A DNA stretch of 64,000 nt from an uncultured Verrucomicrobiae bacterium (lineage in GTDB: Bacteria > Verrucomicrobiota > Verrucomicrobiia > Palsa-1439). A program made the translations under genes and the position numbers. Under the pieces are notes generated by a model. It did not search any database. It was given only the letters and a program-made list of their open reading frames with translations, and was not told the origin of the DNA. This document shows, piece by piece, positions 1 through 64,000 of the stretch. The DNA lies in the NCBI GenBank assembly GCA_963812605.1, contig CAWEWF010000004.1, forward strand, positions 64,001 to 128,000. The letters run 5' to 3'. Numbering within the stretch: the first letter of the stretch is position 1; each line of letters begins with the position of its first letter.

Positions 1-50
1 CCTTTTCCCTTCATCCCGTTAAATCCTTTTCCCTTGCGGAGAGCAGATCG

Positions 51-524
51 CTATCGTTCCGCCATTCGTTGTGAAATCAGCGCGTTGAATTCAAAATCTT
101 GACCCAATCGTGACATAAGTCGTCGCTCCGCCGCGCGCATGCGCCGCCGCTCGTTTGGTGTTTGGTCATCGTGACCGTGCAGATGCAGGATACCGTGGAC
201 GACATACAGCAAGAGTTCCCGCGCCGGCGTAGTGCGAAAGCGCTTCGCCTGGCGGACGGCGCACTCGACGGAGATGATCAGTTCGTGCTGCCCTTCCCCG
301 TAATCAAAGCTGAGCACATCGGTCGGGCCGGACGTGGCGTGGTATTGCGCGTTGAGCCTGGCGATGGTGATGTCGTTCACCAGCACGATGCCAAGGCGGG
401 AGTCGGAATCATGGACAAGATCGAGCGCATGACGAGCGATTCTGGCCAGCGCCCGAGTATCGACCTTTCGTCGGCGCTGGCGGTTGCTCACCGCGACGCC
501 CATCCCCCTGTCATCGGGGGTCAT
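51..524 (-). CDS. ybeY: rRNA maturation endoribonuclease YbeY
   Basis: PTDVLSF and HGILHLHGHD zinc motif; directly downstream of phoH; the true start may be a few codons later. Confidence 0.92.
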   Translation of the reverse strand: MTPDDRGMGVAVSNRQRRRKVDTRALARIARHALDLVHDSDSRLGIVLVNDITIARLNAQYHATSGPTDVLSFDYGEGQHELIISVECAVRQAKRFRTTPARELLLYVVHGILHLHGHDDQTPNERRRMRAAERRLMSRLGQDFEFNALISQRMAER

Positions 525-1531
525 GCGGCGGGTGGTTTGCCGTTGCCGTTTGCCGCGGTTTCCTGCCGGCGTCGTTCGCGTTCCTCTTTGAACTTGGCAT
601 AAGCGGCGACGATCTTCTGCACAAGTTCATGGCGGACCACGTCGTGTTCGTCGAAGTACGCGATCTCCAAACCCGGAATTCCCTTGAGGACGCCCTGCAC
701 TTCAATCAATCCCGAGGTCTTGTGGCCGGGCAGGTCCACCTGCGTGATGTCGCCCGTGATCACCACCTTGGAATCGAACCCCATCCGCGTGAGGAACATC
801 AGCATCTGTTCGCTGGTCGCGTTCTGCGCCTCGTCCAAAATCACAAACGCGTTGTTGAGCGTGCGCCCGCGCATGTACGCCAGCGGCGCGATTTCAATGA
901 CGCCGCGCTCCACGTTGCGCTGGATCTCGTCGGGATCCATCATGTCGTGGAGCGCATCGTACAGCGGACGCAAATATGGGCTGACTTTTTCCTCCAGTGT
1001 CCCGGGCAGAAATCCCAGCGCCTCCCCGGCTTCGACAGCGGGCCGGGCCAGGATGATCCGGCCCACGCGGTCGCTGCGCAATGCGTGGACGGCCATCGCC
1101 ATCGCCAGGTACGTCTTGCCGGTGCCCGCAGGGCCGATGCCAATCACGATGTCGTTCTTGCGGATTGCTTCAAGGTAGCGCTTCTGGCCCTGCGTCTTGG
1201 GCACGATGGGCCGCTTGCGGGTGGAAACGTCGACGCGTCCTTCGTGAAGCTCCTGCATCTTCAGCGGTTCGCCGCGCGAGATGGCGCTGACGGCGCGGCT
1301 GAATTCCTGCCGTCGAATGGACGTGCCGCGAGCGACGGCTTGTTGCAACTCGGTGAAGAGGGATTTACCGCGCTCAACGTCGCTGGGGGCGCCTTCGATA
1401 TTGATCCAGCCGTCACGGGCTGTAACCTTGAGATTAAACAGGTCTTCGACGAGGCGAAGATTTTTCGGTTCGTTGGCGTAGAGCGATTGCGCCTGACGCG
1501 CATTGTCGAAATGCAGTGTTTCGCTTGCCAT
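521..1531 (-). CDS. phoH: PhoH family ATPase (YbeZ-like)
   Basis: GPAGTGKT Walker A; RPAVEAGE, YMRGRTL and DEAQN motifs. Confidence 0.95.
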   Translation of the reverse strand: MASETLHFDNARQAQSLYANEPKNLRLVEDLFNLKVTARDGWINIEGAPSDVERGKSLFTELQQAVARGTSIRRQEFSRAVSAISRGEPLKMQELHEGRVDVSTRKRPIVPKTQGQKRYLEAIRKNDIVIGIGPAGTGKTYLAMAMAVHALRSDRVGRIILARPAVEAGEALGFLPGTLEEKVSPYLRPLYDALHDMMDPDEIQRNVERGVIEIAPLAYMRGRTLNNAFVILDEAQNATSEQMLMFLTRMGFDSKVVITGDITQVDLPGHKTSGLIEVQGVLKGIPGLEIAYFDEHDVVRHELVQKIVAAYAKFKEERERRRQETAANGNGKPPAA

Positions 1532-1618
1532 GTGTCAGCTAACGCGTCGCTCCCTCATGCGCCCCAAACATACTGCATTTGCCTGCCCTTGGCAATCGAA
1601 CCGACCCCATGCAGCCCG

Positions 1619-2170
1619 CTAATCCTCAGGAATGATCAGGACCTGATTGGCGTAGATCTTGTTCGGGTTCTTGATCTTTTCCTTGTTCGCGCGGTAGATA
1701 CGGGGCCATTTCAGCGGATTGTGATAAACCTTGCCCGCAATCTTCCAAAGTGAGTCACCCTTCTTCACCACGTACTTCGACGGCTTTTCAGGCGCCTCGA
1801 TCTTCGGCGGCTCCGTCTCGACGATGGTTGGCGGGGCCGCCTGCGCGGGAGGCAGCGGCGTCATGGTCGTCTCCACCACCGGCTCCGCTTCCGCGGTCGG
1901 GCGACCGACCACATAACCGCGGTTCCCCCATTGGCCGCGATCCACCCAGTAGTGGCGGCGCCAGTTCGGATAATGGTCCTTTACGAAGTCCGCCCACTCG
2001 GGCTCCAGTTCCGGCTTCTCCACCACATCCATACCCTTGAGGAACTCACTCTTTTGTTGATCATTGACGGGCTGCATGCGCTTCTGTTGTGTCGCGCAGC
2101 CGTTGAAAATCAACACCGCACCCCCAATGACGCACCACGACAGGAAAATCCTTGCCAGACTCTTCATCAT
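1619..2170 (-). CDS. LysM-domain lipoprotein
   Basis: Lipobox-like FNGC after a hydrophobic stretch; C-terminal YVVKKGDSLWKIA...NPNKIYANQVLIIP LysM domain; Pro-rich linker. Confidence 0.88.
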   Translation of the reverse strand: MMKSLARIFLSWCVIGGAVLIFNGCATQQKRMQPVNDQQKSEFLKGMDVVEKPELEPEWADFVKDHYPNWRRHYWVDRGQWGNRGYVVGRPTAEAEPVVETTMTPLPPAQAAPPTIVETEPPKIEAPEKPSKYVVKKGDSLWKIAGKVYHNPLKWPRIYRANKEKIKNPNKIYANQVLIIPED

Positions 2171-2413
2171 ATCAACGCCTTCCTCCTTGCATTACGCCTT
2201 GGTGATAACACCATCGCCCACTACCGTCAACGCTTTTTAAAACAAGCTTCCGCTTGGCAATCCGCAGGTTACGTCGCCCGAGCGAATCGCCTACGAACGG
2301 CCCAAAACAGTTCCCCGAGATTGAAGGCTCTCAGGTCAAAGCGGGACGGTCAATTGTCGATTTCATGTATCGCGTTGCTGCCGATACTTAGGGCTTGAAT
2401 AAGCCAAGTGGAC

Positions 2414-4503
2414 TTGGGAGACTGTATTTGTGAGGCCTGCAGGACTTATTTCGTTTGCCTTCTGGGTATCGGTGACGGGACTGTGTCTGCCCCGGTTGTG
2501 CACGGCCGAAACTTCTCTATGGGTCACCGGACGTGAAGAAGACTACATCAGTGGCGGCGGCCAATTCTTCTATAGTGCTCCGCCGGCTGCGATCAACAGT
2601 TTCTACGTTTCGCCATACATTGTTGAATGCGGGGTCGATTACTTGGCGGATGACTGGTTTCTAATCTTTGCGTCCACCAACGGCCTGCCCCTGACCGTGG
2701 GAACATATGCCCCCGCGGTCTCCCCGGTCCAGAATTCCCAGTACAACTGGCTCAATGTCAGCGGCGCCGGTCGAGGCTGCGACACCAGCATCGGTTCTTT
2801 CGAGGTGAAGCAGGTCGAGTATAGCACCAACTCCATGATGACGTCTTTCTGGGCCACGTTTGTCCAACACTGTGAGGAAGCCTGGCCGGCGACCTGGGGT
2901 GAAATCCGCTACAACGTATCCTTCCCGGTCGCGATTGCGGCCCCGAAACGCCAGGACATGAACTGGGGCGACTCGGTCAGCATGGTGATCACGGCTGCGC
3001 CGGCCATCGGTGGGCTCGCGACGCTCAGCGCCCCGAACCTGCCTAACGGAGCCAGCTTCACCGATAACGGCGATAACACCGGCCTGTTTACGTGGACTCC
3101 GGCGCTCAATCAGATCGGCCCGCACTACGTCAGCTTTCTTGGCGCGGATGGACAGGGCCAGTCCCACGCCGAGTCTGTCTTGCTCACGGTAAACGGTGTG
3201 ACCAGTCTCCGGATGGCCACTGACCCGGATAATTTGCTGGGCCAGAGCGCAGCGTCTTACACCACCGGCACCAACGCCGTCTGGACGGCCTATTACAACG
3301 GTAATGTGGTCGAATTCCATGGACCCAGCATATCGGCAGACCTCCTCTCTGCCAGCAACGTGTTGGCCGTCGGGCGCTACGACGGCGCCCAGCGCGCCTA
3401 TTTTCAACCACCGGGCACCCCGGGAATCGACATCGAAGGCGACTGCAACTCGATCACGGGCAGTTTCGAGATCAAACAGTTGGACCTGATCGACACCAAC
3501 GGGTGGTTCGCGTTTTCCGTAGTTTTTGAACAGTACTGCGACGGGTCCGGCCAGGCTCTCCGCGGGGAACTTCGTTACAACACTTCTCCACTCGTCGAAA
3601 TCCGCCCTCCCCTTTTCGTGGGGATACGCGCCGGTCAGCCCTCCACATTTCAGGTCGAGGCCAGTGACGCCTCGAGCAACGTCGTCCACCTCACCGCTGG
3701 GGCCCTTCCCTCCGGCAGCAGTTTCTCCGACAATGGCGATGGAACGGGAGTTTTCTCATGGACGCCCGCCACCAACCAGGTCGGAGCGTACGACGTGACC
3801 TTTTATGCTTCCAACAACGCGGCAATCACCGATCACAATCCCACGCACATTAGCGTCAACGCACCGGATCGTCCGCCCGTACCTGCGACGAGCGGGCCGT
3901 ATGTGGGAGATATTGGGCAGGCCGTCGCCTTTGACGCAAGTTCGTCTTCTGACCCGGATGGGGATGCGCTCACGTACGCGTGGAATTATGGGGACGGCAC
4001 CACGGGAACCGGCTCGATGTCCACGCACGCGTATTCCGCGCGCGGCATTTATTTGGCCACGCTGACCGCGAATGATGGCTGGCTTTCGGCAAGCACCACC
4101 ACTTCCGTGCGCGTCGGTAGTCTCGTTCCCGCGCAGATTTCCGTGACCAACAAACGGGGACTGCAAAGCTTTGGGAAAGGCCAATGGTCCTTCGTGCAGT
4201 TGCAAAATCAGGACGGGGATTTCAACCTCGCGGACATCGATCTTTCATCCGTACGCATGACTGTTGCCACCAACAGCGCGATCGCCTTTGCCCCTGTGAT
4301 CACTGCCAAGACGCACGCCAGCAAAGGCAAGGGCCGCAAGCCGATAAAACTTTGCTTTAGCAAGTATGATCTCCACTTGCTCTTCTGGTACCTGCAGGGA
4401 GCACCCGGCCCCGTCACCGTTACCATTACGGGTTATCTCACAACCGGCGACCGTTTCGAAGCCACTGTGGCAACGAACATCTAGTTTTCGGCCAGTCTCC
4501 CAA
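2414..4503. repeat. 11-bp perfect inverted repeat bracketing the surface-protein gene
   Basis: TTGGGAGACTG at 2414-2424 and its reverse complement CAGTCTCCCAA at 4493-4503. Confidence 0.6.
2430..4484 (+). CDS. Secreted surface protein: two copies of (uncharacterised beta domain + putative Ig/He_PIG), then PKD and a basic C-terminal domain
   Basis: Signal peptide; repeated C..GSFE(V/I)KQ...F(V/E)Q(H/Y)C...GE(I/L)RYN and LP.G.SF.DNGD.TG.F.WTP; PKD motif FDASSSSDPDGDALTYAWNYGDG. Confidence 0.8.
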   Translation: MRPAGLISFAFWVSVTGLCLPRLCTAETSLWVTGREEDYISGGGQFFYSAPPAAINSFYVSPYIVECGVDYLADDWFLIFASTNGLPLTVGTYAPAVSPVQNSQYNWLNVSGAGRGCDTSIGSFEVKQVEYSTNSMMTSFWATFVQHCEEAWPATWGEIRYNVSFPVAIAAPKRQDMNWGDSVSMVITAAPAIGGLATLSAPNLPNGASFTDNGDNTGLFTWTPALNQIGPHYVSFLGADGQGQSHAESVLLTVNGVTSLRMATDPDNLLGQSAASYTTGTNAVWTAYYNGNVVEFHGPSISADLLSASNVLAVGRYDGAQRAYFQPPGTPGIDIEGDCNSITGSFEIKQLDLIDTNGWFAFSVVFEQYCDGSGQALRGELRYNTSPLVEIRPPLFVGIRAGQPSTFQVEASDASSNVVHLTAGALPSGSSFSDNGDGTGVFSWTPATNQVGAYDVTFYASNNAAITDHNPTHISVNAPDRPPVPATSGPYVGDIGQAVAFDASSSSDPDGDALTYAWNYGDGTTGTGSMSTHAYSARGIYLATLTANDGWLSASTTTSVRVGSLVPAQISVTNKRGLQSFGKGQWSFVQLQNQDGDFNLADIDLSSVRMTVATNSAIAFAPVITAKTHASKGKGRKPIKLCFSKYDLHLLFWYLQGAPGPVTVTITGYLTTGDRFEATVATNI

Positions 4504-4556
4504 AATAGGCTTCCGCTGGCTGATTCGCTGGTTACAATGCCGCGAACGGAGACGCC

Positions 4557-5840
4557 ATGGACCTGATTCTTCGCAACGCGCGCGTACGCGGACACGACCA
4601 CAACGTCGATATCGCTGTCAACGATGGCCTTATCGCCAGAATCGCCCCGAAGATCACCGCGCGCCCGCGTCAGGTTATCGATTGCGCCAGTAAACTCGTC
4701 TCGCCGCCGTTCACCGATATCCATGTCCACCTCGACGCCGCACTCACCGTGGGACAACCGCGCTTCAACCAGAGCGGCACGCTCATCGAAGGCATCGAGA
4801 TTTGGGCGGAACGCAAGCGGACGCTCACGTTCGACGACGTGAAGCGCCGCGCCACGCTTGCTGTGAAATGGGAACTCGCCCATGGCGTCACGCGCATCCG
4901 CAGCCATGTCGATGTCTGCGATCCGCAACTCACCGCCGTCAAGGCGCTGCTTGAGGTGAAGAAAGAATTCGCGGGCCTCGTGGATATTCAACTCGTCGCG
5001 TTTCCGCAGGATGGCATCTACGCGTTTCCCAACGGCGAGCGGCTCATGGACCAGGCGATGGAACTCGGCTGCGACATCGTCGGCGGCATCCCGCATCATG
5101 AAATGACCCGCGAGGACGGTGTGGCCGATGTGAAGTTCGCCTGCGATCTCGCGCAGCAATATCACAAGCCGCTCGACCTCCATATCGACGAGACCGATGA
5201 CCCGAATTCGCGCTTCACGGAAGTATTAGCCGCCGAAACCATCAAACGCGGCCTCGGCGGACGCGTTACCGCCAGTCACACCACCTCCATGCACAGCGTC
5301 GACAATGCCTACGCTTTCAAACTCATTCGCCTCATTAAACGCGCCGGCCTGCACATGGTTACCAATCCGTGCGACAACAGCGTCCTTCAGGGCCGCTTTG
5401 ACACCTACCCCAAACGCCGCGGCCACACGCGCGTGAAAGAACTGCTCGCCGCCGGCGTCAATGTCGGCATCGGCCACGACTCGATCATGGATCCGTGGTA
5501 TCCGCTCGGCATTGGCGATCCCTTGCAAGTCGCTTTCGTCTGGATCCATTACGGCCAAATGAGCGGCGCCAACGAAATCCCGCAAGTGTGGGACATGATC
5601 ACGAAAAATCCGGCAAAGGCCTTCGGTGCCACCGACAAAGATTACGGCCTCATCGTTGGCAACCCCGCCGACCTGATTCTCCTCGACGCCGCCACCGAAT
5701 TCGACGCCCTCCGCCGCATCGCCCCCCGCCTGTTGGTAATGCGCCGCGGCCAAATCGTAGCCCGCACCACCCCGAGTGAAACCGTCCTCTGTCCGAAAGG
5801 GTGGAAGAAGGAAGTGATTGATTTCACGGTGCACGGATGA
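4557..5840 (+). CDS. codA: Cytosine deaminase (amidohydrolase family)
   Basis: DIHVHLD, NQSGTLIEGI, LHIDETDDP, ASHTTSMHS, GHDSIMDPWYPLG motifs. Confidence 0.92.
   Translation: MDLILRNARVRGHDHNVDIAVNDGLIARIAPKITARPRQVIDCASKLVSPPFTDIHVHLDAALTVGQPRFNQSGTLIEGIEIWAERKRTLTFDDVKRRATLAVKWELAHGVTRIRSHVDVCDPQLTAVKALLEVKKEFAGLVDIQLVAFPQDGIYAFPNGERLMDQAMELGCDIVGGIPHHEMTREDGVADVKFACDLAQQYHKPLDLHIDETDDPNSRFTEVLAAETIKRGLGGRVTASHTTSMHSVDNAYAFKLIRLIKRAGLHMVTNPCDNSVLQGRFDTYPKRRGHTRVKELLAAGVNVGIGHDSIMDPWYPLGIGDPLQVAFVWIHYGQMSGANEIPQVWDMITKNPAKAFGATDKDYGLIVGNPADLILLDAATEFDALRRIAPRLLVMRRGQIVARTTPSETVLCPKGWKKEVIDFTVHG
5746..5819 (+). repeat. Direct repeat copy 1: current codA 3' end
   Basis: 74 bp matching 6240-6313 with 5 mismatches, all synonymous. 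Confidence 0.95.
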
Positions 5841-6022
5841 AGGTTCGCGAAGTCCTCAGATTATTACGTGACGACGGTTGGTACCTGGCGCGGCAGCGCG
5901 GAAGCCACCAACAATATAAGCATCCCACAAAACGCGGGCTGGTCACGGTCGCCGGCAAACCGAACGACGACCTTGCGCCCGGCACATTAAACAGTATACT
6001 AAAGCAAGGGGAGCTAAAATGA
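5837..6022 (+). CDS. hicA: HicA family toxin
   Basis: GW...RQRGSHQQYKHP...VTV...LAPGTLNSILKQ; overlaps the codA stop (ATGA). Confidence 0.93.
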   Translation: MKVREVLRLLRDDGWYLARQRGSHQQYKHPTKRGLVTVAGKPNDDLAPGTLNSILKQGELK

Positions 6023-6234
6023 CGAAGTATCTCATCGTTGTCGAAAAGACATCAACGGGCTATTCAGCCTTCTCGCCCGATTTGCCCGGCTGCATTGCCA
6101 CGGGCGCAACGCACGAGGAAGTTGAAGGAACAATGCGCGAGGCGGTTCAATTCCATCTCGACGGTCTCCGCGAAGAAGGTCTGGACATTCCCTTACCTCA
6201 CAGCTACTCGACGTACTGCGAACTCCCCGCCTAA
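6019..6234 (+). CDS. hicB: HicB family antitoxin (short, no C-terminal DNA-binding domain)
   Basis: YSAFSPDLPGCIATGAT.EE...EAVQFHLDGL. Confidence 0.92.
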   Translation: MTKYLIVVEKTSTGYSAFSPDLPGCIATGATHEEVEGTMREAVQFHLDGLREEGLDIPLPHSYSTYCELPA

Positions 6235-6239
6235 CGCAG

Positions 6240-6337
6240 GCGGCCAAATCGTCGCCCGCACCACCCCGAGCGAAACCGTCCTGTGTCCGAAGGGCTGGAA
6301 GAAGGAAGTGATTACGTTCGCCCCGGCACATCGGTAG
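6240..6337 (+). pseudogene. Displaced orphan 3' end of codA (direct repeat copy 2)
   Basis: Encodes GQIVARTTPSETVLCPKGWKKEVITFAPAHR*; identical to the CodA C-terminus over 24 aa. Confidence 0.9.
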
Positions 6338-6357
6338 GGCGAGCGTCCCGCTTGCCG
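6334..6357 (+). repeat. GTAG-type REP, family A
   Basis: GTAG-GGCGAGCG-TCC-CGCTTGCC-G hairpin; related copies at 41411, 41803, 41839 and 63975. Confidence 0.85.
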
Positions 6358-6373
6358 TCACGGATTACCGCAG

Positions 6374-6607
6374 ATGAATTTCGAATTATTAAGCGAGATT
6401 GCGGAAATCGAAACGATTGCCCGAGGATCGGGCATCCGTGACCTTCCCCGTCTGCGCCGCCTCTACGGACCAGGAAACTGGCGGAAACTCAAGGGCGTTG
6501 CTCGCATTCGTCTAGCCAGCGGGAGGATTAGAATCGCCTAGTTGCATTGGTATGAAGCTCATGGTACTGGTAAAAAGGAAATGAAGCGAAAACGCTACCG
6601 GGACTGA
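6374..6607 (+). pseudogene. Small basic toxin-like protein with an internal TAG (not in the ORF track)
   Basis: Manual translation MNFELLSEIAEIETIARGSGIRDLPRLRRLYGPGNWRKLKGVARIRLASGRIRIA*LHWYEAHGTGKKEMKRKRYRD; TAG at 6539-6541. Confidence 0.75.
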
Positions 6608-6610
6608 AGC

Positions 6611-6841
6611 ATGCCCAAACGACCGCACATGAAACCTGAGTTCGTTATTTGCATCAATAACGAAGGCTATCCTGCGTCGTTGGAGTTGCACAAAGTTTAC
6701 CGCGTGATTCCCGATGCGGAGGCCGCTGCCGACGACGATATTCGGGTCGTGGACGAATCCGGCGAAGACTACTTGTATCCCGCTTCGTTTTTTGTCCTGA
6801 TCCAAGTCCCGGCCCCTGTGGAACGCGCCCTGTCGGCATGA
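6611..6841 (+). CDS. Small acidic conserved hypothetical protein, putative antitoxin/immunity partner
   Basis: FVICINNEGYPASLELHKVY...IRVVDESGEDYLYP; starts 3 nt after the basic ORF stops. Confidence 0.75.
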   Translation: MPKRPHMKPEFVICINNEGYPASLELHKVYRVIPDAEAAADDDIRVVDESGEDYLYPASFFVLIQVPAPVERALSA

Positions 6842-6956
6842 GCGGCCGAATCATCCCCGCCGTTCACCGAATGAGAGTGTCCTCTGGGTGAAGGGTGAAA
6901 GAGCGGAATGATCGGCTTTGATTGAAGTTGTGAATGACAATTGAGGGGTATCGCCG

Positions 6957-7487
6957 ATGAAATTCTCGACGCCTCCGTCCAAGACAGTGCCCTTCTATGC
7001 ACACCCGACCTTGGTGATACTTGTATCGACCATAGGGCTAATCTCTGGCATTCTCGCCGTATACACAGTTCGATTGGCCTCACAACTGTCAAGCCTGCCC
7101 TTGGGTGATCTAGGATGGCTTGGTCGGCTGTTTGAAATCGTCTGGTCCCCGCGTGCTCCTTGGGTGTCCTTCGCTGTCGGAATTGCTGTTGGCTTGGTCA
7201 TTATATCAGTGCAAAAACGCTTGTTGCGCTCTCATATCCTCTTCTATGCCGACTTTTTCACGATGCCCCTCTTGGAGCGGCTTCGTTGGGATGTGCTGAG
7301 CACCAATCTTACGGCGTGCCTACCGACGGTGGTCGGTCCATTGGTGGCGGCAGGCGTAGCCTGCGCCTTACAAATCAGCCCTTGGCCCGCTTTTTTCGGT
7401 CCAAGCATCTGTTCCTTTCTCGTCTACCCCGAGCAGAAGTTGATCTACGAAGCGACCAAGTCGCGCCTCGTATCACAAGAGGCATGA
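6957..7487 (+). CDS. Hypothetical membrane protein
   Basis: Several hydrophobic segments; GAGGGG SD; more AT-rich than the flanks. Confidence 0.6.
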   Translation: MKFSTPPSKTVPFYAHPTLVILVSTIGLISGILAVYTVRLASQLSSLPLGDLGWLGRLFEIVWSPRAPWVSFAVGIAVGLVIISVQKRLLRSHILFYADFFTMPLLERLRWDVLSTNLTACLPTVVGPLVAAGVACALQISPWPAFFGPSICSFLVYPEQKLIYEATKSRLVSQEA

Positions 7488-7489
7488 AC

Positions 7490-7584
7490 ATGAAACTCCG
7501 CTACTCGACCACATCGATTTCCGCGTGCGCAATGTCGCGCGGGCAGGGAAGTTTTATGTGCCGCTGCTTGCCGTATTTGCCTAA
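7490..7584 (+). pseudogene. Truncated VOC/glyoxalase N-terminal remnant
   Basis: Frame from 7501 reads LLDHIDFRVRNVARAGKFYVPLLAVFA*, a typical VOC beta1-alpha1 start; out of frame with the ATG at 7490. Confidence 0.55.
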
Positions 7585-8492
7585 TCCGGCGTGATGCGCC
7601 TGGCGCTGGGCAGGGGGGCGGCGTAGCCGCTCGTTAGGAACGCGCGCACTTCGGAGTCCAACACGAACGGCGGATCCAGTTTCGGGTCGCGTTCGGGCAA
7701 CAGCGTGTCCACGCCCAAGCCCTCGTCGCGCAACGCCTGGCCGTAGCTGAGCGGGTCCGCAGGGTCTTTCACCTTCAGGTTCATCGCCCGCGCGCACGTC
7801 ACGTAGACATTGTCCACGGTCACGCATGTGCCGAGGTGCCAGCCACCGAGCGGTCCGATGGCGAGCTTCGTCAATGCCTTGAGGCAATCTTCCGGCGTCG
7901 CTTGGGGATCGAGTTTCAAATCCATTGCGCGCGTCAACAAGGCGGCGAACTGCTCGTGATGCAGGCAGGTCTGCCCGGTGCGCTCGACAAATCGTCGCTT
8001 GACCGGTGCTAACGGTGACCGCGGGATGATTTTAATATCGGTCGTGATCGGAGCGTTTGTTGCGACCGGCGGAATTTCTTGCGGAGGTGTGGCCGGGAGA
8101 GCGAGACTGGCGGCGCATCCTTGGGCTTCGAGGAGTAATTTCTCCGCGCGCTCGCAGGAAATCCTCACGTTGCCGAGGTAGTCCACCGCTTTGTCCGGGT
8201 CCGCCGCTCGAATGGCTTTCTGGGTGTCTCGCTGGGCCTCCTCCGTCAATTCGAGCAAACCTTTGATCTTCAGCGCGCGCGAGTGGACGCAATCCGCCAG
8301 CGCGGCCTGTTCCGGCGGTATTTTTTCCTCCAACCGGGACGCCTCGTCATAGATTTCGCGCAAACGATGCACGCAGGCGTCGGATTGCTGCAGCGGCTCG
8401 GGATTATTCGTCGGCGACTCAGCGCGTCCCGGCCGAATGCCGAGCAGGATCGCGAGCGCGATCACCCACGTCCCTTGGAACCTTTGCCGCAT
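7581..8492 (-). CDS. Secreted hypothetical protein (Cys-containing helical N-domain, Pro-rich linker, SLH-like C-terminal repeats)
   Basis: Signal peptide MRQRFQGTWVIALAILLGIRPGRA; TACACT 8 nt upstream supports the start at 8492. Confidence 0.7.
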   Translation of the reverse strand: MRQRFQGTWVIALAILLGIRPGRAESPTNNPEPLQQSDACVHRLREIYDEASRLEEKIPPEQAALADCVHSRALKIKGLLELTEEAQRDTQKAIRAADPDKAVDYLGNVRISCERAEKLLLEAQGCAASLALPATPPQEIPPVATNAPITTDIKIIPRSPLAPVKRRFVERTGQTCLHHEQFAALLTRAMDLKLDPQATPEDCLKALTKLAIGPLGGWHLGTCVTVDNVYVTCARAMNLKVKDPADPLSYGQALRDEGLGVDTLLPERDPKLDPPFVLDSEVRAFLTSGYAAPLPSARRITPD

Positions 8493-8654
8493 GGGTTCGC
8501 AGTGTACCCGGGGCGATGAAAAGCGCAAGCTGCTCGTATCCCCGCGACGTTTTGTCCAAAGAAGTTTGAATACGCCCGCGCCCGTTATGTCTAACTGGCA
8601 AACCGAACCCACGGCCTTTTTCGTTGTAACCTGCGGGAGGCGTTCCTATACTTC

Positions 8655-9512
8655 ATGCAACACAGCTTTGTGAAGAGACTTACGGCAATTCTTGGACTGT
8701 TTCTCGTTCTGTCCGGCGCGGCGCGCGCGGATGGCGACGAGGCGATCCCCTTTTCCGTCGGCGAAAAGCTTACCTACCAGATTTTTTGGGGGCCGTTCGT
8801 CGTCGGGCGCGCCACGCTGGAAGTGGCGGGCATCGAGCCGGTGGACGGTCACGACTGCTATCATCTCGTTGCGAAGGCGAGGACCAGCGGGTTGGCCGAA
8901 TTGCTGTTCTCGGTCGATAGCACCGCCGAGAGCTGGCTCGACCGCGACGGACTGTTCACCCGCCAGTATCATGAAGACCGCACGGAGGGCAAGCACCACC
9001 GCAATAACTACACGCACTTCAATTACGCGGCCAAGGAAACGGTCACCAAGAACCAGGTCAACGGTCGTGAGCACCATACCCCGCTTGATCAGCACGTGCT
9101 CGACGTGGTCTCGTCGCTGTACTACGTGCGCACGCAAAAACTGATGCTCGACTCCGAGCAGTCGTTCATGATCAACGCCGGCGACACGAACTATAACGTC
9201 ACCATCCGCCCCGATATGCGCAAGACAATGTGGGTGCGCCCGGTGGGCGATATCCAGGCGCTACGGATCGAGCCGACGCCGACGCTGAACATCATTTCCG
9301 CCAACAACGGCCACATGTGGTTCTGGGTCAGCGACGACGTGCGTCGCCTGCCGCTGTTGGTCAACTCCGAGTTGAAACTCGGCACTGCGAAGTTGGTGCT
9401 CTTCAGCATCACCCCGGGCAAACCTTCGTCGGGGACGACCAACAAACCCATCGACTCGGTCAAGTCCGCGCCGTTGGGCACGGCTGGCGGCGCCCTCATG
9501 TCGGAACGTTGA
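8655..9512 (+). CDS. DUF3108 family exported protein
   Basis: Signal peptide; PFSVGEKLTY...G.ATL; LDVVSSLYYVR; WVSDD.RRLPL. Confidence 0.82.
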   Translation: MQHSFVKRLTAILGLFLVLSGAARADGDEAIPFSVGEKLTYQIFWGPFVVGRATLEVAGIEPVDGHDCYHLVAKARTSGLAELLFSVDSTAESWLDRDGLFTRQYHEDRTEGKHHRNNYTHFNYAAKETVTKNQVNGREHHTPLDQHVLDVVSSLYYVRTQKLMLDSEQSFMINAGDTNYNVTIRPDMRKTMWVRPVGDIQALRIEPTPTLNIISANNGHMWFWVSDDVRRLPLLVNSELKLGTAKLVLFSITPGKPSSGTTNKPIDSVKSAPLGTAGGALMSER

Positions 9513-9513
9513 C

Positions 9514-10458
9514 ATGGAATTTCCCCCGCTCGACTTCGATCGCATCCGCACCTACCCGATTCGCGAACGACCGAACAAAGTCCATCTCGACGAACTGGCG
9601 CGCGTCTGGAAAGCCGGCGGCAGTTTCGCGCAGTTCCTGGACTCGCTGCCGCACATCCTCGTGGGCAACGATTTCCGCGCGATCGTTGACGCGACCGTCA
9701 CGGCGGTCCGCAACCGGCGGCCCGTTGTGGTGATGATGGGCGCGCACACCATCAAATGCGGCCTCAACCCGATTTTCATCGACCTCATCCAACGCGGCAT
9801 CGTCTCGGCCATCGCTTTCAACGGCGCGGGCGCCATCCATGATTTCGAATTCGCCTACATCGGCGAGACCAGCGAAGACGTCCAGCGCGGCCTTGACGAC
9901 GGCAGTTTCGGCATGATCGATGAAACGGGGCGGCTGATGAACCAGGCGCTTGCCGCCGGGGTAAAACAGGGCCTTGGCGCGGGCCGCGCGCTCGGCGAGG
10001 CCATCGTCACCGGGCAATTCCGCAATCGCGAGTTCAGCATCCTGCACCAGAGCGTCGTCAGCAACATTCCCGCCACGGTCCATATCGCCATTGGCACGGA
10101 CATCATCCATCAGCACCCGACCGCGGACGGCAGCGTTCTCGGGGAATCGACATACCTCGACTTCCAGAAGTTCGCCGCCGTCGTCGCCCAACTCGAGGGC
10201 GGCATCGTGCTGAATATCGGCTCCGCGGTGATCATGCCCGAGGTCTTCCTCAAAGCGCTCACCATCGCCCGCAATCTCGGCCACACCGTTGAGAATTTCA
10301 CCGCCGTCACGTTCGACATGATCCGCCACTATCGCCCCGCCGAGAACGTCGTCCGTCGCCCCACCCACAAGGGCGGCCATGGCTACTACATCGTCGGCCA
10401 TCACGAATTGCTCGTTCCATTATGGGCGGCAGCGGTGGTGGAGGAACGCGGTGAGTAG
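9514..10458 (+). CDS. Conserved protein with deoxyhypusine-synthase-like fold, function unknown
   Basis: MMGAHTIKCGL, NGAGAIHDFE, ETSEDV, HIAIGTDIIH, GSAVIMPEVFLKAL, GHHELLVP. Confidence 0.7.
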   Translation: MEFPPLDFDRIRTYPIRERPNKVHLDELARVWKAGGSFAQFLDSLPHILVGNDFRAIVDATVTAVRNRRPVVVMMGAHTIKCGLNPIFIDLIQRGIVSAIAFNGAGAIHDFEFAYIGETSEDVQRGLDDGSFGMIDETGRLMNQALAAGVKQGLGAGRALGEAIVTGQFRNREFSILHQSVVSNIPATVHIAIGTDIIHQHPTADGSVLGESTYLDFQKFAAVVAQLEGGIVLNIGSAVIMPEVFLKALTIARNLGHTVENFTAVTFDMIRHYRPAENVVRRPTHKGGHGYYIVGHHELLVPLWAAAVVEERGE

Positions 10459-10482
10459 CCAGCAACCAGTAACCAAGTAGCC
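10454..10482 (+). repeat. Tandem heptamer array AG(T/C)A(G/A)CC x4, left arm
   Basis: AGTAGCC AGCAACC AGTAACC A AGTAGCC. Confidence 0.85.
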
Positions 10483-10496
10483 AAGGGAACGACCCG

Positions 10497-10853
10497 ATGT
10501 CCACGATACGAACTTTTCGGGATCCGACTGTGTGGCAAAAGGCTCATCAGTTCGCGTTGGTGATTTATCGTCTCACGCGGACCTTTCCCAATGACGAGAA
10601 GTTCGGCTTGACCTCCCAGATGCGGCGTGCGGCGGTTTCGACCGCAGCCAACATCGCAGAAGGCTCCGTCCGTTTTGGCAAACAGGGCAAGCTTCGTTTT
10701 TATAATATCGCCCAAGGATCGCTCGAGGAAGCGAAGTATTACTTGATACTCGCAAGAGACCTCGGCTATACGAAGAACATCGCGGAAGAGGGTAAACTGG
10801 CGGGTGATGTTGGTCGCCTGCTGCATGCCCTCATGGTTTCGATCAAGCAATGA
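10497..10853 (+). CDS. Four-helix-bundle protein (23S rRNA IVP / bAvd-like family)
   Basis: FRD..VWQKAH...IYRLTRTFP.DEKFGLTSQMRRAAVS..ANIAEG...FYNIAQGSLEE..YYLILARDLGY. Confidence 0.92.
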   Translation: MSTIRTFRDPTVWQKAHQFALVIYRLTRTFPNDEKFGLTSQMRRAAVSTAANIAEGSVRFGKQGKLRFYNIAQGSLEEAKYYLILARDLGYTKNIAEEGKLAGDVGRLLHALMVSIKQ

Positions 10854-10864
10854 ACCGAATCCTC

Positions 10865-10894
10865 GGCTACTGGCTACTCGGTTACTTGGCTACT
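10865..10894 (-). repeat. Tandem heptamer array GG(C/T)TACT x4, right arm, inverted relative to the left arm
   Basis: GGCTACT GGCTACT C GGTTACT T GGCTACT. Confidence 0.85.
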
Positions 10895-10902
10895 TGACCC
10901 CC

Positions 10903-11920
10903 ATGCAAACTCTCTCCACAAAACGTCTCGACAAAATCCTTTCTCGCTTTCCCCGCCAACGCATTCTTGTCGTCGGCGATGTGATGCTTGATCAATTTCT
11001 TTGGGGCAAGGTGTCGCGCATCTCGCCCGAGGCTCCGGTGCCTGTAGTGGAGATCACCCGGGAATCGTTCTTTCCCGGCGGCGCGGCGAACGTCGCCCGC
11101 AATCTGCGCGCGCTCGACTCGTCGGTCAGTCTGCTCGGCGTGCTCGGGGACGATGACGCGGGCGCGGAGTTGCGCGGCCTGCTCGACCAGCAGGGCGTCG
11201 ATACCGCCGGCCTGATTGTGGACCCCAACCGACCCACGACGGTCAAGACGCGCATCGTCGCCCACCACCAGCAAATGGTTCGCTTCGACCGCGAACAATG
11301 TCTTGGGCTATCATCTGCGCTGGAGCGCAAGGTCTTGGAAAGCTTCGAGTCACATCTGAAAAACGTTCTCGGCGGTCATCTTCGAGGACTACGCCAAAGG
11401 CGTTTTGTCGCAAAAGCTGCTCAACGTCCTGCAACGACGGGCGCACCGAGCGCGCAAGATTACGGCGGCGGACCCGAATTCGCGTCAGCGGCTCCATTAC
11501 TCCGGGCTCACCGTGGTCACGCCGAACCGCAGCGAGGCATTCGCGGCAGCCGGCCTGCCGTACGTCGAGCCGGACACCGAGGTGCTGCGCGATGAAGCGC
11601 TGCTGCGCGTGGGGCAAAAATTATTGCGCACCTGGAAACCGCGCAACCTGCTGGTCACGCTCGGCGAACACGGCGTCTGCCTGTTTCGTCCCGGCAAAAA
11701 GCCGCATCACATCCCGACGGTCGCGCAGGAGGTGTTCGACGTGTCGGGCGCCGGCGACACGGTGATTGCGACGCTCGTGCTCGCGTTGGCCGCCGGGGCC
11801 GATCCGATTGAAGCGGCGGAAATCTCCAACCACGCCGCCGGCATCGTCGTCGGCAAAGTCGGCACCGCCACCTGCTCGCCGGATGAACTAGTGGAAAGCT
11901 TCGAGAGAGAGCGGCGCTAG
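10903..11920 (+). CDS. rfaE1: D-glycero-beta-D-manno-heptose-7-phosphate kinase (RfaE/HldE kinase domain only); frameshift near 11367
   Basis: VVGDVMLDQF.WGKVSRISPEAPVPVV, GGAANVA, DYAKG, EVFDVSGAGDTV, split over two frames. Confidence 0.9.
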
Positions 11921-11931
11921 AGCCGGCCCGC

Positions 11932-12548
11932 TTACTTGCAGACCACTTCCTGGTCGAGCTTGAGGCGCTCGAGTTCGGGCTTCACGATCTTGTCGCGGCA
12001 ATCGGGGCAGATGCCGTGGGTGAACTGCGCCTCGGAGTGGTCGGCCACGTAGGTGTCCACCTGCTGCCAGTAGTTTTTGTCGTCGCGGATTTTTTTGCAG
12101 TAGCAACAAATCGGCAACAATCCCTGCAACAGCTTGACATTGGCGAGCGCGAGTTCGAGTTCCTTCACGCGCGCGGCCAGTTCGGCTTGCAGGCGGAGGA
12201 TGCGTTCGCCGGCGTTGATGCGCGCCTTCAACTCGGCGCGGTCAAACGGCTTGATCACGTAATCGTCCGCGCCCGCCGTGAGGCCCTGGACAATGTCTTC
12301 CTTGCGGCCCTTGGCGGTGAGCAAAATCATGTAGAGGAGCCGTTCACCGGCCAACTCGCGAGCTTTAACACAGACCTGCGAGCCATCGAGGCCCGGCATC
12401 ATCCAGTCCAGGATTGCCAGCGAAGGCGCATCGGCCTGGCTCAGGGCTTCGAGGGCCTGCAAGCCATCGGTGGTCACGACAACCTCATACCCCCACTTGG
12501 CAAGGGTCGCCTCCAAGAGGTGGCGTGACACCGCGTCGTCTTCCGCAA

Positions 12549-12561
<13 letters not shown>
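11932..12561 (-). CDS. Response regulator with Cys-rich C-terminal domain
   Basis: REC (AEDD, LDWMMP, KPF) plus [12 protein letters not shown]...HGICPDC. Confidence 0.9.
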
Positions 12562-15257
<2,696 letters not shown>

Positions 15258-15545
15258 CGTCAAAATCCCTGGCGGTCCGCTTCGCCGCCACAATAATCCA
15301 AGGGCTGGTTCATCCCCCCAAAGTCAAGCAGCACCAATGCCACACAATGGCTGGCGCGGTCTTTCAAGCGAAATCCTGCGGATTCCAAGCGGGTTCGTCT
15401 CGCCAGATTTGGGAGACCGCGTTGCTGGTGCGTACAATCCTGAACGAGCAGACCGGGATTCCCAGAAAAGCGGCCATGCGCGCGGGTGGCCGACCGTGGC
15501 GCCAGCCGGACCGCTGATGACTCTCCCGGGTCTTCTTCCATGGCG

Positions 15546-15965
15546 CTACGCCACGGACACGTTGTTCGTGGTTCTGCTCGGACGCGCCAGATGTCGATCA
15601 ATACATTCGATGACTTTTCCAATGCTGGCGGGCTTCGAGAGGAATTCATATCCCCCGCGCTGGACGGTCTTGCTGGCTTCCTGCCCGGAGACGAGTGATG
15701 TAAGAAAAATGATCGGTGTTGAGCGCAGGGACGGATCATCGTGAATCTGGAAAGCAACGTCGCCTCCATCCGCCCCGGGCATGCACACATCAAGCAGAAT
15801 CAAATCGGGATGAAACTCGCGCGCCCGGCCAAAGGCGTGGGTCGCGCTGTTCTCAACTTTCACCTCGAATGCACCGGTTTTTTCCAGTCCCAAACCGAGC
15901 AACCGGCTGGCCGCCATATCGTCGTCCACGATTAAAATCTTCGTCTTGCGCATAAAACTGCCCAT
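15546..15965 (-). CDS. Single-domain response regulator
   Basis: ILIVDDD, LLDVCMP, FLT, KP. Confidence 0.88.
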   Translation of the reverse strand: MGSFMRKTKILIVDDDMAASRLLGLGLEKTGAFEVKVENSATHAFGRAREFHPDLILLDVCMPGADGGDVAFQIHDDPSLRSTPIIFLTSLVSGQEASKTVQRGGYEFLSKPASIGKVIECIDRHLARPSRTTNNVSVA

Positions 15966-16005
15966 CCCTTCCTCAACGCCTGCTTTTAAGCAGTTTACGT
16001 TCCAT

Positions 16006-18237
16006 CTAGGAACCGCTGGCGGGGGCTTGGTTCAATTGCTGCACCTTTGGAGGCAGGGCCAAAACCCTCGCAATCGCCTGGTGTAAAGCCATCTGCGTGA
16101 TTGGTTTGCGCAGGACGAGATCAGGGCGGCGCTTTGCTTCGATGTCGTCCATCGGCATGTCGGCAAAACCGGTGACCATAACCACCGGTGTACCGGGGGA
16201 AACCAGCTTGATAGCCTCCGTCATTTGGTCTCCGTTCATTTCGGGCATCGCGCGGTCCGCGACAACAACGTCGAAATGGCCGCCCTTGAATTGCTTCAGG
16301 CCCTGATACCCATCCAGCGCGGTCTCGACAAAGTGCCCATCGCCCCGCAAGTACTCCGCCTGGATATCACAGACCTGCGGTTCATCCTCGACCAACAGAA
16401 CCCGCAACGGACGCCATGGCGCGGCGGTCGTTGGCGGCACGTCGCCGCTCTCGAACGTCAACGCCGGCAAGCGAACAACAACGACCGTTCCCTTCCCCTC
16501 CTGACTCTCGATGTTGATCGTGCCGCCATGGCGCTGCACGATCCCGTACACAATCGCCAGGCCCAGTCCCGTGCCGCGCTCACCCTTGGTCGTGAAGAAC
16601 GGTTCGAAACAGCGTTGCCGGACCTCCTCGGTCATCCCACGCCCCGTGTCGCGGACTTCGGCGACGATGGAGTCGCTTTCGGCGCGCGTGCCGATCGTAA
16701 CCAGGCCGCCTTGTGGCATGGCGTCGACCGCGTTGAAGAGCAAGTTGACGAACACCTCGCGCAGATCCGACTCGCTGCCGCGGATGGCCAGCACATCGCG
16801 CAGGTCCGTGTCGATCACCACGGTCGCGCCGCTGGCCATCATCTGGTCCTTCCACTTGGGTTGCGTGAGGACGACCGCTTGCGCGATGGTTTCGTTAAGG
16901 TCCATGGATTGGTAAACGTCCGACTCTTTGCGATGACGGTAGAATTCGCGGAGGCGATTGACGATGCTGACGGCCTCCTGCGCGGCGGCGCTGGTCATTT
17001 GGAGATACTTTTTGACCTTTTCCTTGTCGTTGAGGTTTTCGGGCCACGCCAGGAGCAGTTCATTAAATCCGAGGATCTTGGCGAGAACATTGTTGAAATC
17101 GTGCGCGACACCGCTGGCCATCTGCGCGAGGGCCCGCAACCGTTCCTGCTGGACAACCTGTTTCTGTGTTTCGCGAAGTTCCGCCACGGTGCTGCCGAGT
17201 TCCCGCGTGCTTTCGCGGAGAGATTGCTCTGTTCGCTTGCGCGCGGTGATATCGTGCATGGTGAGCATCAATACGTCCCCCTTGGGACAGTGGACGAGAT
17301 CCGCGCGTCCTTCACAGAAAAGTTCACTGCCATCCGGGTGCCGGAGGAGAACCTCGCGGTTGGGTTCGCTGGCCATGGGCGTGGTGATGTCCGCCGGCAC
17401 GGACATCGGCGGCAGACGGTCACAGAACTCCAAAAGCGCTCTCCCCACCAGTTCCTCCGCCTTCCGTCCGCTCAAGCGTGACGCGGTGCGGTTGGCTTCC
17501 AACACCTGGAGCTTTTTGGAATCGAGCAGAAAGATTGCGTCACCGGATGAGTCGAACAGGGCGTGGTAATCAACCTCGGAGGCGTGCGCGCTGTCCTCGA
17601 CGACCATCCCCACCACAATGAGCAGCGCCAGGATGGCCGAGGTCAAATACGCTCCCGCCATCAGGACTTGGGAACCGCTGGCCAGGGGAAAACCGAGCAG
17701 GTGGACTCCCCAGAGCAGGAATCCAACCCCGAGAATGACGCTCCCGCGAGACCGTCGGCGGGTCCGCATGTAGAGGATCCCTGTGTACACGCCGGCGCCT
17801 GCCAGGAGGAGGAACACCGGGAGTGTAATCCAGCGTTCATCCTGGACTCGATAAGCGCCGACGTAGCTCCAGATCACCATCATTACGCTTCCCAGTGCGA
17901 TTTCGCGCTGGTCGCGCTTGGATTTTGTGAGCTGGAAGCTGCCCCAGAACATGAACAGCGCGCTAATGCCGATGCAGGCCCGCGAGACCATCACCAGCAG
18001 CGCCGTATGCGGAGATTCCTCCAGTCCGATCGATGCGGCGAGGTACACGGAATAGAACATCCACCCAACGGTCCAAAGGCTGAGATGCGGCCGTCGTGTC
18101 GAGTAATTCATGTAGGTGAACAACCCGATCACCATCCACACGCTGATCAATGCCAGCACGAGCGCCGACTTGATCCATTCCGGTGGGAAGAAGAGCAGGG
18201 ACTGATCGAGAAAACCGAGGTTGAGCGCGTTGTTCAT
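16006..18237 (-). CDS. Hybrid histidine kinase (multi-TM sensor-PAS-HisKA-HATPase-REC)
   Basis: About 7 TM segments, [12 protein letters not shown]-box, FEPFFTTK...GTGLGL, REC. Confidence 0.92.
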   Translation of the reverse strand: MNNALNLGFLDQSLLFFPPEWIKSALVLALISVWMVIGLFTYMNYSTRRPHLSLWTVGWMFYSVYLAASIGLEESPHTALLVMVSRACIGISALFMFWGSFQLTKSKRDQREIALGSVMMVIWSYVGAYRVQDERWITLPVFLLLAGAGVYTGILYMRTRRRSRGSVILGVGFLLWGVHLLGFPLASGSQVLMAGAYLTSAILALLIVVGMVVEDSAHASEVDYHALFDSSGDAIFLLDSKKLQVLEANRTASRLSGRKAEELVGRALLEFCDRLPPMSVPADITTPMASEPNREVLLRHPDGSELFCEGRADLVHCPKGDVLMLTMHDITARKRTEQSLRESTRELGSTVAELRETQKQVVQQERLRALAQMASGVAHDFNNVLAKILGFNELLLAWPENLNDKEKVKKYLQMTSAAAQEAVSIVNRLREFYRHRKESDVYQSMDLNETIAQAVVLTQPKWKDQMMASGATVVIDTDLRDVLAIRGSESDLREVFVNLLFNAVDAMPQGGLVTIGTRAESDSIVAEVRDTGRGMTEEVRQRCFEPFFTTKGERGTGLGLAIVYGIVQRHGGTINIESQEGKGTVVVVRLPALTFESGDVPPTTAAPWRPLRVLLVEDEPQVCDIQAEYLRGDGHFVETALDGYQGLKQFKGGHFDVVVADRAMPEMNGDQMTEAIKLVSPGTPVVMVTGFADMPMDDIEAKRRPDLVLRKPITQMALHQAIARVLALPPKVQQLNQAPASGS

Positions 18238-21227
18238 GGCTGGCTTCGCCCGGTGGGCACAGATTCGGCCGTCCCCTCGTCCAGAATCTCGCGCACTCGG
18301 TGGGCCAACACCGCCGGCGTGTACGGCTTTTCAAGGAATGCGATCCGATCTTCCACGATTCCGCGCCGGAGGATCGCATCCGCGGTATAGCCGGAAGTAA
18401 ATAAAACCTTCGTCACTGGCCGCGTCGCCCCGAACCAATCGGCCAACTGTTTCCCATCCATTTGCGGCATCACCACGTCCGTAAAGAGCAAATCGATTTT
18501 CTCGTCCGGGTCCTCCGTGGCCGCGCGCATGCCTTCCTCGCCATTGCCGGCCTCGATCACGTGGTAGCCGAGGCCGCGCAGCACATCGACCGTCAGCTTG
18601 CGGACACCGGGTTCATCCTCCGCAACCAGGATCGTCTCCTGGCCGCTGGGAAGCTCCTGCAGTTTCGGTCGGGCCGGCTGCGGATCGGCGTGGGCTTCAA
18701 CCCGCGGGAGGTAAATCTTGAAGGTCGTGCCGTGACCCGGCTCGGTGTGGACCTGGATGTGACCGCCGCTTTGCTTGACGATGCCGTAGCAGGTGGCGAG
18801 GCCGAGTCCCGTGCCCTCCCCTTGCGGCTTGGTCGTAAAGAACGGCTCAAAAATGTGCTCCTTCACTTCCTCGTTCATCCCCACGCCCGTGTCTCTCACG
18901 GTGAGTAACACGTATTCGCCAGGCTGGATCCCGACATGGAGCCGCGCGTAGTCTTCGCCGAGCGTGGCATTGGCGACCTCGATGATGAGCTTGCCGCCCT
19001 TGGGCATCGCATCGCGGGCATTGAGCGCCAGGTTCAGGATGACCTGCTCGATCTGCGCGGGATCGGCCTTCACGTGGCCAACGGCGGCGCCGCGAATCGT
19101 GTGCAGTTCGATGTCCTCACCGATCAGTCGCCGCAACATTTTCTCGATGTCGCTGACCGCGTTGCTCAAATCGAGCACGCGCGCTTGGAGCGTCTGTTTG
19201 CGGCTGAACGCCAGCAATTGCCGGGTCAGCCCACTCGCGCGCTCGGTCGCCTTGAGGACCTGGTCCACGTGGCGATAGAGCGGATCACTCGAGGAAAGCC
19301 GGCGCATCATCAATTCGGCATAACCCCCGATCGCGGTGAGGATGTTGTTGAAGTCGTGGGCCACGCCGCCCGCGAGCCGCCCAACCGCCTCGACTTTCTG
19401 CGCCTGCAGGAACTGTTCTTGCAGGTTTTTTTGTTCGGTAATGTCTTCCTTGATCGCAATGAAATGCCCAATCTCACCACGGTCGTCGGTGACCGGCGTA
19501 ATGGTCATCCGCTCGGTGTAAGGCGTGCCGTCCTTGCGGCGGTTGACCAGTTCACCCTGCCACACTTCGCCGGCCAGGATCGTCCGCCAGATTCCGTCGG
19601 AAAACGACGGGTCGACGCCTCCGGACTTTAACACGGACCAGGATTCCCCGTAGGCTTCCGCAAAACTGTAACCGGTGAGCTTGCTATACGCCGGGTTGAC
19701 CCATTCCACCACGCCGGTGCGGTTGGTCAGCACAATGGCGTTGGCGGCGGACTCCAGCGCTGCGCCCTGGAGACGAAGACGGTCAGCGGCGAGTTTTTGT
19801 TGTGTAACGTCGGAAATAAAACCCTCCCGGAACTCGACCGCGCCGTTCGCCGAGACGATTCCCAGCCCTTCCTCCCAGACGGCCTTTGTCTGGCCCCGTG
19901 CGGTGGCAATGCGGTATTGCAAATGGAACGGTCGATTCGCCAGCACCGCTTCGTTCACTTCCTGACGGATGCGCTCGCGATCCTCCGGGAGTATCAATTG
20001 CGTGTAGGAAATCTTTTTATCGCGCTGGAACTCTTCCGGTTGGTACCCGGTCAATTCGATACAACCTTCGCTGGCGAACTCGATGATGCCTTCCTCGTCG
20101 TGACGACAGCGATAGACCATGCCCGGCAAATTGCTCATCAACGAGGACAATTGCCGCTGGCTCTCCCGCAACTCGCCCTGCGAATGCTGGAGCGCGCCGA
20201 GCATCTTGTTCAGTGCGTTCGCCAAACCGGTCAACTCATCGGAGCCGCTGACTGTTACCCGCGCGCCAACATCGCTGCTGGCCCCGATCCGGTCCACGTC
20301 CATAATGAGCCGTGACAGCCGCGCCAGCACCAACCGCTCCATCAGCGCCACCATCGCAAGTCCAAAACACAATCCGATCACCAAAAGCCAGGTCACGAGG
20401 TACCGGATGGTTTCGCGCCCATGGGCGGAGATCTCACGCGGCATGTCCACCCGCAGCAACAACGCCGGCTTCCCAAAGATGTCGTTCCAGATCGTGTAAC
20501 CGCTGATGAAATCTTCCTCCAGCGCTTCCACGCGCACGGCGCCGGCGTTGGGAATCTCGGCGCGGACCTGGCGGAAGTCGGCGGGTAACTGCGGATCGTC
20601 GACACGACGCATGGCCAACATCAGGTGCATGGCGCCGCCGAGCCGCCGCATCGCCCGCGCATCAAGGAAACGCCCAAAAATCACTGAACCGCGGATCGGT
20701 CCGGTATGGTGGCCCGTCACGATCGGCCGCGAAACCACCCAGGTTGGCCCCTCGGCCAGCAGCACCATGCCCGCGTGAACGCTGTCAACACTCGCGTGTC
20801 GTAGCAGCGGGCTGCCGCTGTCGAGCAATCGCAGGAAGCCCGGGGGGACGGGTGTCGCCTTCCGCGCATCCAGGTCAAAGCCCTTGCTCCACACGACCTC
20901 TCCTTTGCGGTTCACAAAGACGATGAAGTTCACCTGTAGCTCGGTGAAATCCGTGTCATCGAGATGGTAGCGAATATAGTCCTGATTGTGATCTTCGACG
21001 AATTGATACGCGTCGTCCCAAACCGCCCAACTGGTCAATTTGTCGTTGAGATTGGCCGATCTTTCGCGCAACTCGCTTTCCACCCATCTCACGTCGCGGC
21101 TGATGTCGCGTTCTTCAAGACGGGCAAAATCCTTCAAGAGGATCGATGAGGAAACCGCGTAGAACCCGACGATGAGGGCCACCAGTGTTGCCCCGAGGAT
21201 AACAAAGATTCGATGACGAAGCGTCAC
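18234..21227 (-). CDS. Hybrid histidine kinase (CHASE4-HAMP-PAS-PAS-HisKA-HATPase-REC)
   Basis: [16 protein letters not shown]4, two PAS domains, [13 protein letters not shown]; GTG start inferred. Confidence 0.92.
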
Positions 21228-21333
21228 GGTTGACGCCCTCTTCGACCGAGTCTTGACAAATTCATTTGCATTGACTGAGGAATCGAGCGTCCGTCCAAAC
21301 CGCAAGAATCCCGATCCCAAAGCTCTCGGAGGC

Positions 21334-21348
21334 GCATTAAGTGTGCCA
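21334..21348 (-). promoter_or_regulatory. Candidate sigma54 (-24/-12) promoter for the kinase cluster
   Basis: TGGCACACTTAATGC on the minus strand with canonical GG-N10-GC spacing. Confidence 0.55.
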
Positions 21349-21481
21349 TTACAAAGTAGATGCGTTCGCAGCCGAAGAAGCCAAAGCCCTCCGAATCAAG
21401 CACCGTCGCAACCTCCTGCAATTGCGGATCAAGCGCCCGGTGGGCCGTTCGCAGGGGTGTGCCCGCAGACTGGTGCACGCC

Positions 21482-21510
21482 TTGACTTGGCACGCGCCTT
21501 TCGCCATAGT
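21482..21510 (+). promoter_or_regulatory. Candidate sigma70 promoter of glyQS
   Basis: TTGACT-N17-CATAGT, 11 nt before the ATG. Confidence 0.55.
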
Positions 21511-21521
21511 CCGCCGTTGCC

Positions 21522-23064
21522 ATGACGGACAAGAAACAATCGCCGCCGCTAATGGAAAAAATCGTCGCGCTTTGCAAGCGGCGCGGGTTCGTTTTCCAGT
21601 CGTCGGAGATTTACGGCGGCATCAACGGCTTCTGGGACTACGGCCCGCTCGGGGCAGAGTTGAAGAAGAACATCCGCGATTGCTGGTGGAACGACATGGT
21701 TCGCGGCCGTGACGACGTCGTGGGCATCGAGAACGTCAATCATCATGCACCCGAAGGTGTGGGAAGCTTCCGGCCATGTGGGCGGGTTCACCGACCCGAT
21801 GGTGGACTGCAAATCTTCCAAACAGCGTTTTCGCGCCGACGAAATCTGGTTTTCTCCCGTGATCGTCGATGGCAAGGTCGTGGGGTATGTGAGCCTCCTG
21901 GAAACCGAGCGGACCACGGAGGACTTGCAGGAGAAGGCCGAAACGCTGAAACGAAAGAAGGCGATCCAGGGGAAGTTGGAACCGGTCCAGCCGCGTGATT
22001 TCACGCAGGCCACGCCCGAGGAAATCCCGCTGGTGCCTTCGCCCGCCACCGGCGAGCCCGGCAGTCTCACCCCCGCGCGCAATTTCAACATGATGTTCGA
22101 GACGTATGTGGGCGCGCTGCGCGAGGAGTCCGAAAAAACTTATCTGCGTCCCGAGACGGCGCAAGGCATGTTTGCCGATTTCAAGGCGGTGCTCGATACG
22201 GGACGGGTAAAAATCCCTTTCGGCATCGCGCAGATCGGCAAATCCTTTCGTAACGAAATCACCCCGCGCAACTTCATCTTCCGCAGTCGCGAGTTCGAGC
22301 AGATGGAGATGGAGTTCTTTATCAGTGACGAAGACGACTGGGAAAAATGGCACCGGTACTGGATCGATTGGTGTCGCAACTGGCTGCTTTCCGTCGGGCT
22401 CTCCGCCTCGCACCTTTCCGAATACAACCACCCCAGGGAGAAACTGGCCTTCTACTCGAAAGGCACGACCGACATCATGTTCCGCTACCCGTTCGGCGTG
22501 CAGGAATTGTGGGGCATTGCCGCCCGGGGTTGTTATGATCTTTCCCAGCACGCCAAATTCAGCGGTGCGTCGTTGGATTACTTTGACGAGGAGAAGAAGC
22601 GTCGATACGTGCCGCACGTCATCGAGCCGGCCGTGGGCGTCGATCGCATCACGCTGGCGATCTTCTGCAGCGCCTACGCCGAAGAAACCACGACCGATGA
22701 GAAAGGCCAGTCCGAAACCCGTGTCGTCATGCGGTTCGCGCCGCGCATCGCGCCGATCAAGGTTGCGGTGTTTCCGCTGTTGCGGAACAAGCCGGCGCTC
22801 GTGGAGAAAGCGAAAGAAGTCTTCAAGCTCCTCCAGCCGCATTTCACCACCGAATGGGACGACCGCGGCAACATCGGCAAACGCTATCGCTACCAGGACG
22901 AACAAGGCACCCCGTGGTGCGTGACCATCGACTTCGAAACGCTCGGCGAAAAAGGCCTCGAACTTCAAGACACAGTGACCCTGCGCGACCGTGACACGAT
23001 GAAACAGGATCGCGTGAAGATCGCCGAGTTGCTGCCGCTAATCAGCGGCAAGCTGCGCGGCTGA
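21522..23064 (+). CDS. glyQS: Glycine--tRNA ligase, alpha2 type; frameshift near 21732
   Basis: LCKRRGF..SSEIYGG...[50 protein letters not shown]. Confidence 0.95.
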
Positions 23065-23072
23065 CGCAAAAC

Positions 23073-23625
23073 TTAATTGGCGCCACGCGGATCTGCCGCA
23101 AGCTCCCACGTCAGCACTTCCCGGTGTTTTGGGACTTCCACCAAACTGATCTCCTTGATTTGGGTTATCAACGGAAGCGTGAATCGGGAACACACTTCAA
23201 CCGCCCCGGGAATCGCAGCGATTGAAAGTCCGTAAGCCAGCGTGCAATGCGGGACCCAGTTTCCCGGAAGGTAATAGGGGCGAACGCCCGTCACCTGCCC
23301 GGCGCAGACGACTCGTAAACTCGCTATGAATGGAAAGCAGTTGTTCGGTAACGACTGCGCCCAGGTACACTACTCCCTCCGGCCGGGGAAAAATGCCCAG
23401 ATAATCGAGTTTGATCGGGAACGCGATGCGCTTTTCAGTAAAGAAATGAAGCTCGTTTTCAAATTCCGGCGAAGAGTATTTCTCGAACACGCCCAAAGTG
23501 ACGTGGGGCCGATAGCCGCCATCGATCATGAAGGAATTGACCCTCGCTTGCGCCAGGTCGCCCCAAACCTTCCGCACGAGCTTGTCGGCGCTCTCATCAA
23601 AAAACATTTCCACGGCAAAGGGCAT
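23073..23625 (-). CDS. 2H phosphoesterase (2'-5' RNA ligase family); frameshift near 23295
   Basis: Two HxT motifs (RPHVTL, VPHCTL) across two frames. Confidence 0.82.
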
Positions 23626-23726
23626 GTTTCATCATGAAAACAAAACCGCGCGTCCGCTGCAAGGGTTCTTCTTTTTAATTCCACGCCGGACGGATAGCCG
23701 GTAGAATGATTCGCGATGACGATTTT

Positions 23727-24942
23727 ATGCACCACGAAGCGGCACTGATCGAGACGCTGGCCATCAGCCTGGCGTTTGCGTTTGTCGGCGGTTTTCTTGC
23801 GGTCCGCTTGCGCCTGCCGCCGCTGGTGGGCTACTTGCTGGCCGGGCATTGTTGTCGGACCGTTTACACCGGGGTTCGTGGTCAACGTCAAGCTGGCGCC
23901 GCAACTGGCCGAGGTCGGGGTCATTCTTCTTATGTTCGGCGTGGGGATGCACTTTTCCATTGACGATCTACTGGCGGTGCGCGGCATTGCCGTGCCGGGC
24001 GCAGTGGCGCAGATTGTGATCGCGACAGCCATGGGCGCGGGCGTCGCCCTGGTATGGGGTTGGTCAATCGGCGCCGGATTGGTGTTCGGCCTGGCCTTGT
24101 CGGTCGCGAGCACGGTCGTCTTGTTGCGGCAGTTGGAAGCACAGGGCAATTTGAAAACGCGCGACGGTCAGATTGCGGTTGGCTGGCTCGTGGTGGAAGA
24201 TTTGGCAATGGTCCTGACATTGGTCCTGTTGCCGGCCCTCGCGGGTGTGATGGGCGGACACGCGGCAGATCCGAGCCATGGCGCCGCGCCCGGCAACCTC
24301 TGGATGACGCTCGGACTGACGCTCGGCCGCGTTGCGTTATTCGTCTTTCTCATCCTGTTGGTGGGACCGCGCGTGGTTCCGTGGTTGTTGAAACAAGTGG
24401 AACGCACCGGCTCGCGCGAGTTGTTCACGCTGGCCGTGATCGCACTGGCGCTTGGCGTGGCATTCGGCTCCGCGGAATTTTTCGGCGTCTCGTTCGCCCT
24501 CGGCGCGTTCTTTGCCGGGATGGTCATCAACGAGTCCGACCTAAGCCATCGCGCCGCGACCGACCTGCAGCCGTTGCAAGACGCATTTGCCGCGCTCTTT
24601 TTCGTGGCAGTGGGAATGCTCTTCGACCCCGCCATCCTGACGCGCGAACCGCTGCGCGTGTTGATCGTAGTGGCGATCATTGTCGTCGGCAAATTTCTCG
24701 CCGCGCTGGGGATCGTGCTCGCGTTGCGGTATTCGCTGGGTACCGCCCTCACGGTCTCGGCCGCGCTGTCGCAGATCGGGGAATTCTCCTTTATCCTGGT
24801 CGGAATGGGAATCACCCTTGGCCTCCTGCCAGCCGAGGGGCGAGACCTGATATTGGCGGGCGCGCTGCTGTCGATCACGTTGAATCCCTTGGTCTTCGGC
24901 ATCGTCGCCAAACTCCGACCGATCCCCGTCGGCTCCCGCTAG
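23727..24942 (+). CDS. CPA2 cation:proton antiporter (YbaL/RosB-like) lacking a C-terminal KTN domain; frameshift near 23845
   Basis: LAEVGVILLMFGVGMHFS, SVASTVV, WLVVEDL, SQIGEFSFIL. Confidence 0.88.
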
Positions 24943-25023
24943 CCCTGGCGAAGAATCCTCTTGCGGCCACGGCATTTTTTGGTTATCGTGTGCGACTCTT
25001 ACAGGAAGACGGAGTAACGAACT

Positions 25024-25275
25024 ATGTCTCGACGTTGTGAAATTTGTGGCAAAGGCCAGGTCCGCGGCAATCACATTCTCCGCCGTGGTCAGGCGAAGAA
25101 AACCGGTGGTATCGGTCAGCACGTGACAGCGGTCACGCCGCGGATCTTCAAGCCCAATATCCAGGTGGTCCATGCCGTCGTCGATGGCGTGCGCCGCCGG
25201 GTCAAAGCCTGCGCGAACTGCATCAAGAGCGGTCGCGTGGTCCGGAAGAGTCCCCGCGTGCTCCAAGCGGCGTAA
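25024..25275 (+). CDS. rpmB: 50S ribosomal protein L28 (Zn-binding form)
   Basis: MSRRCEICGK...RIFKPNIQ...CANCIKSG. Confidence 0.93.
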   Translation: MSRRCEICGKGQVRGNHILRRGQAKKTGGIGQHVTAVTPRIFKPNIQVVHAVVDGVRRRVKACANCIKSGRVVRKSPRVLQAA

Positions 25276-25300
25276 TTCGCGGCGCTTCACAGAAGCGCCT

Positions 25301-26985
25301 CTACAATGGCTCTCGAATATCGCGCACTTTCAGTTGGACGCTTTCCGTGCCGCCGTACTCATTCAGTTCGGGCGTGAACGCGATATCGAACGCGCCTTCG
25401 GGGAATTCAAAATCGCCCTTTCCCCACCAAATCGCCTGTACGGTTGTATCGCCATCGGTCACACTGAAGCGCAGGTGATTCTTGCCGACGATGCGGGGCT
25501 TGCCACGCAAATGTACGCCTTCCGCCGCAAACAGCGGCGTCGGGTTTTCCGTCCCACACGGTTCCAGCCGCTCCAGTTGCTCGAAAAAATCCGCGTCCAG
25601 ATCGTCAAGTTTGACCAGGGAGTCGATCCGCACCTGCGGTTGAAGATCCTCGTCCTTGAGCATTCTGCCCGCAAATTCGTTCAACATCTCGCGCAGTCCG
25701 TCAATCTTGTCCGCTTTCACGCTCAATCCCGCCGCCATCTCGTGTCCGCCAAATTTTTCCAAGAGCGGCGCGCAATGTTGCAACGCGCCAACGATGGAAA
25801 AGCCCGACACGCTCCGGCACGACCCCTTCCCCATTCCCTCCTCAATCCCGATTACCACGGTCGGTCGATGGTAGACCTGCAACACGCGCGAAGCCACGAT
25901 ACCGATGACACCCACATGCCAGCCCTCCTTCGCCAGCACGAGTATCCGGTCGCTGGAATTTGTCCGCGCTATGGCGATTGCTTCTTCCACTATTTGTCCT
26001 TCAATGCCCTGGCGCCTGGCGTTGTGCTCGTTGAGCAGTTTCGCCAATTCCGCGGCCCGCGTAGCGTCGTCGGTCAACAGCAATTTCAGCGCGGCCATTG
26101 CGTCGGCCAGTCGGCCGGCGGCATTAAGCCGCGGCCCGATGCGAAAACCTACGTGATACGGACTTACCTTGTCCGGCACATCCGCCATCTTCATTAAGGC
26201 GCGCAATCCGATTTTCTGCCGTCTGCTGGCAACCGCTCCAAACCGGCCCGCACCAGAATGCGATTCTCGCCCGTAAGCGGAACCAGGTCCGCGACGGTCC
26301 CGACGGCCACAAGATCCAGATGCTCGCGCAGATCGATCCGTTCCGCCAATCGCTTTTCGCGCTTCAAGAGGGCGTGCGCGAGCTTGAAAGCAACGCCGAC
26401 GCTGGCCAGCACACCCAGCGGTGAACCGGCAATTCTCTTGGGATTTACCACGGCGACGCATTCGGGCAATTTCTCCGGGGGCTCGTGATGGTCGAGCACT
26501 ATCGTATCGACGCCGTGCTTGTGGAGATCCGCAATTTCGCGCACGGAACTTGTGCCGCAATCCACCGCGATGAGCAACTGTGGTTGATGCTCCTTGAGGC
26601 AGCGCGCGATGCCGTCCGCACTGAGACCGTACCCTTCTTCCGCGCGTTGCGGCAGAAAGTTGGCGACCGTTGCCCCCGCCGTTTGCAGGACGCGCCGCAG
26701 CAAAGCGCTGGAAGTTACCCCGTCCACATCGTAGTCGCCGTAAATGACGATGCGCTCCTTGTTCGCAATCGCGACAAGGATGCGCTCGACCGCCGCGCCC
26801 ATGTCTGGCAGATCGAACGGATCGCCAAGCTGACGAAGCTGGGGGTTAAGAAAGGACGACGCGGCTGCGGCCGTGCGATAACCACGATTGATCAGGACCT
26901 GCGTGATGGACAGCGCGAGGTGTAGTTCGCGGGCCAGCGTTTCCGCCAGCGCTGGTTCGGGTTTGGCAATGACCCAGCGCTTCAT
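25301..26985 (-). CDS. recJ: ssDNA exonuclease RecJ; frameshift near 26220
   Basis: YGDYDVDG, VDCG, DHH, GTVADLVPL, GPRLNAAGR, GGHEMAAG. Confidence 0.95.
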
Positions 26986-26997
26986 CGACGAACGGCC

Positions 26998-29286
26998 TCA
27001 CGCTTTCGCCGGTTGCGGCTTCTTCACGGCGGCCTGGCTCGTGCGGACCGATTCCTTGCGGTGGAACCAGAGCACGACCGGGCTGGCGATATAGATGGAG
27101 GAATACGTGCCCGTCAGCACGCCCACCACGAAGCAGAAGGCGAAATCATTGAGCACGCGCCCGCCAAAACCATAGAGCGCGACCGAGCAGAGGAACACCG
27201 TGCCGGCCGTGAGGATCGTCCGCGACAGCGTTTCGTTTACGCTGCGGTTGATCAGGTCAAAATAGCTGAGTTTGCCGCCGGTGAGCTTCTTGGTTTCACG
27301 AATCCGGTCGAATACGACGATGGTGTCATTGATCGAATAGCCGATCAGCGTCAACACCGCGGCGACGACGGGCATGGAGAACGTGCGATGCGGCCACGGC
27401 CAAAGACAGAACAGGCCGACGGTCATCAGCACGTCGTGGACCAGTGAAACCAGCGCGCCCAATCCGTAGGAGATTTCACCAAAGCGCAGGGCGATGTAGA
27501 CCATGATCGCGATGAGCGACAAGGCCACGGCCTTCAGGGCATCGTTGAGCAACTCCTTGCCAACGATGGCCCCGACGCGTTCGGTGCTGAGCACCTTGAA
27601 CTGCGCCTGGGGATATTGATCCTGAAGATGCTTGACCACATCCTCCGTCTTGCCCTCGGGAAGCCTCAATTGCAGCACCTCCGAACCGCCGGCCAAATCG
27701 CGTTCGTACTGGATGTAGGCCTCGTCGAAATGGTTTGCGTCCAGGTTATGGCGAATCTCGTCCACGTCGATACGCTGTTGGAAACCCAGCGTCGCGGTGT
27801 CGCCGCCCTTGAAATCAATGCCGTACACTTCGCCCACGCCAACTTTCAGGCCGCCACGGTTCACGAACACCACCATGCCGGTGATGATGAGCGCCCAGGA
27901 AAGCGCGAAGGCAACTTTCCAGACGCCGAGGAAGTTGATGTGCGGCAGGCGGCGAAACACATGGAGCATGTGGAACGACTTCAGCCAGCCCCGGTCCACG
28001 AGCCAGTCGAAGATCAGCCGGGTCACGAACACGCCGGAGAAAAGGTTGGCCAGCAAACCAATGACCAGCGTGACGCCGAAGCCCTTCACCGGGCCGCTGC
28101 CCATGGAGATCAAGATGGCCGCCGTCAGGATCGCGGTAAAGTGCGCGTCGAAAATCACCCGAAACGCGCGGGAATAGCCCGCGGCCAGCGCCGCGCGCAA
28201 CGCTTTTTTCGCGGCCAATTCCTCGCGGACTCGCTCATAGATCAGCACGTTGGTGTCCACCGCCATGCCGATGGTCAAGACAATGCCGGCGATGCCGGGC
28301 ATGGTGAGCGTGAACTTGAACATCGCCAACACGCCCATCGTGATGAGAATGTTGAATAACAGCGCCAGGTTCGCGACGACTCCCGCCGCCTGATAATACA
28401 CTGCCATAAAAATAATCACGGCCGCCGCGCCGATCAACGCCGCCCGAATACCGCTCTTGACGGAGTCCCGGCCCAGCGACGGGTCGACGCTGCGCGTCTC
28501 GATGACCTTGATGGGCGCCTCGAGGGGGTTTTCCAGCACGTTGGCCAGTTCCTGCGCCTCGGTTTGGCTGAAGCTGCCGCTAATCTGCGCGTTGCCGCCC
28601 GTAATCGCATCCCGGATCACCGGCGCGGAGTAAAGTTCGCCATCCAGCACGATGGCCAATTGCCGTCCGACGTTCGCCGAAGTGATCCGGCCAAAAATCG
28701 CCGCCCCTTCCGGGTCAAAGCTCAGCGCCACGTAGGGTCGCCCCAGGTCGTCGGGCAGCACGTAGGCCCGGGCCACGTGCCTGCCGGTCATCTCCGGGCG
28801 CACTTTCACGAAGTACGTCTGCTTGGTCGGTTGCCCGTTGCGGTTCTCTTCATGGACCAATTTCTTGTATCCCACGGGTTCCACGAACCGTGGATCGGAA
28901 ACGGATTCCTCCACCAGCTTATCGTTGTCCTCATGCACGAGCCGAAATTCGAGGTAGGCCGTTTTCTCGATGGTCTTCCGCGCTTCAATCTGTTTCGCTT
29001 CGTCGAGGCCCGGCAATTGGACCAGGAGCCGATCCGGCGGGATGGGCTGGATCACCGGCTCCGCCACGCCGAAGCGATCGACGCGCTTCCGCAGGATTTC
29101 CACCGCCTGCGCCAGCGCCGTCGCGCGGCCGGTCGAATCGATTTTGCTGAGGTCCATTTGCAGCAGGAAGGAGGTGCCGCCCTTGATATCCAGACCAAGC
29201 TTGATGCCGTAGTTATAAATCGACCAGGTGGCAAGGGCCAGGACCGCGGCAACCAAAGTGGATTTCCAGGGGAATTGCTTGTTCAT
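26998..29286 (-). CDS. secDF: Fused protein translocase subunit SecDF
   Basis: LGLDIKGG, IGMAVDTNVLIYER, GIDFKGG, GYSINDTIVVFDRIRE. Confidence 0.96.
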   Translation of the reverse strand: MNKQFPWKSTLVAAVLALATWSIYNYGIKLGLDIKGGTSFLLQMDLSKIDSTGRATALAQAVEILRKRVDRFGVAEPVIQPIPPDRLLVQLPGLDEAKQIEARKTIEKTAYLEFRLVHEDNDKLVEESVSDPRFVEPVGYKKLVHEENRNGQPTKQTYFVKVRPEMTGRHVARAYVLPDDLGRPYVALSFDPEGAAIFGRITSANVGRQLAIVLDGELYSAPVIRDAITGGNAQISGSFSQTEAQELANVLENPLEAPIKVIETRSVDPSLGRDSVKSGIRAALIGAAAVIIFMAVYYQAAGVVANLALLFNILITMGVLAMFKFTLTMPGIAGIVLTIGMAVDTNVLIYERVREELAAKKALRAALAAGYSRAFRVIFDAHFTAILTAAILISMGSGPVKGFGVTLVIGLLANLFSGVFVTRLIFDWLVDRGWLKSFHMLHVFRRLPHINFLGVWKVAFALSWALIITGMVVFVNRGGLKVGVGEVYGIDFKGGDTATLGFQQRIDVDEIRHNLDANHFDEAYIQYERDLAGGSEVLQLRLPEGKTEDVVKHLQDQYPQAQFKVLSTERVGAIVGKELLNDALKAVALSLIAIMVYIALRFGEISYGLGALVSLVHDVLMTVGLFCLWPWPHRTFSMPVVAAVLTLIGYSINDTIVVFDRIRETKKLTGGKLSYFDLINRSVNETLSRTILTAGTVFLCSVALYGFGGRVLNDFAFCFVVGVLTGTYSSIYIASPVVLWFHRKESVRTSQAAVKKPQPAKA

Positions 29287-29297
29287 GATGGCTCGGG

Positions 29298-32517
<3,220 letters not shown>

Positions 32518-32567
32518 GTCCCTAGGCTAGCGGCAGATACGCGAGCGAATCAAGTCCTCGCAATAGA

Positions 32568-32909
32568 CTAACGAAATATGTCGATAGCTAGATGGCAGAA
32601 CGCCGCGACACCGAATGCCAGATTAACAGTTAGAATCAAACCTGTGGCATAGAGATAGCCTCGTCCACGCCACCTCGTGGGATGACTACGAAACCTTTTC
32701 CATGAAAAAAGGAACGGCGCGAACACAATCAGGAAACAAACCAACCAGAAGGCGATACCAGCCGCGAACCTCCGATTACTTAGCATAGCCCAAAGCATGT
32801 CTGCTTCAATGGGCGCAGCCATTACAAAAAGAGCTAACCCAAACGCCACAAGAGCAAATGGCTCTAAACGAGGTTTCATCTCGGAACGAAAGTCCAATTT
32901 CACTTCCAT
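32568..32909 (-). CDS. Hypothetical membrane protein (about 3 TM)
   Basis: Hydrophobic segments; GAGGTG SD; AT-richer than the flanks. Confidence 0.55.
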   Translation of the reverse strand: MEVKLDFRSEMKPRLEPFALVAFGLALFVMAAPIEADMLWAMLSNRRFAAGIAFWLVCFLIVFAPFLFSWKRFRSHPTRWRGRGYLYATGLILTVNLAFGVAAFCHLAIDIFR

Positions 32910-32923
32910 ATTTTGCTCACCTC

Positions 32924-33358
32924 TCAAGTCCCCGCACTATCTGTCGGCACGATTTCCAGTGCCAAGTATGATCGCGATAGCCGACGGCGCGCCAAAATGC
33001 CACGGCGGCGGTGTTGGCGACGAGCACTTCGACGGTCAACCTCTTGGTCTTTGGCCAGATCTCGGAGCGAAGCAGGCATATCGCTTGTTTGCCCAGGCCT
33101 TGCCGACGCCGTGGGCGGACGACAAAGAGTTGGCGGAGATAAATCTCTTCCGGTTGCTCGCGATAGAGCGCGTAGGCGACGACCGTCCCGGCATCCTCGA
33201 ACAGAATCGCCACGTACTCCCCGGCGAGCCAAGCCCTTCATCCGTTGCTCCAGCTCGGGAACGGTCATCCGATTGCGATGTCCCTCATCGCGAATCAATT
33301 GGTGGTTGAGCTCTCCAAGAAGCGAGCAGTCATCCGTTGTGGCGCGCCGATAGGTCAT
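32924..33358 (-). CDS. GNAT family acetyltransferase; two frameshifts
   Basis: MTYRRAT...LNHQLIRDEGH, then YLRQLFV...RRQGLGK...N.AAVAFWRAVGY. Confidence 0.8.
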   Translation of the reverse strand: MTYRRATTDDCSLLGELNHQLIRDEGHRNRMTVPELEQRMKGLARRGVRGDSVRGCRDGRRLRALSRATGRDLSPPTLCRPPTASARPGQTSDMPASLRDLAKDQEVDRRSARRQHRRRGILARRRLSRSYLALEIVPTDSAGT

Positions 33359-33365
33359 GGTCGGT

Positions 33366-34424
33366 TCACTGCGCCAGAAAATCGGCGACGGCCGGGTTGA
33401 CCTTTGCGGCTTCGTAACCGGGGGAGAGGTGGCCGCGGTCACTTTCCAGTTTTAGGGTCGGCGCGTGCAGGAGACCTGCAAATTCCAGGGCGGGGGCGGG
33501 ATTAACGGCGCGATCTTGCAGCGCGGAGATGACCAATACTTTGGCTTTCACCACAGCGGCTGCGCCTTCCATCGACCCGCCGAACGGCGCGGAGACATCC
33601 AGTGCCATGATGGCCTCCAACTGGCGGATCTTATCGTTCGAATCGAAGCCGGGGGTGTGGCTCGCCTTTTCGAGATCGGCTGCCAGTCGCTCGCGGGTCA
33701 TTCGGCGGTTGTATTCGTCGGGCGTGGTGAGAATCAGCGCGAGAAATTCGGCCTCAGCCATGCGCGCGGGATTGTTGGTGTAATTCCCCTTGTTCCAGTC
33801 GGGATCATTGGTGATCGCGCGGAGTTGGGCGCGGAGAAAGACGATGTCGTAAGGGGTGGGCCGAGGTGAACCGACGATCGGGATCGCCTTGTCCATGAAG
33901 TCGGGATAGGAAACGATCCATTGGAAGGTCTGCATGCCGCCCATCGAGATTCCCATGACGGCCTTCACGTGATTCAAATGCAATGTCTTCGTGAGAAGTT
34001 TGTGCTGGGTGTTGACCATGTCGCGGATGGTGACTTTCGGGAATTTCATGCGCGGCTGCAACTGGCTGGTCGAGGGCGACGACGAAACGCCATTGGCCAG
34101 CGCGTCGACGGCGATGACGAAGTATTTGGTGCTATCCACCAGTTTGTTGGAGCCGATGCTGCCGATGAGTTGTTCGGTTGTTCCCAGGGCCCACGTGGGA
34201 AAGAGAACCGCGTTTGACTGATTGCTATTGAGGGCGCCGAACGTCCGGTAACCAATGCGGCAGTCGCGGATGACCTCTCCGCTCTCCAGTTTGAAATCAC
34301 CGAGTCGGGCGAACTGCTGCTCCTGGGCGCAAGAGATGTTTGCCAGACAGCATAGAAACAGGGAAAGACGAAAGGCGAAATGGATTGGGTTTTTAACGGC
34401 TGATTGCCTACGAACGGGGTTCAT
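33366..34424 (-). CDS. Alpha/beta hydrolase, homoserine O-acetyltransferase (MetX)-like, with signal peptide
   Basis: LESGEVI...YRTFG.LN, TIRDMV, GISMGGMQ, late Asp and GH; N-terminal hydrophobic leader. Confidence 0.82.
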   Translation of the reverse strand: MNPVRRQSAVKNPIHFAFRLSLFLCCLANISCAQEQQFARLGDFKLESGEVIRDCRIGYRTFGALNSNQSNAVLFPTWALGTTEQLIGSIGSNKLVDSTKYFVIAVDALANGVSSSPSTSQLQPRMKFPKVTIRDMVNTQHKLLTKTLHLNHVKAVMGISMGGMQTFQWIVSYPDFMDKAIPIVGSPRPTPYDIVFLRAQLRAITNDPDWNKGNYTNNPARMAEAEFLALILTTPDEYNRRMTRERLAADLEKASHTPGFDSNDKIRQLEAIMALDVSAPFGGSMEGAAAVVKAKVLVISALQDRAVNPAPALEFAGLLHAPTLKLESDRGHLSPGYEAAKVNPAVADFLAQ

Positions 34425-34478
34425 GGCCGCAGGTTAAGGGGCGGTCGCAGTGAAATCAAGGCGCTATCCTTTGCGGCT

Positions 34479-34542
34479 TGGAGGGACGCGCTCCGTCGCG
34501 TCCGTTCGCTCAAATGCGGCCACGACGGAGCGTGGCCCTCCA
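34479..34542. repeat. GGAG-type REP doublet (inverted pair)
   Basis: TGGAGGGACGCGCTCCGTCGCGTCCG ... reverse complement of TGGAGGGCCACGCTCCGTCGTGGCCG. Confidence 0.8.
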
Positions 34543-34573
34543 TCATTAGGACACTACTGGGAAGACCAATAAC

Positions 34574-36373
34574 TCAAAGCACCAGCCGCACGCGGTAGTA
34601 GTTGGCGGGGGTGTTGGTGGCGGCGCCGGGGTCGAGATAGTTTGTCGTTGTAAGGCCGGTGCCGGGGATAATGATGTTTCCGCTAATGTTGGAATAGGCG
34701 CCGCCGGGATCCGATGTGGACTCCACGGCGTTTGTCAGCCCGCCTGCGGTCAGCCACGTGATCAGCAGATCCGAACCTTGTAACGTGGTTCCTGTAACAT
34801 GGAACGGAGACGTACTATCGAGCGGGTTGGTTCCCAAGAGGAATTCCTGAAGATTGGACAAGCCATCGCCGTCAGGGTCCGCGGCGGCAACCGTGGGATC
34901 GAAAGGATTGAAGCCATATTGTTGTTTCCAGCCGTTGGGAATTCCGTCGCCGACTTGGCTCTTGGTCGGGTCGAGGAGCGGTTGGACAGAAAGCTCGACC
35001 TGATTGGTATCGGAGGCTGCGCAACTATCAAATGCATTTACCTTGAAGAAGTACGTGATCGGGCTGTTGCTTCCCGGATAGAGCGGAAGGAAGACGGACA
35101 AGGCGTTCGTGGTCAGCAACGGATTGATCTCTCCGCCGCTATTGGTCGCCTCGTAGACGCCATAGGTGAGCGGCGCCGTACCGGATGCCGCGGACCAGGT
35201 CAACGTTGCGCCTTCAATCGCCGGGTGACACTGCTCGGTCCCGCGAAAAGGGGCGGGCTGGCGTAGGTAAATCCGTTGGTCAGCGTTGTCGGAGGTTTAC
35301 CGGGAGTCTTGACCACGACGTTGTAGGTCCCCGGCGAGTTGGCAGCCGTGATGGCTGTCAGGGTGTTGGAATTGACCAAGGTGACACTGGTGGCGTTCGC
35401 GCCATTCATGGTGATCGTGGAGCCGTTTTGGAAGTTCACACCGCCAACGGTGATCGGCGTGCCACCGCTGGCACAGCCGTGGTTGGGGGTGACCGAGAAG
35501 ATCAGGGGCTCCTGCACTACGATAAACTGGTAAACCCGAACGTAATCCACCAGCATCTCGGCGGGCAGGCTGGCAAGGACGCTGTTCGTATCCGGATCGC
35601 CGACGTAATCGCCGCCGGTAGCGAGGTTCATGAGCAGGAAAAAACCCAGATTGAATGGGGCTGGATAAGGTTTGCCCGAGGAACTTGTCCAACTGGTTTG
35701 GGTTTCGTAAGCCGTGCCATCGACCGACCACGTGAGCGAGTTCGTCGTCCAATCCAAATCATACACGTGGAAGTTGGTGACCGAATCGCCGCTGCTGAAA
35801 TTAGTGAAGATTTGGGTCGCGTCAGTTCCGGTGTGGATGCTTCCCTGGACGAAGCCTACGTTGGCTCCATCATTCTCCACGACATCGATTTCGCCGCACT
35901 TCGGCCAGGGATCCTTGTTGATGTTGGTTCCCATCATCCAGAGGGCCGGCCACATGCCGACGCCGGCGGGCAGCTTGCGCGCCATTCGATGCGACCGTAT
36001 TCCGTCGCAAATTTGCCCTGGGTCTTCATGCGGGCGGAGGATATGGTAATCGGATTCGTGTTTTCTTTTTGGGCATGGATATGGAGGAAGCCACCGGCGA
36101 CGTAAGCGTTGTTGGTCAGGCTGGTATAGGTCTCCAACTCATTGTTGCCCCAGCCGCCAGCCCCGGTGTCGAATACCCACTTGGTGCCATCGACATTGGA
36201 ACTGGTGACGCTATTGAACTCATCGCTCCAGACGAGCGACAAGACCACGCTCTGTCCGTATGTCGCTGGGTCCCGGCGCCGAGGAATACAAAAAGCAACA
36301 GACCAGCAATCAGAGTCAGAAACGTCTGCTTGGTTGGAACGAAGAGGTTGGCAAAAAACCGTAGTGCAGTCAT
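34574..36373 (-). CDS. Secreted GH16 beta-glucanase (laminarinase-like) with IPT/TIG domain, D-rich Ca-binding-type motif and C-terminal beta domain; three frameshifts
   Basis: LVWSDEF, GGWGNNELE, WPALWM, WP.CGEIDVVE catalytic motif, SVTPNHG..GGT.IT (IPT), DPDGDGLSNLQEF, YYRVRL. Confidence 0.85.
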
Positions 36374-36441
36374 CGTGAACTGGTTTCCCTGATCCCTGTT
36401 ATGTTTCGCTTGCTCGCCCCCAAAACGCGATGCTGAAATTG

Positions 36442-36572
36442 GATGACAACGTTTTCACATAACAGACAATATCCGTAACGCGGTCATTCTGAACTGAACC
36501 CGTATCGCGCCCGCCATACTACACTAGCACGGCTTGGGATTACGATGTTAAAGTGCGATGACAACGTTTTCA
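36442..36572. promoter_or_regulatory. Pair of LacI-family operator-like sites upstream of the GH16 gene
   Basis: GATGACAACGTTTTCA exactly repeated at 36442-36457 and 36557-36572; near-palindromic with a central CG. Confidence 0.72.
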
Positions 36573-36709
36573 TTGCAGAGTCAACTGACGGAAGGAGTTC
36601 CAACGGCAAAGACCGGCCAGAGCGATAGCTTTGCTGCGGCGCCTGCTTCTGATCCGTTTGAATTTTCCCACTTGATAAATGTTTCAGAGAGTGCAAGTTT
36701 TACAACGTC

Positions 36710-37264
36710 ATGATGGAGGCGCTTCATACCGGTGTTATCAATCTTCATCTACAACCTTTTCCGGCGTTGATTGTCATCGCATTGATCCTCCTCGCTTTCG
36801 GATTGGCGGTGGTGAGTGGCTTCACTATTTTTGCGAAGTATTTTTCCGGCTGGAAGGGTTTGGTCCGAAGATTTCCTGCGACGGACGCTCATTCGCTGGG
36901 GAAAGAATATGGCGGACAAAGCGGTCTCTTTGACCGCAAGTCGCAAAGCCGCCCGTTCAGCCTCAATTCGTTATTTCTCGTTGAGCCCGCCCAGGAAGGC
37001 TTGTTGATCACCGCCTATTTCGCCAGGCGTCAACCGATCCTGCTCCGTTGGTCTGACATCCAAAAGGTTGAAGACCAGGACCTGCCCGGATGGTCGGCGG
37101 TCCTGGTGACCGCGGAGTGCGACAAGGAAAGAAAAATCACGGTGACCGTTCCCAAGGAAGCATTGACGGTTATTCGGTCAAACGTTCCCCCCGAACGCTG
37201 GCACAAAACGAACTCTTTTACGCAACTAATAAAGAGCCGCCTCATTAATCGCACCGTTAGTTGA
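36710..37264 (+). CDS. Hypothetical membrane-anchored protein
   Basis: N-terminal TM segment, then SGW..L..RF and a soluble domain. Confidence 0.6.
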   Translation: MMEALHTGVINLHLQPFPALIVIALILLAFGLAVVSGFTIFAKYFSGWKGLVRRFPATDAHSLGKEYGGQSGLFDRKSQSRPFSLNSLFLVEPAQEGLLITAYFARRQPILLRWSDIQKVEDQDLPGWSAVLVTAECDKERKITVTVPKEALTVIRSNVPPERWHKTNSFTQLIKSRLINRTVS

Positions 37265-37358
37265 TTCCTCCTTATTCTCGAACGCATCCAGGAATTATTC
37301 CTATCCCGGAATCGGACTGCTCCCTGATTGATTCCCCGTAGGGCGGTGGAAAATTTAG

Positions 37359-37859
37359 ATGGAAGAAACCTCGGTCACACGTGAGGAGAATTCTATGCAG
37401 TTCGAGGAAAGAGTGTTGGGCGCCGTCAATGCCTACCGCAACCGCCAGGAACGGACGGTGGCTGTTGCGGAACGGACAGAGCAGATGGAAGAAATGGCGG
37501 CCGAGCGATTCAATAAGATCGTCGAATCGGACGTCCTCCCCCTCTTCAATAAAACGGCGGAGCTATTGAAGGACAGTTGTACCGTTCAGATCCATCGCCA
37601 GGAGCACACGCCGGAGCGGCCGTTTGTCGTGAGCGTGGAAATGGTCATCACCCCCAGGGAAGGCGTGTACATTCGCCGGCTGCGCCAGCCGTACCCGAAA
37701 TTGGAGATCTGCCTGAGACAAAAGACGCTCAAGGTGGTCATCTTCACCGAACAACTGCGCCTGGCGAAATTACACCTGGAGGAAATCGATTTCGCCGAAC
37801 TGACCGCGGAGAAGCTGGAACAGTGCGTCCACGATTTTATTGTGGAAATTTTCCGGTGA
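37359..37859 (+). CDS. Hypothetical protein whose 3' end is duplicated downstream
   Basis: Host-like codon use; mostly synonymous divergence from the duplicate supports coding status. Confidence 0.75.
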   Translation: MEETSVTREENSMQFEERVLGAVNAYRNRQERTVAVAERTEQMEEMAAERFNKIVESDVLPLFNKTAELLKDSCTVQIHRQEHTPERPFVVSVEMVITPREGVYIRRLRQPYPKLEICLRQKTLKVVIFTEQLRLAKLHLEEIDFAELTAEKLEQCVHDFIVEIFR

Positions 37860-37868
37860 GTCCGATTG
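37757..37868 (+). repeat. Direct repeat copy 1 (about 110 bp)
   Basis: Matches 40546-40657; 14 differences over the 102-nt coding part. Confidence 0.92.
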
Positions 37869-37879
37869 CTTTTGTTTCC

Positions 37880-40326
37880 CTACTCGGAGATTGGGGACCT
37901 CAACGGACGCAAGGACGTTATTGTCGGTATCGGTGGCAAAGAAAAAGGTGCCCGCCTGGTTTCCATTGAGCTTGCTCTTCTTGATCTTGATCGTGACTGA
38001 TTTGCCTTCGCTAAGGGGATTCACCTTCTTCGCCAGAAAGGCGATGCCGACATTTGGATTGAAGGCGCTGCCCTGCCCCAACCAGAGCAGAACATAGAAC
38101 TTGGGGGTGTTTTCCACGCCGGTATTGGTGACCACCAGATCAAAATCGACCGCGCAGGTGGTATTGGTTGTCGCCTTCTTTTTATCGATCTTGGTCTTGC
38201 AGGTCTGCGCCACCTGGGTGAAGGCGAAACCCAAGGTCGCTCCGGCCTGATGAATGGTGAACGCCTGATCCGCAATCGTCATCGTGACGGTGCGGGCCGT
38301 GCCGGTATTCGCCGCCAAGGTGTAACTGACCGTGCCGCTGCCGAGGCCGTTGGTGCCGGCGGTGATCGTAATCAGGCTGCTGTTGCTGGCGGCGGTCCAG
38401 TCGCAGTTGGTCCCGTTGACGGTGACCACGACGTTGCTGGAGCCTCCCGCCGCGCTGAAGTTGGCGGCGGTCGAGTCGAGCGAGAAGGTGCAGGCAGCCG
38501 CGTCCTCGGTGACCGTGAAGGTTTGCCCAGCGATGGTCAGCGTGCCGGTTCGAGCGACGGTGTCGGTGTTGGTGGCGACGGTAACAGTGACCGTGCCGTT
38601 GCCAACGCCGCTGGCGCCGCTGGGGCCATTGGTAATGGTGATAAAGCTGTCGTTGCTAACGGCGGTCCAGGCGCAGTTGGTCCCGTTGGCGGTGAACGTG
38701 ATATCGCCAGTGGCTCCGTCCGCACTGAGGTCGACGTTGGTGAAATCGAGCGTAAAGGCGCAGGGAGCCGCCGGCTGGGTGATGGTGTAGGTTTGTCCGG
38801 CAACGGTGATTGAACCGGTTTGGACGATGGCGTCGGCATTGGTGGCAACCGTGTAACCGACCGTGCCGTTTCCGCTGACGATACCGACATCGGTGACCGT
38901 GATAAAGCCGCTGTTGCTGACAGCGGTCCAGGTGCAGTTGGTCCCGTTGGCCGTGACCACGATGTTGCTGGAGCCTCCATCCACACCAAAGTCGGCGTTG
39001 GTCGAGTCCAGCGCGAGCGCGCAGGCGACACCCGCCTCGGTGATGATGTAGGTCTGTCCCGCAACGGTCAGCGAGCCGGTCAAACCAAACGTGTTGGGGT
39101 TGGCGGTGACGGTGTAACTGACCGTGCCGTTGCCGGTGCCGCTGCTGCCGGCGGTGACGGCGATGAAACCACTATTGCTGGCCGCCAGCCAATCGCAGTT
39201 GGTCCCGGCGGTGACCACAATGTTACTGGCCCCTCCCGTCGCGTCATAGCTGGCGCTGGTGGAGTCGAGCAAGAAAGTGCAACCAACGCCCGTTTGGACA
39301 ATGGTGAAAGTCTGGCCGGCAACGGTCATCGTGCCGGTGATTTCGTTGCTGCTCGTGTTGGCGGCAATGGTATAACTCACCATGCCATTGCCGGAGCCGC
39401 TGGCGCCCGAGTTGATCGTGATGAAGCTGTCATTGTTGGTGGCCGTCCAGGCGCAGCCATTCTGCGCGGTGACAATGACCCCGCCATCGCCACCGGCGGC
39501 GGTAAACATCACGTTGGTCGGACTGATCGCGAACACGCAGACGGTCGTGCCCACCACGATGCTGAACTGGGTCTGTGCGAAGTAGGTGGTCACGCCGAGG
39601 GCGCCGGGCACGCTGTTGGTATCGTTGGATATGATCTTGATGAATTCCAGGTGCCCGGTATTGGTGGTGCCGCGCGGTCAATAACCCCGCGGGAACGAGG
39701 AAATTCGTTGCCGTGCCGTCCAACTGCCCGGGCTGTCCAAGGTCAGGCGTATTGGTGATCGTGTTACCGGATCCGTCGTCGATCTCGAAGCTGACCGCAT
39801 CATTGGTGGTCCCGTTCGTGAACGATCCCCACACGAAGACGAAGTTGGTCGAGGCGTCAATCACCTGGGCCGCGTCGAAATTCAGGATTTGTGGCGGGTT
39901 GGGATAGGCGTCGCCCGACAGAGTCTCCGCGGGGGTAAGCGTCCCGTCGTCCGCAGTGCCGATGGTCATGAGGTAGGTACCGTTGGTGAACACGGCATCC
40001 ATCGATGGTTGATCTATGAAGAGCGACTGGAACTCGAATTTGGAACTCGCGGGGTCAGTCAGTGACAAAACGACGTTGCTGCCGCCCGGGACCTGGACGG
40101 CGGCGCTGAGGATCGTATTCGAGCCGGTGCCCGTGACAATGGCCTGGAACATGAACCCGGTTGCCGACAGCGTGGGCGCGCCCGAGGTGAACTGGTCGAA
40201 CAACTGACCTTTGGCGGCTGGCACATAGAGGGTGACGTCGAAGGGTGAGGCGTTCGCGCGTGCGCTGCCGGCCAGTAACAGGACTGCCAGACATCCGCGC
40301 CATAGCCACGAACCAAAATATTTCAT
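37880..40326 (-). CDS. Secreted surface protein with five BACON-like repeats and a Lys-rich C-terminal domain; frameshift near 39672 and probably near the stop
   Basis: Signal peptide MKYFGSWLWRGCLAVLLLAGSARANA; 5x C...GG...VT...C.W.A.SN..FIT...G.G.V.YT...N...G..T.AGQT. Confidence 0.85.
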
Positions 40327-40545
40327 CGTCTCTTCCTGGTTTGTTGGAATGTCAGTGTGCCGTGATTCTGGAAAGGTCGGAAGAGGCACATGGAAACACG
40401 ACGCCAAGCTCATCACCCTCCGCAGTGGGTTGAAGTACAACAAAGCCATGCCCGACCGTCAAGTGAATTTGGGTTACTCGAAGCCGCCGGATGTATTCGG
40501 TGGCAGTAGCGCCCGAACCATCGTCGGAAGTCATTCCGCGGGCAC

Positions 40546-40657
40546 GCGTCTGGCGGAACTACAGCTGGAGGAGATCGATTTCGCCAAACTGACCGCGGAG
40601 AAGCCGGAACAGTGCGTTCATGATTTCATCGTGGGGATTTTTCGGTGATTCCGGTTG
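40546..40657 (+). pseudogene. Displaced orphan 3' end of the 37359-37859 gene (direct repeat copy 2)
   Basis: RLAELQLEEIDFAKLTAEKPEQCVHDFIVGIFR* versus RLAKLHLEEIDFAELTAEKLEQCVHDFIVEIFR*. Confidence 0.9.
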
Positions 40658-40989
40658 GCACGAATCGCCAACACATCGCCTCGGATCAATTGTCTGATGT
40701 TGAGACCTGACCCCAATTTCTCGCCGGAGAACGATGCTGCCAGCGCAAGGCTTACCGCCAGGATTTTTGGAATTGTGACGACATCGTTGGCTGTTTGAGG
40801 AGTCTAGGAGTGCAGGGGATATGGCCGTCAACAGTCATCGAAGAATTGTGATCTGCCAACGACGTGACACACAGGTTTCCGCCTGGTGTGGGTGTGCGCG
40901 GACTACCTGCTCTACACAGATAGCCTCCGATCTAAAACCATTAGAGTGCGCTCGTCCCCCAAGGGGCAGAGGAGATGCGGTGAGAAGGA

Positions 40990-41341
40990 TCAGCCGGCAC
41001 GGACGAACCAGTAATCGGCGACTTTCTTAAAGTGGACAACGGCACGCGGGCTGCGTGCCCATGCAAATCTTCCGTGCAGGCTTTTGCACGGACGACAGCA
41101 GCGCCCGGTACTGCTTCCGAAATCTAACGTTGACGAGAAGTCATCGAGCGGTTTCGCCTGGCTGTTACCAATCTCCGCTTTGCTTTCTTCCACAAGCGAT
41201 CCAGTCGCCCTTCTTGCTGTCTTCCTTGAGTTGTTTGTCCCAGAGCGTCGCGTCGTACCCGACAAGCCAGCGGGTAAGTTGCGCCACTTCCTTGGGAGAG
41301 AGCCTGGCAATCTCGGCTTCGATTTTTTCGACGGTGCTCAT
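40990..41341 (-). pseudogene. Degraded type II toxin-antitoxin pair (small antitoxin plus RelE/ParE-like toxin)
   Basis: MSTVEKIEAEIARLSPKE...WDKQLKED...AKPL, then fragments RFRKQYRAL..SVQK.ARK and HFKKVADYWFVRAG*; frameshifts and truncation. Confidence 0.7.
41039..41060 (-). repeat. Degenerate REP (family A stem) inside the toxin remnant
   Basis: GGGCACGCAGCCCGCGTGCCG on the minus strand; lacks GTAG. Confidence 0.6.
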
Positions 41342-41410
41342 GGACAAATGTTACGACATGAGGCAATCCGACTCAAGTCGCAAGTAAGCGGGGACTCCTG
41401 CAAGAAACGG

Positions 41411-41862
41411 CGGCAAGCGGGGCGCTTGCCCTACAAATCGGAGCGGCGGGGGTCGGTCGGCGGAACAGCACTTAGCAAGGGCTGCTACAGAGGAGGGTCT
41501 CCTAAAGCGCTGGACATCGGATTCCGATAATGGTATGGTTTGGGTCATGAGTTTAGGGAATCGGGAGATCGACACGCAAAAGCAGAACCGCGCCTTACGA
41601 CGCGGCTACAGGGGCTCTGAAAAACATGCGTTTCTGCGAAACGAACCCGATTTGCGGTGGCGCTTTTTTTGATGTAACCGCCAGTGAATGCAAGAGTTAT
41701 GGCGATTTGCTTCAAAATTCAAATCGGGTTCGTTTGGCGAAATCGGTGCATGCAGAGCGGTTGCGCATGAGGCAACGGCTACTTTCTCTTTCGGTACGAG
41801 TTGTAGGGCAGGCGGCCCGCCTGCCGTCGTTTCGGAATCGGCACGCGGGCCGCGTGCCCTAC
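41411..41862. repeat. Cluster of six GTAG REP hairpins, including an inverted doublet at 41803-41862
   Basis: Family A at 41411-41434(-), 41803-41826(+), 41839-41862(-); other GTAG hairpins at 41465-41488(-), 41587-41609(-), 41758-41782(-). Confidence 0.82.
41639..41735. mobile_element. MITE-like element with 16-bp perfect terminal inverted repeats
   Basis: AAACGAACCCGATTTG (41639-41654) and CAAATCGGGTTCGTTT (41720-41735). Confidence 0.55.
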
Positions 41863-41973
41863 AAAACGGCGGCAATGATGGGCACGCAATTTGGTTTGCC
41901 CGGCGGGGGGTTTTGGTGTATAAGTCCTTCCCTTCTAGGGTACCGGTGATTCCTAGAAGGAAATAGAGTTCCG

Positions 41974-43840
41974 ATGAACAAACACGCAAATGCCACGGCC
42001 AAGAGCCGGGCGAAGAACGCCGCGCCGATTGTCGAACTCGGCGCTGAACAGCACGCGCCCATGAAGGGGGCGGATATCCTCGTCAAATGCCTTGAACGCG
42101 AGGGTGTGGACGCGGTGTTTGCTTATCCCGGCGGCGCGAGCATGGAAATCCACCAGGCGTTGACGCGCTCGAAGATCATTCGCACGGTGCTGCCGCGGCA
42201 TGAACAGGGAGGCGCGTTTGCCGCGGAAGGTTATGCCCGCGCGAGCGGCAAGTGCGGCGTCGCCATCGCCACCAGCGGTCCCGGCGCGACGAACCTCGTC
42301 ACGGGCGTTGCCGATGCGTTCATGGATTCGATCCCACTCATTTTGATCACGGGCCAGGTCCCGCGAGCCGATGATCGGCAAAGGTGCGTTCCAGGAAACG
42401 GATGTGTTCGGGCTGGCGTTGCCGATCGTCAAGCACAGCTACCTCGTCATGAACGTCGAGGACATCCCGCGCGTCGTCAAAGAGGCGTTCTATATCGCGA
42501 ACACGGGTCGGCCCGGCCCGGTTTGGATCGATATCCCGAAGGACGTGCAGCAGAGCACATGCAAGCTGGTCTTCCCGGAGAAGATCAACCTGCGCGGGTA
42601 CAACCCGGACAAGCGCATCAGTGACATTGCGGTCAATGAGATCGCCGGGCTCATCGAAAAGAGCGAGCGCCCGGTCATCTACGCGGGCGGCGGCATCATC
42701 TCGTCGAACGCGAGCGCGGAACTGATTGCGTTCGTTGAGAAGACCGGCATCCCGATTGCCACCACGTTGATGGGCATCGGCGCGATTCCGACCGACCACG
42801 AACTCTCGATGAGCTGGCTCGGCATGCACGGCACGGTCACCGCGAATTACGCGGTGGACAAATCCGATTTGCTGTTGGCCCTCGGCGTCCGCTTTGACGA
42901 CCGGGTCACCGGCAAGGTCAGCGAGTTCGCCAAGCACGGGACCATCGTCCACATCGACGTTGACCCGAGCGAGATCAACAAGAACAAGGTCGCGCATCTG
43001 CCGATCGTCAGCGACATCAAGTACGCGCTCCAACAACTCAACCGGGTTGTCAAAGGCAAGCAGCAGTTCAAGGCGTGGCACGCGCAGATCGCCGAGTGGA
43101 AGAAGCAATACCCCTTCCGCTACCGCGTCACCGACGAAGTTTTGAAATCGCAATACGTCCGCGATTTCCTCAAGGGCGACATCAACGAAATCATCATGCC
43201 GCAGCATGTGGTCGAGTTGCTCAGCGAATTGACCGAGGGCGAGGCGATTCTCACGACAGGTGTCGGCCAGCACCAGATGTGGGCGGGGCAATACTACAAG
43301 TTCAAGCATCCGCGCTCGTTCCTGACTTCGGCGGGCCTCGGCGCGATGGGCTACGGCTATCCCGCCGCCATGGGCGCGAAGGTCGCGTTCCCCGACAAAC
43401 AGGTCGTGGACATCGACGGCGACGGTTCGTTCCTGATGAACATCCAGGAGCTCGCGACCGCGCACATCGAGCGGATCGCGGCCAAGGCGCTGGTTCTCAA
43501 CAACCAGCATCTCGGCATGGTCGTCCAGTGGGAAGACAAGTTTTACGATTCCAATCGCGGCCACACCTATCTCGGCGACCCGCAGAACCCGCACAAGGTC
43601 TATCCCGATTACGTCGCCATCGCGAAGGGTTTTAATGTCCCCGCCGAGCGCGTGACGCGCAAGAGTGAATTGCGGGACGCGATGAAGCGGATGCTCGACT
43701 CGAAAGAGCCGTATGTCCTCGATGTCATCGTCCCCTTCACCGAGCACGTGCTGCCGATGATTCCATCCGGCAAGACGGTCAAAGAGATCATTATCGAAAA
43801 GGATTCCAAACCGGTTCTCGGCACCAATCTCGGGCTGTAG
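41974..43840 (+). CDS. ilvB: Acetolactate synthase large subunit; frameshift near 42367
   Basis: [51 protein letters not shown]. Confidence 0.95.
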
Positions 43841-43911
43841 CCGCCCGACCGTTGGTGATGGCGCACGGTTTTTGTAGTCGGGACTCGCGGCACTCGGTAC
43901 AATCCGCCGCA

Positions 43912-45661
43912 ATGGACCGCCCTTGGATTCGGACGACGCTCGTGCTGTGCGTGTTCGCCGCGGTCTTCATCACGCTGACGGTCGGCAGTTACACGCGGCA
44001 ATCCGCAACGTCTGATGAGCCGATTCATTTGGCCGCGGGCTACACAGCGCTGCGCCTGCATGATTACCGTGTCGACCAGGAGCATCCGCCATTCCTGCGC
44101 ATGTGGGCCGCCTTGCCGCTGCTGATGTTGCCGGATGTGCAACTCGGCACCAATGACATCTCGTGGCGGACGGGACACGATTGGGACTTTAGTCATCACT
44201 TCCTGTACGAGATCAATGATGCCGACCGCTTGCTCTATCGCGCCCGGTTCATGACGGTCGTGCTCGGCATTGTGTTGGGCGTGCTCCTTTTCTGCTGGGG
44301 ACGGGAACTCTTCGGTTTCTGGACGGCGACCGCAGTCCTTGCGCTCTACTGCCTCGAGCCGAACATTCTCGCGCACTCCGGCCTGGTCACGACGGATCTC
44401 GGTGTGACGTGCTTTATTTTCGGCGCGCTCTATTTTCTCTGGCGACTGACGCGAAGGTTTACCTGCGGCAACGCAGCGGGCCTGGCCGCGTTCTTCGCGC
44501 TCGCGCAGGTTTCCAAATTCTCCGCGTTGGTGCTCGGGCCGATTGTCGTGGTGCTGTTGCTCGTTCATGTGCTGTGCGGAGGCGCATGGTCTTACCGGTT
44601 TGGCAATCAGGGCGAATTCCGTTCACTTCGACAGAAGACGCTCGCCATGATTGTTGTCATTGGATTGCTCGCGATCACTTCGTACGCCGCCGTTTGGGCC
44701 GTTTACGGTTTCCGTTACGGGCCGACGGCCCCGAGCGTCGATCTCGCGCGCGTGCAGGATAACCCGGACATTCTCAAGCATGTGCACACCGTTTCCGTCG
44801 TCGCCAACTGGTTCGACAAACATCGGCTCCTGCCCGACGCCTACACGCACAGCCTGGTCCTTGGCCAGGTCAAAGCCCAGCGCCGTACGCGCTTACTTTG
44901 CGGGCGAATTCAGCCGCACTGGCTGGTGGTATTATTTCCCCGTGGTGTTCCTGGTCAAGACGCCATTGACCGTGCTGTTGCTTTTCATCTGCGGTTTGGT
45001 GCTCAGCGTGAAAACGCGCGCACACTGGAAAAGCGAAGACGCGTTCCTCGTCCTGCCGTTGGTGATTTACCTCGGCGTCGCCATGACGGCGCACCTCAAC
45101 ATTGGTCTGCGCCACATCCTGCCCATCTACCCGTTGGTCCTGCTGATCTGCGGAATCACCCTGGAGGAAATGCGCGTGAGGTGGCGCCCTCTTTTCCTCA
45201 TGGCGCCAATTGTACTTGCGGCTGTTGAACTTGGTTTTGTCTATCCCCACTGCCTCGCGTTCTTCAATCAACTCGTCGGCGGGCCCAAAAATGGCCATCT
45301 GGTCCTGCTCGATTCGAACCTCGACTGGGGCCAGGATCTCAAACCGCTGAAACTCTGGATGGACGCGCATCATGTCGAGCAAATCAACCTCGGTTACTTC
45401 GGCACGGCGGACCCTGCCTACTACGGGATTCATGCGACACCGTTGCTGGGTTCACCCTCGTTCTTGACAGCGCAGGTGACGGAGCCGCGCCTGCCCGGGT
45501 ACGTTGCCGTGAGCGTGCAAAACCTCCACGGTGTGTGGTCGCGCCAGGCGACACTCAATTACTACGCGCCGCTGTTGGACCGAGAGCCAACCGCCGTCAT
45601 CGGTTACTCGATTCACGTCTATTGGGTTGAAACCAATTGGTGGTACAATTCCCAGCCATGA
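43912..45661 (+). CDS. GT-C glycosyltransferase (ArnT/PMT-like), paralog 1; frameshift near 44885
   Basis: SATSDEP.H, EHPPF, EPNILAH, SKFS, NIGLRH, DSNLDWGQDL; multiple TM segments. Confidence 0.85.
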
Positions 45662-47424
45662 ACTTTTCCGAACGGCAGCGCTCCGCCATTAGCTTGCTCG
45701 TCTTCGCCGCCGTTTTTATCGCGCTAACCGTCAGCAGTTACACGCGCGAGTCGGCGACCTGGGACGAGCCGCAACACGTGGTCACGGGCTACTGCGCCCT
45801 TCGGTTCCACGACTACCGCACGGATCCGGAGCATCCCCCATTCCTCCGCCTGTGGGCAGCATTACCGCGGCTCGCGATGGATGACGTCAAGGTGGATCTC
45901 CGGATGATCGACCAGACCGACCCCATGACATGGACGGCGGGAGGACAGTTCTTTTTCTGTCATGACGTGCTTTACGTCGCCAATGATGCCGACCGTTTGT
46001 TGTACCCGGCGCGATTTATGATCGTGCTGCTCGGCGTCTTACTGGGCGTGTTGCTCTTTTGTTGGTCGCGCGAACTGCTCGGGTTCTGGCCCGCGGTGAT
46101 GGTACTGGGCCTGTACACCATCGAACCCAATCTATTGGCGCATGCGCGCCTGGTCACAACCGATTTTGGCGTGACGTGCTTTACCTTTGGCACGATATAC
46201 TTCCTCTGGCGAACGACGCGGCTGCTGAGCCTGGGGAATTTATGCGGCCTGCTGGGGTTCTTTGCGCTGGCGCAGATCAGCAAGTTTTCGGCGCTCTTGC
46301 TGGGCCCGATCGTCCTGGCGCTGCTTATTGTTCGCGTCTGCCAGAAAGAGCCGTGGCCGAAGAAGCTTCGCGGGCGAACGGGCGTGCGCAGCCGGTTCGC
46401 GAAGTTGGCGGTGGCGATGTCCATCGTCGCCGCGCTTGCTGTGACGACGTGGATGGCGATTTGGGCCGTCTACGACTTCCGGTATCTCCCTTCGGAGTCC
46501 ACCACCTGGCGCTGGAATCTCCAGCAGGACCCGGGCGTGCTTGAACGCGCTCCCCTGCTCACGAAGGTCATCGGATGGGTGGACGAACATGAGTTGTTGC
46601 CAAACGCCTATAGCCAGGGGTTTCTGCTCGGACAGGTCAAAGCGCAGAAACGCAGCGGATTTCTCGCGGGTGATTACAGTCTCAAGGGCTGGTGGTATTT
46701 CTTCCCGTTTGCGTTCCTCATCAAGACTCCCATCTCCCTGGTCCTGCTCTTTCTTGCGGGCGTCGGCTTGTGTGCGGTGCACTGGCGACGCTTCCTCGAT
46801 CACAACGTCTATACCGTCTTGCCGTTGGCGGCATTCCTGGGAGCGGCGATGATGATGAGGCTGAACATTGGCGTGCGCCACATCCTGCCCATCCAACCCT
46901 TCGTGCTGCTGCTGGCGGGTAACGCCACTGCGGAACTGTACGCCAGCCAACGAAAGCCCCTTCGCGTGTTGCTGGGCGCGCTCGGTCTCCTGGCCGTCAC
47001 CGAATTCGCTTTCATTTGTCCGCATTATCTCGCGTTCTTCAACCAGTTCGCCGGCGGCCCGCGAAATGGACACCAGTACCTCGTCGATTCCAATCTCGAT
47101 TGGGGACAGGATTTGAAGGGTTTGAAGAGTTGGATGGACCAGCACCAGGTGCAACACATCAACCTGAGCTACTTCGGCACGGCGGATCCCGCCTATTACA
47201 AGATCGATTGCACCTATCTTCCCGGCAGTCCCTTTTTTGACGAGAGACTTGTGAGAGGTCCGCAACTACCCGGCTTCGTCGCCGTAAGTGTCACCAATCT
47301 GAGGGGGGTTTATCTAGGGGAACGCTCGCGGGATATTTACAAGAGGCTGCTGGAAACCGAACCGGTGGCGATGATTGGCTATTCGATCTACGTGTACCAG
47401 GTCGAGCATCCGTGGTGGCAGTAA
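45658..47424 (+). CDS. GT-C glycosyltransferase (ArnT/PMT-like), paralog 2
   Basis: Same motifs as the upstream paralog (SATWDEP, EHPPF, DSNLDWGQDL). Confidence 0.87.
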   Translation: MNFSERQRSAISLLVFAAVFIALTVSSYTRESATWDEPQHVVTGYCALRFHDYRTDPEHPPFLRLWAALPRLAMDDVKVDLRMIDQTDPMTWTAGGQFFFCHDVLYVANDADRLLYPARFMIVLLGVLLGVLLFCWSRELLGFWPAVMVLGLYTIEPNLLAHARLVTTDFGVTCFTFGTIYFLWRTTRLLSLGNLCGLLGFFALAQISKFSALLLGPIVLALLIVRVCQKEPWPKKLRGRTGVRSRFAKLAVAMSIVAALAVTTWMAIWAVYDFRYLPSESTTWRWNLQQDPGVLERAPLLTKVIGWVDEHELLPNAYSQGFLLGQVKAQKRSGFLAGDYSLKGWWYFFPFAFLIKTPISLVLLFLAGVGLCAVHWRRFLDHNVYTVLPLAAFLGAAMMMRLNIGVRHILPIQPFVLLLAGNATAELYASQRKPLRVLLGALGLLAVTEFAFICPHYLAFFNQFAGGPRNGHQYLVDSNLDWGQDLKGLKSWMDQHQVQHINLSYFGTADPAYYKIDCTYLPGSPFFDERLVRGPQLPGFVAVSVTNLRGVYLGERSRDIYKRLLETEPVAMIGYSIYVYQVEHPWWQ

Positions 47425-47444
47425 GCCGCAACAACCGTCAGCAC

Positions 47445-47927
47445 CTACTCGGTCGGCCCCTCTTCCCCCTGCTCGGTAAACTCATCGCCACCCTCCTGCT
47501 TCATGCGCTTGAGCACCTCCGACATGTCCTCGACGGCGCTGAAAACCTTGGTCGCCACATAAATCGGGCTCTTCTGTTGGACCGCCAGCGCGATGCAGTC
47601 GCTGGGCCGTGAATCGATCTCCAGGATCTTCTTGCCGAGTTCGTTTTCCGCGCGCAACACGAGCCGCGCGTAGTACGTGCTGTTCTTGAGGTCGTTAATG
47701 ACGATGCGCTCGACCTTCACACCCAGCCCGGTGAAAATATGGCCGATGAGGTCGTGTGTAAGCGGGCGTTCCTTCGGCGTGCTGCGCAGGAACATGGTGA
47801 TCGCGGCGCCCACACTGTGATCGACGTAGATAACGAACGTCTTTTCGTCGTTGCCCACGAAAACCGCGCAGCCGTTGGTTGTCGGCAGCACGCCTTTTAC
47901 CTGGACCTCAACAACGTCGTTTTTCAC
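47445..47927 (-). CDS. Bifunctional nuclease family protein (DUF151)
   Basis: ERPLTHDL, YYARL, IDSRPSDCIALA. Confidence 0.9.
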   Translation of the reverse strand: MKNDVVEVQVKGVLPTTNGCAVFVGNDEKTFVIYVDHSVGAAITMFLRSTPKERPLTHDLIGHIFTGLGVKVERIVINDLKNSTYYARLVLRAENELGKKILEIDSRPSDCIALAVQQKSPIYVATKVFSAVEDMSEVLKRMKQEGGDEFTEQGEEGPTE

Positions 47928-47978
47928 GGGTGTACTTTAAATGCCTTTCCATGGAAAGGCAAACTTGGCGCGCGCGCC

Positions 47979-48527
47979 CTAGAACAAACAAATCGCGGCG
48001 GTGATCACGGTGGAATACTGGCCTTGGGGATGGCCGACCGCGGTCTGCGTGCAATTGCTGGTACGCACGATCTTACCGCTCATCCGGAAAACCTGTTCTT
48101 TTTCGTCCCAACTGCCATCTTCGTTGAATTCCACGCCGAGCGTCGTCCCCAGCATGGCCGCCGCCATGTCCTCGGAGAAATTGCCGGCAGTTGTGTCGTT
48201 CATGCCATAGGCGTGAAGCTCGCTCAGGTAGCCATAGGCGTCCTCATCGGCGGGCTGTGCCACGCCGATCGACGCGGCGATAAGCCGGTGCGGTTCGTTG
48301 GTGGAAATGCGCGCGATCACCGCAAAAGTGATCTGCCCCGGTTGCAGCAACTGTTCGCCCTGCTTGCGCGAGATGATCTTGCAGCGTGGCGGCAGGATGC
48401 TCGAGACGGTCACGAGGTTGCACTTTTCGATGCCCGCGTCTCGTAGTGCCAATTCGAAACTGCGCAGCTCGTGCTTGTGGGTTCCGACACCTTTGGTCAA
48501 AAAAATCTTCGATGGAACAAAATGCAT
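47979..48527 (-). CDS. pdaD: Pyruvoyl-dependent arginine decarboxylase
   Basis: [25 protein letters not shown] with the Ser-Ser autocleavage site; YGYLSE. Confidence 0.9.
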
Positions 48528-48562
48528 GTGGTTGTTTCTCGCCTCCGGGCGGAAGAGAAACA

Positions 48563-48588
48563 AATTTCTTGCAGCAATGCAAGAAATT
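48563..48588. promoter_or_regulatory. Perfect 11-bp palindrome between divergent pdaD and aguB
   Basis: AATTTCTTGCA-GCAA-TGCAAGAAATT. Confidence 0.7.
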
Positions 48589-48614
48589 CATCATGGTTCT
48601 GACGGATTTTTCAC

Positions 48615-49490
48615 ATGCCGCCCCGGACACATATCGTCACTATTGGCCTCATTCAGATGCGGTGCACATCCCAACCACAGGCGAATCTGCGGAAAGGACT
48701 CGCTCTCGTCGCGAAGGCTGCCCGTCGCGGCGCCCGGATTATCTGCCTGCCGGAACTCTTTCGCTCGCTCTACTTCTGCCAGACGGAAGACCACCGCCAG
48801 TTCGCGCTCGCCGAACCGATTCCCGGTCCGACGACGGCCGCACTCGCGAAAGCCGCGCGCCAGCACCGCGTCACTGTCGTCGGATCGATTTTCGAGAAGC
48901 GCTCGGCAGGTGTTTACCACAACACCGCCGTCGTTCTCGACGCCCACGGGAAGCTTGTGGGCAAGTACCGGAAGATGCACATTCCCGACGACCCGCTGTA
49001 TTACGAGAAATTCTATTTCGCGCCCGGCGATCTCGGGTTTCAATCGTTCGCAACGAAGCACGCCAGCATCGGCACGCTCATCTGCTGGGACCAATGGTAT
49101 CCAGAAGGCGCGCGGCTCACCGCGCTAAAAGGCGCGCAAATCCTTTTCTATCCGACGGCAATCGGTTGGCACCGAAACGAGAAAAAACAATTTGGAAAGA
49201 AACAGCATGAAGCGTGGGTGACGATCCAGCGTTCCCATGCCATCGCCAATGGCGTGTTCGTAGCTGCCTCCAACCGCATCGGGCTGGAAGGCACAGTGCA
49301 GTTCTGGGGCGGTTCGTTCGTGTGCGACCCGTTCGGTGAGGTGATTGCCGAGGCAAGCCACGACCAGGAGGAAGTGCTCCTGGCAAAATGTGACCTTCGC
49401 AAGGTGGAGGAAACGCGCCAGCATTGGCCGTTCCTTCGCGACCGACGGATCGACGCCTACAGCGGGATCACGCAGCGTTTGCTCGACTGA
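48615..49490 (+). CDS. aguB: N-carbamoylputrescine amidase (nitrilase family)
   Basis: LPELF, YRKMHIPDDP.YYEKFYF, ICWDQWYPE, PTAIGW; adjacent to aguA. Confidence 0.9.
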   Translation: MPPRTHIVTIGLIQMRCTSQPQANLRKGLALVAKAARRGARIICLPELFRSLYFCQTEDHRQFALAEPIPGPTTAALAKAARQHRVTVVGSIFEKRSAGVYHNTAVVLDAHGKLVGKYRKMHIPDDPLYYEKFYFAPGDLGFQSFATKHASIGTLICWDQWYPEGARLTALKGAQILFYPTAIGWHRNEKKQFGKKQHEAWVTIQRSHAIANGVFVAASNRIGLEGTVQFWGGSFVCDPFGEVIAEASHDQEEVLLAKCDLRKVEETRQHWPFLRDRRIDAYSGITQRLLD

Positions 49491-50521
49491 TGGCTGCGAA
49501 CACTCCACGCGAACTCGGCTATCGCATGCCCGCTGAATGGGAGCCGCACGCGGCCACCTGGCTGAGTTGGCCACGCCCTGACGGCATCAGTTTTCCCGAC
49601 CGCTATTCCGAGGCGCTCCCGACGCTGGGCAAGATGGTCCGGACGCTCGCCCCGCATGAACGCGTCGACATCAACGTCCGCAACGAAGAGGTCGAAGCCA
49701 TTGCCCGCCAGGCAATCGGTGACACGGAAAATGTCTTCTACCACCACATTCCCTCATACGAACCCTGGTGTCGCGACCATGGACCCGTCTTCGTGAAGCG
49801 CGACCGCGAACTCGCCATCGTGGACTGGGACTACAACGCGTGGGGCAGCAAATACCCGCCGTACGACGATGATGATGCGGTACCCCGGCGCGTCGCCGAG
49901 TTATTGGGTGTGCCGGTTTTCAACCCCGGCATTGTAATGGAGGGCGGCGCGCTCGACGTCAACGGCGCAGGGACATTGCTGACGACCGAATCCTGCCTGC
50001 TCAATCCCAATCGCAACCCGGGTCTCAATAAGCAGCAAATCGAGCAGCATCTTCGCGAGTATCTCGGGGTTACCAATACATTGTGGCTGGGGGACGGGAT
50101 CGCTGGGGATGATACAGACGGACACGTGGACGATCTGGCGCGGTTCGTCAATTCAACCACGGTCGTCACGGTTGTCGAGCCGGATCCACAAGATGATAAT
50201 TACTGGCCCCTGCAGGAAAATCGGAAACGGCTCCGCTCCATGCGCGACCAGGATGGAAAGCCCTTGCAGGTCGTCGAGTTGCCGATGCCAGGTGTGATTG
50301 AATACGATCATCAGCGATTGCCGGCAAGCTACGCCAATTTCTATATCGCAAATGGTGTGGTACTGCTGCCAACCTATCGGAACCAGAAAACCGATGCGGT
50401 TGCAACGGAAACACTACAAAAACTTTTTACAAGCCGACGCGTAGTGAGCATCGACAGCACAAATCTCATTTGGGGGCTCGGATCCTTCCACTGCCTCACA
50501 CAGCAACAGCCCGCGACCTAG
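49490..50521 (+). CDS. aguA: Agmatine deiminase
   Basis: MPAEWEPH, WCRDHGP, EGG, DDTDGHVDD, SYANF, GSFHCLTQQQP. Confidence 0.93.
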   Translation: MAANTPRELGYRMPAEWEPHAATWLSWPRPDGISFPDRYSEALPTLGKMVRTLAPHERVDINVRNEEVEAIARQAIGDTENVFYHHIPSYEPWCRDHGPVFVKRDRELAIVDWDYNAWGSKYPPYDDDDAVPRRVAELLGVPVFNPGIVMEGGALDVNGAGTLLTTESCLLNPNRNPGLNKQQIEQHLREYLGVTNTLWLGDGIAGDDTDGHVDDLARFVNSTTVVTVVEPDPQDDNYWPLQENRKRLRSMRDQDGKPLQVVELPMPGVIEYDHQRLPASYANFYIANGVVLLPTYRNQKTDAVATETLQKLFTSRRVVSIDSTNLIWGLGSFHCLTQQQPAT

Positions 50522-50536
50522 GGATCGGCTCCGAAA

Positions 50537-50713
50537 CTACGGCCCGAATCCGTCATTGACGGTCGTAACCATATTGTTCGTCTTGCCACCGATGCCTTGC
50601 AGAATTGCTATCGCTATAATCGAGACCAGCACGAGGATGACGGCGTACTCTGTAAGAGTTGCGCCTGGCTTTGCCCTCAGCTTTCTGAGTAACCTTTGTT
50701 GTCTTCTGTTCAT
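50537..50713 (-). CDS. Flp family type IVb pilin (58 aa, below the ORF-track cutoff)
   Basis: MNRRQQRLLRKLRAKPG/ATLTEYAVILVLVSIIAIAILQGIGGKTNNMVTTVNDGFGP: basic leader, G|xxxxEY motif, hydrophobic helix; AAGGGA SD. Confidence 0.88.
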   Translation of the reverse strand: MNRRQQRLLRKLRAKPGATLTEYAVILVLVSIIAIAILQGIGGKTNNMVTTVNDGFGP

Positions 50714-50909
50714 TTAATCCCTTACCAGCACTCCATCCCCAAGCCGCCCCAATTATACAGCCTCTCGCGAGGATTGCCAACAAATTCGATGCGTTTTGTT
50801 TGAAAGTCATTCTTGGCCATCGTAACAAGAACAAGTCCTAACAGCTTAGGGCCCAATATCTTGTCGCTGTTCCGAACAAGCAATGGGTTACCACCTCGGA
50901 AAAGAAATA

Positions 50910-51323
50910 TCACGAGCGAGCGGCCATTTTACATAGCTTCTGCCATCGCGAATCGCTGACGGGCATCACGCTGAGTCGCCCCATTCGAACCAGCTCAAAA
51001 TCCTGAAAAGCTTGGCTGGCTTTGATCTCAGCCAGCGTGATCGGCCGAGGCAATCGCTCTCGCGCTTTCAGATCGACTACCATCATTTTCGGGTCATTCT
51101 CCCGTGGGTTAGGATAGGGATCGCTTGCCACTTCGGCGGTACCGATAATTTGCCTCTCGTCTCCAGTGTGGTAAATAAAGACCAGGTCGCCGCGTTTCAT
51201 TGACCGCAGATGTTTCAGAGCCAGGGGGTTCGCGACACCATCCCATACCGCGCGCTTCTCGCGCTCCAAATCACTAAACGAATACGTGCTTGGTTCTGTC
51301 TTCAATAACCAGTGGTTCGGCAT
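50910..51323 (-). CDS. EVE domain protein
   Basis: WLLKTEPSTYS, WDGV.N, M..GD..FIYHTG, RLSVMPV. Confidence 0.92.
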   Translation of the reverse strand: MPNHWLLKTEPSTYSFSDLEREKRAVWDGVANPLALKHLRSMKRGDLVFIYHTGDERQIIGTAEVASDPYPNPRENDPKMMVVDLKARERLPRPITLAEIKASQAFQDFELVRMGRLSVMPVSDSRWQKLCKMAARS

Positions 51324-51352
51324 GTCCCATCGCCTCGTCTTCCTACCTTCGT

Positions 51353-53938
51353 TCAGGCGCGCTCGAACACCAGCGCCCCCGCCTGCTTCTTGTCCACATC
51401 CACGTTAATCTTGTCGCCTTCCTCGAATCTGCCGGAGAGGATCTCCATCGAGAGCGCATCCAGAATCCTTTTTTGGATAACACGCTTGAGCGGACGCGCG
51501 CCAAAGACCGGATCGTAACCCTCGCGCGCGATCAACTCTTTCGCCGCATCACTAACGCGGAGCGTAATGTTTTGGTCCGCGAGCCGCTTCTCGACGCGCC
51601 TGAGCTGGATCTCCACAATCCGCTGGATGTCCTCCCGGGTCAGTTGCTGAAACAGCACGATCTCATCCACGCGGTTGAGAAACTCAGGGCGAAAATGCGC
51701 GCGCAAGTCATCCATGACTTGTTGCCGCACCGTTTCGCTATCCGCTCGTCGCTCGGCGAAATACCGCGAGCCAAGATTACTGGTCATGATAATAACCGCA
51801 TTCTTGAAGTCCACGATCCGACCCTGCCCGTCCGTCAATCGTCCGTCGTCAAGGACCTGCAGCATCACATTGAATACATCGTGATGCGCCTTCTCAATCT
51901 CATCGAAGAGCACCACCGAATAGGGACGGCGTCGCACCGCTTCCGTCAATTGGCCGCCCTCTTCATATCCAACGTAACCCGGGGGCGCGCCAAGGAGCCG
52001 CGCAACCGTGTGTTTCTCCATGTACTCACTCATGTCGATGCGCACCATCGCGTTTTCGTCGTCGAAGAGAAACTCCGCCAGCGCGCGGGCCAGCTCCGTT
52101 TTGCCCACACCGGTCGGCCCGAGGAAGATAAACGAGCCCACGGGCCGATGGGGATCCTGCAGCCCGCTGCGCGCGCGGCGCACGGCATTCGACACGGCCA
52201 CAATCGCCTCCTTCTGTCCCACCACTCGCTGGCGCAGCCGTTCCTCCATATGAACCAGCTTCTCGCGCTCGCCCTCGACCAGCCGCGACACTGGAATGCC
52301 CGTCCACGTTGCCACGACCTTGGCCACGTCCTCCTCCGTGACCTCTTCGGTCAGCATTTTTCCAGTTTTTTGGAGCTTCGCCAGTTTCGCATCGGCCTCT
52401 TGAAGTTTCTTCTCCAACTCCGGCAGCCGCCCGTATTGGATCTCGCTGGCCTTTCCCAGATTCCCCTCGCGTTTCGCCTGCTCGATCTCCTCCTTCGACA
52501 TTTCCAGGGCTGACTTCAAGCTGCGAATCTCATCGACCACGCCCTTCTCATTCTGCCATTGCGTTTTCAGCTTCTTACCCTGCTCCTGGAGGTCGGCGAG
52601 TTCCTTCTCGAGCTTCTGCAAGCGCTCCTGGCTGACTTTGTCCCTCTCTTTCTTCAACGCCGCGCGCTCGATCTCCAATTGCATGACGCGCCGCTCAATC
52701 TGGTCGATTTCGGCCGGCAGGGAATCCAACTCGATCCGCAACCGCGAGGCCGCTTCGTCGATCAAGTCAATCGCCTTGTCCGGCAGGAACCGGTCCGCAA
52801 TGTAACGCTGTGAGAGGACGGCGGCGCTGACGAGCGCGCTGTCCTGGATGCGTACCCCATGGTGTACCTCGTAGCGTTCCTTCAATCCGCGCAGAATCGC
52901 AATCGTGTCTTCCACGGATGGTTCACCCACGAAAACCGGCTGAAACCGCCGCTCCAGCGCGGGATCTTTCTCGATATACTTGCGGTACTCGTCCAGGGTC
53001 GTGGCGCCGATCGTGTGCAGTTCGCCGCGAGCAAGCGCCGGCTTGAGCATGTTGGCCGCGTCCACGGGCGCGCCCTCAGCCTTGCCCGCGCCGACAATTG
53101 TGTGCAACTCGTCGATGAACAGGATGATCCCGCCTTCGCTCGCGATGACCTCCTTCAAGAAGGCCTTGAGCCGATCTTCAAACTCGCCGCGGTATTTTGC
53201 GCCGGCAAGCATCGCGCCAATGTCCATCGCGATCAGCCGCTTGCCCTTGAGACCTTCCGGTACGTCGCCGCTGACGATCCGCCGCGCCAAACCTTCCACG
53301 ATGGCCGTTTTGCCCACACCGGGGTCGCCGATGAGCACCGGATTGTTCTTGGTGCGACGGGAAAGCACCTGCATGACACGACGAATCTCGGTGTCGCGCC
53401 CGATGACCGGATCGAGCTTGCCGCGGCGGGCCTCCTCGGTCAGGTCACGCCCGTATTTGGTGAGCGACTGGTATTTATCCTCTGGATTCTGGTCGGTGAC
53501 TTGCGTGTTGCCCCGGACTTCGCGCAACGCCTTCAAAATGGCGGCGGTGGTCACCCCATACGGTTTGAGGAGGTTCGTTGTCTCAGCGATACCGAGGAGG
53601 ATATGTTCGGTGCTGACGAACTGGTCCTTGAGCTTGTCGGCTTGCGCGAAGGCGGCGTCGAGCGCAATGCGCAACGCTTTCCCGAGATAAATCTGCGTTG
53701 AATCGATGCCACGCACTTGCGGGCGGCGCTTCAACGGATCATCGAGCGAGTGCAAGACCGTATCGGGATTTGCGCCGAGTTTGTCGAGCAACGGACGCAC
53801 GAGTCCATCGGGTTGCTCGATTAGTGCGGATAGCATGTGCTCGCAATCAACCTCCTGGTGGTTGAGTTTTTGCGCCATCTCCTGCGCAGATTGCAGGGCC
53901 TCTTGGGCCTTGATCGTAAGTTTATCGAAGCGAATCAT
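51353..53938 (-). CDS. clpB: ATP-dependent chaperone ClpB
   Basis: Two AAA+ modules ([16 protein letters not shown]) and a long coiled-coil M domain with ASEIQYG. Confidence 0.97.
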
Positions 53939-53949
53939 GGGCCGGGTTT

Positions 53950-53979
53950 AGTCTAGCACCGGGACTGTCCTGATGCAAA
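53950..53979 (-). promoter_or_regulatory. Sigma70-like clpB promoter overlapping a degenerate CIRCE-like repeat
   Basis: TTGCAT-N17-TAGACT on the minus strand; plus strand CTAGCACCG-N9-TGATGCAAA. Confidence 0.5.
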
Positions 53980-54006
53980 AACTAACCGGGCGGGCGGGTT
54001 GATGCA

Positions 54007-55051
54007 CTAGGAAGCAGCGGTCAGGCGGGCGCGCAACTCGGCGAGTTGTTGCTCCAACTCGTGGAGCTTGGCGAGCGTCTCAGGAAGACGCTGGATGGCC
54101 GCGTTGACGCGTTTGAATTCCTTGTGAGGCATGGCCGGCGCCCCAAGCATCATTGCGCCGGCGGGCACATCCTTTGTAACACCCGCCTGCGCCATCACGA
54201 TGCTCTTGTCGCCGATGGTCAGATGCCCCGCAACGCCGACCTGGCCCGCGATGGTTACCTGGTTGCCAATAATAGTGCTGCCGGCGATGCCGACCAGTGC
54301 GCAGATCAGACAATGATCGCCGATGGCGCAGTTGTGGCCGATCTGGACGAGGTTGTCGATTTTCGTGCCTTCGCCCACGCGGGTGCGGCCGAAGCGACCA
54401 CGGTCGATGGTCGTGTTGGCGCCGATCTCAACGTCATTCCCAATCTCAACGTGACCAACCTGGGGAATCTTCCGGTGCTTGCCCCCCACCGTCTCAAAGC
54501 CAAAACCGTCCGCGCCTAACACCACCCCACAATGCAGAATCACGCGGTCCCCCACGATTGTCCGTTCCCGCAGGCTGACGCGAGCGTATAACAGGCAATC
54601 CGCGCCCAAACGGCTCTCGTGGCCGATGTAGCTGCCCGCCCCGATGACGGTCCGGTCGCCGATAATAACACCATCTTCAATGACGGCATGCGGTTGAATA
54701 GAGAACGTCTCTCCCAAGTCTGGCCGTGGGTGCGACGATCGCCGTCGGATGGGCACCGGGTTTGTAAGATACCGCGTGTGGCGCAACCTGCGCGGCCAGC
54801 CTGACAAAGGCCTCTGAAGGATTGTCGACACGGATAAGCGCGCCGCCAAATGTTACATCCATGTCCGGGGCAACAATCAGGACGGAAGCGCGCGTCGTTT
54901 TGACAGCGGGTTGGTATTTCGGGCTGGCAACGAAGCTGACATCGCCGGGCACGGCCTCGCGTATGCCCGCGAGACCAGTCACCAACTGCTCGGGGTCGCC
55001 CGCCAGCGCACCCCCCACCATGTGCGCAATATCACGCGCCTTTAGCTGCAC
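54007..55051 (-). CDS. lpxD: UDP-3-O-acylglucosamine N-acyltransferase; frameshift near 54705
   Basis: Hexapeptide repeats, [29 protein letters not shown]. Confidence 0.95.
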
Positions 55052-55053
55052 AT

Positions 55054-55679
55054 TTACTTCTTGTCGTCCTTCTTCTCAACGGGCTTGGGCGTCTCTGCCG
55101 TCTTTGGCTGGTTCTTGTTCAAGACCTTGATGATCTCGTCAGTGATGTCCAGTGAATCCTGGCTATACAAAATGGTCGGGACGGCGTTGGCCGTGTTGCC
55201 CGACTTGTCGAGCACAAGTTGGTAGCCAGCGTCGCGCGATTCCTTGTCAATAACGTCCTGGATTTCCTTGAGGATCGTTTGACGCATGCGCAATTGCTGG
55301 TCCTGGAGGATCTTGCCGTGACCTGTGCGGTAGTCGTCAATATCGCGTTGGATCTTCTGGGTTTCCGCGAGTTTTTCCGAGACAGCCTTGCGCTTTTGGT
55401 CGCGGACCTCGGCGGTGTACTCTGGCTTGTCCTGGTCCTCGCGCAGCTTGTTCAGGTCTTCGATCTCCTTCTTGTAATTGTCGACCATTTCATTGAGTTC
55501 CTTGTTGAAGGACTCGGCCGTATCCTTGATCTTGCCCGAAGCGATGGGTGTCTTGTAGTAATCGGTAAAGACCTTGTTCAGGTCAATCGTGACGATGCGC
55601 CCCCCGGCGCCTGCGCCGACGCGGTGAGCGCCAGCGCCACGAAACTCACGGCCATGAATGCGACAATTGTATTTTTCAT
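55054..55679 (-). CDS. skp: Periplasmic chaperone Skp/OmpH; frameshift in a G-run after the signal peptide
   Basis: MKNTIVAFMAVSFVALALTASAQA signal; IVTIDLNKVF...GYQLVLDKS...DITDEII; lies between bamA and lpxD. Confidence 0.9.
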
Positions 55680-55737
55680 GTTGTTCACGCAACCTTCCCT
55701 TTATTTTTATTCTTGGTAATTTGTGCCGCCCAGTCTA

Positions 55738-58107
55738 TCAGAACTGGTAGCCGACACTAAACTGAATTTTTCCGGTTCTTCCGGACGATTTGTCTGTCAT
55801 GATTGGGTAGCCGTAATCCAGGCGCAACGGCCCAATGGGCAAATTAAGCCGCACCCCCATACCCGCGTCTGATTTCATACCACTAAAGCTAAAATCATAC
55901 GCATTCTGGTACACGTTGCCGATATCAAAAAAGAGGGCCCCGCGCATCCGTTCGACGATCGGATAAGTGTACTCCGCCGTGGCGTTCACAAAACTATTCC
56001 CGCCAATGGGTTGGTTATCGCCGTCTTTCGGGCTGACTTGGCGAAACGCGAAACCACGCAACGTGTTGGCGCCACCAAGGAAGTAACGGTCGAAGATCGG
56101 CACGGGGTCAATCGCGCGCATCACCGTGCTGGTCACCCCGCCGCTGTGCACGGTTTCGATCACATTCGACGCGCTACTGCGGGTTGCGCCAAAGGAATCC
56201 ACCACGCCCGCCGCGCCAACCAATTGCAATACCTGCTTGTCAAAGAATGGAAAATAGAACGACGTCTTGGCGTTCAGTTTGTAATCGGAAACATTGCCTC
56301 CCATCGGCCCGCCAGCCAGTTCCGCGCTCACCTCCGTGCGATTGCCCCGAGTGGTCAGGAACACGCTGTCCCGCGTGTCATAGATGAGCGTTCCCGTGAT
56401 CGAACTACGCGTGTGCGATCCGTCCTGCGACTGCAGTTCCTGGGAAGCGATGTGGTCCACGCTCAAGTCAATGCTCTGAATGCCATATTCGATTCGTCCG
56501 CGGATAAAATCGTTCAAAGCTTTTTCCAGCCACAAATCGATACCGGTCCGCTGTTCGCTGTATTCGGAACTCAAGAAGGAGCTATTATGGTGAAACGCAT
56601 CGAAACCCAGGGACAGTTTCTGGTCGAGGAACCAGGGCTCAACGAACGAGAGGACTTCGTCCTGCCTCTTGAAGCCCACTTGCAGGCGCAAGCGCAGCTT
56701 CTCGCCGCCGCCCGTGAAACTCGGCCAATTGAAAAGATCGAAATTGCCCTGGGTGATCTCGACGAAACCGAGCAGACTGTCGATAGAACTGAATCCCGCG
56801 CCAAAGGTAACCGAACCCGTGCGCTGCTCCTCCAAATTGAGTGCCAAATCCTTGCGGTTCGGCACCTCGGTAGGCTCGGGGGTGGCTTCAACCTTCGAAA
56901 AATAACCGAGGTTCTTGAGGCGTTCGACGCTCCGATCCACTTTCACGGTATCGTAGATCTCCCCCGGGTTGACCGCCAACTCGCGGCGAATCACCTTGTC
57001 CTTCGTCTTGGTGTTACCGCGAATCTCGATCTTCTCAATGTACGTCAATTCCCCTTCGTGGACCGAATACGTCATGTCGATGCGGCCGGTCTCGACGTTC
57101 GGCACGCGAACCGGGCGCACGCTTGTGTCCAGATACCCACGCGTGCCGTAGTAGTCTTCCAGCGCCTTCTGGTCGGCTGCCATGGCCTTGGGCGTAAACG
57201 TTTTCCCCGAGGTCATCTTGACGTGTTTCTCGAGGTCCGCTGTCGGGAAGAGTTTGTTCCCCTCAATCGTGACGGTACCCACCTTGTACTGCGAGCCTTC
57301 GTAAAGATCGATGGTGATCACCATCCACTTGGCGCCGACCCGCTCCGTATGCGTGCCGCGGATTTCCATGTCGATGTAACCGTTGGAGTCATAGTAGTCG
57401 CGAAGTTTATCGAGGTCTTCCTTGAAGTCCTCTTCCTTCAGCACGCCGGTGCTGGCGAACCACGAACCCCACCAGTGGCGCCGCGTCTTCATGATTTTCA
57501 ACAGCCGGTCGTCGGGGAAAGCCTTGTTGCCGGTGAATTTGATCTGCTTGATGAACACCCGTTCGCCTTCATACACCTTGAATTTCAGGATGGCCTTGCC
57601 GGTGTCCTTGTCGATGCTGACTTCGTAGGTAACCTTGCTATCCGGGTAGCCAGCCTTCTGGTAAAGATCCTGCATCTTGCGGGCGTCATCGTGGGCTTTG
57701 CGCTCATCCAGGCTGTCCCCCACTTTCTGGCTGTACTCGCGCTTCAGGCGTTCTTCCTTGAAGCGCTTGTTCCCTTCCATGATGATCTCTTTGATGGTGG
57801 CCTTGCCCTGCACCTGGAAGACCACCCGCACGCCATCCACCACCGGTTCCTCCAGCACCCGCACATCATAGAAGTAACCGGTATTGATCAGGTTGCGGAC
57901 GTCCTGTTCGATCATTTCCCGGGTGCGCGGTTTGCCAACCGCTGTCTGGATATTCGCCATCACCACCGCGCGGTTGACTGTTTCGGGACCGCTGAACCGC
58001 ACTTCGATCTCACGGACAATGGCCTCCTCGGGTGCCTGCGCCCAGGAAAGCGTACTCGGAACAACGGCGGCGAAGAATATGAGGAGTCCCCATTGCAACC
58101 ACCTCAT
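55738..58107 (-). CDS. bamA: Outer membrane protein assembly factor BamA
   Basis: POTRA repeats, GNTKTKDKVIRRE, TLRGF, C-terminal YQF. Confidence 0.96.
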   Translation of the reverse strand: MRWLQWGLLIFFAAVVPSTLSWAQAPEEAIVREIEVRFSGPETVNRAVVMANIQTAVGKPRTREMIEQDVRNLINTGYFYDVRVLEEPVVDGVRVVFQVQGKATIKEIIMEGNKRFKEERLKREYSQKVGDSLDERKAHDDARKMQDLYQKAGYPDSKVTYEVSIDKDTGKAILKFKVYEGERVFIKQIKFTGNKAFPDDRLLKIMKTRRHWWGSWFASTGVLKEEDFKEDLDKLRDYYDSNGYIDMEIRGTHTERVGAKWMVITIDLYEGSQYKVGTVTIEGNKLFPTADLEKHVKMTSGKTFTPKAMAADQKALEDYYGTRGYLDTSVRPVRVPNVETGRIDMTYSVHEGELTYIEKIEIRGNTKTKDKVIRRELAVNPGEIYDTVKVDRSVERLKNLGYFSKVEATPEPTEVPNRKDLALNLEEQRTGSVTFGAGFSSIDSLLGFVEITQGNFDLFNWPSFTGGGEKLRLRLQVGFKRQDEVLSFVEPWFLDQKLSLGFDAFHHNSSFLSSEYSEQRTGIDLWLEKALNDFIRGRIEYGIQSIDLSVDHIASQELQSQDGSHTRSSITGTLIYDTRDSVFLTTRGNRTEVSAELAGGPMGGNVSDYKLNAKTSFYFPFFDKQVLQLVGAAGVVDSFGATRSSASNVIETVHSGGVTSTVMRAIDPVPIFDRYFLGGANTLRGFAFRQVSPKDGDNQPIGGNSFVNATAEYTYPIVERMRGALFFDIGNVYQNAYDFSFSGMKSDAGMGVRLNLPIGPLRLDYGYPIMTDKSSGRTGKIQFSVGYQF

Positions 58108-59606
58108 TCCTCGCCCCCTTGACTGCCCGGAATATCTTCTTCGTTCACCAGCGCCTGGTCCTCAAACCTTGTGTATTCGCTCAGGAAAGTCAGGTGCACG
58201 TCGCCCGTCGGACCGTTGCGCTGCTTCGCGATAACGAGAATGGCTTTGCCTTTTTCGGCGGCCTTGTCCCCTTCCTCCTCCGCGTAAACTTCGGGACGGA
58301 CCAACAGACCCACCACGTCGGCGTCCTGTTCAATCGCACCGGACTCCCGCAGGTCCGCCAGTTTGGGGCGGCCACCTTCGCGTTGTTCGGGTTGGCGGTT
58401 GAGCTGGCTCAGCACGATGATCGGAATCTTCAATTCCTTCGCCAGCGCTTTTACACCCGCCGAAATGTCCGCAATTTCCACCTGGCGGCTGAGATCGGCC
58501 CGACGCGACGGCGCCCGCATCAACTGCATATAGTCGATGATCAACAACCGAATGTCGTGCTGCTGCTTCATTCGGCGGGCGCGGGCGCGCACTTGATTGA
58601 TCGAAAGACCAGCCGAGTCGTCAATGAACAACGGCGCTTTCATCAACTGGCTGGCGGCGGTGGTCAGCGGGTGAAAATCCCGTTCACTGAGGAATCCGTC
58701 GCGAATCTTGCGCAGGTTCACTTTCGCCTTGGAGCACAACATGCGTTTGACCAGTTCTTCCGACGACATTTCCAGGCTGAACACCCCGACCGGGATATTG
58801 TGATCGATCGCGCAGTTCTCGGCGATGTTCATCGCCAACGCCGTCTTGCCCATCGATGGGCGCGCCGCAATCACGATCATCTGGCCGTTGTGCAGCCCGG
58901 AGGTCATCCGGTCCAATCCCCGGAAACCCGTGGGGATGCCACTGATCGCGCCGCGCTGGTCATACAACTTCTCGATGCTGGCCATCGCGTCCTTGATCAT
59001 GTCGCGGACAGGGCGCGCGCCGGTGGCCGTCTTCTCCGCCGTGATCTCAAAAATCTGTTGCTCGACCTCGTCGATCCACGTCTTTACGTCATCCTGCTGT
59101 TCGAACGAGCGGGCGATGACGTCGTGCGCTGCGCCGATCAACTGGCGCAGCAGATGTTTCTCCCAAACAATATCGATGTAATGCTCGACGTTGGCCGTGG
59201 TCGGCACGCGAGAAACCAAATCATAGAGATAGACGGGACCGCCGATCGCTTCGAGTTGGTTCTTGTCCTGTAACCGTTGCGTGAGCGTGATGGTGTCGAT
59301 CGCCTGCATGGCGTCCTGTAACGCGGCGATCTCGCGGAAGATAACGCAATGGGCGGCGTGGTAAAAATGGTTTTCGCTCAGGCGCTCGCGCACCAGTGAG
59401 CCGGCTTCCGCCGGACTGAGCAACATCGCGCCGAGCACCGCCATCTCGGCGTCCAGACTGTTGGGAAGAACACGGTCGAGGATAAGCGACGGCGTCGCTT
59501 TGGATTTCCCAAGAGGCTGCGCCTTTCCCGGGCCAAAATTCCGTGCGGCACCGGCCCCTCCGCTTTGGCCGGCGCTTTCGGATGCGAGAGGGTTGGTCGA
59601 AGCCAT
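58104..59606 (-). CDS. dnaB: Replicative DNA helicase
   Basis: AARPSMGKT, FSLEMS, IDYMQL, LSQLNR, DLRESGAIEQDAD; no intein. Confidence 0.97.
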   Translation of the reverse strand: MASTNPLASESAGQSGGAGAARNFGPGKAQPLGKSKATPSLILDRVLPNSLDAEMAVLGAMLLSPAEAGSLVRERLSENHFYHAAHCVIFREIAALQDAMQAIDTITLTQRLQDKNQLEAIGGPVYLYDLVSRVPTTANVEHYIDIVWEKHLLRQLIGAAHDVIARSFEQQDDVKTWIDEVEQQIFEITAEKTATGARPVRDMIKDAMASIEKLYDQRGAISGIPTGFRGLDRMTSGLHNGQMIVIAARPSMGKTALAMNIAENCAIDHNIPVGVFSLEMSSEELVKRMLCSKAKVNLRKIRDGFLSERDFHPLTTAASQLMKAPLFIDDSAGLSINQVRARARRMKQQHDIRLLIIDYMQLMRAPSRRADLSRQVEIADISAGVKALAKELKIPIIVLSQLNRQPEQREGGRPKLADLRESGAIEQDADVVGLLVRPEVYAEEEGDKAAEKGKAILVIAKQRNGPTGDVHLTFLSEYTRFEDQALVNEEDIPGSQGGEE

Positions 59607-59632
59607 ATAGCCGTCCCCACAAACTCTTGCGG

Positions 59633-60166
59633 CTATTTCTTCTTATCGGCTTTCGGTGTCTTCCGGCCAGCTTTTTCGTCCGAAGACTTGGATTTCGCGG
59701 CCGCCGCCCCTTCGCCCTCCGGGCCGACAACCCAAATCTTCACCTTCGTCACCACCTCGGCATGCAACTTCACATCCACGTCGTACACACCCAATTCGCG
59801 AATCGGGTGCTCGATCGCAATCTTGCGCCGATCCACCTCGATGCCTTCCTTTTTCAACGCATCGGAGATATCGGCGGAGGTCACGGAGCCATAGAGCTTG
59901 CCGTCCTCACCCGCCGCGGCGCTGATGGTGTACGATTGTTTCGTCAGTTTGGTGACGGTGGCCTTCGCGTCATCCAGTTGCGCGGCCAGGGTGGCCTCGC
60001 GCTTCTTCTGCAGCGACCCCACGCGGCGCAGGTTGCCGGCCGTCGCCGGCATGGCCAGGCCTTTCGGGAACAGATAGTTTCTGGCGTAGCCGTCGGCGAC
60101 CGCAATCGTGTCCCCTTCGGCCCCGAGGTTCTCAACGGGAGCGGTCAAAATAATCTGCGTACTCAT
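59633..60166 (-). CDS. rplI: 50S ribosomal protein L9
   Basis: LG.EGD...VADGYARNYLFPKG; KLYGSV. Confidence 0.96.
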   Translation of the reverse strand: MSTQIILTAPVENLGAEGDTIAVADGYARNYLFPKGLAMPATAGNLRRVGSLQKKREATLAAQLDDAKATVTKLTKQSYTISAAAGEDGKLYGSVTSADISDALKKEGIEVDRRKIAIEHPIRELGVYDVDVKLHAEVVTKVKIWVVGPEGEGAAAAKSKSSDEKAGRKTPKADKKK

Positions 60167-60184
60167 GATGTTGGTAACTCCATC

Positions 60185-60451
60185 CTATCGTACCAGCAAC
60201 ATCACCCGCGCGCGCTTGATCGCGGTGGCGAGCTGACGCTGATGTTTGGCGCAATTGCCCGAAATTCGGCGCGGCAGAATCTTGCCGCGTTCGGTCATGA
60301 ACTTCTTCAGCAAGTCCGACTGTTTGAAGTCGATATCGATCTGGTCAATGCACAACTTGCAGTCGCGCTTGACGATGATATCGCGCTTGTTCCTTCGGCC
60401 TTCCGGACCGCCTTCACGGCTGTCGCGGCTGTCAAAATTTCTCTCCATCAT
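60185..60451 (-). CDS. rpsR: 30S ribosomal protein S18
   Basis: [31 protein letters not shown]. Confidence 0.96.
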
Positions 60452-60499
60452 CTGTTGGTCTTCCTATCCTGAATGAATGATTGTGATTCCTGCTGTCGC

Positions 60500-60990
60500 C
60501 TAAAAGGGAATATTGTCGTCCTCGGCTGCCGGCGGCGTATCCGATTCCGCAGGGTCACGCGCCGGTGGCGCGGCGGGCCGGGCGCTGCGACGGCCGGTCG
60601 CGCTGGCGCCGCGCCTGTGGCCGCGGGCCCTTCATCCTTGAATTCCGCCCCGCCCCGAGGCGCGCCAAGGAATTGCACGCGTTCGGCCACTACTTTCAGC
60701 TTGTTGCGCTTCTGGCCGGACTCCTTGTCCTCCCAGCTATCCAATTTCAAGCGCCCTTCGATGAACACGGGCCGGCCCTTCGAGAGGTACTGACCGGCCG
60801 TTTCCGCCTGGCGACCCCACACTTCAATATCGACGAACGTGACCTCTTCCTTCTGTTCGCCACTCTCGGTCGTGTAAACACGGTTGACCGCCAGGCCGAG
60901 GTTCGCGAGCGCCGTGCCTTTGGGCGTGTACTTCACTTCCGGATCGCGCGTCAGGTTGCCCATCAACAGCACTTTGTTATAAGAGGCCAT
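60500..60990 (-). CDS. ssb: Single-stranded DNA-binding protein; frameshift in the linker, true end ...DDNIPF*
   Basis: NKVLLMGNLTRDPEVKYTP; acidic DDNIPF tail in another frame ending at TAG 60500-60502. Confidence 0.95.
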
Positions 60991-60995
60991 GTCGC

Positions 60996-61337
60996 TTAGT
61001 TCTCAACCACGCCCGTCGTCGGGATCCGGCGCGGCTTGCGCGGCGGCGGTTCCGGCGGCTGTACCGAAAGCTCCCAGCGGAAAATCTCGGGATCCAGGTG
61101 GAACTTCGCATCCAACTCGGCGATGGCTGTCGGCGGCGCATTGAAAACGAAATTCAGGTAGAACCCGGAACTGCGCTTTTTCGTGTCGCGCGCAAACTGG
61201 CGCGCGCCCATGCGCTGCACCTTGTCCACCCGCCCGCCGGCGTGTTCGATGTTCTTCTGGATCTTGTCCACGAGTTCCTTCGACACCTCTTCCTTACCAG
61301 CGGCGTCCACAATAAACAATCCTTCGTATGTCTTCAA
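60996..61337 (-). CDS. rpsF: 30S ribosomal protein S6
   Basis: MKTYEGLFI...GFY; rpsF-ssb-rpsR-rplI synteny. Confidence 0.9.
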   Translation of the reverse strand: MKTYEGLFIVDAAGKEEVSKELVDKIQKNIEHAGGRVDKVQRMGARQFARDTKKRSSGFYLNFVFNAPPTAIAELDAKFHLDPEIFRWELSVQPPEPPPRKPRRIPTTGVVEN

Positions 61338-61361
61338 CGTCCTCTCCTTCTCATGCCCGCG

Positions 61362-61961
61362 TCAATCCGCGGACTTTTTCCGATTAAACTGATTCATCGC
61401 CTCCGTGAGACCCTCGCGCAGGCAACAATCGACCGCCTCCACGGCTGTCGCGACCGCCTGTTCGGCCAACTCGCGCTCCGCCGGGGCAAACCGCCCGAGC
61501 ACATGTCCCGAAATATCCGCCCCCAAGGGCGCGCTCCGTCCAATCCCAACCCGCAACCGCGCAAATTCCTCGTTGCCGCCAAGCGTCTCGATGATCGAGC
61601 GCAATCCGTTATGGCCACCGCTGCCACCCGCGATGCGCAACCGAATCTGCCCAAGCGGCAGGTCGGCGTCGTCCACCACAATCAATAACTGCGCCGGCTC
61701 GATCTTGAGCCACCGCAACAACGCGTTGACCGCCGTGCCACTGCGGTTCATGTAGGCCTGCGGTTTGGCCAGCACCACTTTGCCGGCACCGCCGACTGCG
61801 GCTTCGGCGATCTTCGCCGAGAACCGCCATTTGCTTCGAAAAGAACAATCGAACTTCTCCGCCAGCCGATCCAGCACCGCGAACCCGATGTTGTGGCGCG
61901 TGCCTTCATACTCTTTGCCGGGATTGCCCAGCCCCACCACCAGCTTTGGCCTGGCCGACAC
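61362..61961 (-). CDS. pth: Peptidyl-tRNA hydrolase
   Basis: VGLGNPGKEYEGTRHNIGF, KPQAYMN.SG, GGHNGLRSI. Confidence 0.96.
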   Translation of the reverse strand: MSARPKLVVGLGNPGKEYEGTRHNIGFAVLDRLAEKFDCSFRSKWRFSAKIAEAAVGGAGKVVLAKPQAYMNRSGTAVNALLRWLKIEPAQLLIVVDDADLPLGQIRLRIAGGSGGHNGLRSIIETLGGNEEFARLRVGIGRSAPLGADISGHVLGRFAPAERELAEQAVATAVEAVDCCLREGLTEAMNQFNRKKSAD

Positions 61962-61982
61962 AGTGGTGTCGTCCTGCTTCCG

Positions 61983-62826
61983 CTACTTCTTGGCTTCGGG
62001 TTTGCCGCCCGCCGGTTTGGCCTCGGGCTTCGCGCCTGCCCGGAGCCTTGCCAGCGGCCGCGGGAGCTTTCGCATCCGCCTTGCCGGTCGCTGCGGGAGC
62101 CTTGGCATCGGCCTTGCCGGCTTCCGCCTTCGGCTTGGCTTCGCCTTCGACAACCGCGCCTTCTTCGCCTTCTTCCTTCTTCGCCGTAAGGACCTCGGGC
62201 TCGGTCGACGGGGTCGCCGCCGCCGCCTCGGTCATCGCTGCCAATTCTTCTTCCGTGATCGGCGCGGCGACGAGGAACACCGTCTGCCCCTTGTCGTCCA
62301 GCAACGCCACGCCATTCGGTGGCGTAATATCGCCGACATGAATGCTCTGTCCGATCTCCAGCTTCTCCACATTGACCTCGATAAGGTCGGGCAAATCCTG
62401 CGGCAAGCATTCCACGTGCAATTCGCGCATGACGAATTCGAGCACGCCGCCGCCCGTCTTCACGCCCGCCGGTTCGCCGGCCGGCCGAACGGGTACGCTC
62501 GTGCGCAGTTTCTCCGTCGCCAGCACTTCATGGAAATCAATGTGCAGGATGGCATCCTTGTAAGGGTGATGCTGCACTTCCTGGATCAAGGTCAGGCGGT
62601 TGTTCGTCTTGCCACCCTCTTCCAGTTGCAAGTCCACCAGCACGTTCTCGCTGGTGGCGCTGTGGAGCGCCCTCTCCAACTCTTTGACCGCAACCGTAAT
62701 GTTGATCGGCTTCATGTGTGCGCCGTAAATGACACCCGGGACCGCTCCCTGGTCCCGCATCCGCTTCACCGCTCCCTTGCCGATCTCGGCCCGGGACTTT
62801 GCTTTTAATTGTACTCTTTGTGCCAT
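61983..62826 (-). CDS. rplY: 50S ribosomal protein L25/Ctc with Ala/Lys-rich tail; frameshift in the tail
   Basis: VPGVIYG, QEVQHHP, HIDF, GVKTGGGVL; likely stop TAG at 61983-61985 after KPEAKK. Confidence 0.93.
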
Positions 62827-62879
62827 GGCAACTTTCTCCTCAAATCAAAACGACTGACTGTGAAATTATTCCTCCGCGC

Positions 62880-63845
62880 TCAACTCTCCGGCCGCTTCCC
62901 GTTGATGTCGAACAGCGACGATACCGACTCCGAATTGTGGATCCGCTTGATCGCCTCGCCCAACAACGGCGCGACGGTCAACTCGGTCAGCTTGAACCCG
63001 CTGACCTTCGAGTGCGGCACCGTGTCGGTGGTGACCAACTCCTCCAACTCCGACGCCTTCAGCCGATTCAGCGCCGCGGCATTCAAAACCGCATGGCTCA
63101 CGGACGCATACACTTTCTTCGCGCCCCTCTGCTTCAGGATTTCCGCCGCCCGCGTCACCGTGGCCGCCGTTTCCGTCAGGTCATCCACCAGCAATACGGT
63201 CTTGCCATCCACGTCGCCAATGACGTTGAGCATCTCGACTTCCGAAGCCGATTTGCGCTTCTTGTCGACGATGGCCAACGGCGCCTGGAAGAGGTTCGCG
63301 TACGCGTGCACCATCTTGACGCCGCCGATGTCGGGCGAAACCACCACCAAATCCTTCAACTTCTTCCCGTTAAAGTACCGGTACATCACCGGCGCCGCGT
63401 ACAGGTGATCGACGGGAATATCGAAGAATCCCATGATCTGTTGCGCGTGCAGGTCCATTGTCAGCACCCGGCTCGCCCCCGCGGCGGTAATCAGGTTCGC
63501 CACCAGCTTGGCCGTGATCGGCACCCGCGGCTGGTCCTTGCGGTCCTGCCGCGCATATCCAAAGAACGGTACGACTGCCGTGATGCGCTTGGCGCTGGCC
63601 CGCCGGCACGCATCGATCATGATCAACAACTCCATCAAATGATGGTTCGCCGGCGGACACGTCGGCTGCACGATGAACACATCCCGACCGCGGATGTTCT
63701 CATTGATCTTAACGAACGTCTCCTCATCCGGAAACGCTGTGACCGTTGCGTCGCCCAGCGGGACCCCGATCGAATCGGCAATCCGCTGCGCAAGGGGCCG
63801 ATTTGCATTGCCAGAAAAAATCTTCAACTGGACACACAACTCCAC
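62880..63845 (-). CDS. prs: Ribose-phosphate pyrophosphokinase
   Basis: YARQDRK, DLHA.QI.GFF, VSPDIGG, VDDLTETAAT. Confidence 0.96.
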   Translation of the reverse strand: MELCVQLKIFSGNANRPLAQRIADSIGVPLGDATVTAFPDEETFVKINENIRGRDVFIVQPTCPPANHHLMELLIMIDACRRASAKRITAVVPFFGYARQDRKDQPRVPITAKLVANLITAAGASRVLTMDLHAQQIMGFFDIPVDHLYAAPVMYRYFNGKKLKDLVVVSPDIGGVKMVHAYANLFQAPLAIVDKKRKSASEVEMLNVIGDVDGKTVLLVDDLTETAATVTRAAEILKQRGAKKVYASVSHAVLNAAALNRLKASELEELVTTDTVPHSKVSGFKLTELTVAPLLGEAIKRIHNSESVSSLFDINGKRPES

Positions 63846-63974
63846 GGCTTAGGTTGTCTTGACCAAAAATCAGCGCCACACCCGCGACCTGTGGCCTCCA
63901 AAGCGTCGTACCTTCTACCGTTTCGCCCCCCGCATTGCAACCCGAATCTTTCCAACCCCAAATGCCTCAAACCT

Positions 63975-63998
63975 GTAGGGCAAGCGACCCGCTTGCCG
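63975..63998 (+). repeat. GTAG-type REP, family A
   Basis: GTAG-GGCAAGCG-ACC-CGCTTGCC-G. Confidence 0.85.
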
Positions 63999-64000
63999 CA

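Follow-up and report, generated by a model that had tools for sequence, protein, structure and literature searches.

The window (the whole 64,000-nt stretch of DNA that was analyzed) contains an intact codA gene for cytosine deaminase, which is followed by a series of small genes and by further copies of the codA 3' end (Table 1). The encoded protein has 86-96% amino acid identity to 20 Verrucomicrobiia loci. The two genes immediately downstream, hicA and hicB, are joined to codA and to each other by ATGA overlaps (codA TGA/hicA ATG at 5837-5840 and hicA TGA/hicB ATG at 6019-6022), and a promoter and terminator scan of 4300-7700 gave 0 sites of either kind. Based upon the start/stop overlaps and the lack of a promoter call, the codA message most likely serves to express hicA and hicB as well, through translational coupling.

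Given that both the HicA toxin domain and the adjoining HicB N-terminal domain were matched, these genes are predicted to form a HicAB type II pair. As in type II systems of this kind, hicA lies upstream, a HicA toxin domain is followed by a HicB antitoxin domain, and the genes overlap. The locus differs from those systems in three respects: the 71-aa HicB covers only profile positions 1-64 of 123 in PF15919 and is missing the C-terminal DNA-binding domain used for autoregulation, the predicted pair would rely on a host gene for expression, and relatives keep hicB without hicA, behind orf55-orf76.

Table 1 Features at the codA locus, with positions given in the window
Feature	Position	Strand	Evidence and remarks
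codA, cytosine deaminase, 427 aa, intact	4557..5840	+	NF005748, 521.8 bits (cut-off 438); Amidohydro_3, E 1.2e-50
E1, working copy of the conserved codA end (..GQIVARTTPSETVLCPKGWKKEVI)	5746..5819	+	Repeat family D1; nhmmer 120.5 bits
Tail A, DFTVHG and stop	5820..5840	+	Stop overlaps hicA start (ATGA); IDF tail class
hicA, toxin gene, 61 aa	5837..6022	+	HicA_toxin PF07927, 81 bits (cut-off 27), residues 4-57
hicB, antitoxin gene, 71 aa, short form	6019..6234	+	HicB_lk_antitox PF15919, 41.9 bits (cut-off 27)
Linker, hicB stop to orphan codA end	6235..6239	+	5 nt; boundary shared by the window, L001, L011 and L017
E2 and tail B (TFAPAHR and stop), putative recently orphaned native codA end	6240..6337	+	nhmmer 87.4 bits; translated in no gene
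Post-stop hairpin, putative part of the native codA end	6338..6356	+	Eight-pair stem in predicted fold; GGGCGAGC also behind the L017 codA stop
orf55, older cassette gene 1, broken	6374..6607	+	In-frame TAG at 6539-6541, GAG in L003; 82% aa identity to L003 with the stop read through
orf76, older cassette gene 2, intact	6611..6841	+	91% aa identity to L003; large family, function not assigned
E3, old decayed orphan codA end, abuts orf76 stop	6842..6923	+	nhmmer 23.5 bits, E 8.4e-6
orf176, variable cargo, hydrophobic, function not assigned	6957..7487	+	Absent from 19/19 related loci
Glyoxalase-family gene remnant, residues 7-27 of 130	7507..7569	+	tblastn
Conserved convergent gene closing the hot spot	7581..8612	-	Downstream of codA in 13/19 related loci

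Repeated codA ends and downstream genes

A preliminary description of this DNA had reported that the last 74 coding nucleotides of codA recur shortly after hicB. The repeat search confirmed this: 5746-5819 (E1) matches 6240-6313 (E2) at 69/74 positions (93%) with a spacing of 494, and the second copy begins 5 nt past the hicB stop. Codon-by-codon reading likewise bore out that the five differences (GTA/GTC, AGT/AGC, CTC/CTG, AAA/AAG, and GGG/GGC) are all synonymous third positions. When 200,000 sets of five random substitutions were simulated, all five were synonymous in 6e-4 of the sets and all fell on third positions in 3e-3. The identical runs between E1 and E2 are 13, 17, 11, 8, 2, and 18 nt long, and none stands out as a crossover core. 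The orphan E2 shows zero non-synonymous change relative to any working codA end compared. Matches to relatives amount to 57-71 of the 74 bases for E2 and 58-68 for E1, values that by themselves are not decisive as to which copy is native; the GTA codon is the only E1 codon that is unique among 16 relatives. A recombination breakpoint near the codA 3' end was sought by sliding comparison with the same number of relatives (16), and no clear break was seen.

Past the repeat the two tails part, with stops at 5838-5840 (tail A) and 6335-6337 (tail B). Both corresponding tail classes (..EVIDF.. and ..EVITF..) are present on full-length codA orthologues, and the two tails are natural allele classes, in agreement with the earlier proposal that both ends evolved as functional codA alleles. 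Among IDF-class tails, the full-length P0001 ends in IDFTVPR and P0166 in ISFDVHE, and tail B is one residue off ITFDPAHR, with which the working codA of L017 ends. Together with tail B and the hairpin, E2 leads into orf55-orf76 in exactly the way that the working codA end does in L003 and L011. Because of this collinearity E2 is identified as the putative displaced native end of codA, which upholds the suggestion that the orphan copy is the native one.

A third codA end (E3), absent from the preliminary description, was detected directly behind orf76. Its score of 23.5 bits compares with 7.8 bits for the best decoy among reversed sequences and 7.1 bits among 2000 shuffles; the nhmmer match reaches back to 6824, 18 nt further upstream than in E2, and when aligned to E2 it shows numerous mismatches and a number of indels. 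Both strands of E1 and E2 were also folded as DNA to look for attC-like structure, and this candidate was rejected (z-scores of 0.01 to 1.11; 1.1 for E1 and 0.04 for E2), with E3 the only copy to give a negative value (-2.41).

The orf76 protein belongs to a family of 3063 cluster representatives at E<=1e-3; searches of Pfam, NCBIfam, PADLOC, and PDB sequences gave it no match, and the L001 copy of the gene carries a stop codon. For orf176, Pfam, NCBIfam, and PADLOC all gave no match. The glyoxalase-family gene is whole at the same spot in L001, L013, L016, and L019, and PF00903 was matched on the L001 copy. PADLOC matched 0/11 cassette proteins, and NCBIfam searches of 10 proteins gave matches only for codA and the L001 glyoxalase-family protein, with none for cassette proteins.

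The earlier remark that the window holds no recombinase or transposase stood up, with none matched among 68 window ORFs: integrase, transposase, and recombinase families were matched neither in 7 ORFs searched at E<=0.01 nor in 61 searched at E<=1e-5 (29 of the 61 had no Pfam match of any kind). ARAGORN found 0 tRNA genes. Among ORFs scanned beside codA in 9 related loci no integrase was matched, and the only mobility genes were a frameshifted IS630-like gene (L017) and a weak Y1 match (L018).

The codA hot spot in related loci

The window and all of the relatives were taken as metagenome assemblies. The stretch from codA to the convergent gene varies across 19 related Verrucomicrobiia loci, being empty (0-179 nt) in four and holding different cargo in others, and this interval is a variable hot spot. 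The preliminary description had named unoccupied sites and different cargo at this junction as a check, and both were found. A second full-length codA was absent from all 19 of these loci. Searching 23 related loci for other codA-end copies returned only that of L001, plus stubs in L011 and L017.

By tblastn, hicA was found in 0/19 related loci, and relatives that are 92-97% identical to it fall into nine clusters, encoded on short metagenome contigs. Orthologues of hicB were found in L001 (96% amino acid identity), L017 (89%), and L011 (80%), with differences mainly at third positions, and hicB is under purifying selection in loci without hicA; in L003 it is shortened to 22 codons. Nucleotide identity to L001 is 89% for codA, 91% for hicB, and 81-90% for the downstream genes, and identity to L003 is 86% for both codA and orf76.

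The junction of hicB, 5 nt, and a codA end keeps one boundary across the window, L001, L011, L017, and the metagenome ORF P0171. The orphan tails behind hicB differ by lineage (ITFAPAHR, VMTFQPNAGS, and IDFNMQVD), and two of them resemble working tails elsewhere (ITFDPAHR in L017 and ITFQPNAGS in P0158). The L001 orphan has 8 differences from its own working end, 3 of them non-synonymous, whereas the window orphan has no non-synonymous difference. Orphans at such unlike stages of decay would require repeated exchange with working ends. The left junction recurs as well, in that the tail of P0166 (..FDVHE) resembles that of the window (..FTVHG); P0166 and a 92% identical HicA share listed contig sizes and sources, which is the sole basis of their co-location, and for the pairs P0038/P0167, P0044/P0166, and P0170/P0171 co-location likewise comes from equal listed contig sizes only. 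Cassette order also varies: hicAB precedes orf55-orf76 in the window, and orf55-orf76 precedes hicB in L001, L003, and L011.

These comparisons changed two parts of the preliminary description. It had viewed the insert as a one-off foreign fragment, which does not fit with hicB diverging in step with its flanks in L001 or with three other species-level lineages sharing the hicB-5 nt-codA-end junction while hicA is absent there. It had also viewed the insert as a minimal, single cassette; the 494-bp unit holds only hicAB and no integrase, but the locus stacks at least two cassettes and three codA ends.

Origin of the cassette series

We lean, at somewhat better than even confidence, toward the explanation that the repeated codA ends let ordinary homologous recombination add and reshuffle small promoter-less cassettes; the recombination mechanism, the circle, and the direction of events are what we infer. 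A copy of the conserved final ~75-100 nt of codA would delimit each cassette, and the series here would read as codA with E1 and tail A, hicA-hicB, E2 and tail B, the broken orf55 with orf76, E3, and then more cargo. RecA-type homologous recombination between codA-end copies could add, remove, and re-order such cassettes, either from a circle looped out between two copies and re-inserted at another copy by one crossover, or from a linear donor whose left arm pairs with codA and whose orphan copy pairs with the working end of the recipient. By both routes codA would gain a replacement end and stay intact, and the previous end would be pushed downstream as an orphan at each insertion, so that the newest cassette would adjoin codA. 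A 494-bp circle and a linear double crossover using the donor's orphan as right arm are both possible and are indistinguishable. Decay grows with distance from codA, from a working E1, through E2 with five synonymous changes, to E3 with mismatches and indels. If recombination between codA ends is the true explanation, it also accounts for the hypervariable C-terminal tail of the codA enzyme among close relatives. Against it, a codA-hicA-hicB donor was not seen as DNA, with hicA in none of the 19 loci, and the longest perfect E1/E2 match within the 74-nt repeat is 18 nt, which is short for RecA-driven exchange. Furthermore, how hicB first came to adjoin a codA end is not accounted for, and the arrangement in L001, L003, and L011 needs an extra deletion of the old end and hicA.

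Because the divergence of hicB tracks that of its flanks, much of the pattern could reflect vertical descent from one old insertion combined with local rearrangement. Taken as a full explanation (one ancient insertion, then descent with local deletions, gene conversion, and unequal sister exchange, and no movement between lineages), this is unlikely, albeit the strongest of the competing accounts. The similar identity of hicB, orf76, and the flanks to each relative (L001, L003) is in its favor, as is the purifying selection on hicB where hicA is lacking. It is less easily reconciled with E1 and E2, whose tail classes are different and whose differences are all synonymous, so that E2 was not refreshed from E1; orphan tails that vary by lineage and match working tails of other lineages, and a hicA present here, missing in the closest relative, and found as 92-97% identical copies in metagenomes, also argue against it. 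A local tandem duplication of the codA end that decayed in place would explain direct repeats 494 nt apart, but is barely credible given the synonymous-only differences (p about 6e-4), tails of two natural allele classes, and the lack of a second full-length codA in 19 loci; the preliminary description had already thought such a decayed duplication unlikely, and it is rejected here on the first two of these grounds.

Site-specific recombination in trans would make the codA end an attachment site served by an integrase encoded elsewhere or on a lost element, with the cassettes as non-autonomous passengers (a cargo-only e14/icd-type or cis-mobilisable element, or an integron-like array). Elements that carry an integrase classically leave a duplicated gene end and supply a replacement end, as described for e14 and icd/icdC (PMC13626634), and two different cassettes here each abut a codA-end copy starting with GCGGCC. 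Still, we regard this as improbable, since no integrase was matched in the 64-kb window or in the ORFs scanned beside codA in 9 related loci, neither E1 nor E2 has a structured attC-like fold, and the codA end is no better conserved in DNA than the remainder of codA. The single fixed hicB boundary in four lineages, which might also suggest site specificity, is equally expected from a single old junction, and the 18-nt upstream extension of the E3 match means that the boundaries may differ.

It is less probable again that the contig switches between co-existing strains inside the codA-end repeat and that the arrangement is an assembly artefact. This concern arises from the likely metagenomic nature of the window and its relatives, from related contigs that break here (the L002 contig stops within the tail, and two genomes have codA divided between two contigs), and from the very short contigs that carry the hicA relatives. 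However, the independent assembly L001 has both a working end and an orphan after hicB, stubs occur in L011 and L017, and L001 is the nearest relative for either flank of the window. The hicB-linker-E junction moreover needs spanning reads and is one that collapse or switching cannot yield.

A broader form of recombination through codA ends, which we put forward tentatively and consider rather doubtful, is that cassettes use the conserved 3' end of a housekeeping gene as a recombination site which travels with them, making the locus an integrase-free analogue of an integron. Every cassette would bring a spare gene end and use host homologous recombination to enter, leaving the gene unharmed. 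A ~0.5-kb circle would loop out and re-enter at any codA-end copy, and the orphan ends would record the order of arrival in a reshuffled array.

Relation to known systems

Integron arrays consist of small promoter-less cassettes in series, with a recombination site after each and the newest beside the entry point. Toxin-antitoxin cassettes are common in integrons, and cassette order can be shuffled through circular intermediates. The present locus differs in that no IntI integrase with an adjoining attI and no structured attC was matched and in that the "site" is a piece of host coding sequence.

Phage 21 inserts into the E. coli icd gene with a replacement 3' end. Likewise in icd, e14 (icdC pseudogene) brings a replacement 3' end that leaves the target gene intact, the displaced native end persists as an orphan at the far side, and the copies differ mainly synonymously, as outlined in PMC13626634, where recombination between icd end copies is also described as yielding chimeric genes. 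The codA locus shares with such insertions the gene-end direct repeats and a working copy supplied by the insert, and lacks a matched integrase in or near the unit. Whereas e14 is ~15 kb in length with its own integrase and site-specific excision, the unit here is 494 bp, integrase-free, and part of a stack of cassettes.

Toxin-antitoxin islets as portrayed by Belot et al. 2026 (PMC13617665) are similarly tiny, hold only toxin-antitoxin genes between core genes, are free of mobile-element genes, are missing in close relatives, and undergo pseudogenisation; the same account proposes that they may spread via homologous recombination at the core genes that flank them. The codA locus displays a small variable interval at a core gene, empty sites, no mobile-element genes, and erosion of older genes. 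The islets as presented in that source consist of a cassette between homology arms with no duplication, whereas the cassette here sits inside a core-gene end and has a second copy of it. Because the cassette carries this second end copy, the footprint is readable, and stacking and re-ordering are possible. On these likenesses the locus may be regarded as a variation on known kinds, namely toxin-antitoxin islets and e14/icd-type replacement ends.

Homologous-pairing precedents include Campbell-type insertion-duplication, homology-facilitated illegitimate recombination, and alternative pairing (PMC3784515, PMC3240628). Experiments described by Johnston et al. 2013 (PMC3784515) show that pairing of a donor repeat with a different chromosomal copy can occur in transformation, which makes duplications bordered by hybrid repeats. 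These precedents come from the laboratory or involve large duplications with insertion sequences at their borders, whereas the codA locus is a natural series. A full-text literature search found no natural cassette series at one gene end, and among main texts no integrase-free toxin-antitoxin cassette accompanied by a duplicated end of a host gene.

The entry of chromosomal toxin-antitoxin pairs without a nearby mobile element is still described as unclear in PMC13617665, and the codA locus hints at how hicAB-like pairs can enter chromosomes without a mobility enzyme of their own. It keeps a footprint of serial displaced gene ends at graded decay, conserved junctions beside different tails, and varying order. 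Were recombination between codA ends responsible, short conserved gene ends would act as self-carried homology arms, and tiny selfish cassettes could insert at no cost to the host gene while borrowing its expression.

Another gene-end duplication was observed in the window, at 37757-37868 and 40546-40657, around unrelated cargo. If this second duplication fits the same scheme, it would mean that these bacteria gain genes by this route more generally.

Repeated codA ends around hicAB

A repeat search of the window identified a direct repeat of 74 nt with a spacing of 494 nt, formed by the end of the working codA (E1) and an orphan codA end behind hicB (E2), in which 69 of 74 bases were the same. 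When read codon by codon in the codA frame, all five differences (GTA/GTC, AGT/AGC, CTC/CTG, AAA/AAG, and GGG/GGC) were synonymous third positions; in a simulation of 200,000 trials, five random substitutions all proved synonymous at a frequency of 6e-4. Beyond the repeat, E1 continues as DFTVHG* and E2 as TFAPAHR*. The preliminary description had placed the repeat at exactly these coordinates and had reported the same synonymous differences and diverging tails; its doubt about a local duplication that then decayed is also upheld, given that the synonymous-only pattern contradicts such an origin. The starts of hicA and hicB both overlap the preceding stop codon (ATGA), and neither a sigma-70-like promoter nor an intrinsic terminator was called within 4300-7700.

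Around the locus, the window has the gene content of ordinary core chromosome (YbeY, histidyl-tRNA synthetase, SecDF, Tgt, ClpB, BamA, DnaB, SSB, and Prs). As initially noted for recombinases and transposases, the 68 window ORFs compared with Pfam (7 with a threshold of E ≤ 0.01, the other 61 with E ≤ 1e-5) gave no hit to integrase, transposase, or recombinase families; 29 of the 61 hit no Pfam family. The window contains no tRNA genes.

A third codA end (E3) was detected with an nhmmer profile built from the final 130 nt of codA (23.5 bits, E 8.4e-6); the best decoys scored 7.8 bits (reversed sequences) and 7.1 bits (2000 shuffles). Clear similarity starts with GCGGCC (6842), immediately behind the stop codon of orf76 and with the same bases as E2, from which E3 is separated by many mismatches and several indels. 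Because E3 is a third, decayed copy, the locus reads as a series of working end, hicAB, fresh orphan, orf55-orf76, old orphan, and more cargo, with decay rising away from codA.

Features of the window and of the intervals downstream of codA in related loci (L numbers)
Locus	Feature	Position	Strand	Description
Window	codA	4557-5840		Cytosine deaminase; NF005748, 521.8 bits (cut-off 438)
Window	E1	5746-5819		Working codA end
Window	Working tail	5820-5840		DFTVHG*
Window	hicA	5837-6022		Toxin; Pfam family match above cut-off
Window	hicB	6019-6234		Antitoxin; Pfam family match above cut-off
Window	E2	6240-6313		Orphan codA end
Window	orf55	6374-6607		In-frame TAG at 6539-6541 (GAG in L003), otherwise open to 6607
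Window	orf76	6611-6841		Large small-protein family (3063 cluster representatives at E ≤ 1e-3); DESGEDYL motif nearly invariant
Window	E3	6824-6923		Decayed codA end
Window	Convergent gene	7581-8612		
Window	ORF	37359-37859	+	Source of second duplicated gene end
Window	Second repeat, copies	37757-37868, 40546-40657		
Window	BACON-domain gene, tandem repeats	38298-39465		Internal units of ~260-270 nt
Window	ORF	40232-40648		Carries second copy as tail
Window	PMT_2 glycosyltransferase genes	43852-47424		Two adjacent paralogues
L001	Interval			codA, broken orf76, hicB, orphan codA end, glyoxalase gene
L001	hicB	11685-11900		Intact, without hicA
L003, L011	Interval			codA-orf55-orf76-hicB
L001, L013, L016, L019	Glyoxalase-family gene			
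L004, L007, L015	Glyoxalase-family fragments			
L004	HEPN protein			
L007	codA frame change	5405-5605		Inside conserved end (..CPKGLEEGSHH..)
L007	Small overlapping gene pair	5637-6048		73 aa + 65 aa
L012	Small overlapping gene pair	6397-6856		73 aa + 89 aa
L017	Interval			codA, insertion sequence, hicB
L017	IS630-like transposase	11415-12459	-	Frameshifted; DDE_3 and HTH domains split over two frames, between codA and hicB
L018	Weak IS200-like match			

codA tails, intervals, and junctions in related loci

A codA search of genome contigs returned 70 loci, 20 of which were Verrucomicrobiia metagenome-assembled genomes (86-96% amino acid identity). The closest relatives were only 89% identical in codA DNA and are therefore different species; all comparisons, for the window and relatives alike, rest on assemblies from uncultured bacteria. 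Across the 20 loci and 36 database proteins, the codA C-terminus was conserved to ..KKEVI and directly after that was hypervariable in sequence and length, even at > 90% protein identity. Both ITF-type tails (ITFDPSQR, ITFDPAHR, and ITFNPSQR) and IDF-type tails (IDFRI, IDFKA, IDFQPTQL, and IDFTVPR) occurred on full-length proteins, and overall codA identity did not predict tail class. The orphan tail of the window (ITFAPAHR) is one residue from the L017 working tail, and its working tail, read as IDFTVHG, resembles that of a database protein (P0001, IDFTVPR). The codA frame change in L007 may be genuine or may stem from an assembly error.

The stretch 6240-6841 (E2, its tail, a post-stop hairpin, orf55, and orf76) was collinear with the working codA end plus orf55-orf76 in L003 and L011, and E2 had no non-synonymous differences from any working end; the L001 orphan differed from its own working end at eight positions, three of them non-synonymous. 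Two suggestions of the preliminary description hold here: the tail classes support an origin of both ends as functional alleles, and the collinearity marks the orphan as the native codA end of the window. The older cassette downstream is eroding, with orf55 interrupted in frame. No match to orf76 was found in Pfam, NCBIfam, PADLOC, or PDB sequences. In L003, the codA stop overlaps the orf55 start (ATGA), as it does that of hicA in the window.

Downstream sequence was compared in the 19 loci extending beyond codA. The convergent gene is the usual neighbor (13 of 19), and the interval before it is highly variable. Empty sites and other cargo, which had been singled out for checking, both occurred: four loci were empty (gaps of 0 nt in L006, 21 nt in L008, 57 nt in L014, and 179 nt in L005), and others held varied genes. 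The conserved small gene pair of L012 and L007 gave no family assignment at significant scores: the 73-aa protein reached DUF2281 only weakly (E 0.022, short of the curated cut-off). hicA was not detected in any of these 19 loci.

The window shares its hicB junction with L001, L011, and L017: a codA end, starting at the same base each time, lies 5 nt beyond the hicB stop. L001 retains this copy at full length (nhmmer E 9.8e-22); about 28 nt of it remain in L011 and in L017. A metagenome ORF of 39 aa (P0171) also spans this junction, with IDFNMQVD as its C-terminus, and the L001 orphan tail (VMTFQPNAGS) matches ITFQPNAGS, the working tail on a further codA fragment (P0158). As judged from these sequences, a single hicB junction adjoins at least three orphan tails, two of which are known as working tails elsewhere. 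The left (codA-hicA) junction may be common to other lineages too: P0166, a 65-aa codA remnant ending ISFDVHE, shares its listed contig size (900) and sources with P0044, a HicA 92% identical to that of the window, and P0167 shares its listed contig size (4918) with P0038 (97% HicA). P0166 seems to be a codA that has lost almost all of its body through a deletion between two ..IAP.. motifs.

Proposed cassette exchange and alternative explanations

Differences between hicB and its relatives were mostly third-position. Given that hicB identities (91% for L001, 84% for L017, and 79% for L011) were near those of codA and downstream genes, hicB has been long resident at the codA locus or mobile only within the clade. 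Nine clusters of HicA proteins with 92-97% identity come from short metagenome contigs, and hicA must once have accompanied hicB. Intact hicB without hicA is under purifying selection in L001, L011, and L017 and lies tightly behind orf76 (8-11 nt) in L001 and L011; the gene could be an orphan antitoxin or could belong to a three-gene module.

Cassette order is hicAB then orf55-orf76 in the window and orf55-orf76 then hicB in L001, L003, and L011. From locus anatomy and comparison, we infer that small cassettes were added and shuffled by homologous recombination between codA-end copies. With a copy at each border, exchange between copies would permute cassette order: the window arrangement would arise in one step if the orphan behind hicB on one chromosome recombined with the working end on another that carries codA-orf55-orf76. 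Crossing over the other way, with the middle end and toxin gene subsequently lost, would give orf55-orf76-hicB. A small circle and a linear fragment would lead to the identical product, so the 494-bp circle of the preliminary description is one possible route.

A site-specific enzyme acting in trans at the codA end would explain the fixed boundary, and enzymes of this type are known to produce replacement gene ends (e14 in icd, PMC13626634), but none was found among the ORFs scanned, folding of the repeats gave nothing special, and DNA conservation at the codA end is not out of the ordinary. Purely vertical descent fits the identities of hicB, codA, and downstream genes, yet leaves unexplained both the two codA-end allele classes within one genome and the orphan tails matching working tails of other lineages. 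Sequence after E2 could be affected by an assembly switch between strains, which cannot make the hicB-linker-end junction present in four independent assemblies.

Toxin-antitoxin systems are described as gathering in small spots and eroding, and compact islets have been proposed to spread via homologous recombination at flanking core genes (PMC13617665). Pairing of a donor repeat with a different copy on the chromosome has been shown to create duplications with hybrid junctions (PMC3784515), and for ANME-1 archaea the arrangement of hicAB in genomic hot spots is described as variable (PMC13385816). The literature search found no case of a minimal toxin-antitoxin cassette carrying a spare host-gene end and stacking with others.

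A second duplicated gene end

The last ~33 codons and stop of a plus-strand ORF are repeated 2.8 kb further on, where they form the end of an ORF that is otherwise unrelated (96 of 112 nt the same; several of the changes are non-synonymous). Two minus-strand genes, one encoding a BACON-repeat protein, occupy the intervening 2.7 kb, giving a codA-type architecture with larger, non-toxin-antitoxin cargo. Internal tandem repeats in the BACON-domain gene and the paired PMT_2 glycosyltransferase paralogues were also observed.

Follow-up and report, generated by a model that had tools for sequence, protein, structure and literature searches.

A duplicated gene end beside a BACON-repeat protein gene in a Verrucomicrobiae bacterium, read as a possible scar of one old insertion-duplication

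Gene content of the locus

The window analysed here is a 64,000-nt stretch of one contig from an uncultured Verrucomicrobiae bacterium, and the locus of interest holds two convergent genes, named X and S in this paper, together with a detached second copy of the X 3' end. Gene X (37395..37859, forward strand) is intact and encodes a conserved hypothetical protein of 154 aa; an alternative, longer open reading frame begins at 37359. Besides the window's own protein, 25 homologues of X were aligned. No match to X was found in Pfam, NCBIfam, PADLOC or PHROGs, a PDB profile search returned no relative, and an Atlas search using homologue P0012 gave no lead to its function either.

Gene S (37880..40326, reverse strand, 2,447 nt) encodes a secreted BACON-repeat protein. 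Its N-terminus resembles a signal peptide, and repeats of about 260-270 nt occur within the gene. Pfam BACON (PF13004) is matched at E=4.4e-11, the score of 43 bits exceeding the cutoff of 25, and homologues of S bear PF13004 or PF19190. Two 1-nt frame changes, near 39673 and 37893, interrupt S in the assembly, and three frames had to be read; the intact 814-aa orthologue P0028, on a 213-kb contig, is collinear with it and gap-free at 93-94% identity. The open frame of S apparently reaches 37770, which is 90 nt inside the repeated 3' end of X, but a true antisense overlap of S and X was rejected as an artefact of the frame change near 37893. Because 18/18 S homologues end 2-3 residues past an E-[VI]-P motif, the natural stop codon of S is placed by this alignment at TAG 37882-37880, 20 nt from the X stop. 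The GC3 of S (0.77-0.81) is typical of the genome, so S would come from a close relative or be a long resident. Many apparent 1-nt frame errors were seen in conserved genes of this assembly, such frame changes affecting ilvB, recJ, pfkB and the GH16 gene as well as S, and several apparent pseudogenes of the window are probably such assembly errors.

The 219 nt upstream of S (40327..40545) presumably contain its leader and promoter. To the right of the detached X end, the region up to ilvB (40658..41973) has no recognisable gene and carries four REP-like hairpins.

The repeated 3' end of gene X

Copy A of the repeat (37757..37868, forward strand) takes in the stop codon of X, the 33 codons before it and 9 nt of 3' flank. 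Copy B (40546..40657, forward strand) lies 2.8 kb downstream, beyond S, and is an orphan X 3' end, decaying and non-functional. The two form a two-copy direct repeat of 112 nt with 86% identity in a repeat search of the window, and they were recovered equally by alignment and by a blastn self-search (E=1.4e-30); tblastn with the X protein detects the orphan with E=8.5e-14. The gene-end duplication proposed for 37757 onward and 40546-40657 is thus confirmed. There are 16 differences and no indels between the copies; transitions account for 14/16 of the differences, and nowhere do the copies agree exactly over more than 18 nt. Identity is lost at once beyond either end, giving the repeat sharp edges. 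Only the convergent gene S and the 219 nt upstream of it lie between the copies, just as the original prediction of a single convergent gene of about 2.4 kb with its upstream region had it.

In the 102 coding nt including the stop there are 14 differences, changing eight codons synonymously and five non-synonymously, and the counts given earlier for this stretch were exact; the shared 9-nt flank holds two further differences. Counted as substitutions there are nine synonymous and five non-synonymous, with dN/dS of 0.12. This pattern is compatible with a constrained copy A and a neutral copy B (P=0.07-0.26), and neutrality of both copies was rejected (P=0.003-0.026). It fits a history in which copy A remained under constraint and copy B drifted.

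In diversity-generating retroelements a repeat of about 100 nt occupies the extreme 3' end of a gene and has a diverged partner not far away. The A/B pair resembles such template and variable repeats in size, in position at a gene 3' end and in having a nearby diverged copy. Adenine stands at 1/16 difference sites in copy B, the would-be template, and at 5/16 in copy A, and the differences are mostly transitions, of all kinds. A retroelement was rejected, as the differences are not adenine-specific and no reverse transcriptase is found in the window.

A second gene-end orphan at codA

The same architecture of intact gene, cargo and orphan 3' end, which had been noted at both places, is real at X/S and at a codA-like locus. 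The codA-like amidohydrolase gene (4557..5840, forward strand; Pfam Amidohydro_3, E=1e-50) contains the first copy of a 74-nt repeat at 5746-5819. The adjacent genes hicA (5837-6022; Pfam HicA_toxin, E=7e-23, 81 bits against a cutoff of 27) and hicB (6019-6234; Pfam HicB_lk_antitox, E=1e-10, 41.9 bits against a cutoff of 27), a toxin gene and a HicB-like antitoxin gene both above the Pfam cutoffs, come next on the same strand. The orphan codA 3' end (6240..6337, forward strand) consists of the second repeat copy at 6240-6313 and then its own 8-codon tail and stop. The hicAB pair is promoterless and fits tightly between the repeats, with 17 nt before and 5 nt after it, and the ATG of hicA overlaps the TGA of codA. 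Its GC3 (0.60-0.62) is atypical against 0.73-0.85 in other genes.

All five differences between the codA repeats are synonymous (5/5), which has P=0.008-0.02 under drift of an orphan formed in situ. This suggests, from codon changes, that one codA copy came from a working gene of another lineage; the all-synonymous pattern could also result if codA had been replaced later by another allele.

In geometry X/S and codA are unlike. At codA the repeat breaks off 21 nt ahead of the stop codon and its copies have different tails, DFTVHG and TFAPAHR, whereas the X repeat ends 9 nt after the stop. At the left junction of hicAB the insert begins with GATT, the same 4 nt as the repeat end, and no junction motif is common to both loci beyond trivial GCG and GATT ends. 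X and codA were the only gene-end orphans in the window when 185 ORF ends were tested.

Mobility genes and known elements

No integrase, transposase or other recombinase and no reverse transcriptase was found in the 68 ORFs of at least 150 aa in the window, and the 18 stop-to-stop ORFs to the right of the orphan gave no integrase or recombinase match, so the locus is integrase-less as had been proposed. The cargo between copies A and B holds S only, and neither a recombinase gene nor a remnant of one was found there. The 21 inverted repeat pairs listed include no terminal inverted repeat at the ends of the X/S cargo, and none was found at codA. A transposon or insertion sequence was rejected, since there is neither transposase nor terminal inverted repeat and the duplication is 112 nt rather than short. 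No tRNA or tmRNA target lies within the window. No RNA family was found in or near the repeats, either in the whole window at gathering score or in 37600-42000 at E up to 1. Plasmid and phage records gave no match for 37300-40760.

The direct repeats at X take in the target's 3' end, and the target gene is intact; repeats of this kind, which restore the gene, are a hallmark of integrative elements. A decayed integrative island could be supposed, with an attP mimicking the X 3' end and the repeats as attL and attR; the integrase and the rest would have been deleted and S left, with hicAB left likewise at codA. Toxin-antitoxin pairs are typical island cargo, which counts for this reading, and an element-borne surrogate gene end under coding selection would fit the exclusively synonymous differences at codA. 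Integrase islands, prophages and tycheposons also show direct repeats of the target's 3' part, with the gene restored and old partial copies left as scars, and Prochlorococcus islands have partial-tRNA repeats and degenerated remnants without intact integrases (bioRxiv 10.1101/2020.12.28.424599). However, X/S differs from integrase islands and tycheposons in that it is without an integrase, its target is an ordinary protein gene, its cargo is one gene, and its repeats are long and diverged, with no recognisable exact core of more than 18 nt. The ORF sets above yielded not even a fragment of an integrase or recombinase, and plasmid and phage records are unmatched. The minimal, tight cargos (S with 219 nt; hicAB with 17 and 5 nt) would require very clean deletions, and the codA repeat stops short of the stop codon with two different tails. 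We regard an island origin as unlikely.

Homology-facilitated illegitimate recombination with C-terminal displacement in the effector-immunity arrays of Rhs, CDI and T6SS systems (PMC5361080) is alike in that a one-sided homology anchor displaces the older 3' region downstream as an orphan. In those arrays it is the conserved core that is repeated, and alternative toxin tips, accompanied by their immunity genes, are what is displaced. At X/S, in contrast, displaced and retained ends have the same sequence, an unrelated convergent BACON gene forms the cargo and no immunity logic is evident. Polymorphic-toxin displacement was not accepted for X/S, which is without alternative tips and where the orphan equals the retained end.

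The junction and the orphan in relatives

The junction between the S-upstream region and the orphan is spanned by five ORFs on other contigs (P0046, P0026, P0048, P0049 and P0047), in all of which the translation of the S-upstream stretch is conserved; these orphan ORFs are seen only where gene callers had an open frame, and the sample is biased to well-kept orphans. Even the distant P0047 matches this translation with a BLASTP E of 2e-7, and in P0026 the first ~50 nt right of the orphan (from 40658) are also conserved, in a shifted frame. Within the close clade the junction is identical. In P0047 it is displaced by 2-3 codons, and there 21/29 orphan residues equal copy B against 11/26 in its S-upstream stretch.

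Orphan substitutions are nested: L153P is found in 4/6 orphans, K137E in 3/6, E147K in 2/6 and E163G in 2/6. Each orphan has one to four residues absent from all 22 X proteins compared, those of copy B being E147K and L153P. Nested substitutions atypical of X point to vertical descent under relaxed constraint, and by this comparison the X/S scar appears old and vertically inherited. The orphan changes at 8/33 positions in P0046 against 6/64 in the adjacent stretch and at 9/33 in P0026 against 8/66; for P0048 the two figures, 2/21 and 8/66, are close to each other.

The shared junction speaks against an assembly artefact, in which two strain variants of the X end would have been stitched into one contig. 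The many apparent 1-nt frame errors lend this idea a little support, but the junction is present in five ORFs from other contigs and other sources, and an assembler would not be confused by copies whose longest exact match is 18 nt. We consider such an artefact hardly credible.

The orphan might also be kept for a function, either as the C-terminal domain of a small protein divergent from S (ORF 40349-40648) or as a stretch of the S leader pairing with X mRNA. The frame 40349-40648 is open in the window and in the five ORFs of other contigs, its GC3 of 0.65 is the highest of its codon positions (0.52-0.53 for the others), and the P0047 orphan is well kept. Yet this ORF starts about 20 nt from the start codon of S and covers the S promoter and leader, it has no protein-family or Rfam match, and radical changes hit positions invariant in X (A136G, L138R, E147K, L153P). 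Moreover, the P0046 and P0026 orphans change 2-3 times faster than the adjacent stretch, rates being similar only in P0048, and the P0026 orphan has lost its stop codon. A function for the orphan is therefore very improbable in our judgement.

Taken at full strength, the original prediction would make S and hicAB members of a class of integrase-less cassettes that use a copy of the host gene's 3' end as attachment site and move repeatedly by RecA or a recombinase acting in trans. Two loci in 64 kb, compact cargos at both and coding-like copies on both sides at codA are in keeping with this, and the well-kept orphan, diverged S-upstream stretch and shifted junction of P0047 could mean an independent later insertion. 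However, the identical junction and the nested orphan decay in the close clade indicate one event and no turnover, so the X/S event is not recent cassette traffic. The loci share no junction motif except the trivial ends, no recombinase is nearby and two cases are too few for a class. The bias to 3' ends is explained by selection alone, because insertions elsewhere would kill the gene. We think such a class improbable. Little more credence can be given to the narrower proposal that S and hicAB are minimal integrase-less cassettes which loop out and re-enter through the host 3'-end copy, and that the X 3' end was entered more than once across Verrucomicrobiia lineages; repeated entry would explain why the P0047 orphan is better kept than its neighbouring sequence.

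Origin of the duplication

Our preferred reading, with a rough probability of 0.55, is that a single old insertion-duplication left the X/S repeat behind as a scar, through recombination that used the 3' end of X as its anchor; the repeat would not be a working device. About 2.7 kb of DNA, made up of S and its upstream region, would have become attached 9 nt past the X stop through this recombination. Most probably the chromosome would have undergone a single crossover with a circularised fragment, donated by a related lineage whose X and S were neighbours beforehand. With regard to such a donor, the X homologue P0002 and the S homologue P0034 each lie on a contig of 19,064 nt. Such a crossover would duplicate the shared segment; the upstream copy would keep X whole, and the downstream copy would become an orphan beside the former X downstream DNA. 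Vertical inheritance would follow, the orphan drifting while X stays under selection and S depends on its own upstream region for expression. The codA/hicAB locus would be a second, younger scar of the same kind.

Insertion-duplication is favoured because the repeat has sharp edges and its right-hand edge, 9 nt past the stop, is the point at which X-S synteny would diverge from X-downstream synteny, because the cargo is exactly one gene with its upstream region, and because five ORFs of other contigs share the junction with nested orphan decay. It is favoured also because the substitution pattern fits a constrained A with a neutral B and rejects neutrality of both, because hicAB has atypical GC3 and the codA differences are all synonymous, and because an experimental precedent exists. 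In PMC3240628, insertion-duplication in E. coli conjugation experiments is a Campbell-type single crossover in which circular DNA brings in a fragment of a gene; the 14 sequenced events had duplications of 109-950 bp and arose by single crossover with a circular molecule. In those events too direct copies of a gene end lie on both sides of the insert, no dedicated recombinase or element function is needed and one intact gene copy is kept, and the 112 and 74 nt found here, long enough for RecA pairing, compare with that range. Unlike here, where the circle, its origin and its donor are our reconstruction, those experiments used a laboratory plasmid as the circle and selected for the events; the X/S event, moreover, is ancient, its copies having diverged by 14%. 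According to the introduction of the same paper, homology-facilitated illegitimate recombination as a rule results in a deletion and not a duplication. The claim of an undescribed system at this locus falls, given that circle integration by single crossover with gene-end duplications of 109-950 bp was already described there. Of the supposed homology-driven route, gene-end-anchored recombination is favoured by the synonymous codA differences, and its generality is unsupported by two orphans among 185 ORF ends.

Several points stand against insertion-duplication. Two genomic relatives with X 65-66% identical (L001 and L002) have other neighbours on both sides of X and are without S and without orphan, so that neither an empty site nor a donor arrangement is among them. 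At codA the circle would be just 494 bp, tight around hicAB, an awkward intermediate that presupposes a codA-hicAB donor. The well-kept P0047 orphan beside a diverged S-upstream stretch is not what simple neutral decay since one ancient event would predict; conversion of the orphan by X, or a distinct event at a later time, would be needed.

Rearrangement in situ, without imported homology, could also produce a repeat of this kind. In one version an illegitimate insertion with an offset rejoin, e.g. by replication template switch, duplicated 112 nt of target; in another a larger duplication of X, with or without S, was followed by a deletion that spared the last 33 codons of the second copy. 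The reconstructed ancestral orphan has the residues of copy A, and the 5/5 non-synonymous differences arose in the copy-B lineage after the P0026 split, in agreement with copies made in place; the ratio of synonymous to non-synonymous changes fits copies identical at time zero, and the GATT at the left hicAB junction resembles a microhomology join. For the question of a donor allele at X, the nine synonymous to five non-synonymous substitutions are compatible with either history. But duplication and deletion would need two to three events whose end points happen to frame a gene end, and the codA differences disfavour drift in situ (P=0.008-0.02). To our knowledge, from literature searches not aimed at this point, no bacterial process routinely makes target duplications of 74-112 nt. 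An origin in situ is rated as unlikely as the island.

Significance

For annotation, copy B should not be called as a gene, and the S/X overlap is to be treated as an artefact. If insertion-duplication is the true reading, the scars would be footprints, left in nature, of a route mostly known from constructs made in the laboratory, and genes would be gained from relatives by a single crossover at the end of a shared gene, without mobile-element machinery. Orphan gene ends could then serve as datable markers of gene gains. Two footprints in 64 kb, one with a surface protein and one with a toxin-antitoxin pair, hint that single-gene uptake by this route may be common in this lineage.

Copies of the X 3' end and the gene between them

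A repeat search of the window revealed a direct repeat (family D5) of 112 nt with 86% identity between its two copies, 37757-37868 (copy A) and 40546-40657 (copy B). The copies differ by 16 substitutions, 14 of them transitions, and by no indels; their longest exact run is 18 nt, and similarity is lost abruptly beyond either edge. The pair was also found with blastn of the window against itself (E=1.4e-30), and copy B was recovered with tblastn using the protein of gene X as query (E=8.5e-14). Copy A is the end of this gene, a conserved hypothetical gene on the + strand (ORF 37359-37859, with a likely start at 37395 giving 154 aa), and copy B is an orphan X 3' end. These searches bear out the repeat and the architecture of intact gene, cargo and orphan end in the original prediction, and its counts proved correct: 14 differences over 102 coding nt, with 8 synonymous and 5 non-synonymous codon changes.

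X is a genuine gene. Among 187 candidates 25 were X homologues, not counting the window's own protein, and the C-terminus is well conserved in their alignment. X had no family match in Pfam, NCBIfam, PADLOC or PHROGs and no PDB relative was found, while an Atlas search with the X homologue P0012 returned unnamed clusters only. The region 36000-37900, holding X and a preceding 184-aa hypothetical gene (GC3 0.61), has a G+C of 0.49-0.54 vs 0.58-0.63 in its neighbours.

The cargo (37869-40545) consists of gene S and 219 nt of upstream DNA. As predicted, S (37880-40326, - strand) is the only gene between the copies, is convergent with X and is of BACON type (Pfam, E=4.4e-11); its N-terminus resembles a signal peptide, and repeats of about 260-270 nt (families D1/D2) recur within the gene. 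In the assembly S lies in three reading frames. The intact orthologue P0028 (814 aa) aligns to it gap-free in two pieces, residues 1-218 with 40326-39673 (94% identity) and residues 196-811 with 39740-37893 (93%). The window's S frame as assembled has 38 extra residues antisense to X. All 18 of 18 S homologues end 2-3 residues past an E-[VI]-P motif, and a one-base shift at a CCCC run makes the S frame read ISE and then stop; therefore the natural S stop is the TAG at 37882-37880, and an antisense overlap was rejected. It means that X and S do not overlap and their stops are 20 nt apart.

Apparent 1-nt frame changes, not all within homopolymer runs, also split pfkB, recJ, a GH16 hydrolase (three pieces), ilvB and a PMT_2 glycosyltransferase besides S (10804-11920, 25301-26985, 34574-36248, 41974-43840 and 43852-45661, with S at 37880-40326). 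Their density in conserved genes suggests assembly indel errors rather than true pseudogenes. Two tandem PMT_2-type membrane glycosyltransferase paralogues at 43852-47424 are the source of repeat families D3, D4 and D7.

Two small features touch the repeat edges. GGCAC stands on both sides of copy B (40541-40545 and 40657-40661, including the last G of the repeat). Such flanks would agree with an insertion in which the orphan fragment, rather than S, entered and 5 nt were duplicated; they may also be chance. A 16-nt stretch of X across the left edge of copy A (37749-37764) is 82-94% complementary to a recurring S BACON-repeat motif encoding T-N-C-A-W-T (38667-38682, 38397-38412 and 39188-39204; inverted pairs I2, I4 and I5), possibly by chance.

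Relatives and history of the orphan

A genome scan gave two Verrucomicrobiia MAG loci (L001 and L002) with X 65-66% identical, other genes on each side of it, and neither S nor the orphan; closer relatives are known solely as metagenome proteins. The X gene context of both loci differs from that of the window. Within L001 there are separate direct repeats that have diverged to 78-80% identity (5887-6164 vs 8780-9057; 5544-5729 vs 7089-7274); they correspond to small paralogous genes lying upstream of the L001 X homologue. The X homologue P0002 and the S homologue P0034 each lie on one contig of 19,064 nt, probably the same one.

On other contigs, five ORFs extend across the junction of S-upstream DNA and orphan: the close relatives P0046, P0026, P0048 and P0049, and the distant P0047, whose S-upstream part alone gave E=2e-7 (BLASTP). 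P0026 has lost the orphan stop codon, and its read-through matches the window right of the orphan with a shifted frame. Therefore both junctions of the orphan are conserved.

Orphan substitution L153P is shared by the window, P0046, P0048 and P0049, K137E by the window, P0048 and P0049, and E147K with E163G by the window and P0049. This nesting is the pattern that one event followed by vertical descent would leave. Each orphan carries 1-4 residues absent from 22 X proteins, including A136G, L138R, E147K and L153P. Compared with the window, the orphan part of two close relatives is 2-3 times more different than the adjacent S-upstream part (P0046, 8/33 vs 6/64; P0026, 9/33 vs 8/66), while P0048 shows similar rates (2/21 and 8/66).

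Between copies A and B, all five non-synonymous differences were assigned to the copy-B lineage, and the Nei-Gojobori method gave Sd=9, Nd=5, dS=0.57 and dN=0.068. In a simple binomial model the counts agree with constraint on copy A and neutral change in copy B (P=0.07-0.26) but not with neutrality of both copies (P=0.003-0.026), which was rejected. The distant P0047 keeps 21/29 residues in the orphan and 11/26 in the S-upstream part. This contrast does not fit simple decay, and would be explicable if that lineage had undergone gene conversion from X or a later event of its own.

The codA/hicAB locus

The comparison locus holds a codA-like amidohydrolase gene (4557-5840) followed by hicA and hicB (Pfam), with the hicA ATG overlapping the codA TGA (ATGA). 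On the 3' side of hicB is a second, 93% identical copy of 74 nt of codA coding sequence, whose frame continues through 8 further codons of its own to a stop. In codA itself the repeat finishes 21 nt ahead of the present stop and the two tails differ, thus the geometry is not that of the X locus. The hicAB cargo is 420 nt, promoterless and atypical in composition (GC3 0.60-0.62 vs 0.73-0.85 elsewhere); the insert starts with GATT, the same 4 nt as the end of the repeat.

All five differences between the 74-nt copies (locus 5746-6337) are synonymous third-position changes, an unlikely result for an orphan drifting from an in-situ copy (P=0.008-0.02). This suggests that the two copies changed as functional genes in separate lineages, though a later replacement of the codA allele could give the same pattern. 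Small ORFs downstream of the orphan (6374-6541, cut by an in-frame TAG with the frame open beyond, and 6611-6841) had no family match.

A tblastn search within the window, using the two ends of each ORF of 100 aa or more (185 ORFs), gave the X and codA orphans as the only gene-end orphans and no gene-start orphan; all other matches were internal repeats or tandem paralogues.

Mobility functions and surroundings

The window is housekeeping chromosome, with ybeY, phoH, proS, secDF, tgt, recJ, clpB, bamA, dnaB and ribosomal proteins. It holds no tRNA or tmRNA, and none of its 68 ORFs of 150 aa or more matched an integrase, transposase or reverse transcriptase. No terminal inverted repeats were found at the cargo ends, Rfam gave no match, and 37300-40760 matched no plasmid or phage DNA. 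Right of the X orphan, 18 stop-to-stop ORFs within 1.3 kb were searched, and none had a meaningful match.

Six sites in the window (6338, 41041, 41412, 41807, 41840 and 63979) carry a REP-like palindromic hairpin of the form GGCAnGCG-4nt-GCnTGCC, often with CTACAAA after it, vs 0.29 sites expected; L001 and L002 have none. The 1.3-kb stretch to the right of the X orphan has four of them, and another begins 1 nt past the stop of the codA orphan.

Origin of the two loci

Intact gene, cargo and orphan end would most simply arise in one event, by a single crossover of the chromosome with circular DNA. A circle carrying a gene end adjoining the cargo would be integrated by one crossover, duplicating the segment common to circle and chromosome. 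The right edge of the duplication would be where donor and recipient synteny part, and the left edge where the circularised fragment closed. Such crossovers have been shown experimentally, with duplications of 109-950 bp in the 14 sequenced cases of PMC3240628. One-ended homologous recombination was proposed in PMC5361080 as the origin of orphaned 3' regions in Rhs/T6SS loci, but its usual outcome, as stated in the introduction of PMC3240628, is a deletion. An offset rejoin in situ or the decay of an integrase island (compare bioRxiv 10.1101/2020.12.28.424599) is possible, but both are ranked below the single crossover on two grounds, the great tightness of the two cargos and the purely synonymous differences at codA.

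The two loci had been taken to suggest a general homology-driven route for integrase-less cassettes that use gene 3' ends as attachment sites, a candidate undescribed system. The evidence instead points to the X/S repeat as an old, inherited and decaying scar of ordinary recombination.
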